This document shows, one piece after another, positions 1 through 64,000 of a DNA stretch of 64,000 bases. Numbering within the stretch: the stretch's first letter is position 1; each line of letters begins with the position of its first letter. Location: positions 2,560,001-2,624,000 of the forward strand of contig OZ242008.1 in the NCBI GenBank assembly GCA_965204735.1. The letters run 5' to 3'. The stretch is from Longimicrobiales bacterium (GTDB lineage Bacteria > Gemmatimonadota > Gemmatimonadetes > Longimicrobiales > Gaopeijiaceae). A program made the translations under genes and the position numbers. The notes beneath the pieces were generated by a model. It did no database searches. It was not told where the DNA came from and saw only the letters and a list, made by a program, of their open reading frames with translations.

Positions 1-734
1 GGATCGCCGCAGTAAGCCTCTGGGACGCCTGCCTCGCCGAAGGTGGCGGCTCCGTTCCTGTGGGCCAGAGAGAGCGAGATCGGGCGGGGAGGCAGGGTCC
101 GCCGGGCGTCTTCGCGCACCAGCGCCGGCGCAGCCGCCATCAACACCGAGCTTTCGTACTGCCCCGCGTGGCAGGCACCGCTCTTGAACTCGTCGGTGAG
201 GCGCAGCGCCCACGGCTTGCGCGTGACGTCGGGAAAGATCACGGGCATGACGCGCTCGCTCGGCTCGCCCGCGCCGGCCGGCCCTTCGCAGTCGGCGACC
301 CCCTGCCGAAGCGACGCCAAGTGGGCCGGGTCCAGGTGCGCGTTCACCACGACCATCGCCGCCACGCCCTGCCCGGCCAACGCCGCTGCGATGTCGCTCA
401 CCAGCGCGGACACCGTCTCGGGACAGATCGAGATCGTGCCGGGGAACTCGGCCGCGAACGGCGCCGCGGCATAGGCCAACGGGGGAAGCGCCAGCGGACG
501 GAAGCCGAGGGCGTCGAGCTCGGCGAGCGCCGCGTGGACCGCCGCCTGGGCGATGATCACGTCGGTGGCCAGGGGCAGGTGCGGTCCGTGAGCCTCCACG
601 GCGCCTACGGGCAGGAGGGCGACCACGGGAGGCCGGAACGCCGAGTCGTTCTCGATCGCGGGCGACCCGCCCCGTCCCAGCCCGGCCGCCGCCAAGGCGG
701 TCCATGTCGCGTGTCCCCACTCCCGTTCGTCCAT
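1..734 (-). CDS. Creatininase/creatinine amidohydrolase family protein (3' end runs off the window)
   Basis: Not in the ORF track. Manual translation from ATG 734 gives MDEREWGHATW...LPVGAVEAHGPHLPLATD...VNAH...HAGQYESS, the creatininase metal-binding motifs. Confidence 0.85.
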   Translation of the reverse strand, partial: MDEREWGHATWTALAAAGLGRGGSPAIENDSAFRPPVVALLPVGAVEAHGPHLPLATDVIIAQAAVHAALAELDALGFRPLALPPLAYAAAPFAAEFPGTISICPETVSALVSDIAAALAGQGVAAMVVVNAHLDPAHLASLRQGVADCEGPAGAGEPSERVMPVIFPDVTRKPWALRLTDEFKSGACHAGQYESSVLMAAAPALVREDARRTLPPRPISLSLAHRNGAATFGEAGVPEAYCGD

Positions 735-939
735 TGACCAGCCTTTCATGGTCCCTAATCTGAAGAATGCCGCCGGCTCGCGCACGCGGCCCCGACCGCG
801 TCGGCGGGAGCAAGGACGACCCTGCCCCGGCCGTCGCAGGCACGCGGCCCCGGCTTGCCCAGGCAGCACCTGCACGATTCGTTGCCCCGCCCGCCGCGCT
901 GGCGCCAAGCCGGGCCACATCTCCCGAGCTCCCCGCCGA

Positions 940-2613
940 ATGACCCGACATCCGCCCCGCCGCCTCAACATCGCCGACTACTTTCTGGACGACCGGATCC
1001 GGGAAGGCATGGGCGAGCGGACCGCGATCCGCACATGGGACGGCGCCGTGGCCTACGGCGAGCTCCAGGCCCGGGCCAACCGCTTCGCCAACGTCTTCGC
1101 CGAGCGGGGCGTGGAGCCGGAGCAGCGGGTTCTCGTCGCCCTGCCCGACGTGCCCGACTTCGCGGCGGCGCTCTTCGGCGCCCTCAAGCGGGGTGCGGTG
1201 GCAGTGATGGTCAATCCGCGGCTCCCCGCCGACCGGATCCGCGACCTCTTCGACTACGTTCGGCCCAAGGCAGCGGTGGTGCACGCGGACCAGGCGGCGA
1301 CGTTCCGCGAGGCGACCAAGGGCGCGCGCCACGCCCCCGGGCTGCTGACGATGGGGGGACCCCTCGACGACGGCGGTCCAGTCGGCCGGGACGGCGGTCC
1401 AGTCGGCCGCGACGGCAACCCCGTCGGCCGGGGCGGCAGCCCTGTTGGCCGGGGCAGCGGCCCCGTCGGAAGCGAGCGCGATTCGCCCCGCCGCCGGGCC
1501 GCCAGCGGCGACCGGGCCGTCGCCGCCGCGAGCCCCGACTTCGAGAACTTCCCGTCCCATCCGAGCGATCCCGCCGTCTGGCTCTTCTCCGGCGGCACGA
1601 CCGGCCGTCCCAAGGCCGTGGTGCAGAGTCACGCTTCCTTCGTCAACTCCACCGGGCGCTACGCCAAGGAGTTCCTGGGCTACGGCCCGGACGACGTCGC
1701 GCTGGCGGCGCCCAAGCTGTACTTCGGCTACGCCACCGGGTCGAACCTCTTCTTCCCGCTGGCGACCGGGGGATCGGCAGTCCTCTTCCCGGAGCGGTGC
1801 ACGGTGGACGAGCTCTTCCGCCAGATCGCCCGGCACCGTCCCACGATCCTCGTGGCCGTGCCCACCATGGTGAACTACATGGTGTCGCACCCGGAGGCCG
1901 CCGGGCAGGACCTGAGCTGCCTGCGCCTGGCCACGTCCGCCGGCGAGCCCCTGCCTCCCGAGCTGCACCGCCGCTGGGACGAGGCCTTCGGCGTCGAGCT
2001 CCTCGACGGCCTGGGGACCGCCGAGATGTGGCACGTCTTCATCTCCAACCCGCCGGGGGGAGCGCGCCATGGCACGCTGGGACGGGCCGTCCCCGGCTTC
2101 GAGGTCAGCCTGCGCAACGAGCGGGGCGAAGAGGCCGCGCCCGGCGAGGTGGGGCGGATGCGCGTTCGGGGCGGCTCGCTGGGGAACGGCTACTGGCAGC
2201 GGCCCGAGGAGACTCGGCGGGCGTTCGTGGGACCATGGTATGTTTCGGGCGACATGATGACCCGCGACGCCGACGGCTGCTTCGCCTACCGCGGCCGGGC
2301 CGACGATCTGCTCAAGGTCAAGGGCAAGTGGCTGTCGCCGACGGAGGTCGAGGAGTGCATGCTGGAGTGCCCCGAAGTGAGCGAAGCCTCGGTCGTCGGG
2401 ACCACGACGGCCGACGGGCTGGCCGTGGCCGAAGCGTTCGTGGTCCCTGCGGCGAGCGTCGACGCGGAGCGGGCCGGAGCAGCGGTCCGGCGCCTTCTGG
2501 CCCGGCGCTTGCAGTCCTACAAGCACCCGCGAAAGATCCACTTCCTCGAAGAGATGCCCCGCACCCACCTGGGCAAGGTGGACCGGGGCGCCCTGAAACG
2601 GAGCGCGCCATGA
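940..2613 (+). CDS. Benzoate-CoA ligase family / AMP-binding acyl-CoA synthetase
   Basis: Motifs WLFSGGTTGRPKAV, SAGEPL, DGLGTAEM, GRADDLLKVKG and PRTHLGKVDR. Start placed at ATG 940 (MTRHPPRRLNIADYFLD) within ORF 748..2613. Confidence 0.85.
   Translation: MTRHPPRRLNIADYFLDDRIREGMGERTAIRTWDGAVAYGELQARANRFANVFAERGVEPEQRVLVALPDVPDFAAALFGALKRGAVAVMVNPRLPADRIRDLFDYVRPKAAVVHADQAATFREATKGARHAPGLLTMGGPLDDGGPVGRDGGPVGRDGNPVGRGGSPVGRGSGPVGSERDSPRRRAASGDRAVAAASPDFENFPSHPSDPAVWLFSGGTTGRPKAVVQSHASFVNSTGRYAKEFLGYGPDDVALAAPKLYFGYATGSNLFFPLATGGSAVLFPERCTVDELFRQIARHRPTILVAVPTMVNYMVSHPEAAGQDLSCLRLATSAGEPLPPELHRRWDEAFGVELLDGLGTAEMWHVFISNPPGGARHGTLGRAVPGFEVSLRNERGEEAAPGEVGRMRVRGGSLGNGYWQRPEETRRAFVGPWYVSGDMMTRDADGCFAYRGRADDLLKVKGKWLSPTEVEECMLECPEVSEASVVGTTTADGLAVAEAFVVPAASVDAERAGAAVRRLLARRLQSYKHPRKIHFLEEMPRTHLGKVDRGALKRSAP
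1369..1473 (+). repeat. In-frame 21-bp tandem repeat, 5 copies (DGGPVGR-like), inside the ligase
   Basis: gacggcggtccagtcggccgg repeated with decay at 1369, 1390, 1411, 1432 and 1453. Confidence 0.9.
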
Positions 2614-3200
2614 GCCCCGTCGCCCCCTGCATGCCCGTGATCGTGGGCTCCGTCCGCCGGGGCCGACTGTCGATTCGAGTCGCCCGCTTCATGCAGAGAC
2701 GGTTGCAGGAAGCCGGAATGGAAGCGCCCCTCCTCGACTTGGCCGAGATCGACCTCCCCATCATGGAGGAGCGTCTGCACATGCGCGACGACCCGCCCCC
2801 CGGACTGGTGCCGTTCGCCCGGGCCGTCGCCGAGTCCGACGGCGTGGTGGTCGTGAGCCCCGAGTACCACGGATCGATCCCCGGCGTGCTGAAGAACGCC
2901 CTCGACTACCTGCGGGGCGAGTGGGAGCGCAAGCCCGTGGGGATCGTCACCGTGTCCGGCGGCGGCTTCGGCGGCGTGCAGGTCCACAACCACCTTCAGC
3001 TTCTCTTCCTGCGGCTGAAGGCCGTGCCCGTGGCGGCGGTCGCCGTGTCCAACGTGGGCGAAAGCTTCGACGAGGACGGCAACGCCATGGAGCAGCGGTA
3101 CGAAGCCGCCTTCGTCCGGTTCCTGGACACCCTCTCGTGGTACGCCCGAGCCCTCTCCGCAGCCGAGGCGGCCGACGCGGAGGCGTCGCAGAGCAAGTAG
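2610..3200 (+). CDS. NADPH-dependent FMN reductase (flavodoxin-like fold)
   Basis: IVGSVRRGRLS, SPEYHGSIPGVLKNALD, SGGGFGG. ATGA overlap with the ligase stop. Confidence 0.9.
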   Translation: MSPVAPCMPVIVGSVRRGRLSIRVARFMQRRLQEAGMEAPLLDLAEIDLPIMEERLHMRDDPPPGLVPFARAVAESDGVVVVSPEYHGSIPGVLKNALDYLRGEWERKPVGIVTVSGGGFGGVQVHNHLQLLFLRLKAVPVAAVAVSNVGESFDEDGNAMEQRYEAAFVRFLDTLSWYARALSAAEAADAEASQSK

Positions 3201-3233
3201 CAGGACCGCAAGTCCATCCCCAGGAGGCCAAGA

Positions 3234-5231
3234 ATGGCGGCGCCCGCCGAACCCCCGGTCCGCAAGGGCCTTCCCCCCGAAGCCTACGAGGTCGTCGACG
3301 GCGACCAGTACCGCCCCTACGTGCCCCCGGAGAAGTCGCTGGCCGAACTCACCGCGAGGGCGGTGGCGGTCGGGCTCGTGGTGTCGGTCGTCTTCGGCGC
3401 GGCCAACGCCTACTTGGGCCTCAAGGTCGGCCTGACGGTGAGCGCGTCGATCCCGGCGGCGGTGATCGCGGTGGCCGTCTTCCGGGCGCTTCGCCGGGGC
3501 TCGATCCTGGAGACCAACATGGTCCAGACGATCGGGTCGGCGGGCGAATCGGTGGCGGCCGGCGTGATCTTCACCCTGCCCGCGCTCTTCATCTGGCAGC
3601 GCAGCGATCCCGCGATCGTGGTGGACCTGCTGCAGGTGTCGGTGATCGCCGGCTTCGGGGGCGTCCTGGGAGTCCTCTTCATGATCCCGCTGCGGCGCTA
3701 CCTGATCGCCCGCGAGCACGGGAAGCTGCCCTACCCGGAAGGCACCGCGTGCGCCGAAGTCCAGGTCGCCGGCGAGGTGGGCGGCGGCAAGGCCCGACTG
3801 CTCTTTTCGGGACTGGGGGTCGGGGCGCTCTACCAAGCGCTGGCCAACAGCCGCGGGCTTGCGCTCTGGAACGAGGAACCCGCCCTTCCCCTTCCCCGGA
3901 AGGCGGAGATCGGCGGAAGCTTCACGCCCGAGCTGCTGGGCGTCGGCTTCATCATCGGCCCCCGGATCGCCGCGATCATGTTCGGCGGAAGCGCGCTGGC
4001 GTGGCTGGTCCTGATCCCGCTGATCGACCTCTGGGGCGGCGACGCGGTAGTGTACCCGGCCGGGGTTCCCATGTCGGCTCTGGGGTCCGGCGAGATCTGG
4101 AACAACTACATCCGCTACGTGGGCGCGGGCGCCGTGGGCTTCGCTGGGATCGTGACGCTGCTCAAGTCCCTGCCGACGATCGTCGAGTCCTTCAAGCTGG
4201 GGCTGGCCCACGCGGGCGGCGGCGCGGACGCCGGGCTGCCCCGGACCCAGCAGGACCTGCCCATGCGGCTGGTGCTGGGGCTGGCGGCGCTGATGGCGGT
4301 GGCCCTCTGGCTGTGGCCCGGAGTGCCCGTGGGACCGTTGGGGGCGCTGCTGATCGTCGTCTTCAGCTTCTTCTTCGTGACCGTCTCGAGCAGGATCGTC
4401 GGCTTGATCGGCTCGTCGTCGAACCCGGTGTCGGGGATGACGATCGCGGCCCTCATCCTGACGTCGCTGATCTGGGTCGCCCTGGGGCTGAACGACGGGG
4501 GCGCCGGGGCCAAGGTGGCGGTGCTGGCCGTGGGCGCCGTGGTGTGCATCTCGGCGGCCGTGGCGGGCGACACTTCCCAGGACCTGAAGACGGGCTTCTT
4601 GGTGGGCGCGACGCCGAAGAGGATGCAGGTCGGCGAGATGATGGGCGTCCTGGCCAGCGCGGCGGTCATGGGGGGCGTGCTCGTGGTGCTGAACGAGTCC
4701 TACGGGCTCGGCACGGTGGACGGGCTGCCCGCGCCCCAGGCCACGCTGATGAGCTTGGTGATCGACGGCGTGCTGGACGCCTCCCTGCCTTGGGGGTTCG
4801 TGCTGCTGGGGATCGGGATCGCGGCGGTCGCCGAGTTCGTGTTCAAGTTGCCTTCGCTGGCGTTCGCCGTCGGCGTGTACCTGCCCGTGTCGCTGATGAC
4901 GCCGATCTTCGTCGGCGGGCTGATGCGGATGGGGCTGGCGCGGAAGTACAAGGGCGACGAGGCCGAGGGGACCGAGAAGCGCGAGCGGGGCGTCCTCTTC
5001 GCTTCGGGGCTGATCGCGGGCGCCGCGCTGGTGGGCGTGCTGATCGGAGGCGCGATCTACGCGGTCACCCAGATCACCGGCAACCCGGACCCGGCGTCGT
5101 CGTGGACGGTGGGCCACGGGTGGATGGACGAGGCGTGGGCGCCTCTCTCTTCGATCGCGGGCGCCGTCGCGTTCGTCGGGCTCTGCCTGCTCCTGTGGCG
5201 GGCGGCGGTCCGAGACCGGCGGGCGAAGTGA
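3234..5231 (+). CDS. OPT family oligopeptide transporter
   Basis: ELTARA, AYLGLKVGLTVSASIPAAV, LPYPEGTACAEV, SSNPVSGMTI, QDLKTGFLVGATP; many TM segments; AGGAGG RBS upstream. Confidence 0.92.
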   Translation: MAAPAEPPVRKGLPPEAYEVVDGDQYRPYVPPEKSLAELTARAVAVGLVVSVVFGAANAYLGLKVGLTVSASIPAAVIAVAVFRALRRGSILETNMVQTIGSAGESVAAGVIFTLPALFIWQRSDPAIVVDLLQVSVIAGFGGVLGVLFMIPLRRYLIAREHGKLPYPEGTACAEVQVAGEVGGGKARLLFSGLGVGALYQALANSRGLALWNEEPALPLPRKAEIGGSFTPELLGVGFIIGPRIAAIMFGGSALAWLVLIPLIDLWGGDAVVYPAGVPMSALGSGEIWNNYIRYVGAGAVGFAGIVTLLKSLPTIVESFKLGLAHAGGGADAGLPRTQQDLPMRLVLGLAALMAVALWLWPGVPVGPLGALLIVVFSFFFVTVSSRIVGLIGSSSNPVSGMTIAALILTSLIWVALGLNDGGAGAKVAVLAVGAVVCISAAVAGDTSQDLKTGFLVGATPKRMQVGEMMGVLASAAVMGGVLVVLNESYGLGTVDGLPAPQATLMSLVIDGVLDASLPWGFVLLGIGIAAVAEFVFKLPSLAFAVGVYLPVSLMTPIFVGGLMRMGLARKYKGDEAEGTEKRERGVLFASGLIAGAALVGVLIGGAIYAVTQITGNPDPASSWTVGHGWMDEAWAPLSSIAGAVAFVGLCLLLWRAAVRDRRAK

Positions 5232-5554
5232 GGCGGGCGCGGGTCGCAGTCGGCCTCGCCCTGGCCCTGGCCGCGGCCGGCGCCTGCCAAGACCTTTCCC
5301 CGGACGCGGGCCTGACCCGGGAGGCGTTCGTCGAGACCTACGTGGCGTTGCGGGCCGCCGGGCTCCAGTCGGCGTCGGGAGTGATCTCGCCCGCGGACAG
5401 GGAGCGGATCCTGGCCGAGAGAGGCGTCGATCCGGAGGAGCTTCTCGAGTTCGCCGCGACCCACGGCGGCAACGTCGCGTTCATGAAGGAGGTGTGGGAC
5501 GAGATCGAGTCGCGCTTGGAGGAGATCCGCGCGCAGCCGGACTCGAGCCGGTAG
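5228..5554 (+). CDS. Hypothetical lipoprotein
   Basis: GTGA overlap with the OPT stop; (M)RRARVAVGLALALAAAGAC looks like a lipobox signal followed by a helical domain. Confidence 0.7.
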   Translation: MRRARVAVGLALALAAAGACQDLSPDAGLTREAFVETYVALRAAGLQSASGVISPADRERILAERGVDPEELLEFAATHGGNVAFMKEVWDEIESRLEEIRAQPDSSR

Positions 5555-5637
5555 CGACGCGCGCGGGCGGCCCTTGGCGGCACGCACGAGCAGCAGAACC
5601 CCACGTCAGGGTAGCGACGCACGCGGGCGGCCCTTGG
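5550..5637. repeat. Two 28-bp direct repeats, 60-bp period
   Basis: ggtagcgacgc(g/a)cgcgggcggcccttgg at 5550-5577 and 5610-5637. Confidence 0.85.
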
Positions 5638-7997
5638 GCTGGCTGGCTTGGTCTCCACGGCGGAGAGGGTCCAGCCGTCGGAGTCGCAAGGCCTTGGGCA
5701 GGGCCGGCTTCGCACGGGCGTCGTGGGGCGCGTCGCGCCCGTGGGTGGCCCTCGCGGGGCTGGCGATCGCCGTACCGGCTCTCGGCCAGCGGCCTCCTCC
5801 CGTCGCGGGCGAAGGCGACGCTTGCCTCGACGCTTATCCGGACCAGGTCGCCCACGGGTTGGTCGAGGGCGCAAAGGGGCGGCTCGGCTCGGCGCCCGGC
5901 TCCTGGACGGCCCGCCTGCACGGGCAGCGAAGGGCGGAGCTCGTAGCGGGCCGTCGCAGCCACGTCTTGCAGGACGTTCGCTGGGCCGCCCGGGTGCGGT
6001 GGTCCAGCAGGGCGTCGTCGGTCGTCCGGCTCGAGGGCCGGTGGGTCCGCCACCCCGCGCTGTCCGACGCCGACTCGGTCCTCGCCCGGCAAGTGGCAGA
6101 GCGTCCGCACGGGAATCCGTTCCGCTTCGGACTCCGGCAACTCGAGGCGCTGATGGCGCTGGATTCCGTCGAAACGGCCTCGGTGGTCACGCCGCTGGAC
6201 ACGGGGGCCGAGTGCTTCTACCGCTACCGCTCGGGCGACACGGCCTCGGTGACGCTTCCGGCGGGAGAGATCGTGCGGACGGTGGCCGTGACCGCCATGC
6301 CCCGCTTCCGCAGCATCCGCTTCCTGGCGTCCACGATGTGGATCGAGCCGGAGAGCCACGGAGTGGCCCGGGTTGCGTTCGCTCCGGCCAAGCAGATCGA
6401 CCGCGAAACGACCTTCCGCCTGTGGAGCGCGGACGGATGGACCCCGGGGATCGACGTCGACTTTCGGGAAGGGCCGGCAGACGTGGACTCGGTGGGCGGA
6501 ACGCGCCGGCCCAGTGGAAGCAGGACGGGAGCCCGCGGCCTGGGCCGGCTGCTGAACGCCGGACTGAACCGGGCCCTGCCCCTGATCGAGTACCCGATCT
6601 CGTCGGTCGTCGTGGACTACTCGCTCTGGCAGTCTCGGTGGTGGCTGCCTCGGTCCCTGACGTTGACGATGCATCAAGCCCTGGTCGAGGATCAGAGTTT
6701 TCTTCTGGACTGGGATCAAGCGCCGCCGGAGATGCACGTCCGCTTCTCCACCCAGACGGCGTTCGAGATCGAGGAGGTGAAGGAGGCGGACGCGATTCCG
6801 TCGACGCAGCTGGTCGCGCGATGGAAGGCGCCTACGGACAGCGTGCTCGCAGCGTCCGGAGACGAAGGGGCCGTCCTCGTCGTGCCCAGCGAGCTGGACG
6901 TCGCTTCGCCAGACGAGCTCTTCCTGCCCGTCTCGTGGAACCCCGCCCCCCACGCGCCCGGCGGGGCACTGGACCAACTGGCGTCCGAGCTGGCGCGGAT
7001 CGAGGTCGGCGGGGGCGACGGGGGCGACGACGCCGAAGCGAAGGCCGCGAACGAGCCGAGTCCATGGTTCTTCGAGCCCCCGCTGCTGACCCTTCGGCTG
7101 CTGTCCTACACTTCCGCGCGGGGAGTGGTGGTCGGGACGCGCCTCTGGCGACGCGCTTCGTGGGGACGTGCTTCTCTCTCGGCCAGCGCGGGCACTCGCC
7201 GAGCCGAGCCGAGCGTCTTCCTGTCCTTCGACGCCCGCTTCCCGACTTGGCGGCTTCAAGCGTCCGCGTACCACGACTACCGGTTGACGAGCGTTGCGGC
7301 GAGCGACGCCTCGACGGCCCCCGCCGCCGATCCGATCTGGTACGCCGCCGACGGGGTGCGCGTCCGGCTGTCGCCGGCCCGGCGCAACCGCCAGTCCACT
7401 TCGCTGAGCCTCTTCGCCGAACGCCACGACGAGTACGGTCCTGCCGCCGTGCGGGCAGGAGCCACGGCGGCGTGGAAGCCGTGGTGGGGCGGCTCGGGAG
7501 GCACTCGCTCCCGGCTCGTCCAGGGCGGCGCGGAGCTCTCCGCTCGGGGAACGCTCGAAGAGGACCCGTCGCTTCGGGCCGCCGCGACCGCCACCGCGCT
7601 CCTCTTTGCGAGCCGGCGCGCTTCCCTGGGCTTGGAAGCCGGCGCCGCCCGCACCTGGGGCGGCCCGCGCCGCACCGACCCATGGCTCTTGGGCGCCGCC
7701 GACGGGCGATGGTTCCGCGGACGGACGGCGCAGGGCTTCGCCGGACGGACGGCGGTGCGCGGTCGCGCCGACCTCCAGCTCCGGGTTCGCTTTGCGCGGC
7801 TGTCGGTCTTTGTCGACTGGCTCCGCGCCTGGCGCGAACAGCCCCCTGGCGACGGGACGTCCTTCCTCTCGGCGGGCGCGGGCGTCTTCCTGCCCGGCGG
7901 CCTTCGGATCGACCTGGCTCGGGAGTTCCCCGCGGCCGGCGATGCACCGGTGGACGCCAAGTGGCGCCCCTACGTCAGCATCGACACGGCGTTCTGA
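5574..7997 (+). CDS. Hypothetical exported / probable outer-membrane beta-barrel protein (start uncertain)
   Basis: 807-aa ORF; hydrophobic signal-like stretch WVALAGLAIAVPALG; amphipathic beta-strand C-terminal half ending in Phe (SIDTAF). Confidence 0.65.
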   Translation: MAARTSSRTPRQGSDARGRPLGWLAWSPRRRGSSRRSRKALGRAGFARASWGASRPWVALAGLAIAVPALGQRPPPVAGEGDACLDAYPDQVAHGLVEGAKGRLGSAPGSWTARLHGQRRAELVAGRRSHVLQDVRWAARVRWSSRASSVVRLEGRWVRHPALSDADSVLARQVAERPHGNPFRFGLRQLEALMALDSVETASVVTPLDTGAECFYRYRSGDTASVTLPAGEIVRTVAVTAMPRFRSIRFLASTMWIEPESHGVARVAFAPAKQIDRETTFRLWSADGWTPGIDVDFREGPADVDSVGGTRRPSGSRTGARGLGRLLNAGLNRALPLIEYPISSVVVDYSLWQSRWWLPRSLTLTMHQALVEDQSFLLDWDQAPPEMHVRFSTQTAFEIEEVKEADAIPSTQLVARWKAPTDSVLAASGDEGAVLVVPSELDVASPDELFLPVSWNPAPHAPGGALDQLASELARIEVGGGDGGDDAEAKAANEPSPWFFEPPLLTLRLLSYTSARGVVVGTRLWRRASWGRASLSASAGTRRAEPSVFLSFDARFPTWRLQASAYHDYRLTSVAASDASTAPAADPIWYAADGVRVRLSPARRNRQSTSLSLFAERHDEYGPAAVRAGATAAWKPWWGGSGGTRSRLVQGGAELSARGTLEEDPSLRAAATATALLFASRRASLGLEAGAARTWGGPRRTDPWLLGAADGRWFRGRTAQGFAGRTAVRGRADLQLRVRFARLSVFVDWLRAWREQPPGDGTSFLSAGAGVFLPGGLRIDLAREFPAAGDAPVDAKWRPYVSIDTAF

Positions 7998-8289
7998 CGC
8001 GGGAAGCGCAAGCTCATCGGCTTCGGGTACTCCCGGTCCAGGCGCGCCGGCGAGCTTCGGCACGCCTTGCTCACGGGACGCGCGGGGGTTCTCCGGGCCA
8101 GCCCGGAGGAGACGATGGGCCAGCCCGGAGGAGACGAAAAAAAATCTGTCCCATCCAGCCATGGAAATGGCGCATCCTCGGTGAGACACTGAGGACCAGG
8201 GCCGGAGACCGTCCCGGCCAGCTTCGGGGGAACTCCGTCCGCGACGCCTCCGAAGCGCCTCTCGTCTCGGACGCAACGGAGCCGCCGCC

Positions 8290-9339
8290 ATGGACCCCTC
8301 CACCAACGAACCGCCCACTCTCACCAAGCCGGAACGCCGCCGCCACGACCAGAGCTACAAGCGCCTCTTCAACACGACGGGCGGCGGCGTGGCCCTCGTC
8401 CGCGATCTCGCGGCCATGGGCTGGGCCGACGAGTTCGACCTGCCGGCCGCCGACCCCTTCCCCACCGAGACCGTGGGCCCCGACCTGCAGCACCGGCTCT
8501 GCGACTGCGCGTGGCGCGTCCGGTTCAAGGACGGTCGATCGGCGGTCCTCCTCTTCGAGTTCCAGTCCTCGGTCGATCCGGGCATGGTCCTCAGGACGCT
8601 ACGCTACACCGAGGCCGCCTACACGGTGCTGCACACGCTCGAGCGCCAGCGCGACCCCGACGGCGCCATGCCCCTCGTGCTCTCGTTCGTCGTCTACACC
8701 GGCACGAGGCCATGGACGGCCGAGACGACGCTGGCCGGGCTGGCCGGCAGGGAGGAGCCGTCGCCGGTCGTGGCACGGGCGGTCGCTGGCTTGGCGACCA
8801 CTCACGGCTACGGGCTGCTTGACTTGCGGTCGGCGCTGGCGCAAGGGTTGCTTCCCAAGGAGAGCGTGCTGGGCTGGGTCGCGGCGCTGGAGGAGGACCC
8901 GTGGACGAACTTTCCGGCGGTGCACCAGAGCATGGCGGAGCAGTGGGCCGGCCCGGACTATCTTGCAGAGCGGCAGGCGTTCGCGGACTGGACGGACGAG
9001 CGGCTGCGTGTGGTGGGGGTGCCGGAGGAGGCACGTCAGGACATCGTGGAGCAGATCATCCAACCGAAGGAGGAGGAAGAGATGGGCCAGACCTATGCGG
9101 AGTGGGCGGAGGGCCACCGGCAGCGGGGACTCGAGCAGGGGCGCGCGGAAGGTCGAGCGATCATGCTGCTGCGTCTGGCTTCGCGGCGGTTCGGGGCCCG
9201 GACGGCGCGACGGCTGGAGGAGCGGGTGCGCTCCATGAGCGCCGAGCAGCTGGCGCGGGTCGGGGACGCGGTCGTGGAGTGCGACACTGCCGAGGACTTC
9301 TTGGCCGTGGCCGGCGACGGCAACGCGGAGGGGCGGTAG
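8290..9339 (+). CDS. Rpn/YhgA-like recombination-promoting nuclease (PD-(D/E)xK) with DUF4351-like C-terminus, copy 1
   Basis: HDQSYKRLF, RLCDCAWRV...LLFEFQSSVDPGMVLRTLRY, VVYTGTRPW, and tail GLEQGRAEG...LLRLASRRFG. Confidence 0.85.
   Translation: MDPSTNEPPTLTKPERRRHDQSYKRLFNTTGGGVALVRDLAAMGWADEFDLPAADPFPTETVGPDLQHRLCDCAWRVRFKDGRSAVLLFEFQSSVDPGMVLRTLRYTEAAYTVLHTLERQRDPDGAMPLVLSFVVYTGTRPWTAETTLAGLAGREEPSPVVARAVAGLATTHGYGLLDLRSALAQGLLPKESVLGWVAALEEDPWTNFPAVHQSMAEQWAGPDYLAERQAFADWTDERLRVVGVPEEARQDIVEQIIQPKEEEEMGQTYAEWAEGHRQRGLEQGRAEGRAIMLLRLASRRFGARTARRLEERVRSMSAEQLARVGDAVVECDTAEDFLAVAGDGNAEGR
9082..9339 (+). CDS. Putative internally initiated small C-terminal protein (Rpn-S-like antitoxin), 85 aa
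   Basis: AAGGAGGAGGAAGAG directly precedes in-frame ATG 9082 (MGQTYAEW); an equivalent RBS is present in copy 2. Confidence 0.55.
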   Translation: MGQTYAEWAEGHRQRGLEQGRAEGRAIMLLRLASRRFGARTARRLEERVRSMSAEQLARVGDAVVECDTAEDFLAVAGDGNAEGR

Positions 9340-9495
9340 CGGACGGCGGCGACGCCAAGCCGTCGCTTCCCGAGCACTGGCCAATGACGACAGGGGCTGC
9401 ACCGATGGGCAGAACCCAACGCTCGCCCAGCCCGGTGGTGGGCCAGTGGCAGCTGGGGGCGTCCCAAGCTCGCCGGCGTCGCGTGCAACCTCTTC

Positions 9496-11106
9496 CTACT
9501 CCCATTCGATCGTCGCCGGCGGCTTGGAGCTGATGTCGTAGGCCACCCGGCCGACGCCCTTCACTTCGTTGATCAGGCGGGTGGAGACGCGGGCCAGGAA
9601 CGCAGGATCGAAGGGGTACCAGTCGGCGGTCATGCCGTCGCGGGAAGTCACGGCCCGCAGCGCGACCACGTTCTCGTAGGTTCGAGCGTCTCCCATCACC
9701 CCCACCGACTGCACGGGCAGGAGGACCGCGAACGCCTGCCATATCTCGTCGTAGAGGCCGGCGGCGCGTATCTCCTCCAGGTACACCTCGTCGGCGTGGC
9801 GCAGGACGCGCAGGCGGTCCTCGGTCACCGCGCCCAGGACCCGAATCGCCAGCCCGGGGCCGGGAAACGGATGACGTGCGATGAAGTTTTCGTGGAGCCC
9901 CAGGGCTCGGCCGACCTCGCGCACCTCGTCCTTGAAGAGTTCGCGGAGAGGCTCGATCAGGTCGAACGAAAACTCTTCGGGCAAACCGCCTACGTTGTGA
10001 TGCGTCTTGATCGTGGCCGACGGTCCGCGGACGGGCAGGGACTCGATCACGTCCGGATACAGCGTCCCCTGCACCAGTAAACGGGCGTTTCCGGCAGAGT
10101 CGCGGGCGACCCGCTCGAAGACGCGGATGAAGGTCTCGCCGACGATCTTCCTCTTCCGCTCCGGTTCTTCCGTCCCCGCAAGGGCCGCGAGGAACTCGGC
10201 GGAGGCGTCCACCGCCGTCAGGCGGATGCCCATGTGGTCGCGAAACATCCGTTCCACATCCCGGCGCTCGTTGCGGCGCATCATCCCCGTGTCCACGAAG
10301 ACGCACAGCAGCTGGTCGCCCACGGCCGTGTGGACCAGCGCCGCGGCCACCGACGAGTCCACGCCGCCGGAGAGACCGCAGAGGACTTGCTGGTCGCCGA
10401 CTTGCTCCCTGATCCGCTCCACCGCCTCCGCGACGAAGGCGCCCGACGTCCAGCTCGGGACGCACCGGCAGATGCGAAAGAGGAAGTTGGCGACGATCTC
10501 GCCGCCCCGGGGCGTGTGGGCGACCTCCGGATGGAACTGCACGCCGTGAAGGGGCCGGTCCACGGCGCGGAAGGCCGCCACCGGCAAGTCGGCCGTGGAC
10601 GCGGTGGCGACGAACCCCGGTGGGAGTTGGTCCACGTGGTCGCCGTGGGAGCACCACACCACGACGGCTTCCCCGTCGCCGCGGCCGTCGGCGCCGGCTT
10701 CGGACCCAGGCTCGCCCAGCAGGTCCTGCGCGCGCTCGTCGCCCGCCCCGAAGCCCGCGAAGAGCCCGTCCGCCTCGTGGACCCGGAGGTCGGCGCGGCC
10801 GTACTCGCGCCTGCCCGGCGCCACGGCGCCGCCCTCGGCCCGTGCGATCAGCTGCATTCCGTAGCAGATGCCCAGCACGGGGACGCCGAGCGCCAGCAGG
10901 GCCGGGTCCAGTCCCGGGCCCTCCTGCTCGTAGACCGACGACGGACCCCCCGACAGGACGATTCCCTTGGGCTCCCAGCGGCGCACCCAGTCGGCGGAGC
11001 GGGTGGGCGGGTGGATTTCGCAGTAGACGCGGGCTTCGCGGATGCGGCGGGCGATCAGCTGGGTGAACTGGGAGCCGTAGTCCAGGACGAGGACGCGGTC
11101 AGGCAT
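9496..11106 (-). CDS. guaA: GMP synthase (glutamine-hydrolysing)
   Basis: [57 protein letters not shown]. Start at ATG 11106. Confidence 0.97.
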
Positions 11107-12487
11107 GGGCCGCTTCGCCTCGCGCAAGGTCCTCCGGGGAACGGCGCGCTCGCCGGAGCACGTCGGGCCACGGTTGGGCCGGCTCGGACGCTTCGCCCCG
11201 CACAAGGTCCTCCCAGCGCTCGCGACGGCGGACCACCCGGGCCTCGCCGTCGAGGACGAGCACCTCTGCCGGGCGGCGGCGGGAGTTGTAGTTCGAGGCC
11301 ATGGCAAATCCGTAGGCGCCCGCTTGCTGCACGCACAGCAGCGCTCCCGGCGACGGCAGCGGCAGTCGGCAGTCCCGAGCCAGAAAGTCGCCCTGCTCGC
11401 ACACCGGCCCCACCACGTCGACCCGCTCCACGGCCCCGTGCCCGTCGTCGCGGACCGGCGAAACGGCGTGGACGCCCCCGTAGTGGCTCGGGCGGATGAG
11501 CTCGGTCATTCCGGCGTCGGTCACGACGAACGTCTTGCCTCCGGCGCGCTTGACGTAGAGCGCCCTGGTCACCAGGACGCCTGCGTCGCCCACGAGGAAG
11601 CGGCCGGGCTCAAGCACGAGCTCCAGGTCGCGCGCCCTCAGCCGCATCGCCACGTCTCGCCCCAGGGTGGCCACGTCGAGCTCCCCGGCTTCGCCGTCGG
11701 CGATCCCGAAGCCGCCGCCCAGGTCCACGTAGCGGAGCCGCAGCCCGATGTCGCGCCGTACCCGGTCCACCACGTCCAGCACGACGTCGAGCGCGCGCAG
11801 GAAGGGCGCGGGGTCCCTGATCTGCGAGCCCAGGTGCACGGCGACGCCGACGGGGCGCAGGAAGGGGCTGGCGCCCGCCCGCCGGAAGAGCCCGACGGCC
11901 TGTTGCGGAGGCACGCCGAACTTGGCGGCGGCGTGGCCGGTGCGGGTGTAGTCGTGGGTCGGGCTGGAGACGTCAGGGTTGACGCGAACCCCCATGGGAG
12001 CCGCGACGGCCGGGTCCGGACCAAGAGGCGCGCCGGGGACGGCCGGTCCCGCACCGTCGTCCGAAGCGCTGCCCAAGCCCTTCGCCACCTCGGCAAGAGC
12101 CTGCATCTCCTGCTCGCTCTCGACGTGGAACGACTTGATGCCCGCCTCGATCCCCATCCGCATCTCCTCGCGGGTCTTCCCCACGCCGGCGAAGACGATC
12201 CGCGCGGACCGCACACCTGCTTGCAGGCTCCGGTAGAGCTCGCCGCCGCTGACGATGTCGGCGCCGGCCCCCGCGCCCGCCATCGCGCGCAGGAGCGCCA
12301 AGTTGGGGTTGGCCTTGACCGAGTAGGCGACCAGGGGCTCCAACGGCGCGAAGGCGGCGCGAAGGGTCGCGAGCCGCGCCAGAGCCCGTCCGCCGTCGTA
12401 GACGAAGAGGGGCGTGCCGTGCTCGTCGGCCAGCTCCTCGAGGCAGCGGCCGCCGCATCGAAGGGTCCCGCCGACCTTGGTCAGCAC
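11099..12487 (-). CDS. lysA: Diaminopimelate decarboxylase
   Basis: [17 protein letters not shown] (PLP lysine), [36 protein letters not shown] start at 12487 is approximate. Confidence 0.93.
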
Positions 12488-12521
12488 GCCCGTGCTCGCA
12501 TCTTGTCCGTGCGGGGGCCGT

Positions 12522-13985
12522 CTAGTAGGCCCGGGCCCACACCACTTCCATGCGGGCCTTGCCGCCGCCCAGGCACCGGGTCGGGGGCGTCTCGGACCGA
12601 AACTCCAGGTCCGGCACAACCCGGATCGTGGCCTTCGCCACCTCCTTGGCTCGGGCCTCCGCCGCCGGGTCCCCGCTCCACCCCGAGTACACGAAGCCGG
12701 CGCCGCCGTCGATCAGCTCGGCGAGTTCCTCCGCCGACCCGACCTCCTGCCGCACGGAGCCCGCCTCCCGGCGGGCAAGCGCATCGGCCCGCAGACGCTC
12801 CTGCATCTCGTCCAGGCGAGCGCCCATCCCGGCCACCGCGTCCGCCTCCGCCACCGGCTCCTTGCGGGGCGCGCCGGGGGCCGCGACGCGGGGAACCACC
12901 ACGACCTGGCCCCGCTCCATGTCCCGGGGACCGATCTCGACCCGCACCGGCGCCCCCTTCCGCTCCCACTCGAAGAACTTGGCCCCCGGCGAGAGGTGCC
13001 GGCGGCCGTCCACCGAGGCCCGCACCCCGAACTCCTCCAGCTCCCCGGCAATCCGGCGCGCCCGCTCCGTCGTCGTGGCGGCCTCCTCGTCGCCGCGCGC
13101 GATCGGCACGACCACCACCTGGGTCGGCGCCAGCTTCGGCGGGACGACCACGCCGGCGTCGTCTCCGTGCGTCATGACCAGTCCCCCCACCAGCCGGGTC
13201 GACGCGCCCCACGACGTGTTCCACGCGTGCTCCTCCCGGCCCTCCTCGCTCTGGAAGGTCAGGCCGAACTGCTTGGCGAAGTTCTGCCCCAGCATGTGGG
13301 AAGTCGCGGCCTGGAGCGCCTTGCCGTCCTGCATCAGGGCCTCGCAGGCGTAGCTGCGGACGGCGCCTGCGAACCGCTCGGCGTCAGTCTTGAGCCCCGT
13401 GACCGGAGGCATCGCCATCCACTCTTCCATGAACCGGCGGTAGAGTCCCAGGATCAGCAGGGACTCGGCCTCGGCCTCTTCGCCGGTGGCGTGGGCGGTG
13501 TGGCCTTCCTGCCAGAGGAATTCGGCGGTCCGAAGGAAGAGGCGGGTGCGCAGCTCCCAGCGCATCACGTTGCCCCACTGGTTGAGGAGCAGGGGCAAGT
13601 CCCGGTAGCTCTGGACCCACTTGGCGTACATGGCGTAGATGATCGTCTCGGAGGTCGGCCGGACGACGTAGGGCTCCTCGAGCTCCTTCCCCCCAGCGTG
13701 GGTGACCACCGCCAGCTCGGGCTTGAAGCCCTCCACGTGCTCCTTCTCGCGCTCGATGAAGCTCATGGGGATGAGCAGCGGGAAGTAGGCGTTGGCGTGG
13801 CCCGTTGCCTTGAACATGTCGTCCAGCGCCCGCTGCATCTTCTCCCAGATGCCGTAGCCCCACGGCCGGATGACCATGCTGCCGCGCACCGGGGAGTAGT
13901 CGGCCAGCTCCGCCTGCTGCACCGCTTCGTTGTACCACGCGCTGAAGTCGTCGGCCCTCGGGGTCAGTCCCTTCTTCTTCGCCAT
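12522..13985 (-). CDS. proS: Proline--tRNA ligase (archaeal/eukaryotic type)
   Basis: DFSAWYNE, RPTSETII, QWGNVMRWE, FLRTAEFLWQEGHT, C-terminal WARAY. Confidence 0.97.
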   Translation of the reverse strand: MAKKKGLTPRADDFSAWYNEAVQQAELADYSPVRGSMVIRPWGYGIWEKMQRALDDMFKATGHANAYFPLLIPMSFIEREKEHVEGFKPELAVVTHAGGKELEEPYVVRPTSETIIYAMYAKWVQSYRDLPLLLNQWGNVMRWELRTRLFLRTAEFLWQEGHTAHATGEEAEAESLLILGLYRRFMEEWMAMPPVTGLKTDAERFAGAVRSYACEALMQDGKALQAATSHMLGQNFAKQFGLTFQSEEGREEHAWNTSWGASTRLVGGLVMTHGDDAGVVVPPKLAPTQVVVVPIARGDEEAATTTERARRIAGELEEFGVRASVDGRRHLSPGAKFFEWERKGAPVRVEIGPRDMERGQVVVVPRVAAPGAPRKEPVAEADAVAGMGARLDEMQERLRADALARREAGSVRQEVGSAEELAELIDGGAGFVYSGWSGDPAAEARAKEVAKATIRVVPDLEFRSETPPTRCLGGGKARMEVVWARAY

Positions 13986-14012
13986 CCGTCGTCTACTCGG
14001 GTGCGGGTTTCT

Positions 14013-14438
14013 TCATGGGGACGCCTTGTTGCGGCTCGGCGCTTCGCCCGGCCCGGACGGCACGGGCGTTCCGAGTCTTCGCGCGCTTGTGGTGTTCCGC
14101 GCGCTTCGGACCCAGGCTGCGGCTCCGGGCGCCACGAAGAAGATTAGCGACGCCGCCGCCCACGCGGGACGGAACGGCCATCCGAAGGCGTTCGCGGCCA
14201 GGAACGCCGCCAGCGCGCCTCCCGCCAGGGCGGCCACCGCCGCGCCGGCCAGGATCAAGGTCTCCATCATCCCCAGGCGGCGGATCGCCCGATCGGTCAC
14301 CCGGCGGAGAGCCTCGGGGTCCGGCAGGTCGCGGGCGTCTTTGCGGTCGCGGTCGCCGTGACGGCCTCGGGCGGCAGGCGGCGGCGCGCCTCGGCCGGCG
14401 TCTCGACCTCCCTCGGCGCCGGCTCCGCGGGCACTCAT
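14013..14438 (-). CDS. Hypothetical membrane protein (two TM segments)
   Basis: ATGA overlap with the hisS stop; two hydrophobic helices (LILAGAAVAALAGGALAAF; WAAASLIFFVAPGAAAW). Confidence 0.6.
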   Translation of the reverse strand: MSARGAGAEGGRDAGRGAPPPAARGRHGDRDRKDARDLPDPEALRRVTDRAIRRLGMMETLILAGAAVAALAGGALAAFLAANAFGWPFRPAWAAASLIFFVAPGAAAWVRSARNTTSARRLGTPVPSGPGEAPSRNKASP

Positions 14439-15763
14439 CCCCGGTCGCAAGACCGACGCTTGCCCGGCCCACCGGCTTCCGCCGCCAGCGCGTCCAGAGA
14501 CCGGGTCTCTTGGCGTCCGGTGTCCATCTGCCGGACGGCAACCGAGCCCGACGCCGCCTCCTCCGGGCCGACGATGATCGCCCGCGCCGCGCCGGCCCGT
14601 CCGGCGGCCTTCAGCTGCTTGCCCACCGGTTGCGAGCGCAGCGAGTAGAGGACCGAGAACCCCGCTTCGCGCAGGCGGCGCGCGGCTCCCAGCGCCGAAG
14701 CTCGCTGCTCGTCGCCGACCCACGCCACGTAGTAGTCGCACCCCGGCTCGGCGTCGGGCAGCAGGTCCCGCTCCCGCAGGAGTTCCCCCAGCACCACGTC
14801 GCCCATCCCGAAGCCCACCGCCGGAAGGGGCTCCCCGCCCACGAGCTCCAAGAGCCGGTCGTAGCGTCCGCCGCCGCAAACTGCTCGGAAGTCGCCCGCC
14901 CGGTCGAAGAGCTCGAAGACGATCCCGGTGTAGTAGGCCAGTCCCCTCACCACAGCGAAGTCGAAGCGCACGTACTCTCCCAGGCCCATCGCCGCCAGGA
15001 TCGACCGGTACTCCTCCAGGGGCGCCATCGCTCGCACGACCTCCGGGCGGTGGGTGAACCGGCGCCGCAGCCCGTCCCAGCTTCCGTCGGCGGTCACGTC
15101 CAGCAGCCCCGCGACGGCGGCCGGAGCCAGCCCCAGTCCCTCCAGCCGTTCCCGCGTGCGGTCCCGGCCCGCCCGCTCGGCCTTGTCCACGGCGGCCAGC
15201 ACGCCTGCCCGCGCCTCCCGGGGCGTGTCCAGGGCGTCGAGCACGGCGTCCACCAAGCGGCGGTCGTTGACCCGGGCCACGAAGTCGCGGTCCGTCGGCC
15301 CCAGTGCCCTCACGGCGTCGATCGCCACGGCCAGGACCTCGGCGTCGGCGGCCGTCCCCGGCTCGCCCAGTATGTCCACGTTGAGCTGGAAGTGCTCGCG
15401 GAGCCGTCCGCGCTGGCTGCGCTCGTAGCGGAAGAGCTGGGGGATCGAGAACCAGCGGATCGGCTTGGGCATCCCCCTGCTCCGCTCGGCCAGGATCCGC
15501 GCCAACGTCGGCGTCATCTCAGGCCGAAGCGCGACCCGGCGTCCCCCCTTGTCCTCGAACTCGTAGAGCTGCTCGACGATCTCGGGGCCGCTCTTCTCCA
15601 CGTACAGCCCGAGCGGCTCCAGAGGCGGTCCGTCGTACTCCTCGAAGCCGTAGCGCGCGGCCACTCGCCGCCACGCAGCGAAGATGCGGCGGCGCGCAAC
15701 CATCTCCACGGGCGGAAAGTCGCGGAAGCCGGGGAGCCGGGAGAACGTCTTCGTGGCGGGCAT
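14435..15763 (-). CDS. hisS: Histidine--tRNA ligase
   Basis: GFRDFPP, LRPEMTP, FRYERSQRGRLREHFQ, VRGLAYYTG, GGGRYD. Confidence 0.97.
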   Translation of the reverse strand: MPATKTFSRLPGFRDFPPVEMVARRRIFAAWRRVAARYGFEEYDGPPLEPLGLYVEKSGPEIVEQLYEFEDKGGRRVALRPEMTPTLARILAERSRGMPKPIRWFSIPQLFRYERSQRGRLREHFQLNVDILGEPGTAADAEVLAVAIDAVRALGPTDRDFVARVNDRRLVDAVLDALDTPREARAGVLAAVDKAERAGRDRTRERLEGLGLAPAAVAGLLDVTADGSWDGLRRRFTHRPEVVRAMAPLEEYRSILAAMGLGEYVRFDFAVVRGLAYYTGIVFELFDRAGDFRAVCGGGRYDRLLELVGGEPLPAVGFGMGDVVLGELLRERDLLPDAEPGCDYYVAWVGDEQRASALGAARRLREAGFSVLYSLRSQPVGKQLKAAGRAGAARAIIVGPEEAASGSVAVRQMDTGRQETRSLDALAAEAGGPGKRRSCDRG

Positions 15764-15769
15764 CAGTGG

Positions 15770-15778
15770 AATCTAGCA
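15770..15778 (-). promoter_or_regulatory. Extended -10 promoter (TG-C-TAGATT) of hisS, leaderless geometry
   Basis: Minus strand reads TGCTAGATT-CCACTG-ATG, so +1 would fall on the A of the ATG. Confidence 0.55.
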
Positions 15779-15830
15779 TTCGGCGCGGTCGTGCGGTTCG
15801 ATGTCGGGGCCGCGAGGTTGAACTAGGTAG

Positions 15831-17668
15831 TGTCTGCCAGAAAATAGGGGTCTGGCGCGATCTGGCGAGTCGCCAGGCGCGCCGAGTGGCTGTGACGGGG
15901 CCTGGAAGGTGCTGGCGACCGGGTCCAGAAGAGGTTGCGTGGGCGTTTTGGAGGCGCTGCGCGAGCGATTTGGAGGCACGGATCCGCTTGATCCGGGCTG
16001 CTGGAGACTCGTGTCCGCATCCCTCCCGAGGAAGGGCGGTGGAGCCCGGTCGTCCGAGAATGCCGCGTCGTTACGCGGCCCGTCGTCGTCGCTTTCCGTT
16101 CTTGAGAGCGTTGCGCCTGATCTGGAGCGCGCGCCGCTCGCGGCGCTGGAGCAAGACGCCGAGCGTGTGCACGTTGGCGGCCACGATCGACAAGGCGACG
16201 CTCCGGGCGAAGCCCGCAGCGCCCCGGGTCCGAACCCGAGCGAGGCCGTGGTGCTGCAAGTGGTTGATCCCCGACTCGACGGACGGGTGGCGCCGCCGCG
16301 CGGCGACGAACGCGGGATCGAGTTCCCTGACCTTGGCCGCCTTGCCCAGCTTGCCCTTCTGCGGCAACACGTTGCCGTCGGGCAGCAGCGCGTCCAGGCG
16401 CGCCCGGTTGGCCGGGCTGTGGAAGCCCTTGTCGAAGCTGCACGCCCGCAAGTCCGGATACGTCGCCCGGACCGCCTCGATCAGCGGGACGGCCACATGC
16501 ACGTCCTCGCCTTCCCACAACACCGACCAGCCGAGCACGAACCGGTACTGGTCTTCGACGACGCACACCGGCACGCCCAACTCCACCGGGTTGCCCGCCT
16601 TCCCCTTCGACACCCAGCGCGTGTGCGGCTCGAACACCGAGAACACCTTCTCCGCGTGGGCGATCTTCTCGCCCTTCACCAACCGGCGCTCCACCTGGTC
16701 CACCTGCCGCAGCGCGTGGCCCAGCCAGTGCAGGATCGGCAGCATCTCGTCGCTCCCTGCGCCCGCCCGCTCCAGCCGGCGCACCGACTCGGCCGCCCGG
16801 TCGGCCAGCTTCCGGCAAAGCTCCACGTACTCCGCCACGGCGCCCGGCCACCGCTTGCGCTGCCGTGCCGTGCAGACCCGCCTGGCCAGCTGCTTCGCCT
16901 GTTGCGTCAGATGGGCGTGCTGACGCCAACCGCCGATGCCGCGACGCGCGCACGCCCGAGTCGCTTCGCGGACCATGCAGCGCACGGCGTCCATGAGCAG
17001 GCCCACGTCGGTGGGGTGTCGGACGTCGGTCTTCGCGACGAACGAGTCACACCGCCCGCGCAACGTTGCGCCAGACTTTTTTTTTACGACCCGGTGCCCC
17101 GTCTCCACCACCAGCCGGTTCACCTCCCGCAGCAGCTCCGGCGTCAGCAGACTCACGTTGTCCACCACCGTCTGGTACTGGTACTCGTGCACGTCGAAGT
17201 CGCCGTGGCCCAGCATCGCCCGCACCGTCCGATGCTGGTTCGCCAGCTCGTGCAGCCGGTCGAAGTCGCAGGCCAGACCCTGCTTCAGCACGCCCAGCAC
17301 GAGGATGCGCCACAGCTCCATCCCCGGACGGCCCAGCCGATGGTCCGACTCGGGACACACGCCGGCCTCCAGCAACGCCCACAGCTCCGGCCGCCGCTCC
17401 TCGTACAGCAGCTGCAGCCCCCTCAGCACCGCCGGGATGTCGTCGCGCGACTTGGGATCGAGATCGATCTCGCCGATCGGCACTTGGCCGAGACCGAACT
17501 GGCACTCCTGCACCTTCCGCATGGCAGCAACCCTCCGCGAAGATCCCGCCAAACAGGGCCTCGCAAGGCCCCCGAACCTCAAAAACTACTGCAACCGCCC
17601 AATCTTCGGTACCTTCACCCCCTCGAATCCCCTGTCAGTCCAACGAAAACCGACTTCTCTGGCAGACA
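15831..17668 (-). mobile_element. Insertion sequence, IS5/ISNCY-like, apparently intact
   Basis: Inverted repeats TGTCTGCCAGA (15831-15841) and TCTGGCAGACA (17658-17668), flanked by direct repeat CTAGGTAG (15823-15830 and 17669-17676). The IR/TSD boundary is ambiguous by 1-3 nt. Confidence 0.9.
16071..17522 (-). CDS. DDE transposase (IS5/ISNCY-like)
   Basis: MRKVQECQFGLG..., GRPGMELWRILVLG, CDSFVAKTDVRHPTD, GKAGNPVELG, SFDKGF, RHPSVESGIN. ATG at 17522. Confidence 0.9.
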   Translation of the reverse strand: MRKVQECQFGLGQVPIGEIDLDPKSRDDIPAVLRGLQLLYEERRPELWALLEAGVCPESDHRLGRPGMELWRILVLGVLKQGLACDFDRLHELANQHRTVRAMLGHGDFDVHEYQYQTVVDNVSLLTPELLREVNRLVVETGHRVVKKKSGATLRGRCDSFVAKTDVRHPTDVGLLMDAVRCMVREATRACARRGIGGWRQHAHLTQQAKQLARRVCTARQRKRWPGAVAEYVELCRKLADRAAESVRRLERAGAGSDEMLPILHWLGHALRQVDQVERRLVKGEKIAHAEKVFSVFEPHTRWVSKGKAGNPVELGVPVCVVEDQYRFVLGWSVLWEGEDVHVAVPLIEAVRATYPDLRACSFDKGFHSPANRARLDALLPDGNVLPQKGKLGKAAKVRELDPAFVAARRRHPSVESGINHLQHHGLARVRTRGAAGFARSVALSIVAANVHTLGVLLQRRERRALQIRRNALKNGKRRRRAA

Positions 17669-17836
17669 CTAGGTAGGTAGCCCCGAGGTAGGGGCCACGA
17701 GGTGGACCCGGAACCGCGAAGTTGGCGCCCGGACCGCGAGGCACGGATAGTAGAAAACAGCGTCTCGACCGTTAAGCAGGACAAGGGCAGGAGGAGTCGG
17801 CCAGTCCAGAGGACGCAAACAGGACAGGAGGACAGA

Positions 17837-18062
17837 ATGATAAGGACCCTAGGCGTGGCAGGCCTCCTTCTGGCGACGGCCGCAACTTTTGGCGTCTAAT
17901 GCCGCGGAGGTGCAAGAGCTGTTGCGGGGTCACCCCGCACGAGTCTTCTTCAACCAGGAGCGCAGGTCGCTGCAGGTCGTGGGGTGCCGCGGGGAGACGA
18001 CCGCAAATGTCCCGCTCTCGACAGTGTTCGCCGCTAGCTTGGCGCAAGCCCAGGCCCAATGA
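17837..18062 (+). pseudogene. Frameshifted small secreted protein
   Basis: GGAGG RBS, then MIRTLGVAGLLLATAATFGV* stops at 17899. A shifted frame continues ASNAAEVQELLRGHPARVFFNQERRSLQVVGCRGETTANVPL... to TGA 18062, which overlaps the next ATG. Confidence 0.5.
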
Positions 18063-19285
18063 CGCTGTGGCGGCCAGTGACGCCCTCGCGGCCTGACAGG
18101 CGGCTTGCGCTCCTGGCGACGCTGGCCGTCGGCCTGACGGCGTGCGACCGCGATCGCGACCGCGAAGCAGGCGCCGAGGCCGGCAGCTGGACGCTGCGGC
18201 TGGATCAAGTAGTGGGCAAGGTCGCCGGCGACGACGAGCACACCTTCGGTCGGATTGGTCTCTTTGCGGTAGCGCCGGACCACTCCGTCTTCGTGCTGGA
18301 CCTCCACGACGACGACAGCGGCGTCAAGAAGTACGGGCCGGACGGACAGTTCCAGGGCCGCTACGGAAGGCGTGGGGAGGGCCCCGGCGAGTACCAGCAC
18401 GTGCAGGCGGTCGCACCGCTGAGGGGCGGAGGCGTGGCGTTGCGAGGGGCCTGGAGCCGTCGGATCAGCGTCTTCGATTCGGCGGGACGGCTCGTGCGGG
18501 AGTGGACCGACGACCACGACGACCCCGGCGAGAGGCGGCCCCACGGCTACAGGCCCCTGCTCTCCCAGCTGTCCGACAGTACGTTCGCCTTGGGCGTGGC
18601 ACTGGCGGGACGTCCGGCAGTCGTTCGGGTCGATTCGGTTGGCGAGCCCCTCGACACGATGGTCGTCCCCCGGCGCCATCTCGTCGGTTGCGTCGGTACG
18701 ACGGTCGGCGACGGCGTGGCCCCGTACCCGCCCCGGCCAGTCTGGACCGTTCTGGCCGACGGCAAGGCGGCGGCGGGGTGCTCCAAGATCCCCATTGTGG
18801 AGGTCCTGAACGGAGAGCCGGGGGCCGTGTCGGCCACCCTGTCGCTCGACGGGCCGCCCGCCGAGTTCTCGGGGGGGCACCGCGACTACGAAGTCGCCCG
18901 CCTGAACTACCTTGCCCGCCTCGACCCCATCACCCGTCGCACGTGGAAGACATGGCACGGCCAAGGCTTCCCAGAGTACAAGCCCTTCTTCCGCCACCTC
19001 CTTCCCACTCCTGACGGAGGCCTATGGGTGTTTCGGTATGGGAAGTCGGTGCCGGCGCCGCTGGAGTCCGGCTTCGGCGACGAGGGCCGGGACGTGCCGC
19101 CGCCCTGGAGGGACGAAATCGTCCTGGACGTCTTCGACCCGGGTTTAGTCTACCGCGGAAGCGCCCAGATCTCATTCCCCTCGGAGCTGGTTCCTGCGCC
19201 CGTGGTCCGCGGCGACACGCTCTGGACCGTCTTCGAGACCGGCCTGGGCGTCGAGCGGATCGCGCGCTTGGTGCTGGAGAGGTAG
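18059..19285 (+). CDS. Beta-propeller lipoprotein (6-bladed / NHL-like)
   Basis: Lipobox LAVGLTAC; blade motifs FAVAPDHSVFVLD, YGRRGEGPGEYQ, ISVFDSAG, LDVFDPG. Confidence 0.75.
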   Translation: MTLWRPVTPSRPDRRLALLATLAVGLTACDRDRDREAGAEAGSWTLRLDQVVGKVAGDDEHTFGRIGLFAVAPDHSVFVLDLHDDDSGVKKYGPDGQFQGRYGRRGEGPGEYQHVQAVAPLRGGGVALRGAWSRRISVFDSAGRLVREWTDDHDDPGERRPHGYRPLLSQLSDSTFALGVALAGRPAVVRVDSVGEPLDTMVVPRRHLVGCVGTTVGDGVAPYPPRPVWTVLADGKAAAGCSKIPIVEVLNGEPGAVSATLSLDGPPAEFSGGHRDYEVARLNYLARLDPITRRTWKTWHGQGFPEYKPFFRHLLPTPDGGLWVFRYGKSVPAPLESGFGDEGRDVPPPWRDEIVLDVFDPGLVYRGSAQISFPSELVPAPVVRGDTLWTVFETGLGVERIARLVLER

Positions 19286-19299
19286 CGAAGCACCCCGTC

Positions 19300-20601
19300 T
19301 CACTCCGTCCCGAACGGGCTCATCCCCAGCATCGTCAGAACGTCGCCGACGGTGTAGCACGATCCCGTGACCACGACGGTGCCTTCGACGGCGAGGGCAA
19401 CGGCTCGATCCAAGGCGGCGCCGATGGCGGGCTCGACCTCGATCGGCGTGTCGTCCCGCACTCGCTCCGCCGCGGCGTGGGGGTCCCAGATCCTTTCGGG
19501 CGGGGCCGACGCCGGGACGGTGAACACCACGTGGTCGGCCAAGTCGACCAGGGGCGGCAGCATTCGCGGCCAGTCCTTGTCTCCCAGGATGCCGGCCAGC
19601 GCCACGAGGGGCCGGGGCGGCGCCAGGCTGGCGAGAACGCGGGCCAGCGCGCCCACCCCCGCCTTGTTGTGGGCCACGTCGAAGACGAAGAGGCGGTCGT
19701 CGATCCGCTGGATCTGGCCGCGTCCCGGCCAGCTCACGGAGGCGACCCCCTCCTGCACTGCCGCCCGCGACGGCGGCCGGGAAAGCAGCTCCAGCGCGCC
19801 AACCGCCACCGCCGCGTTGACGGCTTGGTGAGCGCCCAGCAGAGGCGTCTCCAGCTCCAGCGCCCCCCAGCGCTCGGTCCGCACCGCGAAGCGCGTGCCG
19901 TCGGGTCCCAGCCGCAGCTCCGACACGTCCCGCCACGGGTCCACGCGGTGGAACGGAGCCCCGACCGCCGCAGCCCGGGCCTTCAGCACGGCGAGCGCCG
20001 CCGGACGCGCTTCCGCCGTCACGAAGGGAACGCCCGCCTTGGCGATCCCGGCCTTCTCTCCGGCGATCTCGGCCAGCGAGCGCCCCAGGTGTTCCTGGTG
20101 GTCGAGGGCCACGTTGGTCACCGCCGTCGCTTCGGGGACCACGACGTTGGTCGCGTCCAGCCGCCCCCCCAGCCCCACCTCGACGCACGCCACGTCCACC
20201 CCTTCCTCGGCGAAGAGCACGAAGGCCAGCAGCGTGGACGCCTCGAAGAAGGACATGCCCAGGCTCGTGGTCAGGGGGCGGAGCCGGTCGGCCGCCTCGA
20301 CCAGACGGGCCGATTCCAGGGGACGGCCGTCCACGATGACCCGCTCCCGGACCGAGCACAGGTGCGGCGAGGTGTAGAGGCCCGTCCTTCTGCCCGCGCA
20401 GTGGAGGACCGACGCCCACGTGGACGCCACCGACCCCTTCCCGTTGGTGCCCCCCACGTGGAGCGCCGAGTACCGCCGGTGGGGGTCCCCCAGCTTCGCC
20501 AGGGCCGTCTCCATCCGTTCCAGCCCCCAATCGACCTTCAGCTCCCGGCCGGGGAAGAGCTCTCCGGCAAGGGGGTCCGGCCCAGGCGCCCCCGCCTTCA
20601 G
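19300..20601 (-). CDS. folC: Bifunctional folylpolyglutamate synthase / dihydrofolate synthase
   Basis: HVGGTNGKGS, YTSPHL, EVGLGGRLDATN, WPGR, DVAHN, TGSCYTVG. Start uncertain (CTG overlapping the accD stop, or ATG further in). Confidence 0.93.
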   Translation of the reverse strand: MKAGAPGPDPLAGELFPGRELKVDWGLERMETALAKLGDPHRRYSALHVGGTNGKGSVASTWASVLHCAGRRTGLYTSPHLCSVRERVIVDGRPLESARLVEAADRLRPLTTSLGMSFFEASTLLAFVLFAEEGVDVACVEVGLGGRLDATNVVVPEATAVTNVALDHQEHLGRSLAEIAGEKAGIAKAGVPFVTAEARPAALAVLKARAAAVGAPFHRVDPWRDVSELRLGPDGTRFAVRTERWGALELETPLLGAHQAVNAAVAVGALELLSRPPSRAAVQEGVASVSWPGRGQIQRIDDRLFVFDVAHNKAGVGALARVLASLAPPRPLVALAGILGDKDWPRMLPPLVDLADHVVFTVPASAPPERIWDPHAAAERVRDDTPIEVEPAIGAALDRAVALAVEGTVVVTGSCYTVGDVLTMLGMSPFGTE

Positions 20602-21455
20602 CCCCGCTCCTCCCAGCCCGCGTGCATGTGCCGGAGCAGCGTCGCGACGGCGCCCTTCAGTTGGCGACGGTCCACCACCCGGTCCACCATGCCGTGCTCC
20701 TCCAGGAACTCGGCGCTCTGGAAGCCCTTGGGCAGCTCCTGCTTGATCGTCTCCTCGATGACCCTGGGACCGGCGAAGCCGATCAGCGCGCCGGGCTCGG
20801 CCAAGTTCGCGTCCCCCAGCATGGCGTAGGAAGCGGTCACGCCGCCGGTGGTCGGGTGCGTCAGCACGGAGACGTAGGGCAGCCGGCGCTCGTGAAGGCG
20901 CGCCAGCACCGCCGAGGTCTTGGCCATCTGCATGAGGGAAAAGATGCCTTCCATCATGCGGGCGCCTCCAGAAGCGCTCACGACCACCAGTCCGGTCCCG
21001 CCCTCCAGCGCGTCGCGCCCCGCGCGGGCGATCTTCTCGCCCACCACGGACCCCATGGAACCCCCGATGAAGGCGAAGTCCATGACGGCCAGCGCAAAGG
21101 GGATGCCGTCGATCCGCGCTCGGCCCGTCCACACCGCCTCGGTGCGGCCCGTCTTGTCCTTGGCCGCCGCCAAGCGCTCCGGATACGACTTCAGGTCGGC
21201 GAACTCCAAGGGGTCGGCGCTGGCCATCGAAGCGTCCGTCTCCTCGAAGGACCCGGGGTCGGCGAGGAGCTCCACGTAGCCGCTCGCCGCAAGGCGAAAG
21301 TGGGCGCCGCACTCGGGGCACACGTGGAGGTTGCGGACCAAGCGCTCCCGGTACAGGATCTCGCCGCACCCGTCGCACTTCTTGAAGACGTCCGCGGGAA
21401 GGTCCCGGCGCCCTTCGGACGTCAGGGGCTTCTTCTGGGTCTTGAACCAAGCCAA
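20598..21455 (-). CDS. accD: Acetyl-CoA carboxylase carboxyltransferase beta subunit
   Basis: Zinc finger CDGC...CPEC, FIGGSMGSVVGEK, SGGARMMEG, PTTGGVTASYA, IGFAGPRVI. Confidence 0.97.
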   Translation of the reverse strand: MAWFKTQKKPLTSEGRRDLPADVFKKCDGCGEILYRERLVRNLHVCPECGAHFRLAASGYVELLADPGSFEETDASMASADPLEFADLKSYPERLAAAKDKTGRTEAVWTGRARIDGIPFALAVMDFAFIGGSMGSVVGEKIARAGRDALEGGTGLVVVSASGGARMMEGIFSLMQMAKTSAVLARLHERRLPYVSVLTHPTTGGVTASYAMLGDANLAEPGALIGFAGPRVIEETIKQELPKGFQSAEFLEEHGMVDRVVDRRQLKGAVATLLRHMHAGWEERG

Positions 21456-21486
21456 GCCGGCGCTCCGATTCCTTCGACGGGGTTCG

Positions 21487-22728
21487 TCACGGGTCTTCGT
21501 CGGCCAGCTTGGCCACGATCCCGCCGGCGAACCACGACATGACGAGGAACGACCCCCCGTAGCTGATGAACGGCAGGGGTATTCCGGTGACGGGCACGAG
21601 TCCGAGGGTCATGCCCACGTTGACGAAGACGTGGGTCAGCCACGCCCCGAACGTACCGAAGATGAACAGGCCGGCAAAGGGCGTCTTGGAGATCTCCGCC
21701 ATGCCGATCATGCGGAAGAAGAGCACTCCGAAGAGGAAGAGCAGCATTACCGTGCCCACGAAGCCGAACTCCTCGCCCACCACGCTGAAGACGAAGTCGG
21801 TGTGCTGCTCCGGCAGGAAGTTGAGCCGCTTCTGGGATCCGGCGGTGAAGCCCTTGCCGAAGAGCCCGCCGCTCCCCACGGCCACCTTGGACTGGACCAG
21901 CTGGTATCCGGCGCCTCGCGGGTCGAGGGCCGGGTCCAGGAAGACGAGAATGCGGTTGCGCTGGTAGTCGGCCAGGGACTTCCACAGGGGCAGGGCCGCC
22001 GCGCCCGCGGCCACGTTGGCCAGGATCACCGTCACCGACTCCACCAGGTAGAGGCGGTAGCGGTACAGGTAGAGGCCCGTGGCCACGGCCACGATGTACA
22101 CGGACCAGACGAGGAGGTCGAAGGAAAGGACGAGGGCGAGCCCCGGCGACGCCGCGAAGAGGAGCAGGGGCCACGACGTGCCGGCCCAGAAGAGAACGGC
22201 GAAGAAGATGCCGACGAAGGCGAGCGCCGTGCCCAAGTCCGGTTGCAGGACGACCAGTCCCAGGGGCAGCCCCACGAGCGTCGCCGGAACCAGGAGGTCC
22301 CGCAGGTATCGAGGAGGCTCCTCCCGGGCCGCCAGCAGCTTCGCCAAGGCAAGGACGGTGGCGATCTTGGCCGCCTCGGCGGGCTGGAACTGAAAGCCTC
22401 CGACAGCGATGAAGCTCTTGGTGCCCGCGGCCGTGCCGGAGCCTGTGCCAATGAAGAGGGTGACCGCCAGCACCGCCGTCGCGAGAACGTAGGCGGGCAT
22501 CGCCGCCCACTCGAACCACAGGATCGATATCCGCGAAGCCGCCATGAAGGCGACGATCGAGGCGCCGAGGATCACCGCTTGGCGGAGCCAGAGCCCGCTG
22601 GTCACGGGACTGGGAACGTCGAGCTGGCCCGCGGAGTAGATCATCGCCACGCCGACGATCGAGAGGATCAGCAGCGTCGCGGCGAAGGGCAGCTGCCGAC
22701 CCCACGGCGGCTGCCAGCGGCTCGTCAC
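21487..22728 (-). CDS. rodA: Rod shape-determining protein RodA
   Basis: FQPAEAAK, LQPDLGTA, GYQLVQSKVAVGSGG, FLPEQHTDF, TGIPLPFISYGGS. GTGA overlap with mrdA. Confidence 0.95.
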   Translation of the reverse strand: MTSRWQPPWGRQLPFAATLLILSIVGVAMIYSAGQLDVPSPVTSGLWLRQAVILGASIVAFMAASRISILWFEWAAMPAYVLATAVLAVTLFIGTGSGTAAGTKSFIAVGGFQFQPAEAAKIATVLALAKLLAAREEPPRYLRDLLVPATLVGLPLGLVVLQPDLGTALAFVGIFFAVLFWAGTSWPLLLFAASPGLALVLSFDLLVWSVYIVAVATGLYLYRYRLYLVESVTVILANVAAGAAALPLWKSLADYQRNRILVFLDPALDPRGAGYQLVQSKVAVGSGGLFGKGFTAGSQKRLNFLPEQHTDFVFSVVGEEFGFVGTVMLLFLFGVLFFRMIGMAEISKTPFAGLFIFGTFGAWLTHVFVNVGMTLGLVPVTGIPLPFISYGGSFLVMSWFAGGIVAKLADEDP

Positions 22729-24569
22729 GGACCCGGACGGGTGCGGGACCAAGCGACGCTCCGGCCGGCGCGGATGTGCTCCAGCCGGGTCTGGATCGTG
22801 TCCCGGGGGATCCCGTGCTTGCCCCGCAGGTAGAAGTCGGCCGTCTTGGCGGCCACCGGCGCGGCGACGCTCGAACCGCTGCCGCCGAACTCGACCAGGA
22901 CGACCACCACCACTTCGGGTTCGCCCTCCCAGGGTCCCGCGATCGCGGTGAACCACGCATGGTCCGGCTGGTCGGCGCCGCTCTGGGCCGTGCCGGTCTT
23001 GCCGATCAGGTCGAAGTGCTCCAGCGACGCCATGTGGGCCGTTCCGCCCGCCGCCGTCACGCGACGGAGTCCCTCCCTTAGCTCCTGCAGGCTTTCCGCC
23101 GATATCTCCAGCCGCCAGCCGTCGGGCGTCGCGGCCGACCTTCGGAGCGCCGGCGCCGGCGCCGAGCCGTCGCGGGCCACCGCCAGGAAGAACTGGGCCA
23201 TCTTCAGGGGCGTCTGGGAGTTGGGCCCCTGCCCCAAGGCCAAGTTGAGCACCTCGCCCTCGAATGGGGCGTACCCGAAGCGGTTCACCCAGTACTCCCT
23301 GCCGCCAGGGAAGATGCCGGCTTCCTCTTGCGGAAGATCGATGCCGCACCGGTCGCCGAAGCCCATTCGGTTGCCGCCTTCCAGCATGCGGCCGAGGCCG
23401 ATGCGCAGTCCCAGCTGGTAGAAGTACACGTTGCACGAGTGCTGAATCGCCCCGGCAAGGTCCAAGGCCCCGTGGCCCTCGGGCTTCCAGCACCGGTACG
23501 TGCGGCTGCCGTAGCGGAACCGGCCGCGGCATGGGACGGGCATCTGCTCCTTGGGGGACACGACGCCGGCTTCCAGAGCGATCGCCGCGCTGGCAAGCTT
23601 CCAGGTGGACCCGGGCGGATACCTTCCCATGACCGCCCGGTTCATGAGGGGGCTGGTCGGATCTCGGCTGAGCCGGTCCCACTCCGTCGGGTCCAGCACG
23701 CCGGCGAAGAGGTTGGGGTCGAACGCCGGCGCCGAGTAGAGCGCCAGCACGTCGCCCGTCTCGACCTCCAGGACCACCACCGCGCCGGCGTGTTCCTCCG
23801 GGAAGATGTGGTGGATCCACTCCATGAGGTCCAGGTCCAGAGCCAAGTCCAGGTCCGATCCGGCCTGCTCGGGCACGCCCGCCGCGCCCCCCCGGAACGA
23901 GCTGATCCGGCCCACCGCGTCGACCTCGACGTACCGCGTGCCGGCCTTTCCCTGCAGCTGCGCCTCGTACTCGGCTTCGATGCCGGCCTTTCCGACCACG
24001 GCGCCCGCTTCGAGTCGCTCGAACTCCGGCTGCTCCAGCTCTTCCTCGCTCACCTCTCCCACGTACCCGAGAACGTGAGCGCCCACCGAGCCGGCCGGAT
24101 AGCGCCGCTTCGGGCGCGACTCGATCAGCACTCCCGGAAACACCGATCTGCGCTCTTCGATCGCCGCCACGGCGTCGAAGGGGGCGTCCGGCGACACGAG
24201 GACTGACTGGTAGGGGTTTGCCCGGGCCACTCCCTCGATGTGGCGGAAGCGCTCGTCCTCCATCGGCAGCTGCTCCCGAAGCTTGACGAGGGTCGCCACC
24301 ACGGAGTCGGGCCGCGACGCCAGAATCGAGATCGAGTATCCCGGAGCGTTGTCGGCGAGGACCCGCCCGGCCCTGTCGCGGACGATGCCTCGGGGCGGAG
24401 GCACGGTGAGCGAGCGCAGCCGGTTGGACTCGGACTGAAGCAGCCACTCGGAGGAACCCAGGACTTGGCCGCGGAAGAGGGTCGCGGCCAGCATCCCGAG
24501 GAGGACGATCGCGGCCACCCGGGCCAACGTCGCCTGGGTCTTCTGCTCGAGGGGACGGTAGCCGCTCAC
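22725..24569 (-). CDS. mrdA: Penicillin-binding protein 2
   Basis: PRGIVRDRAG, YPPGSTWK (SxxK), SCNVYFY (SxN), GKTGTAQ (KTG); lies between mreD and rodA. Confidence 0.95.
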   Translation of the reverse strand: MSGYRPLEQKTQATLARVAAIVLLGMLAATLFRGQVLGSSEWLLQSESNRLRSLTVPPPRGIVRDRAGRVLADNAPGYSISILASRPDSVVATLVKLREQLPMEDERFRHIEGVARANPYQSVLVSPDAPFDAVAAIEERRSVFPGVLIESRPKRRYPAGSVGAHVLGYVGEVSEEELEQPEFERLEAGAVVGKAGIEAEYEAQLQGKAGTRYVEVDAVGRISSFRGGAAGVPEQAGSDLDLALDLDLMEWIHHIFPEEHAGAVVVLEVETGDVLALYSAPAFDPNLFAGVLDPTEWDRLSRDPTSPLMNRAVMGRYPPGSTWKLASAAIALEAGVVSPKEQMPVPCRGRFRYGSRTYRCWKPEGHGALDLAGAIQHSCNVYFYQLGLRIGLGRMLEGGNRMGFGDRCGIDLPQEEAGIFPGGREYWVNRFGYAPFEGEVLNLALGQGPNSQTPLKMAQFFLAVARDGSAPAPALRRSAATPDGWRLEISAESLQELREGLRRVTAAGGTAHMASLEHFDLIGKTGTAQSGADQPDHAWFTAIAGPWEGEPEVVVVVLVEFGGSGSSVAAPVAAKTADFYLRGKHGIPRDTIQTRLEHIRAGRSVAWSRTRPGP

Positions 24570-25039
24570 TGCTTGTTCCTGGAGTGCGCGGGGAAGCAGA
24601 GCAGGACGGCCACGCCCACCACGGCCGCGTACAGCGCCGCAACGAGCGAGTCCGGAAGAACGTGCCGCGCGAACTCCGGGCGGCCCGGGCCCGAGACCGA
24701 CCACGCAAGCACGTCCCGTCCCCACTTGCCCAAGAAGAAGTAGGTGGCCAGGAAGGGCAGCGATTCGCCGACGAAGTAGTCTCGAAAGCGGGCGCCGCCC
24801 GCTCCGGCCAGCGTCGTTGCCAGGGCGAAGGCGCCGAACGAGCTCATGGCGAGGGCGTCCTCCGTCAAGCCGACGGCAAACCCCGTCGCGGCCGCCGATC
24901 GCGTGTCCATGACACGACTCCCCACCAGAACCGCCACCATCGCCAAGTCCGGCGACCCGGCCCCGAAGCCCAGGCCGGCGCGGAGCAGCATGTGGATCGC
25001 GAAGAGGGCGAGCAGCAGCAGCGCCATCGGGGGCTTCAT
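24566..25039 (-). CDS. mreD: Rod shape-determining protein MreD
   Basis: Hydrophobic 157-aa protein with PDL motif, located between mreC and mrdA. Confidence 0.85.
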   Translation of the reverse strand: MKPPMALLLLALFAIHMLLRAGLGFGAGSPDLAMVAVLVGSRVMDTRSAAATGFAVGLTEDALAMSSFGAFALATTLAGAGGARFRDYFVGESLPFLATYFFLGKWGRDVLAWSVSGPGRPEFARHVLPDSLVAALYAAVVGVAVLLCFPAHSRNKQ

Positions 25040-26118
25040 GGGGGACCGCTCGCGGCGCCGGCAGCGGATGCGCTCGACGCCGTGTCGGGTGCAGGGGACG
25101 ACGTGTCGGGCGCGGCGGGCAGGGAATCAGGCGTGGTCAAGGAATCGGGCGCGGTCAGCGAGTCGGGCGCGGCGGGCAGGGAGTCGGGCCGGACAGCCGG
25201 GGAGTCAGCCGGGACGGCCAGGGAATCGGGCGCGGGCAAGGAGTCGGGCGCGGCGGGCAAGGAATCGGGCGCGACCCCGGTGGAGTCGGAGGCGAACGCC
25301 GCCGGCTTCGGGAGCGGCCCGATCTCCACGGAGGCGTGAGTCACCGACCCCGGATGGACGGCGGGCTGCACGTAGTAGCTCGCGCTCCATCCGGCCGACG
25401 TCTCGGCGACCCCCATGACCCAGCCGATGAGGACCCCCCTTGGAAACGCTCCCCCCCGGCCGGACGTCAGTATCTCCACTCCCGTCTCCAGGCCCGACAG
25501 GTAGGCCGTCCCGCGGAGCAGCAGCAGGTCCTGCTCGCGGTAGTCGCCCCGAACGGGCTCCACCAAGCCGTGGGCCGTTCCGTCGGCGCTCATGGCCGAG
25601 GCCCGAAAGTCGGGGTGGGACCAGTCGAACGCCGTGGCGGAGCGGGCGCGCACGTCCTGCACCTGGCCCAGCAGGCCCGTCTCCGTGACCACCGCGTCGA
25701 ACTGCTCGATCCCGCTCGCCGCTCCAGCGTCCATGTAGAAGACGCTGCCGGCGGCGGTCGTGCCCGGTCGAACGACGGTCACCGGCACGAACCGGCCGGG
25801 CCGGCGCTGGGGAAGGATCAGCAGCCCGCGCAGTTGCCGGTTCTCCTCGGCCAAGGTTCGCCGGGCCGCCACCAAGGTCAGCAGCGAGTCGTACTGGGCT
25901 CTGAGCACGTCGTAGTCCATGGCGCGCGCCTTGTACCGGGTCACGGCGCCGTTGATCGCCAGGAAGGGTTGCAGCACCGAGCTCCTGACGGCTTCGCCCA
26001 CGGCGTGCTGCGTCCTCTCCGGCAGCTTCATGAGGATCGCCGACGCCATGACCAGGAGAAGGGTCGCCAAGAAGTCGATCCTGCCGCTGCCCCAGTCGTC
26101 GCTCGCCCGGACCGCCAT
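25036..26118 (-). CDS. mreC: Rod shape-determining protein MreC with repeat-rich C-terminal tail
   Basis: N-terminal TM, coiled coil LAEENRQLRGLL, GLLGQV, TSGRGGAFPRGVLIG; follows mreB. Confidence 0.9.
   Translation of the reverse strand: MAVRASDDWGSGRIDFLATLLLVMASAILMKLPERTQHAVGEAVRSSVLQPFLAINGAVTRYKARAMDYDVLRAQYDSLLTLVAARRTLAEENRQLRGLLILPQRRPGRFVPVTVVRPGTTAAGSVFYMDAGAASGIEQFDAVVTETGLLGQVQDVRARSATAFDWSHPDFRASAMSADGTAHGLVEPVRGDYREQDLLLLRGTAYLSGLETGVEILTSGRGGAFPRGVLIGWVMGVAETSAGWSASYYVQPAVHPGSVTHASVEIGPLPKPAAFASDSTGVAPDSLPAAPDSLPAPDSLAVPADSPAVRPDSLPAAPDSLTAPDSLTTPDSLPAAPDTSSPAPDTASSASAAGAASGPP
25075..25290 (-). repeat. In-frame 18-24-bp degenerate repeats (PDSLxA, about 10 units) in the MreC tail
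   Basis: Translation APDSLPAAPDSLPAPDSLAVPADSPAVRPDSLPAAPDSLTAPDSLTTPDSLPAAPDTSS. Confidence 0.85.
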
Positions 26119-26154
26119 GCCAGCCCTCCTGCCCGCTCCGGGAATGTCGAAGGA

Positions 26155-27237
26155 CTACGTTGCCAAGACCGTTTGGTACTTGGCGAACTCGTCCAAGATG
26201 CGGCCCGTCCCCCGGACCACGCACGTGGTGGGTTCGTCGTCCACCTTCACGTGCAGGTTGGTCTCAAGCGCGATCAGCTCTCCGAGGCCTCGGATGAGCG
26301 CCCCGCCGCCCGTCATGACGATGCCGTGGTCCACGATGTCCGACGCCAGCTCGGGAGGCGTGATCTCGAGAGCTGCGCGCACGGCCTCCACGATGGAGCC
26401 GATCTGCTCCATCATGCACTCCCGAACCTCCTGGGAGTGGATCGGGACCATCTTCGGTATCCCGGAGACCAGGTCCCGGCCCTTCACTTCGATCTCCCGC
26501 TCGTCTTCCGTCTCCATCGCCGATCCGATCTGCATCTTGATCGCCTCGGCAGTCGGCTCGCCGATGAGCAAGTTGTAGTTCTTCCTGAGGAAGGTCAGTA
26601 TGCACTGATCGAGTTCGTCGCCGCCGATCCTGATCGACGTGTCGGAGACGATCCCCGCCAGCGCGATGACCGCAATCTCGGTCGTGCCGCCCCCGATGTC
26701 GATGACCATGTTGCCGCGAGGCGTCTCGATGGGCAGACCCACGCCGATCGCCGCCGCCATGGGCTCGGCCACCATGTAGACCTTGTTGGCGCCCGCCGCC
26801 TGCGCCGAGGAACGCACCGCCCGCCGCTCCAGCTCGGTGATTCCGGAAGGCACCCCCACCACGACCCTGGGCTTGACCCGGAAGACCCGCTTCCTCATGA
26901 CCTGCTTGAGGAAGTATCGGAGCATGAGCTCCGTGATGTCCACGTCTGCGATCACCCCGTCCCTGAGAGGGCGAATCGCCTCGATTCCGCCAGGGGTTCG
27001 GCCGAGCATCCGCTTGGCCTCGAGCCCCACTCCCAGGATGTTCCGGGTGCCCCGCTCCACCGCCACGACCGACGGCTCGTTCAGGACTACGCCTTCACCC
27101 TTGACGTAGGCCAGGGTGTTGGCTGTCCCAAGATCGACCCCGATGTCGCTCGTCGGGACCAGCCGTTGCGAGTTGAACCACTTGAAGATGGGCTTCAACA
27201 GCCGTGGCGAGCCGCGACGGGCTCGAGTTTGGGACAC
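26155..27237 (-). CDS. mreB: Rod shape-determining protein MreB
   Basis: IGVDLGTANT, EPSVVA, RPLRDGVIAD, EPMAAAIG, DIGGGTTE, TGGGAL. True start may be slightly downstream. Confidence 0.97.
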   Translation of the reverse strand: MSQTRARRGSPRLLKPIFKWFNSQRLVPTSDIGVDLGTANTLAYVKGEGVVLNEPSVVAVERGTRNILGVGLEAKRMLGRTPGGIEAIRPLRDGVIADVDITELMLRYFLKQVMRKRVFRVKPRVVVGVPSGITELERRAVRSSAQAAGANKVYMVAEPMAAAIGVGLPIETPRGNMVIDIGGGTTEIAVIALAGIVSDTSIRIGGDELDQCILTFLRKNYNLLIGEPTAEAIKMQIGSAMETEDEREIEVKGRDLVSGIPKMVPIHSQEVRECMMEQIGSIVEAVRAALEITPPELASDIVDHGIVMTGGGALIRGLGELIALETNLHVKVDDEPTTCVVRGTGRILDEFAKYQTVLAT

Positions 27238-27265
27238 GTGTGTCGCGCGGCGAGATCAACGCGGC

Positions 27266-27274
27266 AATTTAGCA
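27266..27274 (-). promoter_or_regulatory. Extended -10 (TG-C-TAAATT) upstream of mreB
   Basis: AT-rich patch aatttagca on +, i.e. TGCTAAATT on -. Confidence 0.45.
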
Positions 27275-27295
27275 ACTTTGAAGCCATCACGTAAG

Positions 27296-27480
27296 GGGGG
27301 CCTGCTGCGCGCCCTCGAGGGGAGCCCGCTGCGCGCCTTTGGGGGAAGCCCGCTGCACGTCCTTGGGGGAAGCCTGCTGCACGCCCTGCGGGGAAGCCCG
27401 CTGCACGCCCTTGGGGGGAGCCCGCTGCACGCCCTTGACGGCAACCTGCCGTACGCCCTTGAGGGAAGCCCGCCACGCCT
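27296..27480. repeat. Intergenic 24-bp tandem repeat, 7 full copies plus 1 partial
   Basis: Consensus GGAAGCCCGCTGCACGCCCTTGGG starting at 27296, 27320, 27344, 27368, 27392, 27416, 27440 and 27464; no spacers. Confidence 0.92.
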
Positions 27481-27511
27481 TCCCTGGGACCCGCTCTGCT
27501 CGCCCTGCGGG

Positions 27512-28009
27512 TCATCCGTCGCCCGTGCTCCCGAACCCCGCTGCGCCTCTCCGGGTCCCCGAGAGCTGGACCACCTCCTCCACTGCAGGCGACAAGCACC
27601 AGGCGAAGACGAGCTGGGCGATCCGGTCGCCTCGGCGCACGTCCACCGGCGCCTGGCCCAGGTTGTGGAGGAGGACCTTGACCTCTCCCCGGTAGTCCCA
27701 GTCGATCGTCCCCGGGCTGTTGGGCACGGTCACGCGAGAGCGGGCGGCGAGCCCGGAACGGGGCCGCACTTGGCACTCGATCCCCGGCGGGAGTTCGATG
27801 GCGAGGCCCGTGGGCACCGCGCACACTTCGCCGGGCTCCAACCGCACGTCCTCGCAGCTCCGAACGTCGTAGCCGGCGGCACCTTCGGTCTTCGGCGCCG
27901 GCAGGGGCAGGTCGGGGTTCGTGGCCAACCTCTTGAACCGAACGGGCGGACACGCCGTGCCCGCGGACTCGGCGGCGGCCCGTCGGCGTTGCGGCTCAGC
28001 CGGCGACAT
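27512..28009 (-). CDS. dut: dUTP diphosphatase
   Basis: [47 protein letters not shown]. Confidence 0.95.
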
Positions 28010-29129
28010 CGGTCCTGCCGCCCGGCGCGCCTTCCGCCTCGAAGGGCAGCCCAAACGTTTCGGCCACTCCTTGGTGCACGACGTTGCCGTCCACCACGCT
28101 CACTCCGCAAGCCAAGCCCGGATCGTCCTCGCACGCCTTGCGCCACCCCTTGCGGGCCAGCTGGACGGCGTAGGGCAACGTGGCGTTGGCAAGGGCCAGA
28201 GTCGACGAACGGGGCACCGCGCCGGGCATGTTCGCGACGCCGTAGTGGACCACGTCCTCCACTCGGTAGACCGGATCCTCGTGGGTGGTGGGGCGGATCG
28301 TCTCCACGCAGCCGCCCTGGTCCACGGCCACGTCCACGATCACGGAACCCGGGCGCATCGTCTTCAGGTCCTTTCGACGGACCAGGTTGGGCGCCTTCTT
28401 GCCCGGCAGGAGGACCGCGCCCACCACCAAGTCCGCGTCCACGAGCTGCTTGCGGACCGCGTAGCGGGTCGAGTAGAGCATGCTCACGTTGGCGGGCATC
28501 ACGTCGGCAAGGTGCCGCAGCCTGGGCAGCGAGACGTCCATGACGGCGACCCTGGCGCCAAGCCCCGCCGCCATCCTGGCCGCCTGCGCGCCCACGACTC
28601 CGCCCCCCAGCACGAGCACCTTCGCCGGCGCCACGCCCGGAACGCCGCCGAGCAGGACCCCGGAACCGCCTGCCGGCCGCTCCAGGTACTTGGCGCCCGC
28701 CTGCACCGCCATCCGGCCCGCCACCTCGCTCATGGGAGTCAGCAGGGGGAGCTCGCCGCCGGGCGACTCGACGGTCTCGTAGGCGACGGCCACGATCCCG
28801 CTCTCCATCACCGCTCGGGTAAGAGCCTCGGAGGCCGCGAAGTGGAAGTACGTGAAGACGACTTGGTCTTGCCGCATCAAGGGCCACTCGGACGGCATCG
28901 GCTCCTTGACCTTCATGATCATGTCGGCTCGGGACCAGACTTCTTCGGCCGCGACGACGACCTCCGCGCCGCTGCGACGGTAGAAGTCGTCGGTGAAGCC
29001 GCTCTCGCCGCCGGCTCCGGCCTGGACCACGACCTCCTGGCCGGCCGCCGCCAGCGCCTCCACCCCGGCGGGGGTGATCGCTACGCGGTATTCGTTGTTC
29101 TTGATCTCAGCGGGAACGCCGACGAGCAT
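27996..29129 (-). CDS. ald: Alanine dehydrogenase
   Basis: [54 protein letters not shown]. Confidence 0.96.
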
Positions 29130-29139
29130 GGTGGACGCT

Positions 29140-30477
29140 TCACTCCTGGCAGGACGTGGGTGTTGGTTGTTCGGGAGCCGGGCGCGGCGCCGCGGCAAGG
29201 GAGCCCGCCGTCGCGGCCGAAGGCGCCGGACCCAGGCAGAGGACGTACTGGCGGGCCGGATGGAGCACGGCCTCGGCTTCTTGGGCCACTTCTTCCGCCG
29301 ACACCTGGTCGACCCGCGTCGCCAGCTCCTCCAAGGAGACGATGGGCTCGTCGGCAAGAGCAAGGCCGGCAAGCCGTTGGACTCGGGCGCTCGGCCCTTC
29401 GAAGGAAAGAAGCACGCGTCCCTTGACCTGTTCCTTGATCTCCGCCAGCTCGGCGCCGGCGAGCCCGTTCGAGAGAAAGCGGCCGTACTCCTCCGCCACC
29501 GCCGCGAGCACGGCCTCTTCGGCCCCGGGACGGGTCCCGGCGTACACGCCGAACACGCCGCCGCGGGAGTAGAGAGAGTGGAACGAGTAGACCGAGTAGG
29601 CCAGCGCCAGCTCCTCGCGCACCCGCTGGAAGAGCCGAGAGCTCATCCCGCCGCCAAGGGCCTCCGACAGCAGGGTTCTCGCGTAGCGACCAGGGTGGGC
29701 GCGGCCCGGCGTCGTCCACCCCGTCACCAAGTGCATCTGAGACGAGTCGCGCTCCAGTCGGTCCGAGCCGGCCTCGGCCCCCGCCGGCGCCGGCGGGTCG
29801 GGCAGCCGGCGGCCGGGCTCGATCTCGCCGAACCACTTCTCCGCCAGGTCGACGAAGCGCCGCCACTCCAAGTCGCCTGCGGCGGCCACGACGATGTTCG
29901 CGCCGGTGTACGCGGTGGCGCGGAGGTTCGCCAAGTCCTTCCGGGCGAGCGCCGCAACCGACGCGCGGGTTCCAAGGATGGGGGCTCCGTAGGGATGTCC
30001 CCGCCAGAGCCGCTCGCCGTGCAGGTCGAACACCACGTCGTCGGGCGTGTCCTCCGCGGCGGCGATCTCCTCCGCGACGACGGCCTTCTCCTTCTCCAGG
30101 TCTTCCTGCCGCAGGGCCGGGTTGCGGATCAGGTCCGAGAGAACCTCAATCGCCAGGGGAAGGTGGGCGCTCAGCGACCGGGCTTGGTAGCTGGTGTGCT
30201 CCCGCGACGTGTAGGCGTCCAGGGCGCCGCCGACGCGCTCCAGGGAGAGGGCGATCGTCCGGGCCGAGCGGGTCTTGGTCCCCTTGAAGACCATGTGCTC
30301 CAGCAGGTGGCTCGACCCCGCGAGCTCCGGGGGCTCCAAGGCGGCGCCCTGCCGCACCCAGACCCCAACGGCCACCGACGACGCGCCGGCCATCTCCTCG
30401 GCAAGGACCTGCACGCCGTTGCCGAGGCGCACCGCCGGGCGAGGAACGCGGCGCCTACCTTCCGCCGCCCGCCCCAC
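29140..30477 (-). CDS. M16 (pitrilysin) family zinc peptidase
   Basis: HLLEHMVFKGT (HxxEH), AYTSREHTSY, LGGGMSSRLFQRVRE; usual position downstream of pnp. Start approximate. Confidence 0.92.
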   Translation of the reverse strand: MGRAAEGRRRVPRPAVRLGNGVQVLAEEMAGASSVAVGVWVRQGAALEPPELAGSSHLLEHMVFKGTKTRSARTIALSLERVGGALDAYTSREHTSYQARSLSAHLPLAIEVLSDLIRNPALRQEDLEKEKAVVAEEIAAAEDTPDDVVFDLHGERLWRGHPYGAPILGTRASVAALARKDLANLRATAYTGANIVVAAAGDLEWRRFVDLAEKWFGEIEPGRRLPDPPAPAGAEAGSDRLERDSSQMHLVTGWTTPGRAHPGRYARTLLSEALGGGMSSRLFQRVREELALAYSVYSFHSLYSRGGVFGVYAGTRPGAEEAVLAAVAEEYGRFLSNGLAGAELAEIKEQVKGRVLLSFEGPSARVQRLAGLALADEPIVSLEELATRVDQVSAEEVAQEAEAVLHPARQYVLCLGPAPSAATAGSLAAAPRPAPEQPTPTSCQE

Positions 30478-32584
30478 CGGCGCCCGGCTCGCCCTCTTCC
30501 GCCGCGGCGGCCCTGCGGGAGAGGCGCAGACGGCCCTTCCCGTCGATCGACAGGAGCTTGACCCGAACGGTGTCCCCCCGGTTCACCACGTCTTCGGTCC
30601 GGGCGACGCGATGGGAAGCCAGCTCGGAGATGTGGCAGAGCCCTTCCACGCCGGGCATGATCTCCACGAAGGCGCCGAAGGTGGTCGTGTTCTTCACCGG
30701 ACCCTCGTAGATGCGGCCCACCTCCGGGTCCTGGACGATCGCCTCGATCATCTCCTTGGCCCGGGCGCCCGCCTCGGCCGAGACGGCCGCGACCTTGACC
30801 ACGCCGTCGTCGTCCACCTCGATCGTGGCGCCCGACTCTTCCTGGATGGAGCGGATCGTCTTCCCCTTCGGCCCGATGATCTCTCCGATCTTCTCCGGGT
30901 TGATCCGAATCGACACGATCCGGGGGGCGTGGGGCGAGAGGTCCTGGCGAGGCGCGGCCAGCGCCGCGTCCATCCGGTCGAGGATGTGCAGCCGACCCTT
31001 CCGTGCCCGCTCCAGCGCCTCCTTGAGGATCTCCGTGGTGAGGCCTTCGATCTTGATGTCCATCTGGATCGAGGTCACGCCGGCGCGAGTGCCCGCCACC
31101 TTGAAGTCCATGTCCCCCAGGGCGTCCTCCAGTCCCAGGATGTCGGTGAGAACGGCCACCCGGCCCTCGTCGGCCACCAGTCCCATGGCGACGCCCGCGC
31201 ACGCCGCCTTGATCGGGACGCCGGCGTCCATGAGGGAGAGCGACGCCGAGCACACCGACGCCATCGACGAGGAGCCGTTGGACTCCAGGATCTCGGAGAC
31301 GATCCGGATCGTGTAGGGGAAGTCGTCCAAGCTGGGCAGGAGCGGCTGGATCGCCCGCTCCGCCAAGGCCCCGTGGCCCTTCTCGCGACGGGAGGTCGAG
31401 CGGATGGGCCGGGCCTCGCCCACCGAGAACGGCGGGAAGTTGTAGTGGAGCATGAAGGACTTGGTGACCTGCTCCGGCGAGTCGATGGAGTCGATCCGCT
31501 GCTCGTCCCTCGAGGTGCCCAGGGTCACGGCGCCGAGCGACTGGGTCTGGCCTCGGGTGAAGAGGGCCGATCCATGGGTCCGGGGGAGGACGCCGGTCTC
31601 GCACTCGACTTGGCGGACGTCGTCGAGCCCCCGTCCGTCCGCGCGCACGCCTTCGGCGACGATGCGGGCGCGGACGCTCCTCTTCTCGAGGGAGCGCACC
31701 ACGTCGCGCACGTCGCTCTCGACCTCGGAGGCGTCGGCGCCGTCTTCGACCATGCGTTCCAGGACGTCGTCCACGACGGCGGAGAGGGCCCGGGAGCGCT
31801 CCTGCTTGTCGGCGGTCGCAACCGCCCGCTCCACTCGGTCCGCCGCCAACTCTTCCACCCGCTGCTGGACTTCGGCGTCGGGAGCCTTGGGCGTCCACTC
31901 CATCTCGGGCTTCCGGTGGACCGCAACGACCTCTTCCTGGATCTCCACCAGCTCCCGTATTGCCTCGTGGGCGACTTGGAGTCCTTCGAGGATCTCGCTC
32001 TCCGGCACTTCCAGGGCCCCGCCCTCCACCATGACGATCGCCTGGGCGGAACCAGCCACCACGATGTCCACGTCGGCGTACTCGAGCTGCTTGAAGGTGG
32101 GGTTGACCACCCAGTTGCCCTGGATGCGGCCGATCCTGACCGACGCCACGAGCGTGCGGAAGGGAATCGCCGAGCTGTTGAGCGCCACCGAGGCTCCAAC
32201 CAGCGCCAGGACGTCGGCGTCGTTCTCCTGATCGGCGCTCATGACGGTGGCGTGGACCTGGGTCTCGTGGAAGAAGCCCTTCGGGAAGAGCGGGCGCAGC
32301 GTGCGGTCGGTGAGGCGGGCCGAGAGGACTTCCTTCTCTTGGGGCGCGCCTTCCCGCTTGAAGAAGCCGCCCGGGATCTTGCCCGCGGCGTAGGTCTTCT
32401 CCCGGTATTCGACCGTCAGGGGGAAGAAGGGAAGATGGGTGGGCCGGTCCTGCACCGTGGCGGTGACGAGGACGACAGTCTCGCCGAACTGAACCAGACA
32501 GGCGCCGTGCGCAAGGCGTGCCATTCGGCCGGTCTCCAGCACGAGCCGCCTTCCGGCGAACTGGCGTTCGATTCTGGTGATCAT
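30455..32584 (-). CDS. pnp: Polyribonucleotide nucleotidyltransferase
   Basis: FFPLTVEYRE, GKIPGGFFKREG, HGSALFTRGQTQ, ESNGSSSMASVC, GDMDFKVAG, KH and S1 domains. Confidence 0.98.
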   Translation of the reverse strand: MITRIERQFAGRRLVLETGRMARLAHGACLVQFGETVVLVTATVQDRPTHLPFFPLTVEYREKTYAAGKIPGGFFKREGAPQEKEVLSARLTDRTLRPLFPKGFFHETQVHATVMSADQENDADVLALVGASVALNSSAIPFRTLVASVRIGRIQGNWVVNPTFKQLEYADVDIVVAGSAQAIVMVEGGALEVPESEILEGLQVAHEAIRELVEIQEEVVAVHRKPEMEWTPKAPDAEVQQRVEELAADRVERAVATADKQERSRALSAVVDDVLERMVEDGADASEVESDVRDVVRSLEKRSVRARIVAEGVRADGRGLDDVRQVECETGVLPRTHGSALFTRGQTQSLGAVTLGTSRDEQRIDSIDSPEQVTKSFMLHYNFPPFSVGEARPIRSTSRREKGHGALAERAIQPLLPSLDDFPYTIRIVSEILESNGSSSMASVCSASLSLMDAGVPIKAACAGVAMGLVADEGRVAVLTDILGLEDALGDMDFKVAGTRAGVTSIQMDIKIEGLTTEILKEALERARKGRLHILDRMDAALAAPRQDLSPHAPRIVSIRINPEKIGEIIGPKGKTIRSIQEESGATIEVDDDGVVKVAAVSAEAGARAKEMIEAIVQDPEVGRIYEGPVKNTTTFGAFVEIMPGVEGLCHISELASHRVARTEDVVNRGDTVRVKLLSIDGKGRLRLSRRAAAAEEGEPGAGGAGGGR

Positions 32585-32681
32585 CTTGTCTTTCCGGGGA
32601 TGCCGCCCGAGTGGACGGCCGTGAGAGGCTGCTGCCGGCGCGGAAGGTTGGCGATGGACCGCCCGCCCGCCGTTGCTCGGA

Positions 32682-32942
32682 TCAATGGCGCAGCCCGAGG
32701 TCCTTGATCAGCTCCCGGTACCCTTCCAGGTCGGTGCGCTTCAGGTACTCCAGCAGGCGGCGTCTGCGGCCGACCATCTTGAGGAGACCGCGACGGCTGT
32801 GGTGGTCGTGCTTGTGGAGTGCGAAGTGATCGCGGAGGTGGTCGATCCGCGCAGTGAGCAGGGCAACCTGAACCGGGACGGCCCCGCAGCCCCGGTCGTG
32901 GGGCTGGTATTTCTTGACGATCTCTTCTTTTTCGATTCCCAT
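32682..32942 (-). CDS. rpsO: 30S ribosomal protein S15
   Basis: [35 protein letters not shown]; directly upstream of pnp. Confidence 0.97.
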
Positions 32943-32993
32943 CGACTTCCGCTTTGGAGTCTTCTTCCGCTTGGACTCTTCCCTTGCATTGTA
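32943..32993 (-). promoter_or_regulatory. rpsO -10 box (TACAAT) and short leader
   Basis: attgta at 32988-32993 reads TACAAT on -. The leader has a GAGTC/GACTC stem and a repeated CCAA(A)GCGGAAG. Confidence 0.45.
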
Positions 32994-33032
32994 ACCTGAC
33001 TTGACCGTCTTGGGTCAGCCAGCCCGGGACCT

Positions 33033-36000
33033 TTACTTGAAGGTAATCGTGCCGGCAAGTCCGACGCGGCGTTCCGGGGGCTGGAAGCCGTCGGTCGCCT
33101 GCTCGCCGAAGAAGTCCATCACCAGGCGGAGGCCGGAGGCCTGCTGCTCGGCGGTCTCGCCGCCCAGCGTCGCCCACTGCGTCCCCACGTTCAGGCGGTA
33201 GCCGGCCGCGCCTTCGCGGCTCCAGCGGCCGAACGGCTTGAGCTGGCCGCCGCCGGGCAGCGCCAACCCGTAGCCGACCTCCATCGCCAAGCCGTCCGGC
33301 GCCCAGCCTCGTGCGTTCTGGGGCGCTCCGAAGCCGTGGGCGGACGGGAAGCCGTGGGTCGGGCCGGCGCCGGGACTCGCGGGACCACCTGGACCGGTGG
33401 TGCCGCCGTGGCCGGCTTGGTCGCCGCCGGCGGGCACGGCGCCGGGCTGCGCCGCCGGAGCCGGCGCGCCCAGGCCCGGCACGCCCGCGGTCCGCCACAC
33501 GTCGGCGCCGCCTTGCCACAGCGTCTGCGCTCCGCCCGAGGCATTGCCCCACGACGGCTCCAGCGAGAACGACAGCCCGCCGTCTTCGCGGCGGGGCTGG
33601 ATCCGCAGCGCCACGGCCGCGCCCCAATCCTTGAAGTTCCGGTCCTGGTGGATCAGCAGCATCCGGCCACGGGCGTCGAGGCTCAACCCGCTGCCTTCGT
33701 GGGTGAACCCCAGGTCGGCGCCCGCTTCGGCGCCCATCCCCGTCTCGGCGTCGCCCCGGTCGTAGCGACCGCCCACCTCGATGCGCGTCCGCATCGCGAT
33801 GCTGCCGCTCGTCCACTGCCCGCCCAGCTCGGGCGCCAGCCGCACACGCTGCGCGTCGGCCGTCACGGCAGCCACATGTCCGTTCGACGCGTCCGTCATC
33901 ATGCGCACGGCGAAGGCGTCGGCCTTCAGCGCCAAGCCGCCGACCAGCTTCTGGCGCACGCCCAGCGCGCCCATCCGCATCCGCAGGTCGGCGTCGTAGG
34001 TCGGAGGACCCACCTCGCCCACGTTGGCGGCGCCCATTCCCGCGCCCGCCAAGCCCCATATCCCGAAGCCGCCCTGGGACGACCAGCTCAGGTAGGGGTA
34101 GAGGCTGGTCAGGTGGGCCTTCGTCTTGCCCACGCCGTTGATCCCGCTCTCGTAGTTCGCCGCCACGTCGCTGCGCGAGCCGGCCAGGCCCATCAGGAAG
34201 CCCGAGCCGAAGCGGTAGTCCAGACCCACGTACGCCGAGCGGGTGCGGCCGTCCATGGCAAAGTCGTCTTCGGGGCGGCCCTCGAACTGGCCCACGTTGG
34301 CCTGGCCCCACAGCGTCCAGCCGGCCTGGGATGCCGTCTGCGAAGGGGCGGCGTCGGCGCCATCGGCGTCGGCGTTGCCCTGCTCGCCGCCCGAGCCGCC
34401 GAAGGAGAGCTGGAACGAGCTCCGGGAGCGGAGGTCGCGGCCCGTCAGCGGGCTGAACGCGATGCCGCCGCGCTCACGCTCGGCAGGCAACGCGCCCTCT
34501 TCCCGCTGACCCTGGTACGAGCCGCCTTGTCCGAGCGAGCCGCTCCCGGCGACGCCCATGCCGGTCGCGCCGTCGCCGAAGAAGATCGCCGCCAAGTCCA
34601 GCGTCCCGCCGGCGCTGCCGCCGGCCACGCCCGGATGCGTGATCTGGAACCCGAGCAGGCCCGTTGCGTCCCGCACCAGCGACTCGAGCCCGCAACGGCC
34701 CGAACCGGCGTGGGCCGCGGCCGTGCTGGCCTCGGCCGACTCGCCCGGGCCTTGGTCCGCGTCCGCGTCGCCAGCCGCGCCGCCGTCACCGAACGTGCGG
34801 GACGAGGCCGTGCCGCTGGACACGCCGCCCGAGCCACGGCCGCCGCCGAACGCGAGGCAGCTCAGCGAGCGCCCGCCCAGCTGCACGTGCGAACCGCCCG
34901 GCGAACCCGACGGCTCCAGACCCAACCGACCGCCGATCGTCTCGACCGTCTCCGTCCCCAGCGACCGTCCGAACGCCGCCAGCGTCAGCTTCAGCGCACG
35001 AGCCCGATCCGCACGCGACGCCGACACCGTCACGCTCGCCTGCTGCGTCGCCGTCAAGCCGCCCGCGTCCGTCGCCGTCACCGTCACCACCGTCGCGCCG
35101 ATCTCCCGCGGCGCCACCGACAGCCGCCCCGCGCCCGACACCGACGCCGCCGCCACGTCCGGCGACGACGACGCCACCACGTAGCTCAGCGCGTCGCCGT
35201 CCGGGTCACGGAAGTACTCGCCCAGACCCACCTCCCACGGCGCGCCGCTCACCTCGAGCACCGGCGGCGACAGCGATCCCACCGCCTCCGGCCCCTCGTT
35301 CACGTCCAGCAGCGTCACCACGACCCGCGCCTCGGCCGTCAGACCGCCGCCGTCCGTCACCCGCACCGTCAGCGCGAACTCCGGCGGACCGTCCTCGTAG
35401 TCCTCGCCGGCGCCCACGTAGCGCACCCGCCCGCTCGCCCCGTCCACATCGAAGCGGCCACGATCGCCCTGCGCCAAGCTGTACGTCAGCGCGTCGTCGC
35501 GGTCCGGGTCCGTCGCCTCGACCCGTCCCAGCTCCCGAGGCCCGCGCACGTTCTCCGCCAGATCGAACGCATATGCGGAGTCCACGAACGCCGGCGCCTC
35601 GTTCACGTCCAGCAGCAGCACCCTCACCTTCGCCACCGCCGCCAACCCAGCACGGTCCGTCGCCACCACCTCGAACTCCCAGCCATCAGGACCCGTCTCC
35701 GCGTCCTCGCCAGCGCCCACGTACCGCACCACGCCGCTCGACTCGCCCACGTCGAACAGCGCCGCGCCCGCGCCGCTCAAGCTGTAGCGCAGCGTGTCGC
35801 CAGCGTCCACGTCCGTCGCCTGCACTGCGCCGAGCTCCACCGGGCCCGCCACGTGCTCCGCCAACTCCCACTCCCAGATCGGCTCGACGAACACCGGGCC
35901 CTCGTTCTGGTCCTCGAGCGTCACCACCACTCGGGTCCGCGCTGTGAGGCCGCCTCGGTCCGTCGCCGTCACCTCCAGCTCCCAGCTGCCCGGACCCGTC

Positions 36001-39000
36001 TCCGCATCCTCGCCGGAGCCCACGTACCGCACCGCACCGCTCGTCGCGTTCACCTTGAACCGCTCGGCGTCGCCCGCCGTCAGCGCGTACGACAGCCAGT
36101 CGCCGCCGTCCGGGTCCGTCGCCCGCACCTCGCCCAGCAGCAGCGGACCACGCTCGTTCTCCGCCAGATCGAAGGCGTATGCAGAGTCGGCGAACGCTGG
36201 TCCCTCGTTCACGTTCGTCAGCGCCACCGCCACCAACGCCCGCGCGCTCGAACCCGCCAGGTCCGTCGCCGTGACTTCCAGCTCCCACGACTTCGGTCCC
36301 GCGCCCTCGTAGTCCTCCCCGCCGCCCACGTACCGCACCGCGCCCGTCACACTGTCCACGGCGAAGCGATCGGCGTCGCCCGCCGCCAGCCGGTACGTCA
36401 GCGTGTCGCCCTCGTCCAGGTCCACCGCCTCCACCACGCCCAGCGCCAGCGGCCCGGCAGCGTTCTCCGCCATCGCGAAGGCGTAGCGCTCGGCCGTGAA
36501 CACCGGCGCGTCGTTCACGTTCACCAGCCGCACCGTCACCGTCGCGTCGCCCGTCCGCTCCCCGTCGTCGGCCGTCGCGCGCACGATCATCACGAACTCC
36601 GAACGCGACTCCGCGTCCTCGCCCGTCCCCACGTACCGCACCTCGCCGGTGCGAGCGTCCACCTCGAAGAGACCCTCGTCGCCCGCCGCCAGCGAGTACG
36701 CCACCTCGCCGCCGAAGGGGTCGGTCGCGCTCACCGTCCCCACCACCACCGGCCCCGCCACGTCCTCCGTCAGCTCGAACTCGTACTCCGCGCGACCGAA
36801 CACCGGGTCCGTGCCCCCAGCCCCGTTCACCTGGTGCTCCTCCAGGTTCTCCACCTCGTGGCCGCTCAAGTCCAGCGTAGCCGCCATCGTGCCGCCCGCG
36901 ATCCGCAGCGCAGCGCCGCCCGTCGCAGTCAGCGCGTCGGCCGGGATGCTGATCCCGTCCTCGTCCCGGTCCGCAGGCTGCACCACGTACTCGAACACCA
37001 CCATCGGCGTGCCCGAACCCGACACGTAGCTCGCCTGGCGCACGGCCGTCCCGATCTCGATCGACAGCTGCGGCGCGCCCACCACCTCCACCGGCCTGCT
37101 GAACGTCACCGTCACGCGGATCACGCTGCTCGGACCGTACAGCCCGCTCGCCCCCGGCGTGCTCGTCACCGCCATCGCCATCACCGCCGGCACCGCCTCG
37201 ACCGTGCCGTCCACCTTGTCGTTCGCGGCAGCCGCGATCGCGTGGCTGCCCAACGCCAGCACCGCCGGACGTACCCCGTCCGCCGTGTTCACGATTGTCG
37301 CGCCGTTCAGCGTCAGCGCCGCAGCAGCCACGCCCACGCCGTCGGCATCGGCGTCCACACCGCCCGTCCCGCTGCCACCCGAGCCCGCGCCCTGCACGCG
37401 GTACGCGAACGACAGCGTCGCCGTGCCGCTGCCGCCGACGTAGCTCGCCTGCCGCGTCGCCGTGCCCACCGTCAGCGCCAGCTGCGGCGCGCCCGTCACC
37501 GTCACCGCACGGTCGAACGTCACCTGCACCTCGATCCGCTCGCCCAGGCCGTACGTGTCGCCGCTCTCCGGCGTGCTCGACACCGCGACGCCCGTCACCG
37601 ACGCGCCCGCCAGCGTGCCGTCCACCTTGTGGCCCGCAGCAGCGCTCAACGCATGGCTGCCCAGTCCCAACGCCGCCGCCGTCGAGCCGTCCCGAGCGTC
37701 GTTGATCGTCCCGCTGTTCAGCGCCAGCGCGCTCGCGCCCACCTCGATCCCGTCGGTGTCCGCGTCCGCAGCCACCACCGTGTAGCGGAACGTCAGCGTG
37801 TGCGTGCCCGTCCCGCTCGCGTAGTCCGCCTGCCGCGTCGCAGCGCCCACCGTCAGCGCCACCTGCGGCGTGTCCGTCACCGCCACGCGACGGTTGAACG
37901 TCACCTGAACCTCGATCTGCTCGCCCCGCGCGTACGTCGTCCCCACCGCAGGCGAACTTGTCAGCGACACGCCCGACACCGACGCCGCCGTGAACGTCCC
38001 GCCCGCAACCTTGTGCCCCGCGCTGTTCGTCACCGCGTGGCTGCCCAGCCCCAGAACGGCGTCCACCGTGCCGTTCGCCACGTCGATCGTCCCGCCGTTC
38101 AGCGCCAACGCGCTCGCGCCGATGCTCAGCCCGTCGGCGTCCACGTCCGCCGTCACCACGACGTACCGGAACACCAAAGACGCCGTGCCCGTCCCGCTCG
38201 CGTAGCTCGCCTGCTTCGTCGCAGCGCCGATCGTCAGCGCCAGCTGCGGCGTCCCCGTCACGTCCACCGCCTTGTTGAACGTCACCGTCGCGATGATCGT
38301 GTCGCCACGCTCGAACGTCGTGCCGACCGGCGGCGACGCAATCGACACGCCGCTCACGCCCGGCGGGCCCTGGCTCCCGTCCACGGCCTGGCCCGAAGCG
38401 TTCGTGATCGCGTGACTGCCCAGCCCCAGGCCCGCCGCCGTCGAACCGTCGCGAGCGTCCGAGATCGTACCGCCGTTCAGCGCCAACGCGCTCGCGCCGA
38501 TGCTCAACCCGTTCGCGTCCGAGTCGCTCGACTGCACCGTGTACTGGAACGTCAGCACTCGACCGCCCGCCCCCACGCTCGTCGCCGAATCGTACGCCGC
38601 CTGCCGCGTCTGGCTCCCGATCGTCAGCGCCAGCTGCGGCGCGCCCGTCACGCTCACGTGGCGGTTGAACGTCACCTCGACCTCGATCTCCTCGCTCAAC
38701 CCGTACGTGCTCCCGTCCGCCGGGCTGCTCGCGATCGACACGCCGCTCACCGACGCCGCCGTGAACGTCCCGCCCGCAACTCGCAACGCGCCGTGGTTGC
38801 TGATCGCATGATGCGCCAAGCTCAGCAACGCGTCCGTCGTCCCGCCCGCAACGTCGATCGTCCCGCTGTTCAGCGCCAACGCGCTCGCGCCCACGCTCAA
38901 CCCGTCCGTGTCCACGTCCGCCTGCACCACTACGTACCGGAACACCAGCGCCGCCGTACCCGTCCCCGATGCGTAGCCCGCCTGCCGCGTCTGCGTCCCA

Positions 39001-42000
39001 ATCGACAACGCCAGCTGCGGCGTGCCCGTCACGTCCACCTGCTTGTTGAACGTCACCGTCGCAACCACCGTGTCGCCGCGCTCGAACGTCCCGCCCACCA
39101 GCGGCGCAGCCACCGACAACCCCGCCACCCCCGGCGGTCCCTGGCTGCCGTCCACCTTGTGCGCCGCAGCGTTCGTCACCGCGTGCGACCCCAAGCTCAA
39201 CGCCGCAGCAGCAGAACCCGGACGCACGTCCGCAATCGTCCCGCCGTTCAGCGTCAACGCGCTCGCGCCGATGCTCAACCCGACCGTGTCTGTGTCCGCC
39301 GGTCGGACCGCGTACTCGAACACCAGCGTGTCCGCCTTGCTCGTCGCCGAATCGTAGGCCGCCTGCCGCGTCTGCGTCCCGATCGTCAGCGCCAGACGCG
39401 GCACGCCCGTCACCGCCACCGGTCGCCCGAACGCCACCTTCACCTCGATCGACTCGCCCAGCTTGTACGTGCTGTCCGCAGCCGGCGCGCTCGATATCGT
39501 CACCGCGCTCACCGCCGGCGTCGTGAACGTCCCGCCCGCAACCTTGTGTCCAGCGCTGTTCGTCACGGCGTTCGACCCCAACGCCAGCAGCGCGTCCAGC
39601 GTACCGCCCGCAACCTTGATCGTCCCGCCGTTCAACGCCAACGCGCTCGCGCCGATGCTCAACCCGTCGGAGTCCGCGTCGCCCGACGCCACAACGTACT
39701 GGAACGCCAGCGTGTCCGTGCCCGTCCCGCTCGCGTACTCCGCCTGCCTGGTCGCGCTCCCGATCGTCAACGCCAGCTGCGGCGTGCCCGTCACGTCCAC
39801 CGCCCGCGTGAACGCCAACGCCACCTCGATCGTCTCGCCGCGCTCGAACGTGTCGCCCACCGTCGGAGAACTGATCGACAGCGCCGTCACCCCCGGCGGA
39901 CCAACGCTCCCGTTCACCTTGTGCGCCCTCGCGTTCGATATCGCGCTCGAACCCAGTCCCAGGCTCGCCGCCGTCGATCCGTCCCGCGCATCGGCGATCG
40001 TACCGCCGTTCAGCGTCAGCGCGCTCGCGCCGATGCTGATCCCCGTCGAGTCCTCGTCCGTCGCCACCACCGTGTAGCCGAACGCCAGCGTGTTCGTCCC
40101 GCTCCCGCTCGCGTACGACGCCTGCCGCGTCTGACTCCCGATCCCCAAAGCCAGCTGCGGCCCGCCCGTCACCGTCACCGGGCGCGTGAACCCAACCTCG
40201 ACCTCGATCACCTCCGTCCGTCCGTAGATGCTGTCGCTCGACGGAGCGCTCGCAATCGTCACGCCGCTCACCGCCGCAGCCGTGAACGTCCCGCCCGCAA
40301 CCTTGTAGTTCCCGTTGTCGGTGACGTAGTGATCGCGCAGGCTCACCACCGCGTCCGTCGTACCGCCCGACACGCGGATCGTCCCGCCGTTCAGCGCCAG
40401 CGCGCTCGTGCCGATGCTGATCCCCGTCGAGTCCTCGTCCGCCGTCACCACCACGTACCGGAACACCAGCGTGTCCGTCCCCGTGCCCGCAGCGTAGCTC
40501 GCCTGCTTCGTCGCGCTCCCGACCCCCAGCGCCAGCTGCGGCGTACCCGTCACCGCCACCGACTTGTTGAACGCGACCTTCACCTCGATCGTCTCGCCAC
40601 GCTCGAACGTGTCGCCCACATGAGGCGAGCCGATCGCCAACCCCGTCACACCCGGCGGTCCGAGCGCGCCGTCCACCTTGTGCGACGCCGCGTTCGTGAT
40701 CGCGCTCGATCCCAGTCCCAAGCTCGCCGCCGTCGAACCGTCCCGAGCGTCGTTGATCGTGCCGCTGTTCAGAGCCAACGCGCTCGCGCCAACGCCGATC
40801 CCGTCCGCGTCCGCGTCCGCCGCCACCACCTCGTAGCCGAACGTCAGCGTCGCCGTCCCGCTCCCGCTCGCGTACTCCGCCTGCCGCGCCGCAGCCCCCA
40901 CCGTCAATGCCAGCTGCGGCGTGCCCGTCACGTTCACCGACCGCACGAACGTCACCTCGACCTCGATCTCCTCGCCCAGACCGTACGTGTCACCGCTCGA
41001 CGGAGCACTCGAGATCGTCACGCCGCTCACCGACGACGCCGTGAACGTCCCGCCCGCTACCTTGTGCCCCGTGCTGTTCGTCACCGAGTGCGTGCCCAAC
41101 CCCAAAGTCGCGTCCAGCGTGCCGCCCGACAGCCGGATCGTCCCGCTGTTGAGCGCCAATGCGGTCGTCCCGATGCTCAACCCGTCCGCATCCACGTCTG
41201 CAGTCACCACCGTGTACTGAAACACCAGTGCCGTCGTGCCCGTGCCGCTCGCGTACGACGCCTGCCGCGTCTGCGAACCGATCCCCAGCGCCAGCTGCGG
41301 CGTACCCGTCACGTCCACCGCACGGTTGAACGTCACCGTTGCCGCAATCACGTCGCCACGCTCGAACGTGTCGCCCACGGGCGGGGACGCGACGGCCAAG
41401 CCCGTCACGCCCGGCGGCCCCTGCGCGCCGTCCACCTTGTGCGCCGCAGCGTTCGCGATCGCGTAGCTCCCCAGGCCCAGGCCCGCAGCCGTCGAACCGT
41501 CGCGAGCGTCCGAGATCGTACCGCCGTTCAGCGCCAACGCGCTCGCCCCGATGCTGATCCCGTTCGCGTCCGCGTCCGCCGCCACCACCGCGTAGCCGAA
41601 CGTCAGCGTCTTCGTCCCCGTCCCGCTCGTGTACTCCGCCTGCCGCGTCTGCGAACCGATCGTCAGCGCGACCTGCGGCGTGTCCGTCACCACCACGCGA
41701 CGGTTGAACGTCACCTCGACCTCGATCCGCTCCGTCCGGCCGTACGTGCTGTCGCTCGCCGGAGCGCTCGATATCGACACGCCCGCTACCGTCGCCGCCG
41801 TCAACGTACCCCCAGCCACCTTCCGGCCCGAATGGTTCGCTATCGTCCGCCCCGTCAAGTCCAGCAATGCGTTCACCGTCGTCTGCTGACGCCTGACCGT
41901 GCCACCGTTCAGCGTCAACGCGCCCGCGTCCACGCTCAACCCGTCGGCGTCCACGTCCGCCTGCACCACCGTGTACTGGAACACCAGCGACGGCGTGCCC

Positions 42001-45000
42001 GTGCCGCTCGCGTATGCCGCCTGCCGCGTCTGCGAACCAATCCTCAACGCCAACTGCGGCGTGCCCGTCACGCTCGCCGGACCGCTGAACACCACGACCG
42101 CGCGAATCGTTTCGCCGCGCTCGAACGTGTCGCCCACCACCGGAGCGTCTATCGTCAACCCCGTCACATACAGCGCGTTGCCCGCCACCTTGTGCGCCCC
42201 AGCGTTCGTCACCGCGTTCGACCCCAACCCCAGGCTCGCCGCCGCCGTCCCGCCCGCCAGCACGATCGTCCCGCCGTTCAGCGCCAGCGCCGTCGAGTCC
42301 ACGCTGATCCCGTCCGCGTCCACGTCCGTCGCCACCACCGTGTGCCGAAACGCCAGAACGTCCGTGCCCGTCCCGCTCGCGTACGACGCCTGCACCGTGT
42401 CGCTCCCGATCCGCAACGCCAACCGCGGCGTGCCCGTCACCGTCACCGCCCGATCGAACGCCACCTCCACCTCGATCACGTTCCCCGCCGCATACGTCGA
42501 GTCCGGACCCGCGTCGCTCGTTATCGTCATGCCGCTCACGCCCGGCGCCGTCTCCTTGCCACCGTCCACCTGGAACAGCACGGAGTTCGCAAAGTTCCAC
42601 GGCGACAAAGACAGGTTCGCGTCCCCCGTCGTGCCCTGCCGCCGGATCGTCGACCCCGACGGCAACGTCAGCGCGTTCGCCCCGATGCTGATCCCCGTCG
42701 AGTCCCTGTCCGCCGCCACCACCGTGTAGCAGAACACCACGATCGTCTCGCCCGACTTGTCGCAGTACGACGCCTGCCGCGTCTGCGAATCGATCCCCAG
42801 CGCCACACGCGGCGGCTGCGCACCCGCTTCCACGTCCACCGCCACGTTGAACCCGACGCCCACCCGAATCACGTCCCCAAGCCCGAACACGCTGTCCGTG
42901 CTCGCGTACGAAAGCCCAGTGTTGTCAGCGTCCAAGAAGAACACGCTCGCCACTACAGGAACGTACGCGCCCCACACCTGGTGCGCCGCCGCGTCCGCGA
43001 TCGCGTGGCTCCCCAGCGCCAAGTACGCGTTCGTCGTGCCGCCCGATGCCCTGATCGTCCCGCTGTTCAGCGCCAATGCGCTCGCCCCGATGCTGATCCC
43101 CGTCGAGTCCCTGTCCGCCGTCACTACCACATATTGGAACACCAGCGAGTTCGTGCCCGTCCCGCTCGCGTACGCCGCCTGCCGCGTCAGCGTGTCGACC
43201 TCCAGAGCCACCTGCGGCACGCCCGTCACCGCCACCGTCGAGTCGAACGTCACCGTCACCTCCACCGTGTCCCCAGCGGCGTAGATGCTGTCAGCGCCCG
43301 CGTCGCTCGAAATCGCCAGCCCCGTCACCATCGGCAACCCCTGCGAGCCGCTCACCTTGTGCGTCGCCGCGTTCGCGATCGCGTGGCTCCGCAACCCCAA
43401 GTACGCGTTCACCGTGCCGGACCCCGCCCGCCTGATCGTCGTCCCCGCCGGCAGCGTCAGCGCGCTCGCTCCGATGCTGATCCCCGTCGTGTCCGAGTCG
43501 GCCAACTGCACCACGTAACGGAAGGTCAGCGAATCGCCGCCCGTCCCGCTCGCGTAGCTCGCCCGTCGCGTCTGCGTCCCGATCGTCAGCTCCAGCCGCG
43601 GCGTTCCCGTCACGTCCACGTTCTCGTTGAACACCAGTCCCGCCTCGATCGTGTCGCCCAACGCATACGTGCCGTCGCTCCCCGCGTTGCTCGCAATCGA
43701 CGCGCTCGTCACGTGAGGCACCGCCTGAGCGCCGTTCACCTTGTGCGCCGAGAGGTTGACGAGCGGCGTGAAGTCCAAGAACGCGTTCGCCGCGCCCGCC
43801 GGCGCTCCGGGCGTCCTGATGTAGTCGCTTCCGCCCACCGTCATGCTGTCGACGCTGAGCCCGTCCGCGTCCAAGTCGGCCAGCACCGGATTGTACCGCC
43901 AGTGAATGGTTCTCGTGCCAGGGTTGACGTTCTGAACGTAGCCCTCGCGGACATTCTCTCCAATCGTCAGCCACAGGCCCGAATTCGCCGTCGTAACCGC
44001 CGCATTAAACGTCCGATCGAACACCACGAAGAAGTCGATGATGTCGCTCATGGCCCACGTCTCGTCGGACCCCGCGCCGGTGGGCAACGTAACGCTCGCT
44101 ATCTTGGGCACTTCCCACACACGGTGCGCACGGTCGTCCGTGGCGACGTGGTTCCACAAGCTCAGGTACACGTCCGTGCCCGCCCTTCTGATCGTACCGC
44201 CGTTCAGCGTCAGAGCATTGCGCCCGTAGCTGATCCCGTTCGTGTCGTTGTCTCCCGGCGCCACCACGTAGTTGAACCTCAGCGTTGTCGTGCCCGTCCC
44301 CGACACGTAGCTCGCCTGCACCGTCGACGACATTATCAGCGCCAGCTGCGGCGTACCCGTCACGTCCACCGCTCGGTTGAACACGACCTCTATCGCGATC
44401 GTGTCCCCCTCCACGTAGATGCTGTCGGCGCCCGCGTCGCTCGTGAACGACGTGCCCGTCACGATCGTCGCGCCCGACGTCAGCACCTTGTGGGCCGCCG
44501 CGTTCGCCACAACGAAGTTCACTATCGACAGCGTCGCGTCCACCGCCGCGCCCGCCCTTCTGATCGTCCCGCCGTTCAGCCCCAGCGCACTCCCCCCGAT
44601 GCTCAACCCGTCCGAGTCCGCGTCGCCGCTCGCCACCACGTAGCGGAACGTCAGCGAATCCGTCCCCGTGCCGCCCGCGTAGCTCGCCTGCCGCGTCTGC
44701 ACGCCGATCCCCAGCGCCAGACGCGGCGTGCCCGTCACGTCCACGCTCTCGTTGAACACCACCGCTACTTGCACCGTGTCGCCCGCCGCATACGTGCTGT
44801 CCGTCCCCGCATCGCTCGTGATCGGCATCCGCACCACCGCCGGCGGCCCCGCCAAACCATCCACCTTGTGGGCCGCAGCTTCGGCGACCCTGTGGACCCG
44901 CAAGCCCAAGTACGCGTTCACGACGCTGCCAGCCCGCCGTATCGTCCCGCCGTTCAACGTCAGGGCGCTCGAGCCGATGCTGATCCCCGTCGAGTCGACA

Positions 45001-46967
45001 TCCCCAGGCCCTACCAAGTAGCGGAACACCAGCGAATTGCCTCCGCTCCCCAGAGAGTAGACCGCTTGCCGTGTCTCCGTCCCCATCGCCAGCGCCAGCC
45101 GCGGCGAGCCCGTCACGTCCACGTTCTCGCTGAACCAGAGGCCGATCTCGATCACGTCGCCCCGAGCGTACGTGCTGTCGTTCCCCGCTTCGCTCTCAAT
45201 CGTCGTGTTCGTCACGTGAGGCACCGCCTGAGCGCCGTTCACCTTGTGGGTGACCGTGTCCGTAAGAGTCACGGCTGCAAGCGAGTTGTCCGCGTCAACC
45301 AAGGTGCCCTCGAGGCGGACGGTGCCCGTGTTCGTCAATGCGCCCGCCGGCAAGCTTATGCCGTCCTCGTCCAAGTCCGCCTCCGTCACCAAGTATCGAA
45401 ACCATACGGCCCAGGGGTTCTGCTGGAACGGCATCGCCGTCACCGTGTCCTCCCCGATCTCGATCGCCAGCCTCATCTGCTGCCACGTCGGCTTGTCCAC
45501 CCGGTCGTTCCACGTGAGCCGCAACGCGAGGTAGTCGCCCGCAGCGTACGTGCGGTCGCTCCCCGGGTCCGTCTCGATCGGGAAGTGTATGGGGGCCATG
45601 GACGGCCTGCGCGCAACCTGGTGGTTCCTGTCGTCGCCGATCGCGTGGGCCCCCAACCCCAGGGTCGCGTTCACCGTGCTCGACCCCGCCCGCCTGATCG
45701 TCGCCCCCGACGGCAGCGTCAGCGCCGTCGAGTCCACGCTGATCCCGTCCGCGTCCCTGTCGTTGGACGTCCCCGGCACCACGTAGCGGAACCTCAACGA
45801 ATCCGTCCCCGTCCCCGAAACGTAGTCCGCCTGCCGCGCCAGCGTGTCGACCGTCAGGGCCAGCTGCGGCGTCCCCGTCACGTCCACCGAGTCGCTGAAC
45901 ACGACCACGACGCTGATCGTGTCCCCCTGCACGTACGTGCTGTCGCTCCCCGCGTCGCTCGTGATGCTCACGCCGCTCACGCTCGGCGCCGTGATCACCT
46001 TGTGCGACGCCGCGTTCGCGATCGCATGGTTGCCCAGGCTCAGGACCGCGTCCTTCGTGCCGAGCCTGATCGTGCCGCCGTTCAGCGCCAGCGCGCCCGC
46101 GCCGATGCTGATCCCGTCCGCGTCCAAGTCGCCCGCCACCACCACGTACCGGAACACCAGCGACGCCGTTCCCGTCCCACTCGCGTAGTTCGCCTGCTTC
46201 GTCGCGCTCCCGATCCCCAACGCCAGCTGCGGCGTGCCCGTCACCGCCACAGTCGAGTCGAACGCCACCGTCACCGCTATCGTGTCGCCAACATTGTACG
46301 TGTTGTCGGCGCCCGCGCTGCTGGATATCGTCACCCCCGTCACCTTCGGATACCCAGCGGTGGCGTCCACCTTGTGCGCCGCAGCGTTCGTGATCGGGGT
46401 CACGGCCTTGTTGCCCTGGTTTCCATTGTTGTCATATAGCTGAAAACGGTGTATCGCGTCCGCGGCGATGCTGATTCCGTCCTCATCCAAATCCCCTCCT
46501 TGCACAATATACAAGAACTCCACCCAGTCAGTACCACCATCAGTCCTGGACGTCAACTGTGGACAATCGCCGCCACTGCTGGAAGTAGTTGCGCAGGCTA
46601 CTCGCGTCGCCGACCCAATCGACAAATTCATTCGGACGTACCCCGAAGACAAGTCTATGGTTTCGTTACCCCAGATCCTCACCTTGATGGTGTCGCCCAG
46701 CCCATATGTGCTGTCCGTCCCCGCCGAGCTGACGATTTTCATGCTGTCCACCCGTAGGGTGGTTTGGGCACTCAGCGAGCCCGGCCCCACTAGTAGTAGG
46801 AGCAGGCCGAGGACCGCGATTGCGGTTCTGGCTACCGGCATCGCGCGGGCCTCAAACGCTCGGGCTAGGCTAGCCAGTCGGCCGGCCCCCCGGGGAAGGG
46901 GGGGGGGGGGGGGGGGCAAATTTGGCTTGACTGACTGACAGGCTTCTGATCTTGCTTCTTCCAGCAT
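33033..46967 (-). CDS. Giant repetitive surface protein / adhesin, 4644 aa (about 26 Ig-like repeats, 5 cadherin-like repeats, 1 further Ig-like module, autotransporter-like beta-barrel)
   Basis: Signal-like AIAVLGLLLLLVGPGSLSAQ; ~125-aa repeats with VxVTGxPQLAL and DxDxDG; cadherin motifs PxF..YxFxLAEN, ATDxD, DVNExP; C-terminal WTLWGQ, YVGLDYRF, SLYPY, GGRYDRGDAETG. Confidence 0.9.
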   Translation of the reverse strand: MLEEARSEACQSVKPNLPPPPPPLPRGAGRLASLARAFEARAMPVARTAIAVLGLLLLLVGPGSLSAQTTLRVDSMKIVSSAGTDSTYGLGDTIKVRIWGNETIDLSSGYVRMNLSIGSATRVACATTSSSGGDCPQLTSRTDGGTDWVEFLYIVQGGDLDEDGISIAADAIHRFQLYDNNGNQGNKAVTPITNAAAHKVDATAGYPKVTGVTISSSAGADNTYNVGDTIAVTVAFDSTVAVTGTPQLALGIGSATKQANYASGTGTASLVFRYVVVAGDLDADGISIGAGALALNGGTIRLGTKDAVLSLGNHAIANAASHKVITAPSVSGVSITSDAGSDSTYVQGDTISVVVVFSDSVDVTGTPQLALTVDTLARQADYVSGTGTDSLRFRYVVPGTSNDRDADGISVDSTALTLPSGATIRRAGSSTVNATLGLGAHAIGDDRNHQVARRPSMAPIHFPIETDPGSDRTYAAGDYLALRLTWNDRVDKPTWQQMRLAIEIGEDTVTAMPFQQNPWAVWFRYLVTEADLDEDGISLPAGALTNTGTVRLEGTLVDADNSLAAVTLTDTVTHKVNGAQAVPHVTNTTIESEAGNDSTYARGDVIEIGLWFSENVDVTGSPRLALAMGTETRQAVYSLGSGGNSLVFRYLVGPGDVDSTGISIGSSALTLNGGTIRRAGSVVNAYLGLRVHRVAEAAAHKVDGLAGPPAVVRMPITSDAGTDSTYAAGDTVQVAVVFNESVDVTGTPRLALGIGVQTRQASYAGGTGTDSLTFRYVVASGDADSDGLSIGGSALGLNGGTIRRAGAAVDATLSIVNFVVANAAAHKVLTSGATIVTGTSFTSDAGADSIYVEGDTIAIEVVFNRAVDVTGTPQLALIMSSTVQASYVSGTGTTTLRFNYVVAPGDNDTNGISYGRNALTLNGGTIRRAGTDVYLSLWNHVATDDRAHRVWEVPKIASVTLPTGAGSDETWAMSDIIDFFVVFDRTFNAAVTTANSGLWLTIGENVREGYVQNVNPGTRTIHWRYNPVLADLDADGLSVDSMTVGGSDYIRTPGAPAGAANAFLDFTPLVNLSAHKVNGAQAVPHVTSASIASNAGSDGTYALGDTIEAGLVFNENVDVTGTPRLELTIGTQTRRASYASGTGGDSLTFRYVVQLADSDTTGISIGASALTLPAGTTIRRAGSGTVNAYLGLRSHAIANAATHKVSGSQGLPMVTGLAISSDAGADSIYAAGDTVEVTVTFDSTVAVTGVPQVALEVDTLTRQAAYASGTGTNSLVFQYVVVTADRDSTGISIGASALALNSGTIRASGGTTNAYLALGSHAIADAAAHQVWGAYVPVVASVFFLDADNTGLSYASTDSVFGLGDVIRVGVGFNVAVDVEAGAQPPRVALGIDSQTRQASYCDKSGETIVVFCYTVVAADRDSTGISIGANALTLPSGSTIRRQGTTGDANLSLSPWNFANSVLFQVDGGKETAPGVSGMTITSDAGPDSTYAAGNVIEVEVAFDRAVTVTGTPRLALRIGSDTVQASYASGTGTDVLAFRHTVVATDVDADGISVDSTALALNGGTIVLAGGTAAASLGLGSNAVTNAGAHKVAGNALYVTGLTIDAPVVGDTFERGETIRAVVVFSGPASVTGTPQLALRIGSQTRQAAYASGTGTPSLVFQYTVVQADVDADGLSVDAGALTLNGGTVRRQQTTVNALLDLTGRTIANHSGRKVAGGTLTAATVAGVSISSAPASDSTYGRTERIEVEVTFNRRVVVTDTPQVALTIGSQTRQAEYTSGTGTKTLTFGYAVVAADADANGISIGASALALNGGTISDARDGSTAAGLGLGSYAIANAAAHKVDGAQGPPGVTGLAVASPPVGDTFERGDVIAATVTFNRAVDVTGTPQLALGIGSQTRQASYASGTGTTALVFQYTVVTADVDADGLSIGTTALALNSGTIRLSGGTLDATLGLGTHSVTNSTGHKVAGGTFTASSVSGVTISSAPSSGDTYGLGEEIEVEVTFVRSVNVTGTPQLALTVGAAARQAEYASGSGTATLTFGYEVVAADADADGIGVGASALALNSGTINDARDGSTAASLGLGSSAITNAASHKVDGALGPPGVTGLAIGSPHVGDTFERGETIEVKVAFNKSVAVTGTPQLALGVGSATKQASYAAGTGTDTLVFRYVVVTADEDSTGISIGTSALALNGGTIRVSGGTTDAVVSLRDHYVTDNGNYKVAGGTFTAAAVSGVTIASAPSSDSIYGRTEVIEVEVGFTRPVTVTGGPQLALGIGSQTRQASYASGSGTNTLAFGYTVVATDEDSTGISIGASALTLNGGTIADARDGSTAASLGLGSSAISNARAHKVNGSVGPPGVTALSISSPTVGDTFERGETIEVALAFTRAVDVTGTPQLALTIGSATRQAEYASGTGTDTLAFQYVVASGDADSDGLSIGASALALNGGTIKVAGGTLDALLALGSNAVTNSAGHKVAGGTFTTPAVSAVTISSAPAADSTYKLGESIEVKVAFGRPVAVTGVPRLALTIGTQTRQAAYDSATSKADTLVFEYAVRPADTDTVGLSIGASALTLNGGTIADVRPGSAAAALSLGSHAVTNAAAHKVDGSQGPPGVAGLSVAAPLVGGTFERGDTVVATVTFNKQVDVTGTPQLALSIGTQTRQAGYASGTGTAALVFRYVVVQADVDTDGLSVGASALALNSGTIDVAGGTTDALLSLAHHAISNHGALRVAGGTFTAASVSGVSIASSPADGSTYGLSEEIEVEVTFNRHVSVTGAPQLALTIGSQTRQAAYDSATSVGAGGRVLTFQYTVQSSDSDANGLSIGASALALNGGTISDARDGSTAAGLGLGSHAITNASGQAVDGSQGPPGVSGVSIASPPVGTTFERGDTIIATVTFNKAVDVTGTPQLALTIGAATKQASYASGTGTASLVFRYVVVTADVDADGLSIGASALALNGGTIDVANGTVDAVLGLGSHAVTNSAGHKVAGGTFTAASVSGVSLTSSPAVGTTYARGEQIEVQVTFNRRVAVTDTPQVALTVGAATRQADYASGTGTHTLTFRYTVVAADADTDGIEVGASALALNSGTINDARDGSTAAALGLGSHALSAAAGHKVDGTLAGASVTGVAVSSTPESGDTYGLGERIEVQVTFDRAVTVTGAPQLALTVGTATRQASYVGGSGTATLSFAYRVQGAGSGGSGTGGVDADADGVGVAAAALTLNGATIVNTADGVRPAVLALGSHAIAAAANDKVDGTVEAVPAVMAMAVTSTPGASGLYGPSSVIRVTVTFSRPVEVVGAPQLSIEIGTAVRQASYVSGSGTPMVVFEYVVQPADRDEDGISIPADALTATGGAALRIAGGTMAATLDLSGHEVENLEEHQVNGAGGTDPVFGRAEYEFELTEDVAGPVVVGTVSATDPFGGEVAYSLAAGDEGLFEVDARTGEVRYVGTGEDAESRSEFVMIVRATADDGERTGDATVTVRLVNVNDAPVFTAERYAFAMAENAAGPLALGVVEAVDLDEGDTLTYRLAAGDADRFAVDSVTGAVRYVGGGEDYEGAGPKSWELEVTATDLAGSSARALVAVALTNVNEGPAFADSAYAFDLAENERGPLLLGEVRATDPDGGDWLSYALTAGDAERFKVNATSGAVRYVGSGEDAETGPGSWELEVTATDRGGLTARTRVVVTLEDQNEGPVFVEPIWEWELAEHVAGPVELGAVQATDVDAGDTLRYSLSGAGAALFDVGESSGVVRYVGAGEDAETGPDGWEFEVVATDRAGLAAVAKVRVLLLDVNEAPAFVDSAYAFDLAENVRGPRELGRVEATDPDRDDALTYSLAQGDRGRFDVDGASGRVRYVGAGEDYEDGPPEFALTVRVTDGGGLTAEARVVVTLLDVNEGPEAVGSLSPPVLEVSGAPWEVGLGEYFRDPDGDALSYVVASSSPDVAAASVSGAGRLSVAPREIGATVVTVTATDAGGLTATQQASVTVSASRADRARALKLTLAAFGRSLGTETVETIGGRLGLEPSGSPGGSHVQLGGRSLSCLAFGGGRGSGGVSSGTASSRTFGDGGAAGDADADQGPGESAEASTAAAHAGSGRCGLESLVRDATGLLGFQITHPGVAGGSAGGTLDLAAIFFGDGATGMGVAGSGSLGQGGSYQGQREEGALPAERERGGIAFSPLTGRDLRSRSSFQLSFGGSGGEQGNADADGADAAPSQTASQAGWTLWGQANVGQFEGRPEDDFAMDGRTRSAYVGLDYRFGSGFLMGLAGSRSDVAANYESGINGVGKTKAHLTSLYPYLSWSSQGGFGIWGLAGAGMGAANVGEVGPPTYDADLRMRMGALGVRQKLVGGLALKADAFAVRMMTDASNGHVAAVTADAQRVRLAPELGGQWTSGSIAMRTRIEVGGRYDRGDAETGMGAEAGADLGFTHEGSGLSLDARGRMLLIHQDRNFKDWGAAVALRIQPRREDGGLSFSLEPSWGNASGGAQTLWQGGADVWRTAGVPGLGAPAPAAQPGAVPAGGDQAGHGGTTGPGGPASPGAGPTHGFPSAHGFGAPQNARGWAPDGLAMEVGYGLALPGGGQLKPFGRWSREGAAGYRLNVGTQWATLGGETAEQQASGLRLVMDFFGEQATDGFQPPERRVGLAGTITFK
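46898..46916 (-). repeat. C19 homopolymer (G19 on +) in the 5' coding region of the giant gene
   Basis: Minus strand TTG-C19-TT encodes LPPPPPPL. Confidence 0.9.
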
Positions 46968-46995
46968 TGGAGGCTCCGTCTCACTCAGTTCAGTT

Positions 46996-47060
46996 CAGCC
47001 TGGTCAGGCTGGCTGGCGTGTGCGATGCTACAGTATGCGAATCCGTAGGAGTCCTGTCAA
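46996..47060 (-). promoter_or_regulatory. Sigma70-type promoter of the giant gene with a downstream palindrome
   Basis: TTGACA (47060-47055), 17-nt spacer, CATACT (47037-47032); perfect inverted repeat CAGCCTG-nn-CAGGCTG at 46996-47011. Confidence 0.65.
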
Positions 47061-48061
47061 GTCCAACATGCAGAGCTCGCCTCGTCCGTCCGCAGGTAGC
47101 CGTTCAGCGCCGAGGCCACCTCGCCCAAGCTGGTCGCGCGGAAGAGTTCCTGGCGCAGCCGGCGGCCCCCCGGCAGGCCCTTGGTGTACCAGCCCAGGTG
47201 CTTGCGGAAGTCCCGCACGGCCTTTTCCTGGTTGCCCTCGAAGGCTACGGCGTTCTCGGTGTGGCGCACGCATATCTCGAAGCGGGCCCGGGGCGTCGGC
47301 TCGCCGGGAACGGGCCTGCCGTCCAGCGCCGCGCGGGCCTGGCGGAAGAGCCACGGCGCGCCGTGGGAGCCGCGGGCGACCATGATCCCGGCGCAAGCGG
47401 TCCGGTCCTTCATGCGCAGGGCGTCCTGGCCGACGCGAACGTCGCCGTTCCCCACCACGGGAACGTGGAGAGCCCGGACCAGCGCCCCGATCTCGTCCCA
47501 ACGGGCTCGTCCCGAGTACATGTCGGCCCGGGTGCGGGGGTGGAGGGTCACCATGCGCGCGCCCGCGTCTTGGCAGGCCAAGCCGATCCGCACCGGATCC
47601 CGGCCGGCCTCGTCGAAGCCCGAGCGGATCTTGGCGGTCACCGGAAGGGGCGTGGCGTCGTCCACGGCTCGGACGATCCGGCGGACCAGCCCCAGGTCGC
47701 GCAAGCAGCCCGAGCCTCCGTTGCGCTTCACCACCTTCTTCACGGGACAACCGAAGTTGATGTCCACGAAGTCGGGGGCGTACGTCTCGGTCACCAGCGC
47801 GGACGCCTCGCCCATGGCGCCGGGGTCGGCCCCGAAGATCTGGATTCCGATGGGGCGCTCCTCGTCGTCGAAGCGCAGGTAGGCCGCCGTCTTGGCATTG
47901 CCCCGCACGATCCCTTCGGCGCTGACGAACTCGGTCAGCACCACGTCGGCGCCGAAAGTGCGGCACAACCTTCTGAACGGGGATTCGGACACGCCGGCCT
48001 GGGGCGCCAGCAGGAGGGGCGTTTCGGGGTTGCCCGGAACTGGGAAGGGCAGAGGCTTCAT
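47057..48061 (-). CDS. dusB: tRNA-dihydrouridine synthase, DusB type
   Basis: LAPQAGVS, TEFVSAEG, DINFGCPVKKV, GGSGCL, TAKIRSG, HPRTR, GNGDV, RKHLGWY. ATG at 48061. Confidence 0.92.
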   Translation of the reverse strand: MKPLPFPVPGNPETPLLLAPQAGVSESPFRRLCRTFGADVVLTEFVSAEGIVRGNAKTAAYLRFDDEERPIGIQIFGADPGAMGEASALVTETYAPDFVDINFGCPVKKVVKRNGGSGCLRDLGLVRRIVRAVDDATPLPVTAKIRSGFDEAGRDPVRIGLACQDAGARMVTLHPRTRADMYSGRARWDEIGALVRALHVPVVGNGDVRVGQDALRMKDRTACAGIMVARGSHGAPWLFRQARAALDGRPVPGEPTPRARFEICVRHTENAVAFEGNQEKAVRDFRKHLGWYTKGLPGGRRLRQELFRATSLGEVASALNGYLRTDEASSACWT

Positions 48062-48096
48062 CTTCGGGCGTCGATGCGGTTCCGATGCGTTCGTCG

Positions 48097-48540
48097 CTAC
48101 TTGGTGACGAACATCTTTCGCCACGCGGCCCTGCCTTCGACCACCATCTGGACGAGGTAGACTCCCGACGCCACGTGGGCCCCGGTTCGGTCGCGACCGT
48201 CCCAGTAGGCTTCGTAGCGACCGGGGGAGCCGTACTCCAGCTGGAGGAGCGGCAACCCGTCTCCGCCTGGGTAGCCGAGCGCCAAGGGGGCGACCACGAA
48301 CTGCTGCAGGATGTTGTAGATGCGCACGGACACCGTGACGGGCTCCCCGTCCTCGAAGAGCTCCTCGGAGAGGTGGAAGGGGATCCGCGTTTCGGGGTTG
48401 AACGGGTTCGGGTAGTTCTGCTCCAGACGAAAGCCGCTGTCGCTCTCGTCCGGGGGCGGCGGCTCCTGGGCAGCGGCCCCACTGGCCGGACAGGAGACCA
48501 GGGCAAGGCAGAACGCCCGCATGGCAAGGCTTGGAAACAT
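48097..48540 (-). CDS. Small exported protein with FlgD-type Ig / secretion C-terminal-like domain
   Basis: Signal peptide, then LEQNYPNPFNPETRI...IYNILQQ...WDGRD..G..VASGVY. Confidence 0.8.
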   Translation of the reverse strand: MFPSLAMRAFCLALVSCPASGAAAQEPPPPDESDSGFRLEQNYPNPFNPETRIPFHLSEELFEDGEPVTVSVRIYNILQQFVVAPLALGYPGGDGLPLLQLEYGSPGRYEAYWDGRDRTGAHVASGVYLVQMVVEGRAAWRKMFVTK

Positions 48541-48627
48541 CAGTCGGTAGCGTTCGTGCTATGGCCCTCCGGGCTCGACAATGGGACCTTCGGGTCGCTA
48601 TACAATAGGCGACCCCAGCGACAGCGG

Positions 48628-50547
48628 TCAACCGGAGAGCGGTCGACCAATGGATTCCGGCAGCTTCCGAGCCACCCGCCGGCCTCCGGCCGCCCGGGTG
48701 GTGAGGCCCGTGGCGTCGAAGTACGCCAGGACCGGGATCAGGTGCTTGCGCGTCGCCGGCAGGACTTCTCGGAAGTCGGCGGGGCCCAGCCCTTCTCTTC
48801 CCCCCAGCTCTCCCGCGACCCGGACGGCCGCTTCGGCCAGCGTCTCCGTCGCGACCCAGTAGGAGTCGCCCAGCAGGCGCGCCCGACCCTTGGCGGCCAG
48901 GAAGTCGAGCACCGCGGCCGTCCTGGGGTGGTCGGCCGCGTGGGCGGCCGCTTCCGCCGTGGTGGGGCCCTGCAGGCCCGCCTCGCGCAGAAGCGCGGTC
49001 AAGCGCTCCGCCAGCGCGGCTTCGTCCGGGGAGAGGACGGGCTCGAAGCCGGGCAGGCGGGCGGTTCCTCCCGACACGACCAGACGCCCGGCGGCGGCAA
49101 GGCGGGCTGCCAGGCCGTCGGCGAGCCTGGGGCGGCTTCGCGGGGGAAGGGCTTGGCGGAGAACGTCGAGGGGCGCGCCGGCCTCCAGCGAGCGGCGGCG
49201 GTGGTGGTCGGCGGCCGCCGCCACGATGCGGGACTCCCCGTCGGCGACGATCTCGGGGGCGAAGAGGGCGCCGTCCCACGACCAAGCCGCGGAGTCCGGG
49301 TCGGAAGACGGGCCGCGGGTGGGGCCGGCGAGCATCCCCAGGTCGCTCTCGTCCACTCCGCTCCAGCCTGCCAGGACCGCGGCGCCGTCGACCGCCTCTT
49401 GGCCTCCCCGGGCCAGCCGGCTCAGCGCGAGCCGCTCCTGGTCCGCCAGCCGCTTGCGCTTGGGGGGCGCTGGTTCCAGCACGACTCCGCCCGCGATGGT
49501 GGTGACGGGGGAGTAGGAACGGACCACGAGACGGTCTCCGCAGCGGGCCACGACCCGGCCTTCCAGGCGGAGCTGGGCGAAGGCGGCCGTCCCCGGCGGA
49601 ATCTGGTCGGCGCCGAAGAGCGCGACGCGGGCCATCACCTCGATCGTGCCCAGGTGGACGCGCACGCGCTGGCCGGCCTCGACGCGCCAGCCGGTGTCGG
49701 GCAGGCACGCCAGCTCGACGGTGAGCATCATCGACGGGCGCCAGCTGGGATCGGAGACGAGCACGTCGCCTCGGGCGATCATCCCCCGGCGCACGGAGGC
49801 CCCCGTGAGGGCGACGGCGGTGCGCTGGCCGGCCACGGCGGCCTCCACCTGCTCTCCATGAACCTGAAGGGCTCGGACTCGCGCTCGGCCTTCGCCCGGA
49901 AGGATGCGCACGGCGCCGCCACGGGTCAGCGAGCCGGACCAGAGGGTGCCCGTTGCGACGGTGCCGGCGCCTTCCACGGCGAAGACCCGGTCCACGGGCA
50001 GCCGGAAGAGGTCGTCCTCGTCGCGACGCCGGGCCCGACCTCCGCAGTGGACCAGAGCCTGGGCAAGCGCCGGAAGCCCGTCGCCCGTCGCGACCGACGT
50101 CGGCACGACCTTCGCGTCGCGGTACGACGTGCCCGCAAGGAGGTCGGCCATGTCTTCCCGCACCAGCTCCAGCCACTCGGCGTCCACAAGGTCCGCCTTG
50201 GTAAGGGCCACGACGATCTCCGCGACCCCCAGCAGCCGGACGATGGCCAGGTGCTCTCGGGTCTGGGGCATGACGCCCTCGTCGGCCGCCACTGCAAGAA
50301 GGACCACGTCCATTCCCGTCGCGCCGGCGACCATCGTCTTCACGAAGCCCTCGTGGCCCGGCACGTCCACGACGCCGAAGGCGACGCCCTCGACGGGCGC
50401 GTAGCGGGCGAACCCGAGCTCGATCGTGATTCCCCGCTGCTTCTCCTCGGCCAGCCGGTCGGTGTCCACGCCGGTGAGGGCGCGCACGAGGGCGGTCTTG
50501 CCGTGGTCGATGTGACCGGCGGTGCCGAGGACGAGACTACGGCCCAT
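48628..50547 (-). CDS. selB: Selenocysteine-specific translation elongation factor
   Basis: [39 protein letters not shown], and winged-helix C-terminus [13 protein letters not shown]. Confidence 0.95.
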
Positions 50548-51499
50548 CGGGGGCGCGGCGGTCCGCGGGACGACGGCGGTCGAAGGGGCGACGGTGGGCG
50601 GGCGAGGAGCGGCCGGCGGGCGGGGGGCGTTCGGCAGGCGCGGCAGGGCCGGAAGGGCGCAGGAAGCGGAAGGAGTCCGGGCGGCGTCCCTCCAGCAGGT
50701 GGCGGGTCACGAAGTCGTCGAGAAGGGCCAGGTGGGCGGGGGCGACGGGAAGGGGGGGCGCAGCGTCGCGCGGCGGAGGGCTGTCGAGCCGCGTCCCGGC
50801 CGGGCGTCCGGAGGGGGGCGCGGCGTCGCGCGGCGGAGGGGCCGAGGCACCGGAGGAAGGAGCCGTCGGCGGGCAGGCGTCCCCCTTCAGAAAGCAGGCG
50901 ATCTGGGCGCGGGCGCCGGGGCCGATCCGACGAGAGCCGCCGGGGGCGTCGCACGCCGAGCAGCGGACGCCGCCGGCGTCCAGGTCGAAGCGTGCCATCT
51001 CGTCGCCGTCCAGGGTGCGGCCGCAGCCGGTGCAGGCCGCCAGCTCCGGACCGAATCCGAAGAGGTGGACGATCGACCAGCCGAGGGCCAGGACTTCCGT
51101 CGCGAGGGCGGCGGACGGCGCGCGCTCCAGGCGGTCCAAGCCCCGGGACAGCAGGTCGTACAGTCCCGCGTGGGGCTCCTGGCCCGCGTGGCGAAGCACC
51201 AGCTCCGCCGCAAGAGAGGCACCTGCCAACCGTTGAAGGTCGGCGGCGAGACCGATGCGGGCGCTTCGCGGGGTGAACTCGCGCAGGGACTGAAGCTCGC
51301 GGCTTTCTCGCACAAGGATCACCGCAACGCCTTCGCCGAAGGTGCCGGGGGCGCCCCTGCCCTTCGACGCCCCGCGGCGGACGCCCCGAGCCATGACGCT
51401 CACCAGCCCCAGGACTCGGGTGTAGAAGCGCAGGACCCGACTGCTCTCCGAGTAGGGATGGGAGCGGAGGAGGATGGCGCGGGTCGTCACCGGAGACAC
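50537..51499 (-). CDS. recO: DNA repair protein RecO
   Basis: AILLRSHPYSESSRVLRFYT..G...VMARGVRR; zinc finger CTGC...CSAC; Pro-rich insertion near the C-terminus. Confidence 0.9.
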   Translation of the reverse strand: MSPVTTRAILLRSHPYSESSRVLRFYTRVLGLVSVMARGVRRGASKGRGAPGTFGEGVAVILVRESRELQSLREFTPRSARIGLAADLQRLAGASLAAELVLRHAGQEPHAGLYDLLSRGLDRLERAPSAALATEVLALGWSIVHLFGFGPELAACTGCGRTLDGDEMARFDLDAGGVRCSACDAPGGSRRIGPGARAQIACFLKGDACPPTAPSSGASAPPPRDAAPPSGRPAGTRLDSPPPRDAAPPLPVAPAHLALLDDFVTRHLLEGRRPDSFRFLRPSGPAAPAERPPPAGRSSPAHRRPFDRRRPADRRAPDGP

Positions 51500-51585
51500 G
51501 AAGCGGGCTCCCCAGGCCTGCCGTCTCCGCGACCGAACCGCGGGTCGGCTGCACGGGCCTTCGCCGGAGACACGGAGCGGGCGCC

Positions 51586-52692
51586 TCAGCTCCCGAGCCT
51601 GCGCAGGATCTGCTCTCGCCGGCGCACGTGCTCCTCTGGGCCGACCTTGCCGGCACTCGCCGCCTCGTCCAGCTCGGCGACCTCCACGAGGCTCTGCCGC
51701 CGGGCCGCTTCCGCGGGGAGCCCGCGGGGGGAGTGCAGGCGGGATGCGACGAAGGCGCCTGCGACGGCCAGGACCATCGCCAGGGCGGCGGCCAGGACGG
51801 GGATCGGCGAGCTCGGCTCCGAAGCCGCCGCGCCACGGCGCACCACCACGGTGGCCGGCGCCATCTCCCGCCCCGCGAAGCGGCGGTAGGTGGCGCCCTC
51901 CAGCTCGACGGGTTCGGCCGCCGCCAACCCCTGCACCGACAGCTCGCCCGCAGGCTCGCGGATCAGAAGCTCCATGGAAGCCGTGGGGCCTTCCAGGGGG
52001 ATGCGCAGCACGTCGCCGGGAACCCGGTAGCGGAAGAGGTAGACGCTCTCGCCGGGACGCAACGCGGCCGACGTGCTGACCCTGCCGGCGGAGAAGCTGG
52101 CCGCGTCCGGTGAGAGGTCGCTCTCGCCCACGGTGAACTCGACGGCGCCCGGAGGCAGCGGGTAGGACCAAGTGGCGCCCGACGGTCCGGTCACCAGAGT
52201 CGCGTCGCCGGCGTTTCGCACTTCGAAGAGGTCGAGGGCCCGCCAGCCGGGCCCCGCCTCGGCGCGCTCCAGAAAGAGGTTCCTGACCCGCACCGGCGGC
52301 GGCGCGTCTCCGGCTTCGGCGGCCGGATACGCCTGGACGACGTAGGCCGATCCCGGCTCGGGCGGTTCGGTGATGGCCGGGCCGAAGTACACCACGTCGT
52401 CCCAGCGGGCGGAAGCGAAGTACACGTCGCCCCCGCCCAGCGCCGGCGCCTCGGGAACGCGAAGCTCGAACGCCCCGCCGGGGCCGACCGCGGCGCTGTC
52501 CACCTCGCCCGTGAAGAACGCCGAGACCCGGTGGAGGACTACGCTGCCGCCGACGGCTGGCTCGTCGCCGACTTGAAGTCGGCCCTGAAGGACGAAGCCA
52601 CCGGCCGGTTGGTCCGCGCGACTCACTCCAGGCGGCGCCTGCTCGGCGGCTTGGGAGCCTGCGGCGCTCGCGTGCACGCCCGGGACCGCCAC
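51586..52692 (-). CDS. Hypothetical exported protein with C-terminal TM segment
   Basis: 368-aa ORF; the frame stays open upstream to a CTG at 52854 and there contains signal-like TALAAAFLVAVPGVHA; TM segment PVLAAALAMVLAVAGAFVA. Confidence 0.65.
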   Translation of the reverse strand: MAVPGVHASAAGSQAAEQAPPGVSRADQPAGGFVLQGRLQVGDEPAVGGSVVLHRVSAFFTGEVDSAAVGPGGAFELRVPEAPALGGGDVYFASARWDDVVYFGPAITEPPEPGSAYVVQAYPAAEAGDAPPPVRVRNLFLERAEAGPGWRALDLFEVRNAGDATLVTGPSGATWSYPLPPGAVEFTVGESDLSPDAASFSAGRVSTSAALRPGESVYLFRYRVPGDVLRIPLEGPTASMELLIREPAGELSVQGLAAAEPVELEGATYRRFAGREMAPATVVVRRGAAASEPSSPIPVLAAALAMVLAVAGAFVASRLHSPRGLPAEAARRQSLVEVAELDEAASAGKVGPEEHVRRREQILRRLGS

Positions 52693-52850
52693 GAGGAAGG
52701 CGGCCGCAAGGGCGGTTGGGCGGGCCGCAGCGACAAAGGCGGTCGCAGGAGCTGGGCGGGTCGCCCGAGGGGAAGGCGCGGCGGGCGGCGTTCCGGCCGC
52801 CTCCAGCTGCTTGGGCGACCGGCGACGCCCGCTTCGGGGACGGCTCCGGC

Positions 52851-53357
52851 TCAGCGGTCGAAGCGGCCCAAGTCCTCGGGGCGCATCTTGCGCAGGTGTT
52901 CCTCGAGGGCCTCGCCGCTCATTCGGCGATCTTCCTCTTCGGCTTCCTCTCCTTCCCCTTCCGACTCGGCGGGCACGGTCACGAGGAGGGAGTCGTCAGC
53001 GAAGATCTGCGCCTTCGCCCGCAACGCCAGGGCGATCGAGTCGGACGGCCGGGCGTCGATGGAAACCAAGTCGCCGTTCTTGGCGATGATCAGCTCGGCG
53101 AAGTAGGTGCTGTCCTCCACTCGCGTGATCAGCACCCTTTGCAGGGCGCAGTCCAGCCCCGCCATGATCGAGGCGAAGAGGTCGTGGGTGAGGGGCCGGT
53201 GGAGCTCCACGCCGCCCATCTTCATGGCGATGGCGTTCGCCTCGCTCTGGCCGATCCATATCGGCAGCACCCGGTCGCCGTCGGTCTCCTTGAGGACGAC
53301 CACCGGCGTGCTGGACCTTCGGTCGTACTTGACGCTCTGCACCCTGACTTCGGTCAC
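52851..53357 (-). CDS. Bifunctional nuclease family protein (DUF151)
   Basis: PVVVLKE...LPIWIGQSEANAI...RPLTHDL...IDARPSDSIALALR. GTG at 53357. Confidence 0.92.
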   Translation of the reverse strand: MTEVRVQSVKYDRRSSTPVVVLKETDGDRVLPIWIGQSEANAIAMKMGGVELHRPLTHDLFASIMAGLDCALQRVLITRVEDSTYFAELIIAKNGDLVSIDARPSDSIALALRAKAQIFADDSLLVTVPAESEGEGEEAEEEDRRMSGEALEEHLRKMRPEDLGRFDR

Positions 53358-53398
53358 TGGTCCTCCATCCGCCGTGGCTCCTGGTCCCCCGTGGCTCC

Positions 53399-54589
53399 CT
53401 AAAGGTTGAGCGCGCTCTTCAGCTCGTCCACCCGGTCGGTGCGCTCCCAGGAAAAGTACTGGACCCGGCGGCCGGCCACGTCGGCCGTCTCGGGCTCCCG
53501 GCCGAAGTGGCCGAAGACGGCAGTGGGGCGGAAGATCGGATCCGTCAACCCCAGCGCGCAGGCGATGCTCCGGGGACGGAAGTCGAACACAGCCTTCACC
53601 GCGCAGGAGAGTTCCGTGTCGGGGCAGCTTCCGGTGCCGAAGGAGTCCACGTGGACCTGCACCGGCTTCTCCACGCCGATGGCGTAGGCCAGCTGCACCT
53701 CGCAGCGGCGCGCGGCCCCGGCGGCGACCAGGTTCTTGGCGGCCCAGCGGGCGGCGTAGGCGCCGGAGCGGTCGACCTTGGTGGCGTCCTTTCCGGAGAA
53801 GGCGCCGCCGCCGTGGCGTCCCATGCCGCCGTAGGTGTCCACGATGATCTTGCGTCCGGTGAGGCCGGCGTCGGCGTGGGGGCCGCCGACGACGAAGCTG
53901 CCGGCGGGGTTGATGTGGTACTCGACCTTCGGGTGCATGAACCCGGCCGGGATCACCCGATCGACGACCTGCCGCTTGATCGCTTCCTCGATCCGTTCCC
54001 TGGGCACGCCGTTGTCGTGCTGGGCGCTGACCACGATCGTTACGGCCCGCTGGGGCCGCAGCTCGTCGTCGTACTCGAAGGTGACTTGCGCCTTGCCGTC
54101 GGGCCGCAGCCAGGGAAGATCGCCGGACCGACGTGCCTCGGAGAGCCGCTGGACCAGCTTGTGGGCGTAGGTGATCGGCGCCGGCATGCGTTCGGGCGTG
54201 TCGTCGCAGGCGTAGCCGAACATCATGCCCTGGTCGCCGGCGCCGCCCTTGTCCACGCCCTCGCCGATCTCGCGGGACTGGCTGCCCAGGACGGAGAGCA
54301 CCGCGCAGGTGTCGCCGTCCAGCCCGTAGGCCGGGCAGTCGTACCCTGCTCGCAGGATCGTGTGGCGCGCGATCTCCGTCACGTCCACATGGGCGCTGGT
54401 GGTGATCTCGCCCGCCACCAGGGCCATGCCCTTGGCGAGGACGGTTTCGCAGGCGACCCGGCCCTGCGGGTCCTTGGCGAGGATCGCGTCGAGCACGGCG
54501 TCGGATATCTGGTCGGCCAGCTTGTCCGGGTGGCCTTCGGTCACGGACTCGGAGGTGAAGAGGCGCTGGGGCGAAGAGGCAGGCGTCAT
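53399..54589 (-). CDS. metK: S-adenosylmethionine synthetase
   Basis: [42 protein letters not shown]. Confidence 0.98.
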
Positions 54590-54686
54590 GTGAGGCGGGG
54601 AATGGTTGGCGTGTTGCGCGGCCGGGCCGGCGCGGCCGGGGAGGCACGGAGCGCCGAGCGGTCGTCGGGAGGCGTGCCGGGCGCCG

Positions 54687-56471
54687 TCAAGGGCCCGGGG
54701 CGAAGGGGCGGTACTCCGGCGCCGCCATGAGGACTTGGGTCAGGGCGGACTCGGCGGCGGCGCGGCTGGGAGCGCTTCGGACCTGGAGCGCCGCCTGCTT
54801 GGCGTCGGAGAGGCGGAGACCCTGCACCAACTTCTTGATCTCCGGCAGCGAGGGCCAGGCGACCGAAAGCACCGGAACGCCGAGTCCCAGCAGGAGGACG
54901 GCCCCCAGCGGGCTCGCCGCCATCTCGCCGCAGGCGGCCACTTCGATCTCGGCGGAGCGGGCCGCGTGGACCACGGCCGAGACTTGATGGACCACGGCCG
55001 GGTGGAAGGGATCGAAGAGGCCGGAGAGGCGGGCGCTGTTCCGGTCCACCGCCAGGGTGTACTGGATCAGGTCGTTGGTGCCCAGGGAGAAGAAGTCCAC
55101 GTGAGGCGCCAGCCGGGCGGCGTTCAGGGCCGACGCCGGCGTCTCCACGGCGATCCCCAGCTTGACCGACGAGGCGAACGTCGCGCCCGCCTCCCGCAGG
55201 CGGGCGGCGGCGCTCTCCAACAGCTCCCGCACCGCTTCCACCTCGCCGGAGGTGTTGACCACGGGCAGCATGATGCGCAGGTCGCCGTGAGAGCCGGCCC
55301 GCAGGAGGGCGCGCAGCTGAGTGGCGAAGATCTCGGGTTCGTCCAGGCAGATGCGGACGCCTCGCCGCCCCAGGAAGGGGTTCTTCTCGGCGGGCATCCG
55401 GAGGAAGAGGGGGAACTTGTCGCCGCCCAGGTCGAAGGTTCGTATGACGACGGGGTGGTCCGGGAAGGCCTCGACCGCGGTTCGGTACGCGCGATACTGC
55501 TCGTCTTCGGCGGGGACCGTGCTGCGCCCGACGGCCAGGAACTCGGTGCGGAAGAGGCCGACGCCCTCGGCGCCGTGTTCCCGGGCGGCGGCAGCTTCGC
55601 CCGGAAGGTCCAGGTTGGCCCGGAGGACGATCCGCTTCCCGTCCAGCGTGGCCGACTCCTGGCGGACCAGCGCCGCGATCTCCCTTCCGAGGCCGGCGAG
55701 GGCGGAGCGTCGGCGCTCGAAGCGGCGCTTCTCCGCCGGGCCCGGCGAGGCCACGACTTGGCCCCCGCGGCCGTCCACGACGACCTCGACGCCGTCCCGG
55801 ACCTTGTCGCACACGCCCGCCAGCCCGGCGACGGCCGGAATCCGCAGCGCGCGGGCCAGGATCGCCCAATGGGCCGCCCGGGTCCCCTCTTCAGTGACCA
55901 CGGCCGCCACCCGGGCGGGGTCGAGGCGCGCGGCGAAGCTGGGGGTCAGGTCCGGGGCCACCACCACGACGCCCGCGGCGCCGCCCAGGTCCCACGGGTC
56001 CGGCAGCCTCATGAGGCGGCCCAGCACGCGCAGCTTCAGGTCCTCCAGGTCGTTGAGCCGGTCCAGCACCATGGGGTGGGAAGTACGGGCCCACCGTTCC
56101 TTGAGCTCCAGCATTCGCCAGTCGAAGGCGCGAGCCGCGGTCAGGCGGTTCTCGGCGATGTAGCGGCGGGTGCCGTCGACCACCTGGGGGTCGTCGAGCA
56201 TGAGGATCTGCGGGTCGAAGATGCGCGCTTCGACGGCGCCCAGGCGGGCCTCCGTGTCGGCCTTGGTTTCCAGCAGGCGACGCTTCGCCCACTCCAGGGC
56301 TTCGCGGAAGCGCTCCATCTCCCGGTCGCGTCCAGCGGGGCCGACCACCTCGTGAGGCGCTTGGGGCACTTCCCAGCGCACATGGCGAGCCCGGCCCACG
56401 GCGATTCCCTCGGAGATCGCCAGCCCCTCCAGCACCACGGGGCTAGGCCCGGCGGGGCCGTTCCTACTCAC
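54687..56471 (-). CDS. ptsI: Phosphoenolpyruvate-protein phosphotransferase (PTS enzyme I)
   Basis: Phospho-His region [55 protein letters not shown]. Confidence 0.95.
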
Positions 56472-56730
56472 CGAAGCCGTCCCTCACCAGCCCGGCGAGA
56501 GCCTCCGAGGCGGAAGCGGCGTCCTCTCCGTCGGCGGCGATCTCCAGCACGCTCCCCTGCTCCGCTGCCAGCATGAGCACGCCCATGATGCTCTTGCCGT
56601 TCACGGTCACGTCTCCCTTCGTGACCCGAATCGACGAGCGGAAGCGGCCGGCCAGCTTCACGAACGCGGCCGCGGGGCGCGCGTGCATCCCGAGGAGGTT
56701 GGGAACCCTGGCCTTCAGCGTGCATGTCAC
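56464..56730 (-). CDS. ptsH: Phosphocarrier protein HPr
   Basis: GMHARPAA (His15) and NGKSIMGVL (Ser46). GTGA overlap with hprK. Confidence 0.95.
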   Translation of the reverse strand: MTCTLKARVPNLLGMHARPAAAFVKLAGRFRSSIRVTKGDVTVNGKSIMGVLMLAAEQGSVLEIAADGEDAASASEALAGLVRDGFGE

Positions 56731-57686
56731 TCGTAGTCCTCGATCAGCGAGGCCTGCGGGTTCGTCGCGCCACGCACGCGTTCGTCGAAGCGGAGCGGCA
56801 CGTCCACCCCGGAGTAGGCGAGGAGCTGGTTCATGGCCACCACTTCGCCGATCACGGTCAAGTTCTTGCCCGGGTTGACGGGGATCGTCAGGCGGGGAAG
56901 CTCGACGCCCAGGACCTCTTCCGACTCCCGATCCAGGCCGGTTCGGTCCCACGACCGGGTCTCGTCCCACGGCTGCAGGTCCACGATCACCTCCACCCTC
57001 TTCCGCTGGCGAACCGCCCGGGTTCCGAAGATCGACGCCACGTCCACGATCCCGAGCCCCCGAATCTCCATGTGGAACGCCTGAAGCTCGCTGCCCCTGC
57101 CCAGCAGCACGTCGGCGCCCCGGCGGGAGACGAACACCAGGTCGTCGGCGACCATGCGGTGGCCTCGTTCCAGGAGACCCAGGACGCACTCGGACTTGCC
57201 GATTCCGCTGGGGCCGGTGAAGAGGAGGCCGATCCCGTACACGTCGGCCAGGGAGCCGTGAATCGTCGTCGTGGGAGCGAGGACGTCCTCCAGGTAGGGC
57301 TTGAGGGCGCGGTAGAAGTCGCCGGTGGCCAGCCGGGTGCGGAAGACCGGCACCGACGCGCGCTCGGCGGCGGCGAGGAAGGTCGCGGGCACGTCCTGGC
57401 CCCGGGTCACGAAGGCGGCGGGCACGTGGTGGACGAACACCGCGTCCAGCCGCTCCCGCACTTCCGCGTCGTCCAGCGTGGACAGGTAGCTCATCTCGGT
57501 CTTGCCGTAGACCTGGGCGCGCCCTTCCGGGAAGCGGGCCGTGTACCCCGCCAGCGACAGACCGGGGCTCGACACGTCGGAGTCCTCGATGCGGCCCTCC
57601 AGCGGGACTCCGGGCGTCAGCAGCTCCATCTCCAGCGAAGCTTCCTTGGCTTCGAAGAGTTGCCGGACGGTGACCCGGGGAATCAC
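56727..57686 (-). CDS. hprK: HPr(Ser) kinase/phosphorylase
   Basis: PGLSLAGY, IHGSLADVYGIG, GPSGIGKSE, ADDLV, MEIRGLGI, PVNPGKNL. Confidence 0.95.
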   Translation of the reverse strand: MIPRVTVRQLFEAKEASLEMELLTPGVPLEGRIEDSDVSSPGLSLAGYTARFPEGRAQVYGKTEMSYLSTLDDAEVRERLDAVFVHHVPAAFVTRGQDVPATFLAAAERASVPVFRTRLATGDFYRALKPYLEDVLAPTTTIHGSLADVYGIGLLFTGPSGIGKSECVLGLLERGHRMVADDLVFVSRRGADVLLGRGSELQAFHMEIRGLGIVDVASIFGTRAVRQRKRVEVIVDLQPWDETRSWDRTGLDRESEEVLGVELPRLTIPVNPGKNLTVIGEVVAMNQLLAYSGVDVPLRFDERVRGATNPQASLIEDYE

Positions 57687-57691
57687 CGGGA

Positions 57692-58027
57692 TCAGCGGGA
57701 GACGTCCGGCCCCGTCAGCGGGCGGAAATCCTTGCGGCGCTTGCGGTCCCGGGCGAGGATCCGCTTGACGTGCTGGTCCAGCTCGTCCAGCGCGCCGCGG
57801 AAGTCCGGCCCCCGGCCCTTGGCCACCACGGGCTCGCGCCGGGGCCTGGAGACGATCGCCTCGGCGCAGCAGGAACGGCCCTCGGGCTGGAAGACGAAGT
57901 GGACGTCCATGACTGCCGGGTCGAAGCGGGGCCACCGCCGGGCAAGGTCCTCGGCCCGATCTCGGTCGGCTTGGGTGATCTCGCAGCCCTGAGCCGTAAT
58001 GCGCGTGGTCGGCGCGCGTGTCGTCAC
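57692..58027 (-). CDS. hpf: Ribosome hibernation factor HPF/RaiA family
   Basis: 111 aa, ITAQGCEIT...FRGALDELDQHVKR; AAAGGAG RBS; position upstream of hprK. Confidence 0.7.
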   Translation of the reverse strand: MTTRAPTTRITAQGCEITQADRDRAEDLARRWPRFDPAVMDVHFVFQPEGRSCCAEAIVSRPRREPVVAKGRGPDFRGALDELDQHVKRILARDRKRRKDFRPLTGPDVSR

Positions 58028-58063
58028 GGTCGCTTCTCCTTTGTTCGCGGTGGCGGCCCCCGG

Positions 58064-58078
58064 AATCTAGCTAGCTAG
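58064..58078 (-). promoter_or_regulatory. -10 box TAGATT upstream of hpf, overlapping a (CTAG)3 run
   Basis: The + strand reads ggaatctagctagctag; the same GGAATCTAG core occurs before hisS. Confidence 0.4.
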
Positions 58079-58129
58079 CCGCCTTTGGCCGGCGCTTGGG
58101 AAGCGACGGCTGGGCGTCGGCTCCGTCCA

Positions 58130-58459
58130 CTACCGCCCCTCCGCGTCGCTGCTGCCGGCCACGGCCAGGAACTCGTCGGCAGTGTCGCACTCCACGACCG
58201 CGTCCCCGACCCGCGCCAGCTGCTCGGCGCTCATGGAGCGCACCCGCGCCTCCAGCCGGCGCGCCGTCTGGGCCCCGAACCGCCGCGAAGCCAGACGCAG
58301 CAGCAAGACCGCTCGGCCCTCCGCACGCCCCTGCTCGAGCCCCCGTTCGAGCCCCTGTGCACGTCCTCGTTCGAGCCCCTGTTCACGTCCCCGCTCGAGA
58401 CCCTGCTCCAGGCCCCGCTGCCGGTGGCCCTCCGCCCACTCCGCATAGGTCTGGCCCAT
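58130..58459 (-). CDS. Putative internally initiated Rpn-S-like protein, 109 aa
   Basis: AAGGAGGAGAAAGAG precedes in-frame ATG 58459 (MGQTYAEW). Confidence 0.55.
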   Translation of the reverse strand: MGQTYAEWAEGHRQRGLEQGLERGREQGLERGRAQGLERGLEQGRAEGRAVLLLRLASRRFGAQTARRLEARVRSMSAEQLARVGDAVVECDTADEFLAVAGSSDAEGR

Positions 58460-59251
58460 CTCTTTCTCCTCCTTCGGTTGGATGATCTGCTCCACGATGT
58501 CCTGACGTGCCTCCTCCGGCACCCCCGCCACACGCAGCCGCTCGTCCGTCCAGTCCGCGAACGCCTGCCGCTCTGCAAGATAGTCCGGGCCGGCCCACTG
58601 CTCCGCCATGCTCTGGTGCACCGCCGGAAAGTTCGTCCACGGGTCCTCCTCCAGCGCCGCGACCCAGCCCAGCACGCTCTCCCTGGGAAGCAACCCTTGC
58701 GCCAGCGCCGACCGCAAGTCAAGCAGCCCGTAGCCGTGAGTGGTCGCCAAGCCGGCGACCGCCCGCGCCACAACCGGCGACGGCTTCTCCCTGGCGGCCA
58801 GCCCGGCCAACGTCGTCTCGGCCGTCCATGGCCGCGTGCCGGTGTAGACGACGAACGAGAGCACGAGGGGCATGGCGCCGTCGGGGTCGCGCTGGCGCTC
58901 GAGCGTGTGCAGCACCGTGTAGGCGGCCTCGGTGTAGCGCAGCGTCCTGAGGACCATGCCCGGATCGACCGAGGACTGGAACTCGAAGAGGAGGACCGCC
59001 GATCGACCGTCCTTGAACCGGACGCGCCAAGCGCAGTCGCAGAGCCGGCGCCGCAGGTCGGGGCCCACGGTCTCGGTGGGGAAGGGGTCGGCGGCCGGCA
59101 GGTCGAACTCGTCGGCCCAGCCCATGGCCGCGAGGTCGCGGACGAGGGCCACGCCGCCGCCCGTCGTGTTGAAGAGGCGCTTGTAGCTCTGGTCGTGGCG
59201 GCGGCGTTCGGGCTTGGGGAGATTGGGCGGTTTGCTGGTGGAGGGGTCCAT
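58130..59251 (-). CDS. Rpn/YhgA-like recombination-promoting nuclease, copy 2
   Basis: Near-identical to 8290..9339 but with 24 extra residues of G(L/R)E(Q/R)-type tetrapeptide repeats. Confidence 0.85.
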   Translation of the reverse strand: MDPSTSKPPNLPKPERRRHDQSYKRLFNTTGGGVALVRDLAAMGWADEFDLPAADPFPTETVGPDLRRRLCDCAWRVRFKDGRSAVLLFEFQSSVDPGMVLRTLRYTEAAYTVLHTLERQRDPDGAMPLVLSFVVYTGTRPWTAETTLAGLAAREKPSPVVARAVAGLATTHGYGLLDLRSALAQGLLPRESVLGWVAALEEDPWTNFPAVHQSMAEQWAGPDYLAERQAFADWTDERLRVAGVPEEARQDIVEQIIQPKEEKEMGQTYAEWAEGHRQRGLEQGLERGREQGLERGRAQGLERGLEQGRAEGRAVLLLRLASRRFGAQTARRLEARVRSMSAEQLARVGDAVVECDTADEFLAVAGSSDAEGR

Positions 59252-59356
59252 GGCGGCGGCTCCAGTGCGTCCGAGACGAGAGGCGCTTCGGAGGCGTCGC
59301 GGACGGAGTTCCCCCGAAGCTGGCCGGGACGGTCTCCGGCCCTGGTCCTCAGTGTC

Positions 59357-60607
59357 TCACCGAGGATGCGCCATTTCCATGGCTGGATGGGACAGATTTT
59401 TTTGTCTCCTCCGGGCTGGTCCGTCGTCGCCTCGGGGCTGGTCTGGAGGCCCCGTGCGTCCCATGAACTGGGCGGCTGAAGCTCCTCCGGCACCTGGACC
59501 GCCGCCGGCCGCTACCGATTCCAAGAGACCCTCGAACGCGTCCGCCGTCCGGTCCCAGGTGAAGGTCTCGGCCATCGCCCGGGCCGCCCGGCCCATGGCG
59601 TCTCTTGCGTCGGGCGGCAGCACGCGGGCCAGAGCCGCGGCCAGGGCGTCCACGTCGCCGTGGGGCACCAGCAGGCCCGTTTCCCCGTGGCGGACCGTCT
59701 CCCGCAGTCCCGGCGAGTCCGACGCAACGGTGGGAGTGCCGCACGCCGACGCTTCGACGCTGGCGATCCCCCAGCCCTCCTTGGGAGAGGCGAGGGCGTG
59801 CACCCACGACCTGGACAGCAGCTCCCGCTTCTCGTCCTCGGGGACGAAGCCCGCGAAGCGGACCCGGTCGCCCATGCCCAGCCCCGCGGCCAGCCGCTCC
59901 AGATCCTTCCGGGCGCGTCCCTTCCCCGCGACGACGACGTTGAGCGGCGTTCCCCTGTCCGTCAGCCGGGCCGCCGCGCGGAGCACCAAGTCCACCCGCT
60001 TGTACTTCTGGAGCCGGCCCAGGAAGACGACCGTGGGCTCGGGGAACCGCTTCGACGCCGGCCAGAGCCGATCGAGGTTCACGCCGTTGCGGACGACCTC
60101 GAAGCGGGACGGCTCCAGCCCCCTCCGGAGCAGGTCGTCCCGGGTGCTTTCGGAGACGGCGACGCAGGGAAGGCCCCGGTAGGCGGTCGGGACGACGCGC
60201 TCGAAGAGCCACGTTGCGCCGGCCAGAACCCAGTTGGCCTCGCGGAAGGCGGTGGCGCCGAAGAGGTGGTGCACCAGAAGGAGGCGAGCCGGCGCCCGGG
60301 TCCAGAGGGGCGCCAGAATGGGAACCTTGTTCAGGTCCTCCACCAGCACGTCGAATGGCTCGTCCGCCAGTCGGCGCTCGTACTCCAAGGGTCCGGCGAT
60401 GTTGAATGTGTAGCGGCGGCCCGCTCGGTGGACTCGAACGCCGTCCACGTCGGCCACCCGTTCGCACCTGGGCCAGCCCGAGCACAGCAGCGTGACCCGA
60501 TGCCCGCGCTGGACCAGGCGGCCGAAGACCTGGTGCAGGTGCTCCTCGGCGCCGCCCGCCGCCGGATTGAGGCGGTCCAGCCAGTTGACGACGAGGATGC
60601 GGAGCAT
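59357..60607 (-). CDS. Glycosyltransferase family 4 (GT-B fold)
   Basis: NPAAGGAEEH, FLGRLQKYKRVD, KEGWGIASVEASACGTP, ETGLLV. The C-terminus runs into the Rpn cassette leader. Confidence 0.92.
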   Translation of the reverse strand: MLRILVVNWLDRLNPAAGGAEEHLHQVFGRLVQRGHRVTLLCSGWPRCERVADVDGVRVHRAGRRYTFNIAGPLEYERRLADEPFDVLVEDLNKVPILAPLWTRAPARLLLVHHLFGATAFREANWVLAGATWLFERVVPTAYRGLPCVAVSESTRDDLLRRGLEPSRFEVVRNGVNLDRLWPASKRFPEPTVVFLGRLQKYKRVDLVLRAAARLTDRGTPLNVVVAGKGRARKDLERLAAGLGMGDRVRFAGFVPEDEKRELLSRSWVHALASPKEGWGIASVEASACGTPTVASDSPGLRETVRHGETGLLVPHGDVDALAAALARVLPPDARDAMGRAARAMAETFTWDRTADAFEGLLESVAAGGGPGAGGASAAQFMGRTGPPDQPRGDDGPARRRQKNLSHPAMEMAHPR

Positions 60608-60611
60608 GAGG

Positions 60612-61196
60612 TCACGGGCGCGGGGAGCAGAGCTGGCGAGTTGCGAAGGACGCGCCTTCGGTTCCGGCGCTGTCGCCCCCGGCCGCCGACCCCAGCGGAA
60701 GGATCACGAGGAAGAGGATCACGAGGAAGAGGGTCGCCTCGCTGGCGGTCGAGGCGTCGTCGCCCCCGGCCGACTTGTAGACCGCGTCCAGGACTCCGTT
60801 GACGAAGCGGGAAGAGTCGTCGCCGCCGTAGCGCTGGGCCAGCCGGACGGCCTCTTGGATCGCCACCCGGCCCGGCACCCCGCCGATGCAGATGATCTCG
60901 GTCGCCCCAAGCCGAAGGATGCCCCGGTCGATGAAGGAGAGGCGGTCCATCCGCCAGTTCTCCATGGCCGAGGCAACTGCCGCGTCGATCCGCTCCCGGT
61001 TGTCGGCAAAGACGCCCACCAGCCGCTCCAGGTACGGGCGTCGCCGGGGAGAGACCAGGCGATGCTCCAGCGTGGCGGTCAGCGCGTGCTCCATGGTGCA
61101 GTTCCGGCCCTCGGCCTCCCATCGGTAGTGGACTTGGAGGAACCAGGCCCGGGTGCGGCTTCGGTCGCGGCGTTCCTGTTGGGTGAGCGGTTCCAA
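60612..61196 (-). CDS. nusB: Transcription antitermination factor NusB
   Basis: NWRMDRLSFIDRGILRLG, VAIQEAVRLAQRYG, FVNGVLD; follows ribH; has an extended low-complexity tail. Confidence 0.92.
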   Translation of the reverse strand: MEPLTQQERRDRSRTRAWFLQVHYRWEAEGRNCTMEHALTATLEHRLVSPRRRPYLERLVGVFADNRERIDAAVASAMENWRMDRLSFIDRGILRLGATEIICIGGVPGRVAIQEAVRLAQRYGGDDSSRFVNGVLDAVYKSAGGDDASTASEATLFLVILFLVILPLGSAAGGDSAGTEGASFATRQLCSPRP

Positions 61197-61198
61197 CT

Positions 61199-61639
61199 TC
61201 AGGTCGTCCGCTCGACCAGCCCCAGCATCTCCAGCGCGGCCTCGGCGAACTCGGCGCCCTTGTCGGCTCCGTCGCGGTCGGCGCGCTCGAAGGCCTGCTC
61301 GGGGGTGTTGGTGGCCAGCACGCCGAAGACCACGGGGATGCGGACGGCGAGCGCGACCTCTCCGAGCCCGCGGCTGGCGTGGCCCGCCACCAGGTCGAAG
61401 TGGGCGGTCTCGCCGCGGATCACGCATCCGACGGCGATCAGGGCGTCGTGACGGCCGGACTCGGATATCCACCGGGCGGCCTGGGGCAGCTCCCACGAGC
61501 CGGGCACTCGGTAGACGTCGATCCGGTCCGGGGGAACGCCCTCGGCGAGAAGGCGGGTTCGGGCGCCGGCCAGGAGCTCCTCGGTGACCATGCTGTTGAA
61601 GCGCGCGACCAGCAAGGCGATCCGGGGGGGAGCGCTCAC
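61199..61639 (-). CDS. ribH: 6,7-dimethyl-8-ribityllumazine synthase
   Basis: ARFNSMVT, VPGSWELP, GCVIRGETAHFD, FGVL, KGAEFA. Confidence 0.96.
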   Translation of the reverse strand: MSAPPRIALLVARFNSMVTEELLAGARTRLLAEGVPPDRIDVYRVPGSWELPQAARWISESGRHDALIAVGCVIRGETAHFDLVAGHASRGLGEVALAVRIPVVFGVLATNTPEQAFERADRDGADKGAEFAEAALEMLGLVERTT

Positions 61640-61673
61640 CGGGACGCCTCGGCGGCGGCGTCGGGCCGCGGCC

Positions 61674-62969
61674 TCATCGTCCCCACCGCCGTTCCCAGCG
61701 TCTTCGGCGGGACGCCTCGTCGTCGGCGTCGGGCCGGCCGCGGCCGTCGGCAGCCGCCGGGCCGGAAAGGGGCACGCGGCCCGCGATCTCCAGGCGATAG
61801 CCGTCCAGGCCCACGATGCGACGGGCGCTGTTGGTCAGGAGGCGGATTGACGCAAGTCGCAAGTCCAGAAGGATTTGCGCGCCAATTCCGTAGTCTCTAA
61901 GGGCCTGCCGCGGCACGGGCTGGGGGTTGCCGGGGCCGGGGTCGGCGGCTTGGGAGGCCTGGTTGGGGCCGGGGTCGCCGGCCTGGGAGGCTTGGTCGGA
62001 GCCGGGGTCGGCGGCCTGGTCGGGACCGGAGTCGCCGGCCGCGGCGCGGAGCCGCTCCAGCAAGCGTTCCCCCGAGTGGGGTCTGGGGAGGTAGACGACC
62101 ACGCCCTCTCCTTCGGCCTCGATCCGCCTCATGGCACCGGCAAGGAGGCTGCCGCCGGGTTCGTCCAGCGAGGCGAAGGTGTCGGCCAGGGGGTTCTCGG
62201 CGTGCATCCGCACGAGCACGCCGGCTTTCCCTTCCGGCGCGCCCTTCACCAGCGCCAAGTGGACCCGCTCGTCGATCTCGCTCTTGTAGCCCAGCACGCG
62301 GAACTCGCCCCACGCGGTGCGGAGCGGCGCCTCGACGACCCGCGTCACCAACCGCTCCCGGGAGAGGCGGTAGGCCACGAGCTGCTCGACCGTGACGAAC
62401 TTGAGGTCGTGTTGGGCGGCCATCGCTTCCAGCGCGTCCCGTCTGGCCATTGTGCCGTCCTCGGCGAGGACTTCGCAGATGACTCCGACGGGCGCGAGGC
62501 CGGCGAGGCGGGCCAAGTCCACGGCCGCTTCGGTCTGTCCCACCCGGCGGAGCACGCCGCCCTTGCGCGCCCGAAGCGGAAAGACGTGGCCGGGGCGCCG
62601 CAGGTCGCCTGGAACGGAGGCCGGGTCCACGAGGGCCTGAACGGTCCTGGCCCGGTCGTGGGCCGAGATGCCCGTGGTGACGCCGAAGCGTCTATGGGCG
62701 TCCACCGACACCGTGAAGGCGGTGCCCTGGGGATCGGTGTTGCGGTCCGTCATCAAGGGAAGCTCCAAGGTGTCCGCCCGTTCCGCCGTGAGGGCGACGC
62801 ACACGAGGCCGCGACCGTGGCGGGTCATGAAGTTGATCAGCTCCGGCGTCGCCTTCTCCGCGGCGCACACCAAGTCGCCCTCGTCCTCCCGGTCCTCGTC
62901 GTCGGCGACGATGACCAGCTTGCCCGCGGCTATGTGGCGAATGGCGTCGGGAATGGTGTCGAGAGGCAT
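61674..62969 (-). CDS. ribB: DHBP synthase fused to a degenerate GTP cyclohydrolase II domain (RibBX type)
   Basis: RibB motifs DDEDREDEGD, AFTVSVD, GISAHDR, RPGHVFPL. The C-domain reads VRMHAENPLADTF with no zinc-binding cysteines but keeps RDYGIGAQIL and LLTN. Confidence 0.9.
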   Translation of the reverse strand: MPLDTIPDAIRHIAAGKLVIVADDEDREDEGDLVCAAEKATPELINFMTRHGRGLVCVALTAERADTLELPLMTDRNTDPQGTAFTVSVDAHRRFGVTTGISAHDRARTVQALVDPASVPGDLRRPGHVFPLRARKGGVLRRVGQTEAAVDLARLAGLAPVGVICEVLAEDGTMARRDALEAMAAQHDLKFVTVEQLVAYRLSRERLVTRVVEAPLRTAWGEFRVLGYKSEIDERVHLALVKGAPEGKAGVLVRMHAENPLADTFASLDEPGGSLLAGAMRRIEAEGEGVVVYLPRPHSGERLLERLRAAAGDSGPDQAADPGSDQASQAGDPGPNQASQAADPGPGNPQPVPRQALRDYGIGAQILLDLRLASIRLLTNSARRIVGLDGYRLEIAGRVPLSGPAAADGRGRPDADDEASRRRRWERRWGR

Positions 62970-62982
62970 GAGGAAGCCTTCC

Positions 62983-63594
62983 CTACGGGTCCAGGTTGCG
63001 GGCGCCGAGGACGCGCTGCACGTACTTGCCCACCAGGTCCGCCTCCACGTTCACGGGGTCGCCGGGCGCGAGCGCGGAAAGATTGGTGTGCTTCCACGTA
63101 TGGGGCACGACGGCAACCTGGCAAACGGAGCCGGGACCAAGTCCGTCGACCGTCAGGCTGACGCCGTTGATCGCAATGGAGCCGTGGAGCACCGTGACGG
63201 CCGACACCTCGTCGGGGAGCCGGAAGGTCATGAACCGCGTGCTCCCTCGCGTCTCGCGGTCCAGGAGCGCGCCGGTCCCGTCCACGTGGCCTTGGACGAG
63301 GTGGCCGTCCAAGCGGTCCCCGGCCCGGACGCCCCGCTCCAGATTGACCCGCGCGCCCGGTCGGTAGCTCGCCGCCACGGTGCGGTCCAGCGTGGCAAGG
63401 CCGGCCTCGACGGAGAAGGACGGCGCGAGGCTCGGGTGCACTCGGCGGACGGTCAGGCAGGCGCCGTCCACGGCGACGGAACGACCCGGCGCCAGCTCGG
63501 CGGCGAAGGCGGCTTCGACCACCAGGGCGCGGCCGCCCTCCGTCTCGCTGACCTGGGCGATCGTGCCCACGGACTCGACGATGCCGGTGAACAC
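62983..63594 (-). CDS. ribE: Riboflavin synthase alpha chain
   Basis: MFTGIVE, SVAVDGACLTV, VNLER, GHLVQGHVDG, SIAINGVSLTV, VNVEAD. Confidence 0.96.
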   Translation of the reverse strand: MFTGIVESVGTIAQVSETEGGRALVVEAAFAAELAPGRSVAVDGACLTVRRVHPSLAPSFSVEAGLATLDRTVAASYRPGARVNLERGVRAGDRLDGHLVQGHVDGTGALLDRETRGSTRFMTFRLPDEVSAVTVLHGSIAINGVSLTVDGLGPGSVCQVAVVPHTWKHTNLSALAPGDPVNVEADLVGKYVQRVLGARNLDP

Positions 63595-63595
63595 G

Positions 63596-64000
63596 TCAGC
63601 GCTCCCGGTCCAGGACGACCAAGGTGTCGGCGCCGTAGCGGACGGGGGCCAGCCGGGAGGTCCAGCCCTCGAGGACGCTGGCGGGTTCGGGAACGGCCCC
63701 GCCGCCGGAGCCGTTCAGCGGGAACGCGGGCACGGCGTCCGGGCCGAGGAGGACAGGAGCGACGAAGTAGTAGAGACGGTCCGCCAGTCCCGCCGAGAGG
63801 AGCGAGGCTGCCAAGCGGCCTCCGCCTTCGCAGAGGACGCTGTCCACGCCGCGGGCGGCGAGGAGCTGGAGCACGGCGGCCAACTCCAGCCGGGGGCGCG
63901 GAGGCGGCCGTCCGGTCGGCGCGGGCCGGGCGACGGGCGGAGGGCGGCCGTCCAGCGCGGGCCGTCCGGGCGGGGGACGGCCTTCCGGCGCGGGCCGGGC
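63596..64000 (-). CDS. ribD: RibD deaminase/reductase, C-terminal part (5' end outside the window)
   Basis: SVLCEGGGRLAASLLSAGLADRLYYFVAPVLLG; directly upstream of ribE. Confidence 0.85.
   Translation of the reverse strand, partial: ARPAPEGRPPPGRPALDGRPPPVARPAPTGRPPPRPRLELAAVLQLLAARGVDSVLCEGGGRLAASLLSAGLADRLYYFVAPVLLGPDAVPAFPLNGSGGGAVPEPASVLEGWTSRLAPVRYGADTLVVLDRER

Follow-up and report, generated by a model that had tools for sequence, protein, structure and literature searches.

The window, a 64,000 nt stretch of DNA, contains two copies of an rpn gene in opposite orientation, each with non-coding sequence on both sides. The question raised by this locus is what kind of unit this is and how it came to be present more than once. 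The sequence-only reading had described a match between positions 8034..9384 (+) and 58085..59491 (-) that exceeds the open reading frame, and had viewed it as a discrete cassette, occurring twice, that might be an RNA-plus-nuclease module. The extended match is real (Table 1). Window positions 8034–9140 are 96% identical to 59501–58401 (minus strand) over 1107 nt, and positions 9124–9384 are 91% identical to 58345–58085 (minus strand) over 261 nt; an indel of 4-aa repeats divides the match into these two blocks. Position 9384 does mark the end of the match between the two copies, but it is too short as the right end of copy 1 because copy 2 stops there, and the unit extends approximately 77 nt further. 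The proposed contrast between an identical leader and a substituted ORF is weak, with 2 differences in 153 nt of leader versus 20 in 837 nt of ORF for this pair. Family-wide identities are 93.6% for the box and promoter, 96.6% for the 5' UTR and 95.7% for the ORF. Copy 1 is situated between an 807-aa ORF without a name and guaA, and copy 2 between a GT4 glycosyltransferase gene and hpf. Copy 2 is found directly before the GT4 stop codon, and thus the GT4 frame now reads into the rpn leader. Elsewhere in the window, positions 33033–46967 (-) encode a 4644-aa protein with cadherin domains.

Table 1. Features of the two rpn units in the window.
Feature	Position	Strand	Basis
Copy 1 rpn unit, extent shared with at least one other copy (1432 nt)	8030..9461	+	Pairwise extension against the other 10 copies
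Dispensable left arm; 22-nt tandem duplication (8095–8137) common only to copy 2	8030..8136	+	Flank alignment
Predicted competence-type promoter: A-tract 8137–8144, box 8148–8172, -10-like hexamer 8185–8190	8137..8190	+	Motif shared with uptake genes
Predicted 5' UTR with two short hairpins	8197..8289	+	Folding/covariation
RpnL copy 1, 349-aa PD-(D/E)xK nuclease	8290..9339	+	Pfam domains PF04754 and PF14261, both above threshold; aligned with RpnA of E. coli
Predicted internal antitoxin RpnS: AGGAGG, ATG at 9082, 85 aa, one 4-aa repeat	9068..9339	+	Analogy to PMC10400941
Dispensable 3' tail, two hairpins	9340..9461	+	Flank alignment; solo tail remnants
Copy 2 rpn unit, directly before TAG of GT4 gene, GGCGGC on both sides	58080..59501	-	Empty site in G001, G002, G003; junctions
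Promoter box of copy 2	59351..59404	-	Motif match
RpnL copy 2, 373 aa; predicted RpnS 58130–58459, 109 aa, seven 4-aa repeats	58130..59251	-	
Three CTAG in tandem at copy 2's right junction (stop codon of GT4, displaced)	58067..58079	-	
GT4 glycosyltransferase, reads 48 codons into the rpn leader	59357..60607	-	

The ORFs of both copies consist of Transposase_31 and DUF4351 domains, and the nuclease domain (PF04754) scores 43.9 and 46.3 bits against a cut-off of 21. RpnL residues D72, E90 and Q92 align with D63, E82 and Q84 of E. coli RpnA, whose catalytic roles are described in PMC5350276, and this D/E/Q triad is invariant in all ten full copies of the genome. An internal AGGAGG site and ATG for a small C-terminal DUF4351 protein are present in 11/11 copies. 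The 4-aa repeats start 15 residues past the internal Met, and their numbers across the 11 copies are 1, 3, 3, 4, 4, 5, 6, 7, 9, 9 and 14. Ten of the 11 ORFs are intact, and the pN/pS of the nuclease part is 0.53, which shows only moderate constraint. No solved structure is related by sequence, a single-sequence AlphaFold model has a pLDDT of 46.9, which is too low for use, and there is no NCBIfam match at 1e-10 and no PADLOC match. By analogy to the Rpn system of E. coli, RpnL is predicted to be a toxin and RpnS its antitoxin.

The genome (G000) is a single contig of 4.14 Mb with 69% GC, and it was compared with three congeners, G001, G002 and G003. The unit occurs in it not twice but 11 times with the same leader core, as 10 full copies and one that is internally deleted. 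These copies are 92.8–98.0% identical. They are dispersed over the region from 0.73 to 3.18 Mb in both orientations, and most have housekeeping genes as neighbours (trpD/lexA, coaX/groEL, recN, sucC, guaA, mmdA). More distant rpn genes are also present, and 31 rpn starts were scored in all. Tandem arrays of these distant genes are found at genome positions 2825039–2828717 and 3162424–3172557, with some members 5'-truncated or broken. A fragment of the repeat region is located at approximately 3182300, downstream of the internally deleted copy, and about eight AT-rich 11-nt repeats lie upstream of the 2.637 Mb copy (L025:3990–4110) and are absent at the orthologous site in three congeners. In G003, one rpn gene is followed after its stop codon by a stand-alone RpnS-like copy (L071), and the 3' tail of one subfamily has four GGGACA repeats, inverse to the GTCCC of the box (L047, L050, L053, L056).

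The ends of the unit are not fixed, contrary to the notion of a discrete cassette. Aligned flanks reveal shared sequence for 19–126 nt upstream of a CAGCCAT anchor and 76–209 nt downstream of a 3' anchor; the invariant core begins at the A-tract, and the arms outside it are nested and ragged. Only about 24 nt of the leader are invariant in 11/11 copies. No dispersed copy carries a long stretch of donor flank. Solo remnants of the 3' tail are found at genome positions 2129601–2129649 and 349752–349796. Recombination has made the copies mosaic (64 informative sites, PHI-like p 0.002). The observation that terminal inverted repeats and target duplications are lacking holds family-wide: the end arms are not complementary (p 0.57–0.99), and 30 copies from three genomes display no systematic target-site duplication (own pairs versus permuted pairs, p 0.28; G000 alone, p 0.04). 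By its ends the rpn unit is not an insertion sequence; it is a bona fide member of the Rpn family. The ISNCY/ISPlu15 group has been linked to YhgA.

Copy 1 alone has a 15/16 inverted match between positions 8045–8060 and 9463–9478 and a 16/20 direct match between 8009–8028 and 9465–9484. A hairpin spans its left junction, and the host arm of this hairpin recurs just past the right junction (8009–8060, 9463–9484). A copy-specific inverted match between the ends (own 7.27 versus cross-copy 6.18, p 0.004) is a weak lead, based on 3 of 11 copies and on windows chosen post hoc. Copy 1 is not an assembly artefact, because contigs of four other sequencing runs from four studies carry its joint to guaA. 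The joint to guaA is found in 4/4 of these other samples and that to the left flank in 2/4 (among the pieces listed), and none of the joints listed (15 of 51) skips copy 1. Copy 1 is real and is fixed in those four samples. Nineteen runs listed as containing the DNA come from sponge or marine metagenomes or from coded organisms, and no RNA run is listed for this stretch.

The sequence CTAG was also considered as a target. In G000, 5 of the 11 right junctions have CTAG within 12 nt, compared with 10% of gene ends (p 0.003 in a post hoc test), and rpn ends account for 3 of the genome's 11 tandem repeats that contain CTAG. An independent set gave 8/42 (p 0.057), or 6/42 (p 0.25) when two CTAGs belonging to the genes' own stop codons are subtracted. 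CTAG duplications occur at empty sites as well, so CTAG counts as no more than a weak lead. A search of the 4 genus genomes for an MjaI-type CTAG enzyme found none, and Vsr is present in 4/4. CTAG is depleted genome-wide (O/E 0.33), yet it is the commonest 4-mer in short tandem duplications (11 cases, 8.6 per 1000).

Comparison with the congeners shows filled and empty sites, as is seen with insertion sequences. At 8 of the 11 sites the flanks are adjacent and no rpn is present in at least one of the three congeners, and three sites are empty in 3/3 with the gene ends intact. The GT4-hpf site, which had been singled out as a place to look, is empty in G001, G002 and G003. The earlier proposal that gene and leader move together is supported. 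Both copy 1 and the copy at 1.514 Mb are at synteny breaks, with no rpn in the congener flanks examined, and no orthologous site exists for the 3.183 Mb copy. Conversely, 6 of 20 congener copies examined occupy sites that are empty in G000. Two sites, trpD-lexA and coaX-groES, are also filled in G002, the most distant congener, by G002-type copies, and the trpD-lexA junctions differ between G000 and G002. A quickly computed tree of 33 proteins groups the 10 full copies together (SH-aLRT 100) and sets them apart from the G002 and G003 expansions. The subfamily, searched at E 1e-30, is found in 3 of 41 genomes, all in this genus; G001 is without it. One G002 copy is directly downstream of comEC (L105, L208; G002:C1 2720028–2723006).

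The leader, which had been proposed as the RNA part of the module, does not appear to be a distinct structured RNA on present evidence. Rfam gives no match in the window, shuffled sequences fold as well as the 5' UTR does (z -0.29), and covariation is slight (2 of 11 pairs). The conserved part is predicted to be a promoter box, upstream of the predicted transcription start, that is common to DNA-uptake genes. It consists of an A-tract, a 25-nt box and a -10 at fixed spacing. At two positions outside the search, A (+38, 44 sites) and T (+42, 46 sites) predominate among 53 non-redundant sites; their spacing is that of a sigma-70 -10 hexamer. An A-tract is at -5/-6. A consensus sigma-70 scan of positions 7900–9600 gave no promoters and no terminators; the -10 is degenerate. 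Other rpn paralogues do keep the leader core, including genes that share only about 30% identity with the rpn of the window. A leader pattern gave 0 matches in metagenome contigs; a related-locus search of genome contigs gave 1 locus from 52 candidates, and the rpn gene of a Longimicrobiales MAG, the one named relative obtained, carries the same box, which makes Gemmatimonadota a likely assignment for the genome.

Several searches link the box to genes of DNA uptake and recombination. Matrix 1, trained on 24 sites from congener loci, gave 41 matches above 17 bits in G000 and none in either control (reversed and complemented sequence). Of 29 matches above 26 bits, 19 are before rpn genes and 10 before other genes, five of which encode a type IV pilin, PilB, RecA, ComM and ComEA. 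The pilin site starts a pilin-pilMNOPQ-like operon, as read from the predicted proteins. The ssb box scores 22.7 bits and that of the dprA operon 19.6 bits (genome position 684975), the latter with the same arrangement in G001 and G002. Orthologous sites before pilin, pilB, ssb, comEA and comM are kept in G001 and/or G003, and the box is before recA in 4/4 genus members. In other genera it is found before yraN, comM, recA and comEA (G021), pilB (G012), and ssb and a DEAD-box (RecQ-like) helicase gene (G034), and before comM in 5/5 genomes of two other genera. An exact box pattern, which misses the variant of the window's own rpn subfamily, has 19, 15, 25 and 30 matches in the four genus genomes, is present in 6 of 37 others and has 0 control matches; 36 sites were retrieved for inspection. 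Conservation of the motif extends from the genus to some further genera within the family and order. It is not before all core uptake genes, as comEC and yraN are without it in G000. There is also no box before lexA, Ku or vsr in G000, and 19 of 24 recA upstream regions scored across the order are without it.

Competence-type sites in G000:C1 are at 1711799, 3953423, 2495386, 1886760, 1701324, 148822 and 684975 (L123, L124, L125, L127, L129, L132, L136). Six matches above 25 bits head genes of other or unknown kind that are neither rpn nor competence genes. The box is also present before other one-gene families: coiled-coil repeat genes in three genomes, one 23S_rRNA_IVP gene (G032) and one PDDEXK_3 gene (G028); the loci concerned are L122:1345–1902, L130:622–1968, genome position 1736797, L178, L186, L195, L200 and L201. 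Congeners also conserve it ahead of two further genes, one for a C39 peptidase and one unannotated but lipoprotein-like (L121:509–1225, L128:381–1046, L177, L180, L193), and these two are candidate new competence genes. An ECF sigma factor gene at genome position 3651926 was considered as the regulator and rejected; its own box is weak (9.6 bits) and scores less than 4 bits in 11/11 orthologues.

A second matrix was trained on 28 competence-gene sites alone, with no rpn sites. It scores all 11 rpn copies at 43–46 bits. At 14 bits or more it finds 23 of the 31 rpn starts, against a background of 34 of 2740 predicted genes, rpn included; four of the misses are 5'-truncated tandem repeats. For rpn loci from 9 other genomes, in two other genera, 22 of 26 score above 13 bits and controls at most 5. 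The promoter motif of rpn is therefore one held in common with uptake and transformation genes, and rpn is a predicted competence-regulon gene.

A parallel is found in E. coli, where the published competence motif is CRP-S (TGCGA-N6-TTCCA; PMC6728893), unrelated in sequence to the Longimicrobiales box. It is present within 2 mismatches in 5/5 K-12 rpn leaders, 6/9 competence genes and 8/35 controls, two of these eight controls sharing the site of a competence gene. Four of the five rpn matches have the same orientation, at -146 to -149. A seeded matrix separates the rpn leaders from controls (p 0.002); an unseeded motif search on the competence promoters settled on a shifted register and failed to separate them. 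The tie of rpn to a competence promoter probably holds in E. coli too. A 2009 Sxy microarray study is said to list yhgA-family genes as Sxy-induced; if it does, data for the link in E. coli have already been published. Among the papers listed by literature searches, none states an rpn-competence link. The main texts of PMC10400941, PMC5350276 and PMC4498929 make no mention of Sxy or competence, and those of the first two do not mention CRP.

The Rpn systems described in PMC10400941 and PMC5350276 are alike in the PF04754 and PF14261 domains, the catalytic D/E/Q, the internal RBS/ATG of an intragenic RpnS, variable 4-aa repeats, variable ends without TIR or TSD, and a downstream stand-alone RpnS, present here in the one congener copy noted above. 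The published genes are in tandem arrays with hitch-hiking, and no regulator is named; here they are dispersed, genome-specific and tied to a competence-type promoter. Of these two main Rpn papers, one leaves self-movement open and the other calls transposition highly unlikely and regulation unknown. The CRP-S/Sxy regulon of gamma-proteobacteria (PMC1635313, PMC6728893) likewise has one motif before pilin, pilB, comEA, comM, dprA, ssb and recA, but the motif is unrelated in sequence, and TfoX_N is found in 0/4 genus genomes. In toxTA of H. influenzae and hicAB of E. coli (10.1101/330480) the toxin is first, a competence promoter is upstream and there is a shorter internal antitoxin-only unit. 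These are single-copy RNases, whereas rpn here is a predicted DNase in many copies that is apparently dispersing. Insertion sequences spread by natural transformation (PMC12378983) are also one-gene units gained at intergenic sites, but rpn has no defined ends or TSD; the main text of that review does not mention Rpn. The tie of rpn to a competence-type promoter across many rpn subfamilies is new here, as is the motif itself. The competence regulons of Bacillota have ComX and SigH boxes, which are also unrelated in sequence to this box.

The best explanation for the observed copy number and dispersal, ragged ends, empty congener sites, genome-specific expansions and shared, retained box is that rpn is a selfish one-gene element that is expressed in competence and spreads at that time via its own cuts and microhomology repair. 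For this mechanism as a whole the chances seem about even, and its steps differ in strength. The box is very likely a competence-regulon promoter, and rpn is predicted to be expressed during natural competence because every copy keeps the box of the uptake and recombination genes. RpnL would then, with good probability, be induced with the competence regulon and otherwise be held in check by RpnS from its internal start. The next step is somewhat better than an even proposition: RpnL would cut the chromosome and leave 3'-OH ends at a time when the cell contains rpn-bearing DNA, from kin or a sister chromosome; short microhomologies would then allow rpn to be joined in, by end joining or template switching, with different ends each time. 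RpnA is reported to leave 3'-OH ends and to raise RecA-independent recombination (PMC5350276), and Ku is present in 4/4 genus genomes. Copies that lose the box could not seed new copies, which would set the box as the left limit and the stop codon as the right limit. Since the unit that is copied extends upstream of the predicted transcription start, copying via RNA is unlikely. Once inserted, the toxin-antitoxin pair would resist loss, and differing repeat numbers would make each copy require its own antitoxin. Several observations are against this mechanism. Copy 1 is fixed in four samples, so ongoing movement is not observed. Fragments taken up at random might bring donor flank along, yet no long stretch of it travels with any dispersed copy. 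The two sites shared with G002 and the mosaic copies also count against it. The boxless comEC, yraN, lexA and most recA upstream regions, the six stray matches and the pN/pS value are also against it, as are the statement in PMC10400941 that there is no evidence of autonomous transposition and the anti-phage activity shown there.

That anti-phage activity, together with the repeat-dependent specificity of Rpn in E. coli (PMC10400941), would fit a host-recruited gene instead. Rpn would be kept under a competence promoter to serve the cell, by aborting cells that import phage or foreign DNA or by aiding illegitimate recombination; the copies would arise via general duplication and repair that needs no Rpn, and would be kept by addiction and selection for varied repeats. 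Competence-regulated toxin-antitoxin systems exist (10.1101/330480), nearly all ORFs are intact, and the small CTAG duplications at empty sites imply that local rearrangement is common in the genus. We regard this as unlikely, although it is not far-fetched: several rpn subfamilies have expanded independently in three genomes at different housekeeping loci, on either side the unit ends no more than about 150 nt from the gene, one congener does without the subfamily, PADLOC gives no match and the flanks are mostly not defence genes. A smaller chance is given to the sites being old, with rpn lost from congeners and gene conversion within the genome keeping copies alike and making the nested, ragged edges. 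Gene conversion at old sites does contribute, because two sites are shared with G002 and the copies are mosaic; solo tails show that loss happens, and copy 1 is fixed. Against old sites as the whole account are the three sites empty in every congener with intact gene ends, the displacement by copy 2 of a GT4 stop codon that congeners keep, and the unlike trpD-lexA junctions.

The function of the box bears on these explanations as well. The presence of recA, ssb and the DEAD-box (RecQ-like) helicase among its genes, and its absence before comEC and yraN in G000, would also fit a general DNA-damage or starvation regulon, with rpn using the box as many mobile genes use SOS. This is improbable, as the box precedes pilin-pilMNOPQ, pilB, comEA, the dprA operon, comM and, in G021, yraN, i.e., genes of transformation (YraN and ComM cooperate in this process, PMC13663708), and lexA, Ku and vsr are without it. 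Least credible is the original suggestion of a discrete RNA-plus-nuclease element, taken here to mean one in which a structured RNA in the leader serves as guide or bridge. The leader does travel with the gene, and two 5' UTR hairpins recur across species, but the ragged ends, the lack of an Rfam match, the ordinary folding, a conserved part that is a promoter common to host genes, and G002 leaders that differ downstream of the box make it barely tenable.

If the selfish, competence-expressed reading of rpn is extended beyond this genus, rpn genes may be end-less selfish elements that plug into whichever competence promoter the host uses, this box in Longimicrobiales-like bacteria and CRP-S in E. 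coli, that cut the chromosome while DNA is being taken up, and that are copied from imported ssDNA by microhomology repair. This would be mobility without a transposase, borrowed from natural transformation; we offer it tentatively, and consider it more doubtful than not. If it is true, other box-bearing one-gene families (the coiled-coil repeat, PDDEXK_3 and four-helix-bundle genes) would act likewise. The probable sharing of a competence promoter in two unrelated phyla provides a condition under which rpn movement and expression can be tested. The motif exposes a putative competence-type regulon in an uncultured marine lineage, and rpn may be a genetic parasite for which natural transformation would be something to exploit and not to block.

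Follow-up and report, generated by a model that had tools for sequence, protein, structure and literature searches.

A probable competence-type promoter and a moderately conserved leader hairpin upstream of a multicopy Rpn nuclease gene in a Longimicrobiales bacterium

Rpn/YhgA-like genes, which carry a Transposase_31 domain, have been described as toxin-antitoxin (TA) genes (PMC5350276, PMC10327210). The accessible sections of PMC10327210 introduce the concept of a long form, RpnL, accompanied by an RpnS product made from an internal start; they describe the Rpn antitoxins as proteins, report that rpn genes have variable ends and are devoid of terminal repeats, and note that native expression suggests additional regulation of an unexplained kind. 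Set beside the available text of the two papers, the gene studied here is similar in its domain layout and catalytic residues, its variable four-residue repeats, its in-frame internal start and the variable ends of its copies. It differs in having a leader structure, a feature absent from both accounts in their accessible parts, and competence, Sxy and CRP go unmentioned in that of PMC5350276. Other points of comparison are provided by regulons for DNA uptake or repair. In gamma-proteobacteria, the CRP-S/Sxy competence regulon unites pilus genes, comM, dprA and ssb under a dedicated motif (excerpts of PMC1635313), whereas a -10 element combined with a non-canonical box is found at recA both in PafBC promoters (excerpts of PMC8635444) and in the DdaA system of Moraxellaceae, where DdaA links repair and defence genes (excerpts of PMC12392091). 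The promoter described below is like all three in these respects.

The window, i.e. the whole 64,000-nucleotide stretch that was analysed, belongs to a genome of 4.14 Mb and 69% GC and contains an Rpn (YhgA-like) gene at 8290..9339 on the plus strand (349 amino acids, ATG at 8290, Transposase_31 and DUF4351 domains). The Pfam match to Transposase_31 has an E-value of 2.7e-11 and a score of 43.9 bits, for a cut-off of 21. Residues D20, D72, E90, Q92 and R102 are invariant in 16 of 16 aligned proteins and are spaced as D11, D63, E82, Q84 and R94 of RpnA, a correspondence established by spacing and without alignment to RpnA. The number of four-residue repeats varies among the Rpn copies, and an in-frame ATG at 9082, situated after a purine-rich Shine-Dalgarno (SD) sequence, opens an internal reading frame (9082..9339, plus strand, 85 amino acids, DUF4351) predicted to encode an RpnS-type antitoxin. 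When genome contigs were searched with this single protein, the sole relative found was 33% identical and had a similar motif (L059); the single-protein search of metagenome contigs and an alignment-based search of viral contigs found none, and PADLOC returned no match.

The genome contains 11 occurrences of the unit formed by promoter, leader and Rpn gene with its internal RpnS start, and their ends are ragged. Leader and gene make up ten full copies and one with an internal deletion, and are 91-100% alike; in the deleted copy (G000:C1:3182452-3183413, minus strand), the promoter and half of the leader are fused to the middle of the gene. Similarity between copies extends about 151-260 nt 5′ of the ATG, always including the promoter, and about 31-135 nt beyond the stop, a downstream match being found in 8 of 10 copies. 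Since the shared sequence always takes in the promoter, we infer that the module spread by copying at the DNA level. The close copies are dispersed, without tandem arrays. In a search for empty sites, G002 and G259 showed no Rpn match near their orthologue of the upstream gene, and G003 had a distant Rpn (28%) there; no clean empty site emerged from the loci compared, guaA lying outside them. The initial annotation had reported the same sequence at about 59265-59385. A second copy of the module is indeed present there (58130..59404, minus strand, box start at 59393, ATG at 59251, 373 amino acids), but it is not identical: two bases differ, just 5′ of the SD. On the upstream side, an approximately 21-23-nt tandem duplication adjoins the module at 8093-8136 and is degenerate in the second window copy. 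Elsewhere in the window, a 4644-amino-acid open reading frame (33033-46967, minus strand) is matched by an open frame of the same length on the other strand.

The segment 8137-8190 is, judging from its sequence, almost certainly a promoter composed of three boxes and a -10 element at a fixed distance. It begins with an A-tract resembling an UP element (8137..8144, plus strand), which is where the shortest module copy starts. There follows what we call the regulon box (8148..8174, plus strand; about -49 to -23), made of GKCCSA, AT at offsets 13-14 and YGNCC at offsets 20-24, and then, 37 nt from the box start, a -10 element of the form xAxxxT (GACACT, 8185..8190, plus strand). The first clue was a weak BLAST match to 8137-8191 located upstream of a type IV pilin gene. 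A matrix derived from 14 sites gave 63 matches above 13 bits in the genome versus none in the reversed genome, and one derived from 28 Rpn promoters belonging to other genomes yielded 37 above 20 bits, again versus none, the independence of this rescan being partial because a matrix derived from the present genome had served to find the 28 training sites. The -10 element played no part in locating these sites; its A and T are nevertheless found at the fixed offset in all 28 of them, and in 22 of 22 leaders. Among related loci, a motif above 10 bits precedes 53 of 66 Rpn starts, as against 1 of 66 in the reversed controls, and one above 8 bits precedes 11 of 30 recA genes versus none of 30 controls. 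A sigma-70 consensus scan of 7900-9600 found no promoter-like site, the promoter being devoid of a consensus -35.

The genes that share this promoter give an indication of its role. The 37 matches above 20 bits divide into 24 upstream of Rpn genes and 13 upstream of others, and the latter include pilB, comEA-pilT, pilin, recA, comM and ssb (named from Pfam), i.e. one motif serves pilus, DNA-receptor and recombination genes. Most Rpn subfamilies are under it. The run ansA-obgE-dprA is probably under the same promoter, with a site of 14.7 bits in the rescan, 2.4 kb upstream of dprA. In other genomes, the motif is found upstream of comM, pilin and obgE (G141), ssb and ansA (G021), comEA (G001 and G003) and pilB (G003). 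Since the same promoter stands before DNA-uptake and recombination genes as well as Rpn genes, it is most likely the competence promoter of this lineage. Several observations speak against a clean competence reading: 19 of 30 recA genes have no site above 8 bits, and secA, a C39 peptidase gene and coiled-coil genes are under the motif. No site was found within 3 kb upstream of comEC. In G141, which has 22 pattern matches versus none in the control, only some precede such competence-type genes, and the complete genome G008 has only two pattern matches, neither of them upstream of a recognisable competence gene; the Pfam comparison covered 20 of the 35 open reading frames downstream of pattern matches.

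Some members of the gene set deserve mention for themselves. The coiled-coil genes found under the promoter are small and repeat-rich (G000:C1:2383466 and 3406208, both on the minus strand; loci L291 and L296 of G141) and may constitute a second family riding on the regulon. In another family, the motif precedes a gene for a PDDEXK_3 nuclease (L108, G040:C91:1603), so other nucleases may belong to the regulon too. The comEA-like gene of the present genome (L095:215-907, i.e. G000:C1:1701438-1702130) has two HhH_3 stretches, and its start appears to lie in a frame other than the one used in G001 and G003, so a frameshift is possible.

As to the protein that reads the motif, several known regulators were considered and set aside. 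CRP-S would require a symmetrical site with a TGCGA core, which is absent; from column counts, the motif is unrelated to that of the CRP-S regulon and lacks its TGCGA palindrome, as far as that motif is given in the excerpts of PMC1635313. Sigma-54 was judged unlikely by eye only, and LexA (SOS) does not fit, the best scores upstream of two lexA and two uvrA genes being negative. The genome has two lexA-like genes without the motif (G000:C1:1440791-1440976 and 2154564-2154755, both on the minus strand), the first of which lies immediately 5′ of an Rpn copy. In a study attributed to Sinha in 2009, the Sxy regulon of E. coli reportedly included putative transposase genes, a possible precedent for Rpn under competence control. 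In the literature searched, mostly without subscription papers and supplements, we found no description of a link between Rpn and a DNA-uptake regulon, nor of this motif or of an Rpn leader RNA.

The -10 element at 8185-8190, together with the box at 8148-8174, leads one to expect a transcription start near 8197 and hence a 5′ untranslated leader of about 93 nt (8197..8289, plus strand). This start determines how the structures proposed in the initial annotation are to be read. The annotation saw in 8158..8289 a single structured RNA, and its helices are all there; as a unit beginning at 8158 the proposal is not supported, the first 40 bases being promoter. Complementarity is confirmed for hairpin 1 (8158-8171), hairpin 2 (8176-8194) and P3 (8200-8219), but the box encloses hairpin 1, the -10 element falls within hairpin 2, and the expected start is downstream of both, which argues against their existence as RNA. 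Over 19 leaders, their positions are paired in 56.7% of cases, a value reached in 355 of 500 shuffles; hairpin 2 has five paired positions that vary even among the copies of this genome, and the GNRA tetraloop ascribed to hairpin 1 is not conserved. The folding energy of 8158-8289 is unremarkable (MFE z-score of -1.58, 13 of 200 shuffles folding as well), as is that of the leader taken alone (z-score of -0.25). Rfam gave no match in the window at the gathering threshold, the best score near the site being 17.7 bits for a threshold of 50, and by E-value its matches were at chance level only. Downstream, the two interleaved helices were described correctly: S1 has 10 bp including one G-U, S2 has 10 of 11 positions paired, and the loops measure 5, 0 and 6 nt; the GGAG of the SD of long Rpn follows at 8278..8281 (plus strand), before the ATG at 8290.

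Homologous leaders were found in three genomes (G000, G003 and G259); the 22 distinct sequences, which have a mean identity of 63%, represent about five lineages. From these, RNAalifold retained S1 alone (8221..8256, plus strand; strands 8221-30 and 8247-56, with a possible inner stem 8236-39/8243-46). S1 is paired at 88.5% over the 22 leaders, with only 1 of 500 shuffles as high, and its duplex is better than that of shuffled sequences (p up to 0.015) in 17 of them; in the other 5 it is bulged and weak. Covariation, which the annotation had suggested looking for, amounts to one compensatory change in S1, from U-A to C-G in two related sequences, next to a G-U/A-U/G-C series; it is not significant (200 of 500 shuffles), and S2 falls below slid controls. 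By sequence comparison, S1 is therefore the only leader helix supported by conservation, and this support is modest because the rows represent about five lineages; the chances that S1 is functional as RNA seem to us evenly balanced. P3 (8200..8219, plus strand), predicted with a probability of about 0.95, is paired at 72% on the model-fitted alignment and shows no compensatory change; in two of the leader alignments, several rows are one column out of register at P3, so the P3 counts are too low. A covariance model of the leader gave 22 matches in 30 loci, and none to the pilin leader, to the partial G269 leader or to six Rpn leaders of other subfamilies. Applied to 81 genomes of the family, it matched five: three contained only the training leaders and the deleted copy of this genome, and the other two had weak single matches (E about 0.002-0.003) unlike Rpn leaders. 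A second Rpn subfamily has a different leader, conserved across G000, G002 and G269 (G000:C1:1235194, 4137287 and 4130321, all on the minus strand; loci L031, L070, L071 and L183).

Our preferred explanation, which we consider probable overall, combines a competence-type promoter with an Rpn leader in which a single hairpin is moderately conserved; others must be weighed against it. For the promoter, the alternative is a DNA-damage promoter read by PafBC through sigma adaptation, with rpn genes acting in defence and induced by damage or phage. Descriptions of PafBC come mostly from actinobacteria. The present genome has tandem WYL+WCX genes, one of them with an HTH_PafC domain (G000:C1:3224320-3225616, minus strand, L100), and its PafB-like protein retains the arginine pair of mycobacterial PafB; within the order, 15 of 41 genomes have HTH_PafC. 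The motif stands upstream of recA and ssb, and its third box is positioned like the tGTCgg(N10)tA(N3)T motif, or -26 element (excerpts of PMC8635444), with a similar G-x-C core and different flanks. The distribution of sites nevertheless makes this explanation very unlikely: no WYL match was found in any of the five genomes tested, and four of these five have the motif at recA or Rpn (G021, G017; G144, G061). Both uvrA and both lexA genes are without a site, the PafBC consensus is without the two upstream boxes, and the gene set consists mostly of pilus and DNA-uptake genes. The two extra boxes, the absence of uvrA and lexA sites and the occurrence in WYL-less genomes distinguish this promoter from DdaA promoters as well, to the extent that both kinds are covered in the excerpts of PMC8635444 and PMC12392091.

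For the leader, the most serious competitor holds that the promoter is real and the folds are meaningless, recent copying and gene conversion having kept GC-rich sequence uniform; it can be combined with what the preferred explanation says of the promoter, and we rate it as a real possibility, falling somewhat short of even chances. It would account for the z-scores of this genome's leaders (-0.08 to -0.45), for the single compensatory pair and for the unrelated leaders that most other Rpn subfamilies have under the same promoter. It fits less well with the S1 strands ranking among the most conserved segments of leaders whose overall identity is only 63%, with changes in S1 that mostly preserve pairing, including G-U on the sense strand, and with the duplex beating shuffles in 17 of 22 leaders. 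By comparison, the H-type pseudoknot of the initial annotation, taken as a lineage-specific fold of 8221-8273 that would lock both anti-SD stretches in an ON state for long Rpn, is unlikely. The arrangement is present, and in favour of it one may cite that none of 400 shuffles has two interleaved stems with 10 or more pairs each, that S1 and S2 contain none of the eight variable leader sites among the ten full copies (for S2 taken by itself, p 0.052), that the contigs of four runs show the same variants only, that the duplex between loop and downstream strand does better than shuffles in all 6 distinct leaders of this genome (p about 0.01), and that one G003 group is able to form a different pairing at the same place. 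But S2 (8236..8273, plus strand; strands 8236-46 and 8263-73) is not conserved outside this genome: it is paired at only 59.9% over the 22 leaders, slid controls are higher on covariation, and in 16 of 16 leaders of other genomes, including the G003 group, it does no better than shuffles. That its pairing exceeds column shuffles (none of 500 as high) is expected from six near-identical rows. Among 600 random 132-mers drawn from the genome, 6 contain the same arrangement, so several are expected per 64-kb window, and the 6-nt loop would have to bridge about 37-40 Å (from helix parameters), near full stretch. A single self-complementary 11-mer, in two versions, supplies both strands of S2, which therefore pair automatically; the pseudoknot is more simply seen as a local side effect of having two similar palindromic 11-mers. 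Least credible of all is the suggestion that 8158-8289 is a discrete non-coding RNA that binds or guides the nuclease. The segment does travel with the gene in all 11 copies, but its 5′ third is promoter, a scan of 7900-9600 found no terminator-like site, the leaders of close Rpn relatives in G002 are shorter and unrelated to it, and Rpn antitoxins are described as proteins in the accessible part of PMC10327210. The covariance model, for its part, found no free-standing copy, matching only Rpn leaders and the two weak unrelated sites.

Translational cis-regulatory leaders that use anti-SD and anti-anti-SD helices are a known class, and the leader of long Rpn is like them in that a strand of S1 can alternatively pair with the SD; it differs in having no Rfam match and in a conservation confined to one Rpn subfamily in three genomes. 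The initial annotation took the structure for a cis-regulatory leader limiting translation of the toxic full-length nuclease. An Rpn leader with a conserved S1 is what we find at 8197-8289, but a pseudoknot would expose the SD rather than hide it. The 3′ strand of S1 contains an anti-SD, and when the gene start is included in the folding, this strand is predicted to pair with the SD (p 0.96), forcing S1 being 2.4 kcal/mol worse; an extended S2 is also able to cover the SD. Because S1, alone or with S2, stops short of the SD and sequesters the anti-SD, the annotated structure would be the ON state, if a switch exists, and translation would then be limited by the competing SD-paired fold, according to a model built on nested folding only. 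Occlusion of the SD is uneven across leaders, its mean unpaired probability ranging from 0.02 to 0.57.

The explanation that we favour may be put as follows. The segment 8137-8190 would act as DNA, with a normal -10 element and a multi-box site that replaces the consensus -35 and serves an activator or an alternative sigma factor. The same promoter would drive recA, ssb, comM, comEA-pilT, pilB and pilin, and probably the dprA run. Transcripts would start near 8197, and in vivo the leader would fold into P3 and S1. In this genome, S1 would compete with the nearly equal fold in which its 3′ strand pairs with the SD, the latter keeping translation of toxic long Rpn low or slow, and RpnS, if expressed from its internal start, would neutralise what long Rpn remains. 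Toxic Rpn nucleases would then be switched on together with DNA uptake, as the observed motif, spacing and gene set suggest. A more far-reaching version, which we offer as a tentative and rather doubtful one, is that Rpn TA nucleases across the family are governed by an undescribed competence promoter and cut DNA at uptake, leading either to their own ragged insertion together with the promoter or to a screening of incoming DNA, with S1 or the pseudoknot as ON state and the SD-paired fold as OFF state dosing the toxic long form in this subfamily.

By itself, the RNA structure is of modest interest, and its conservation pattern is as described above. The promoter supplies a candidate competence motif for a lineage for which none was found in the literature searched. 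What triggers Rpn, and how rpn genes spread without the hallmarks of transposases, is left unexplained in the accessible part of PMC10327210, as regards both regulation and ragged ends. Wiring to competence, if true, would account for the multiplication of genes that are not transposases, and a promoter common to most rpn genes of the family and to DNA-uptake genes offers a testable answer, namely that Rpn acts during competence.
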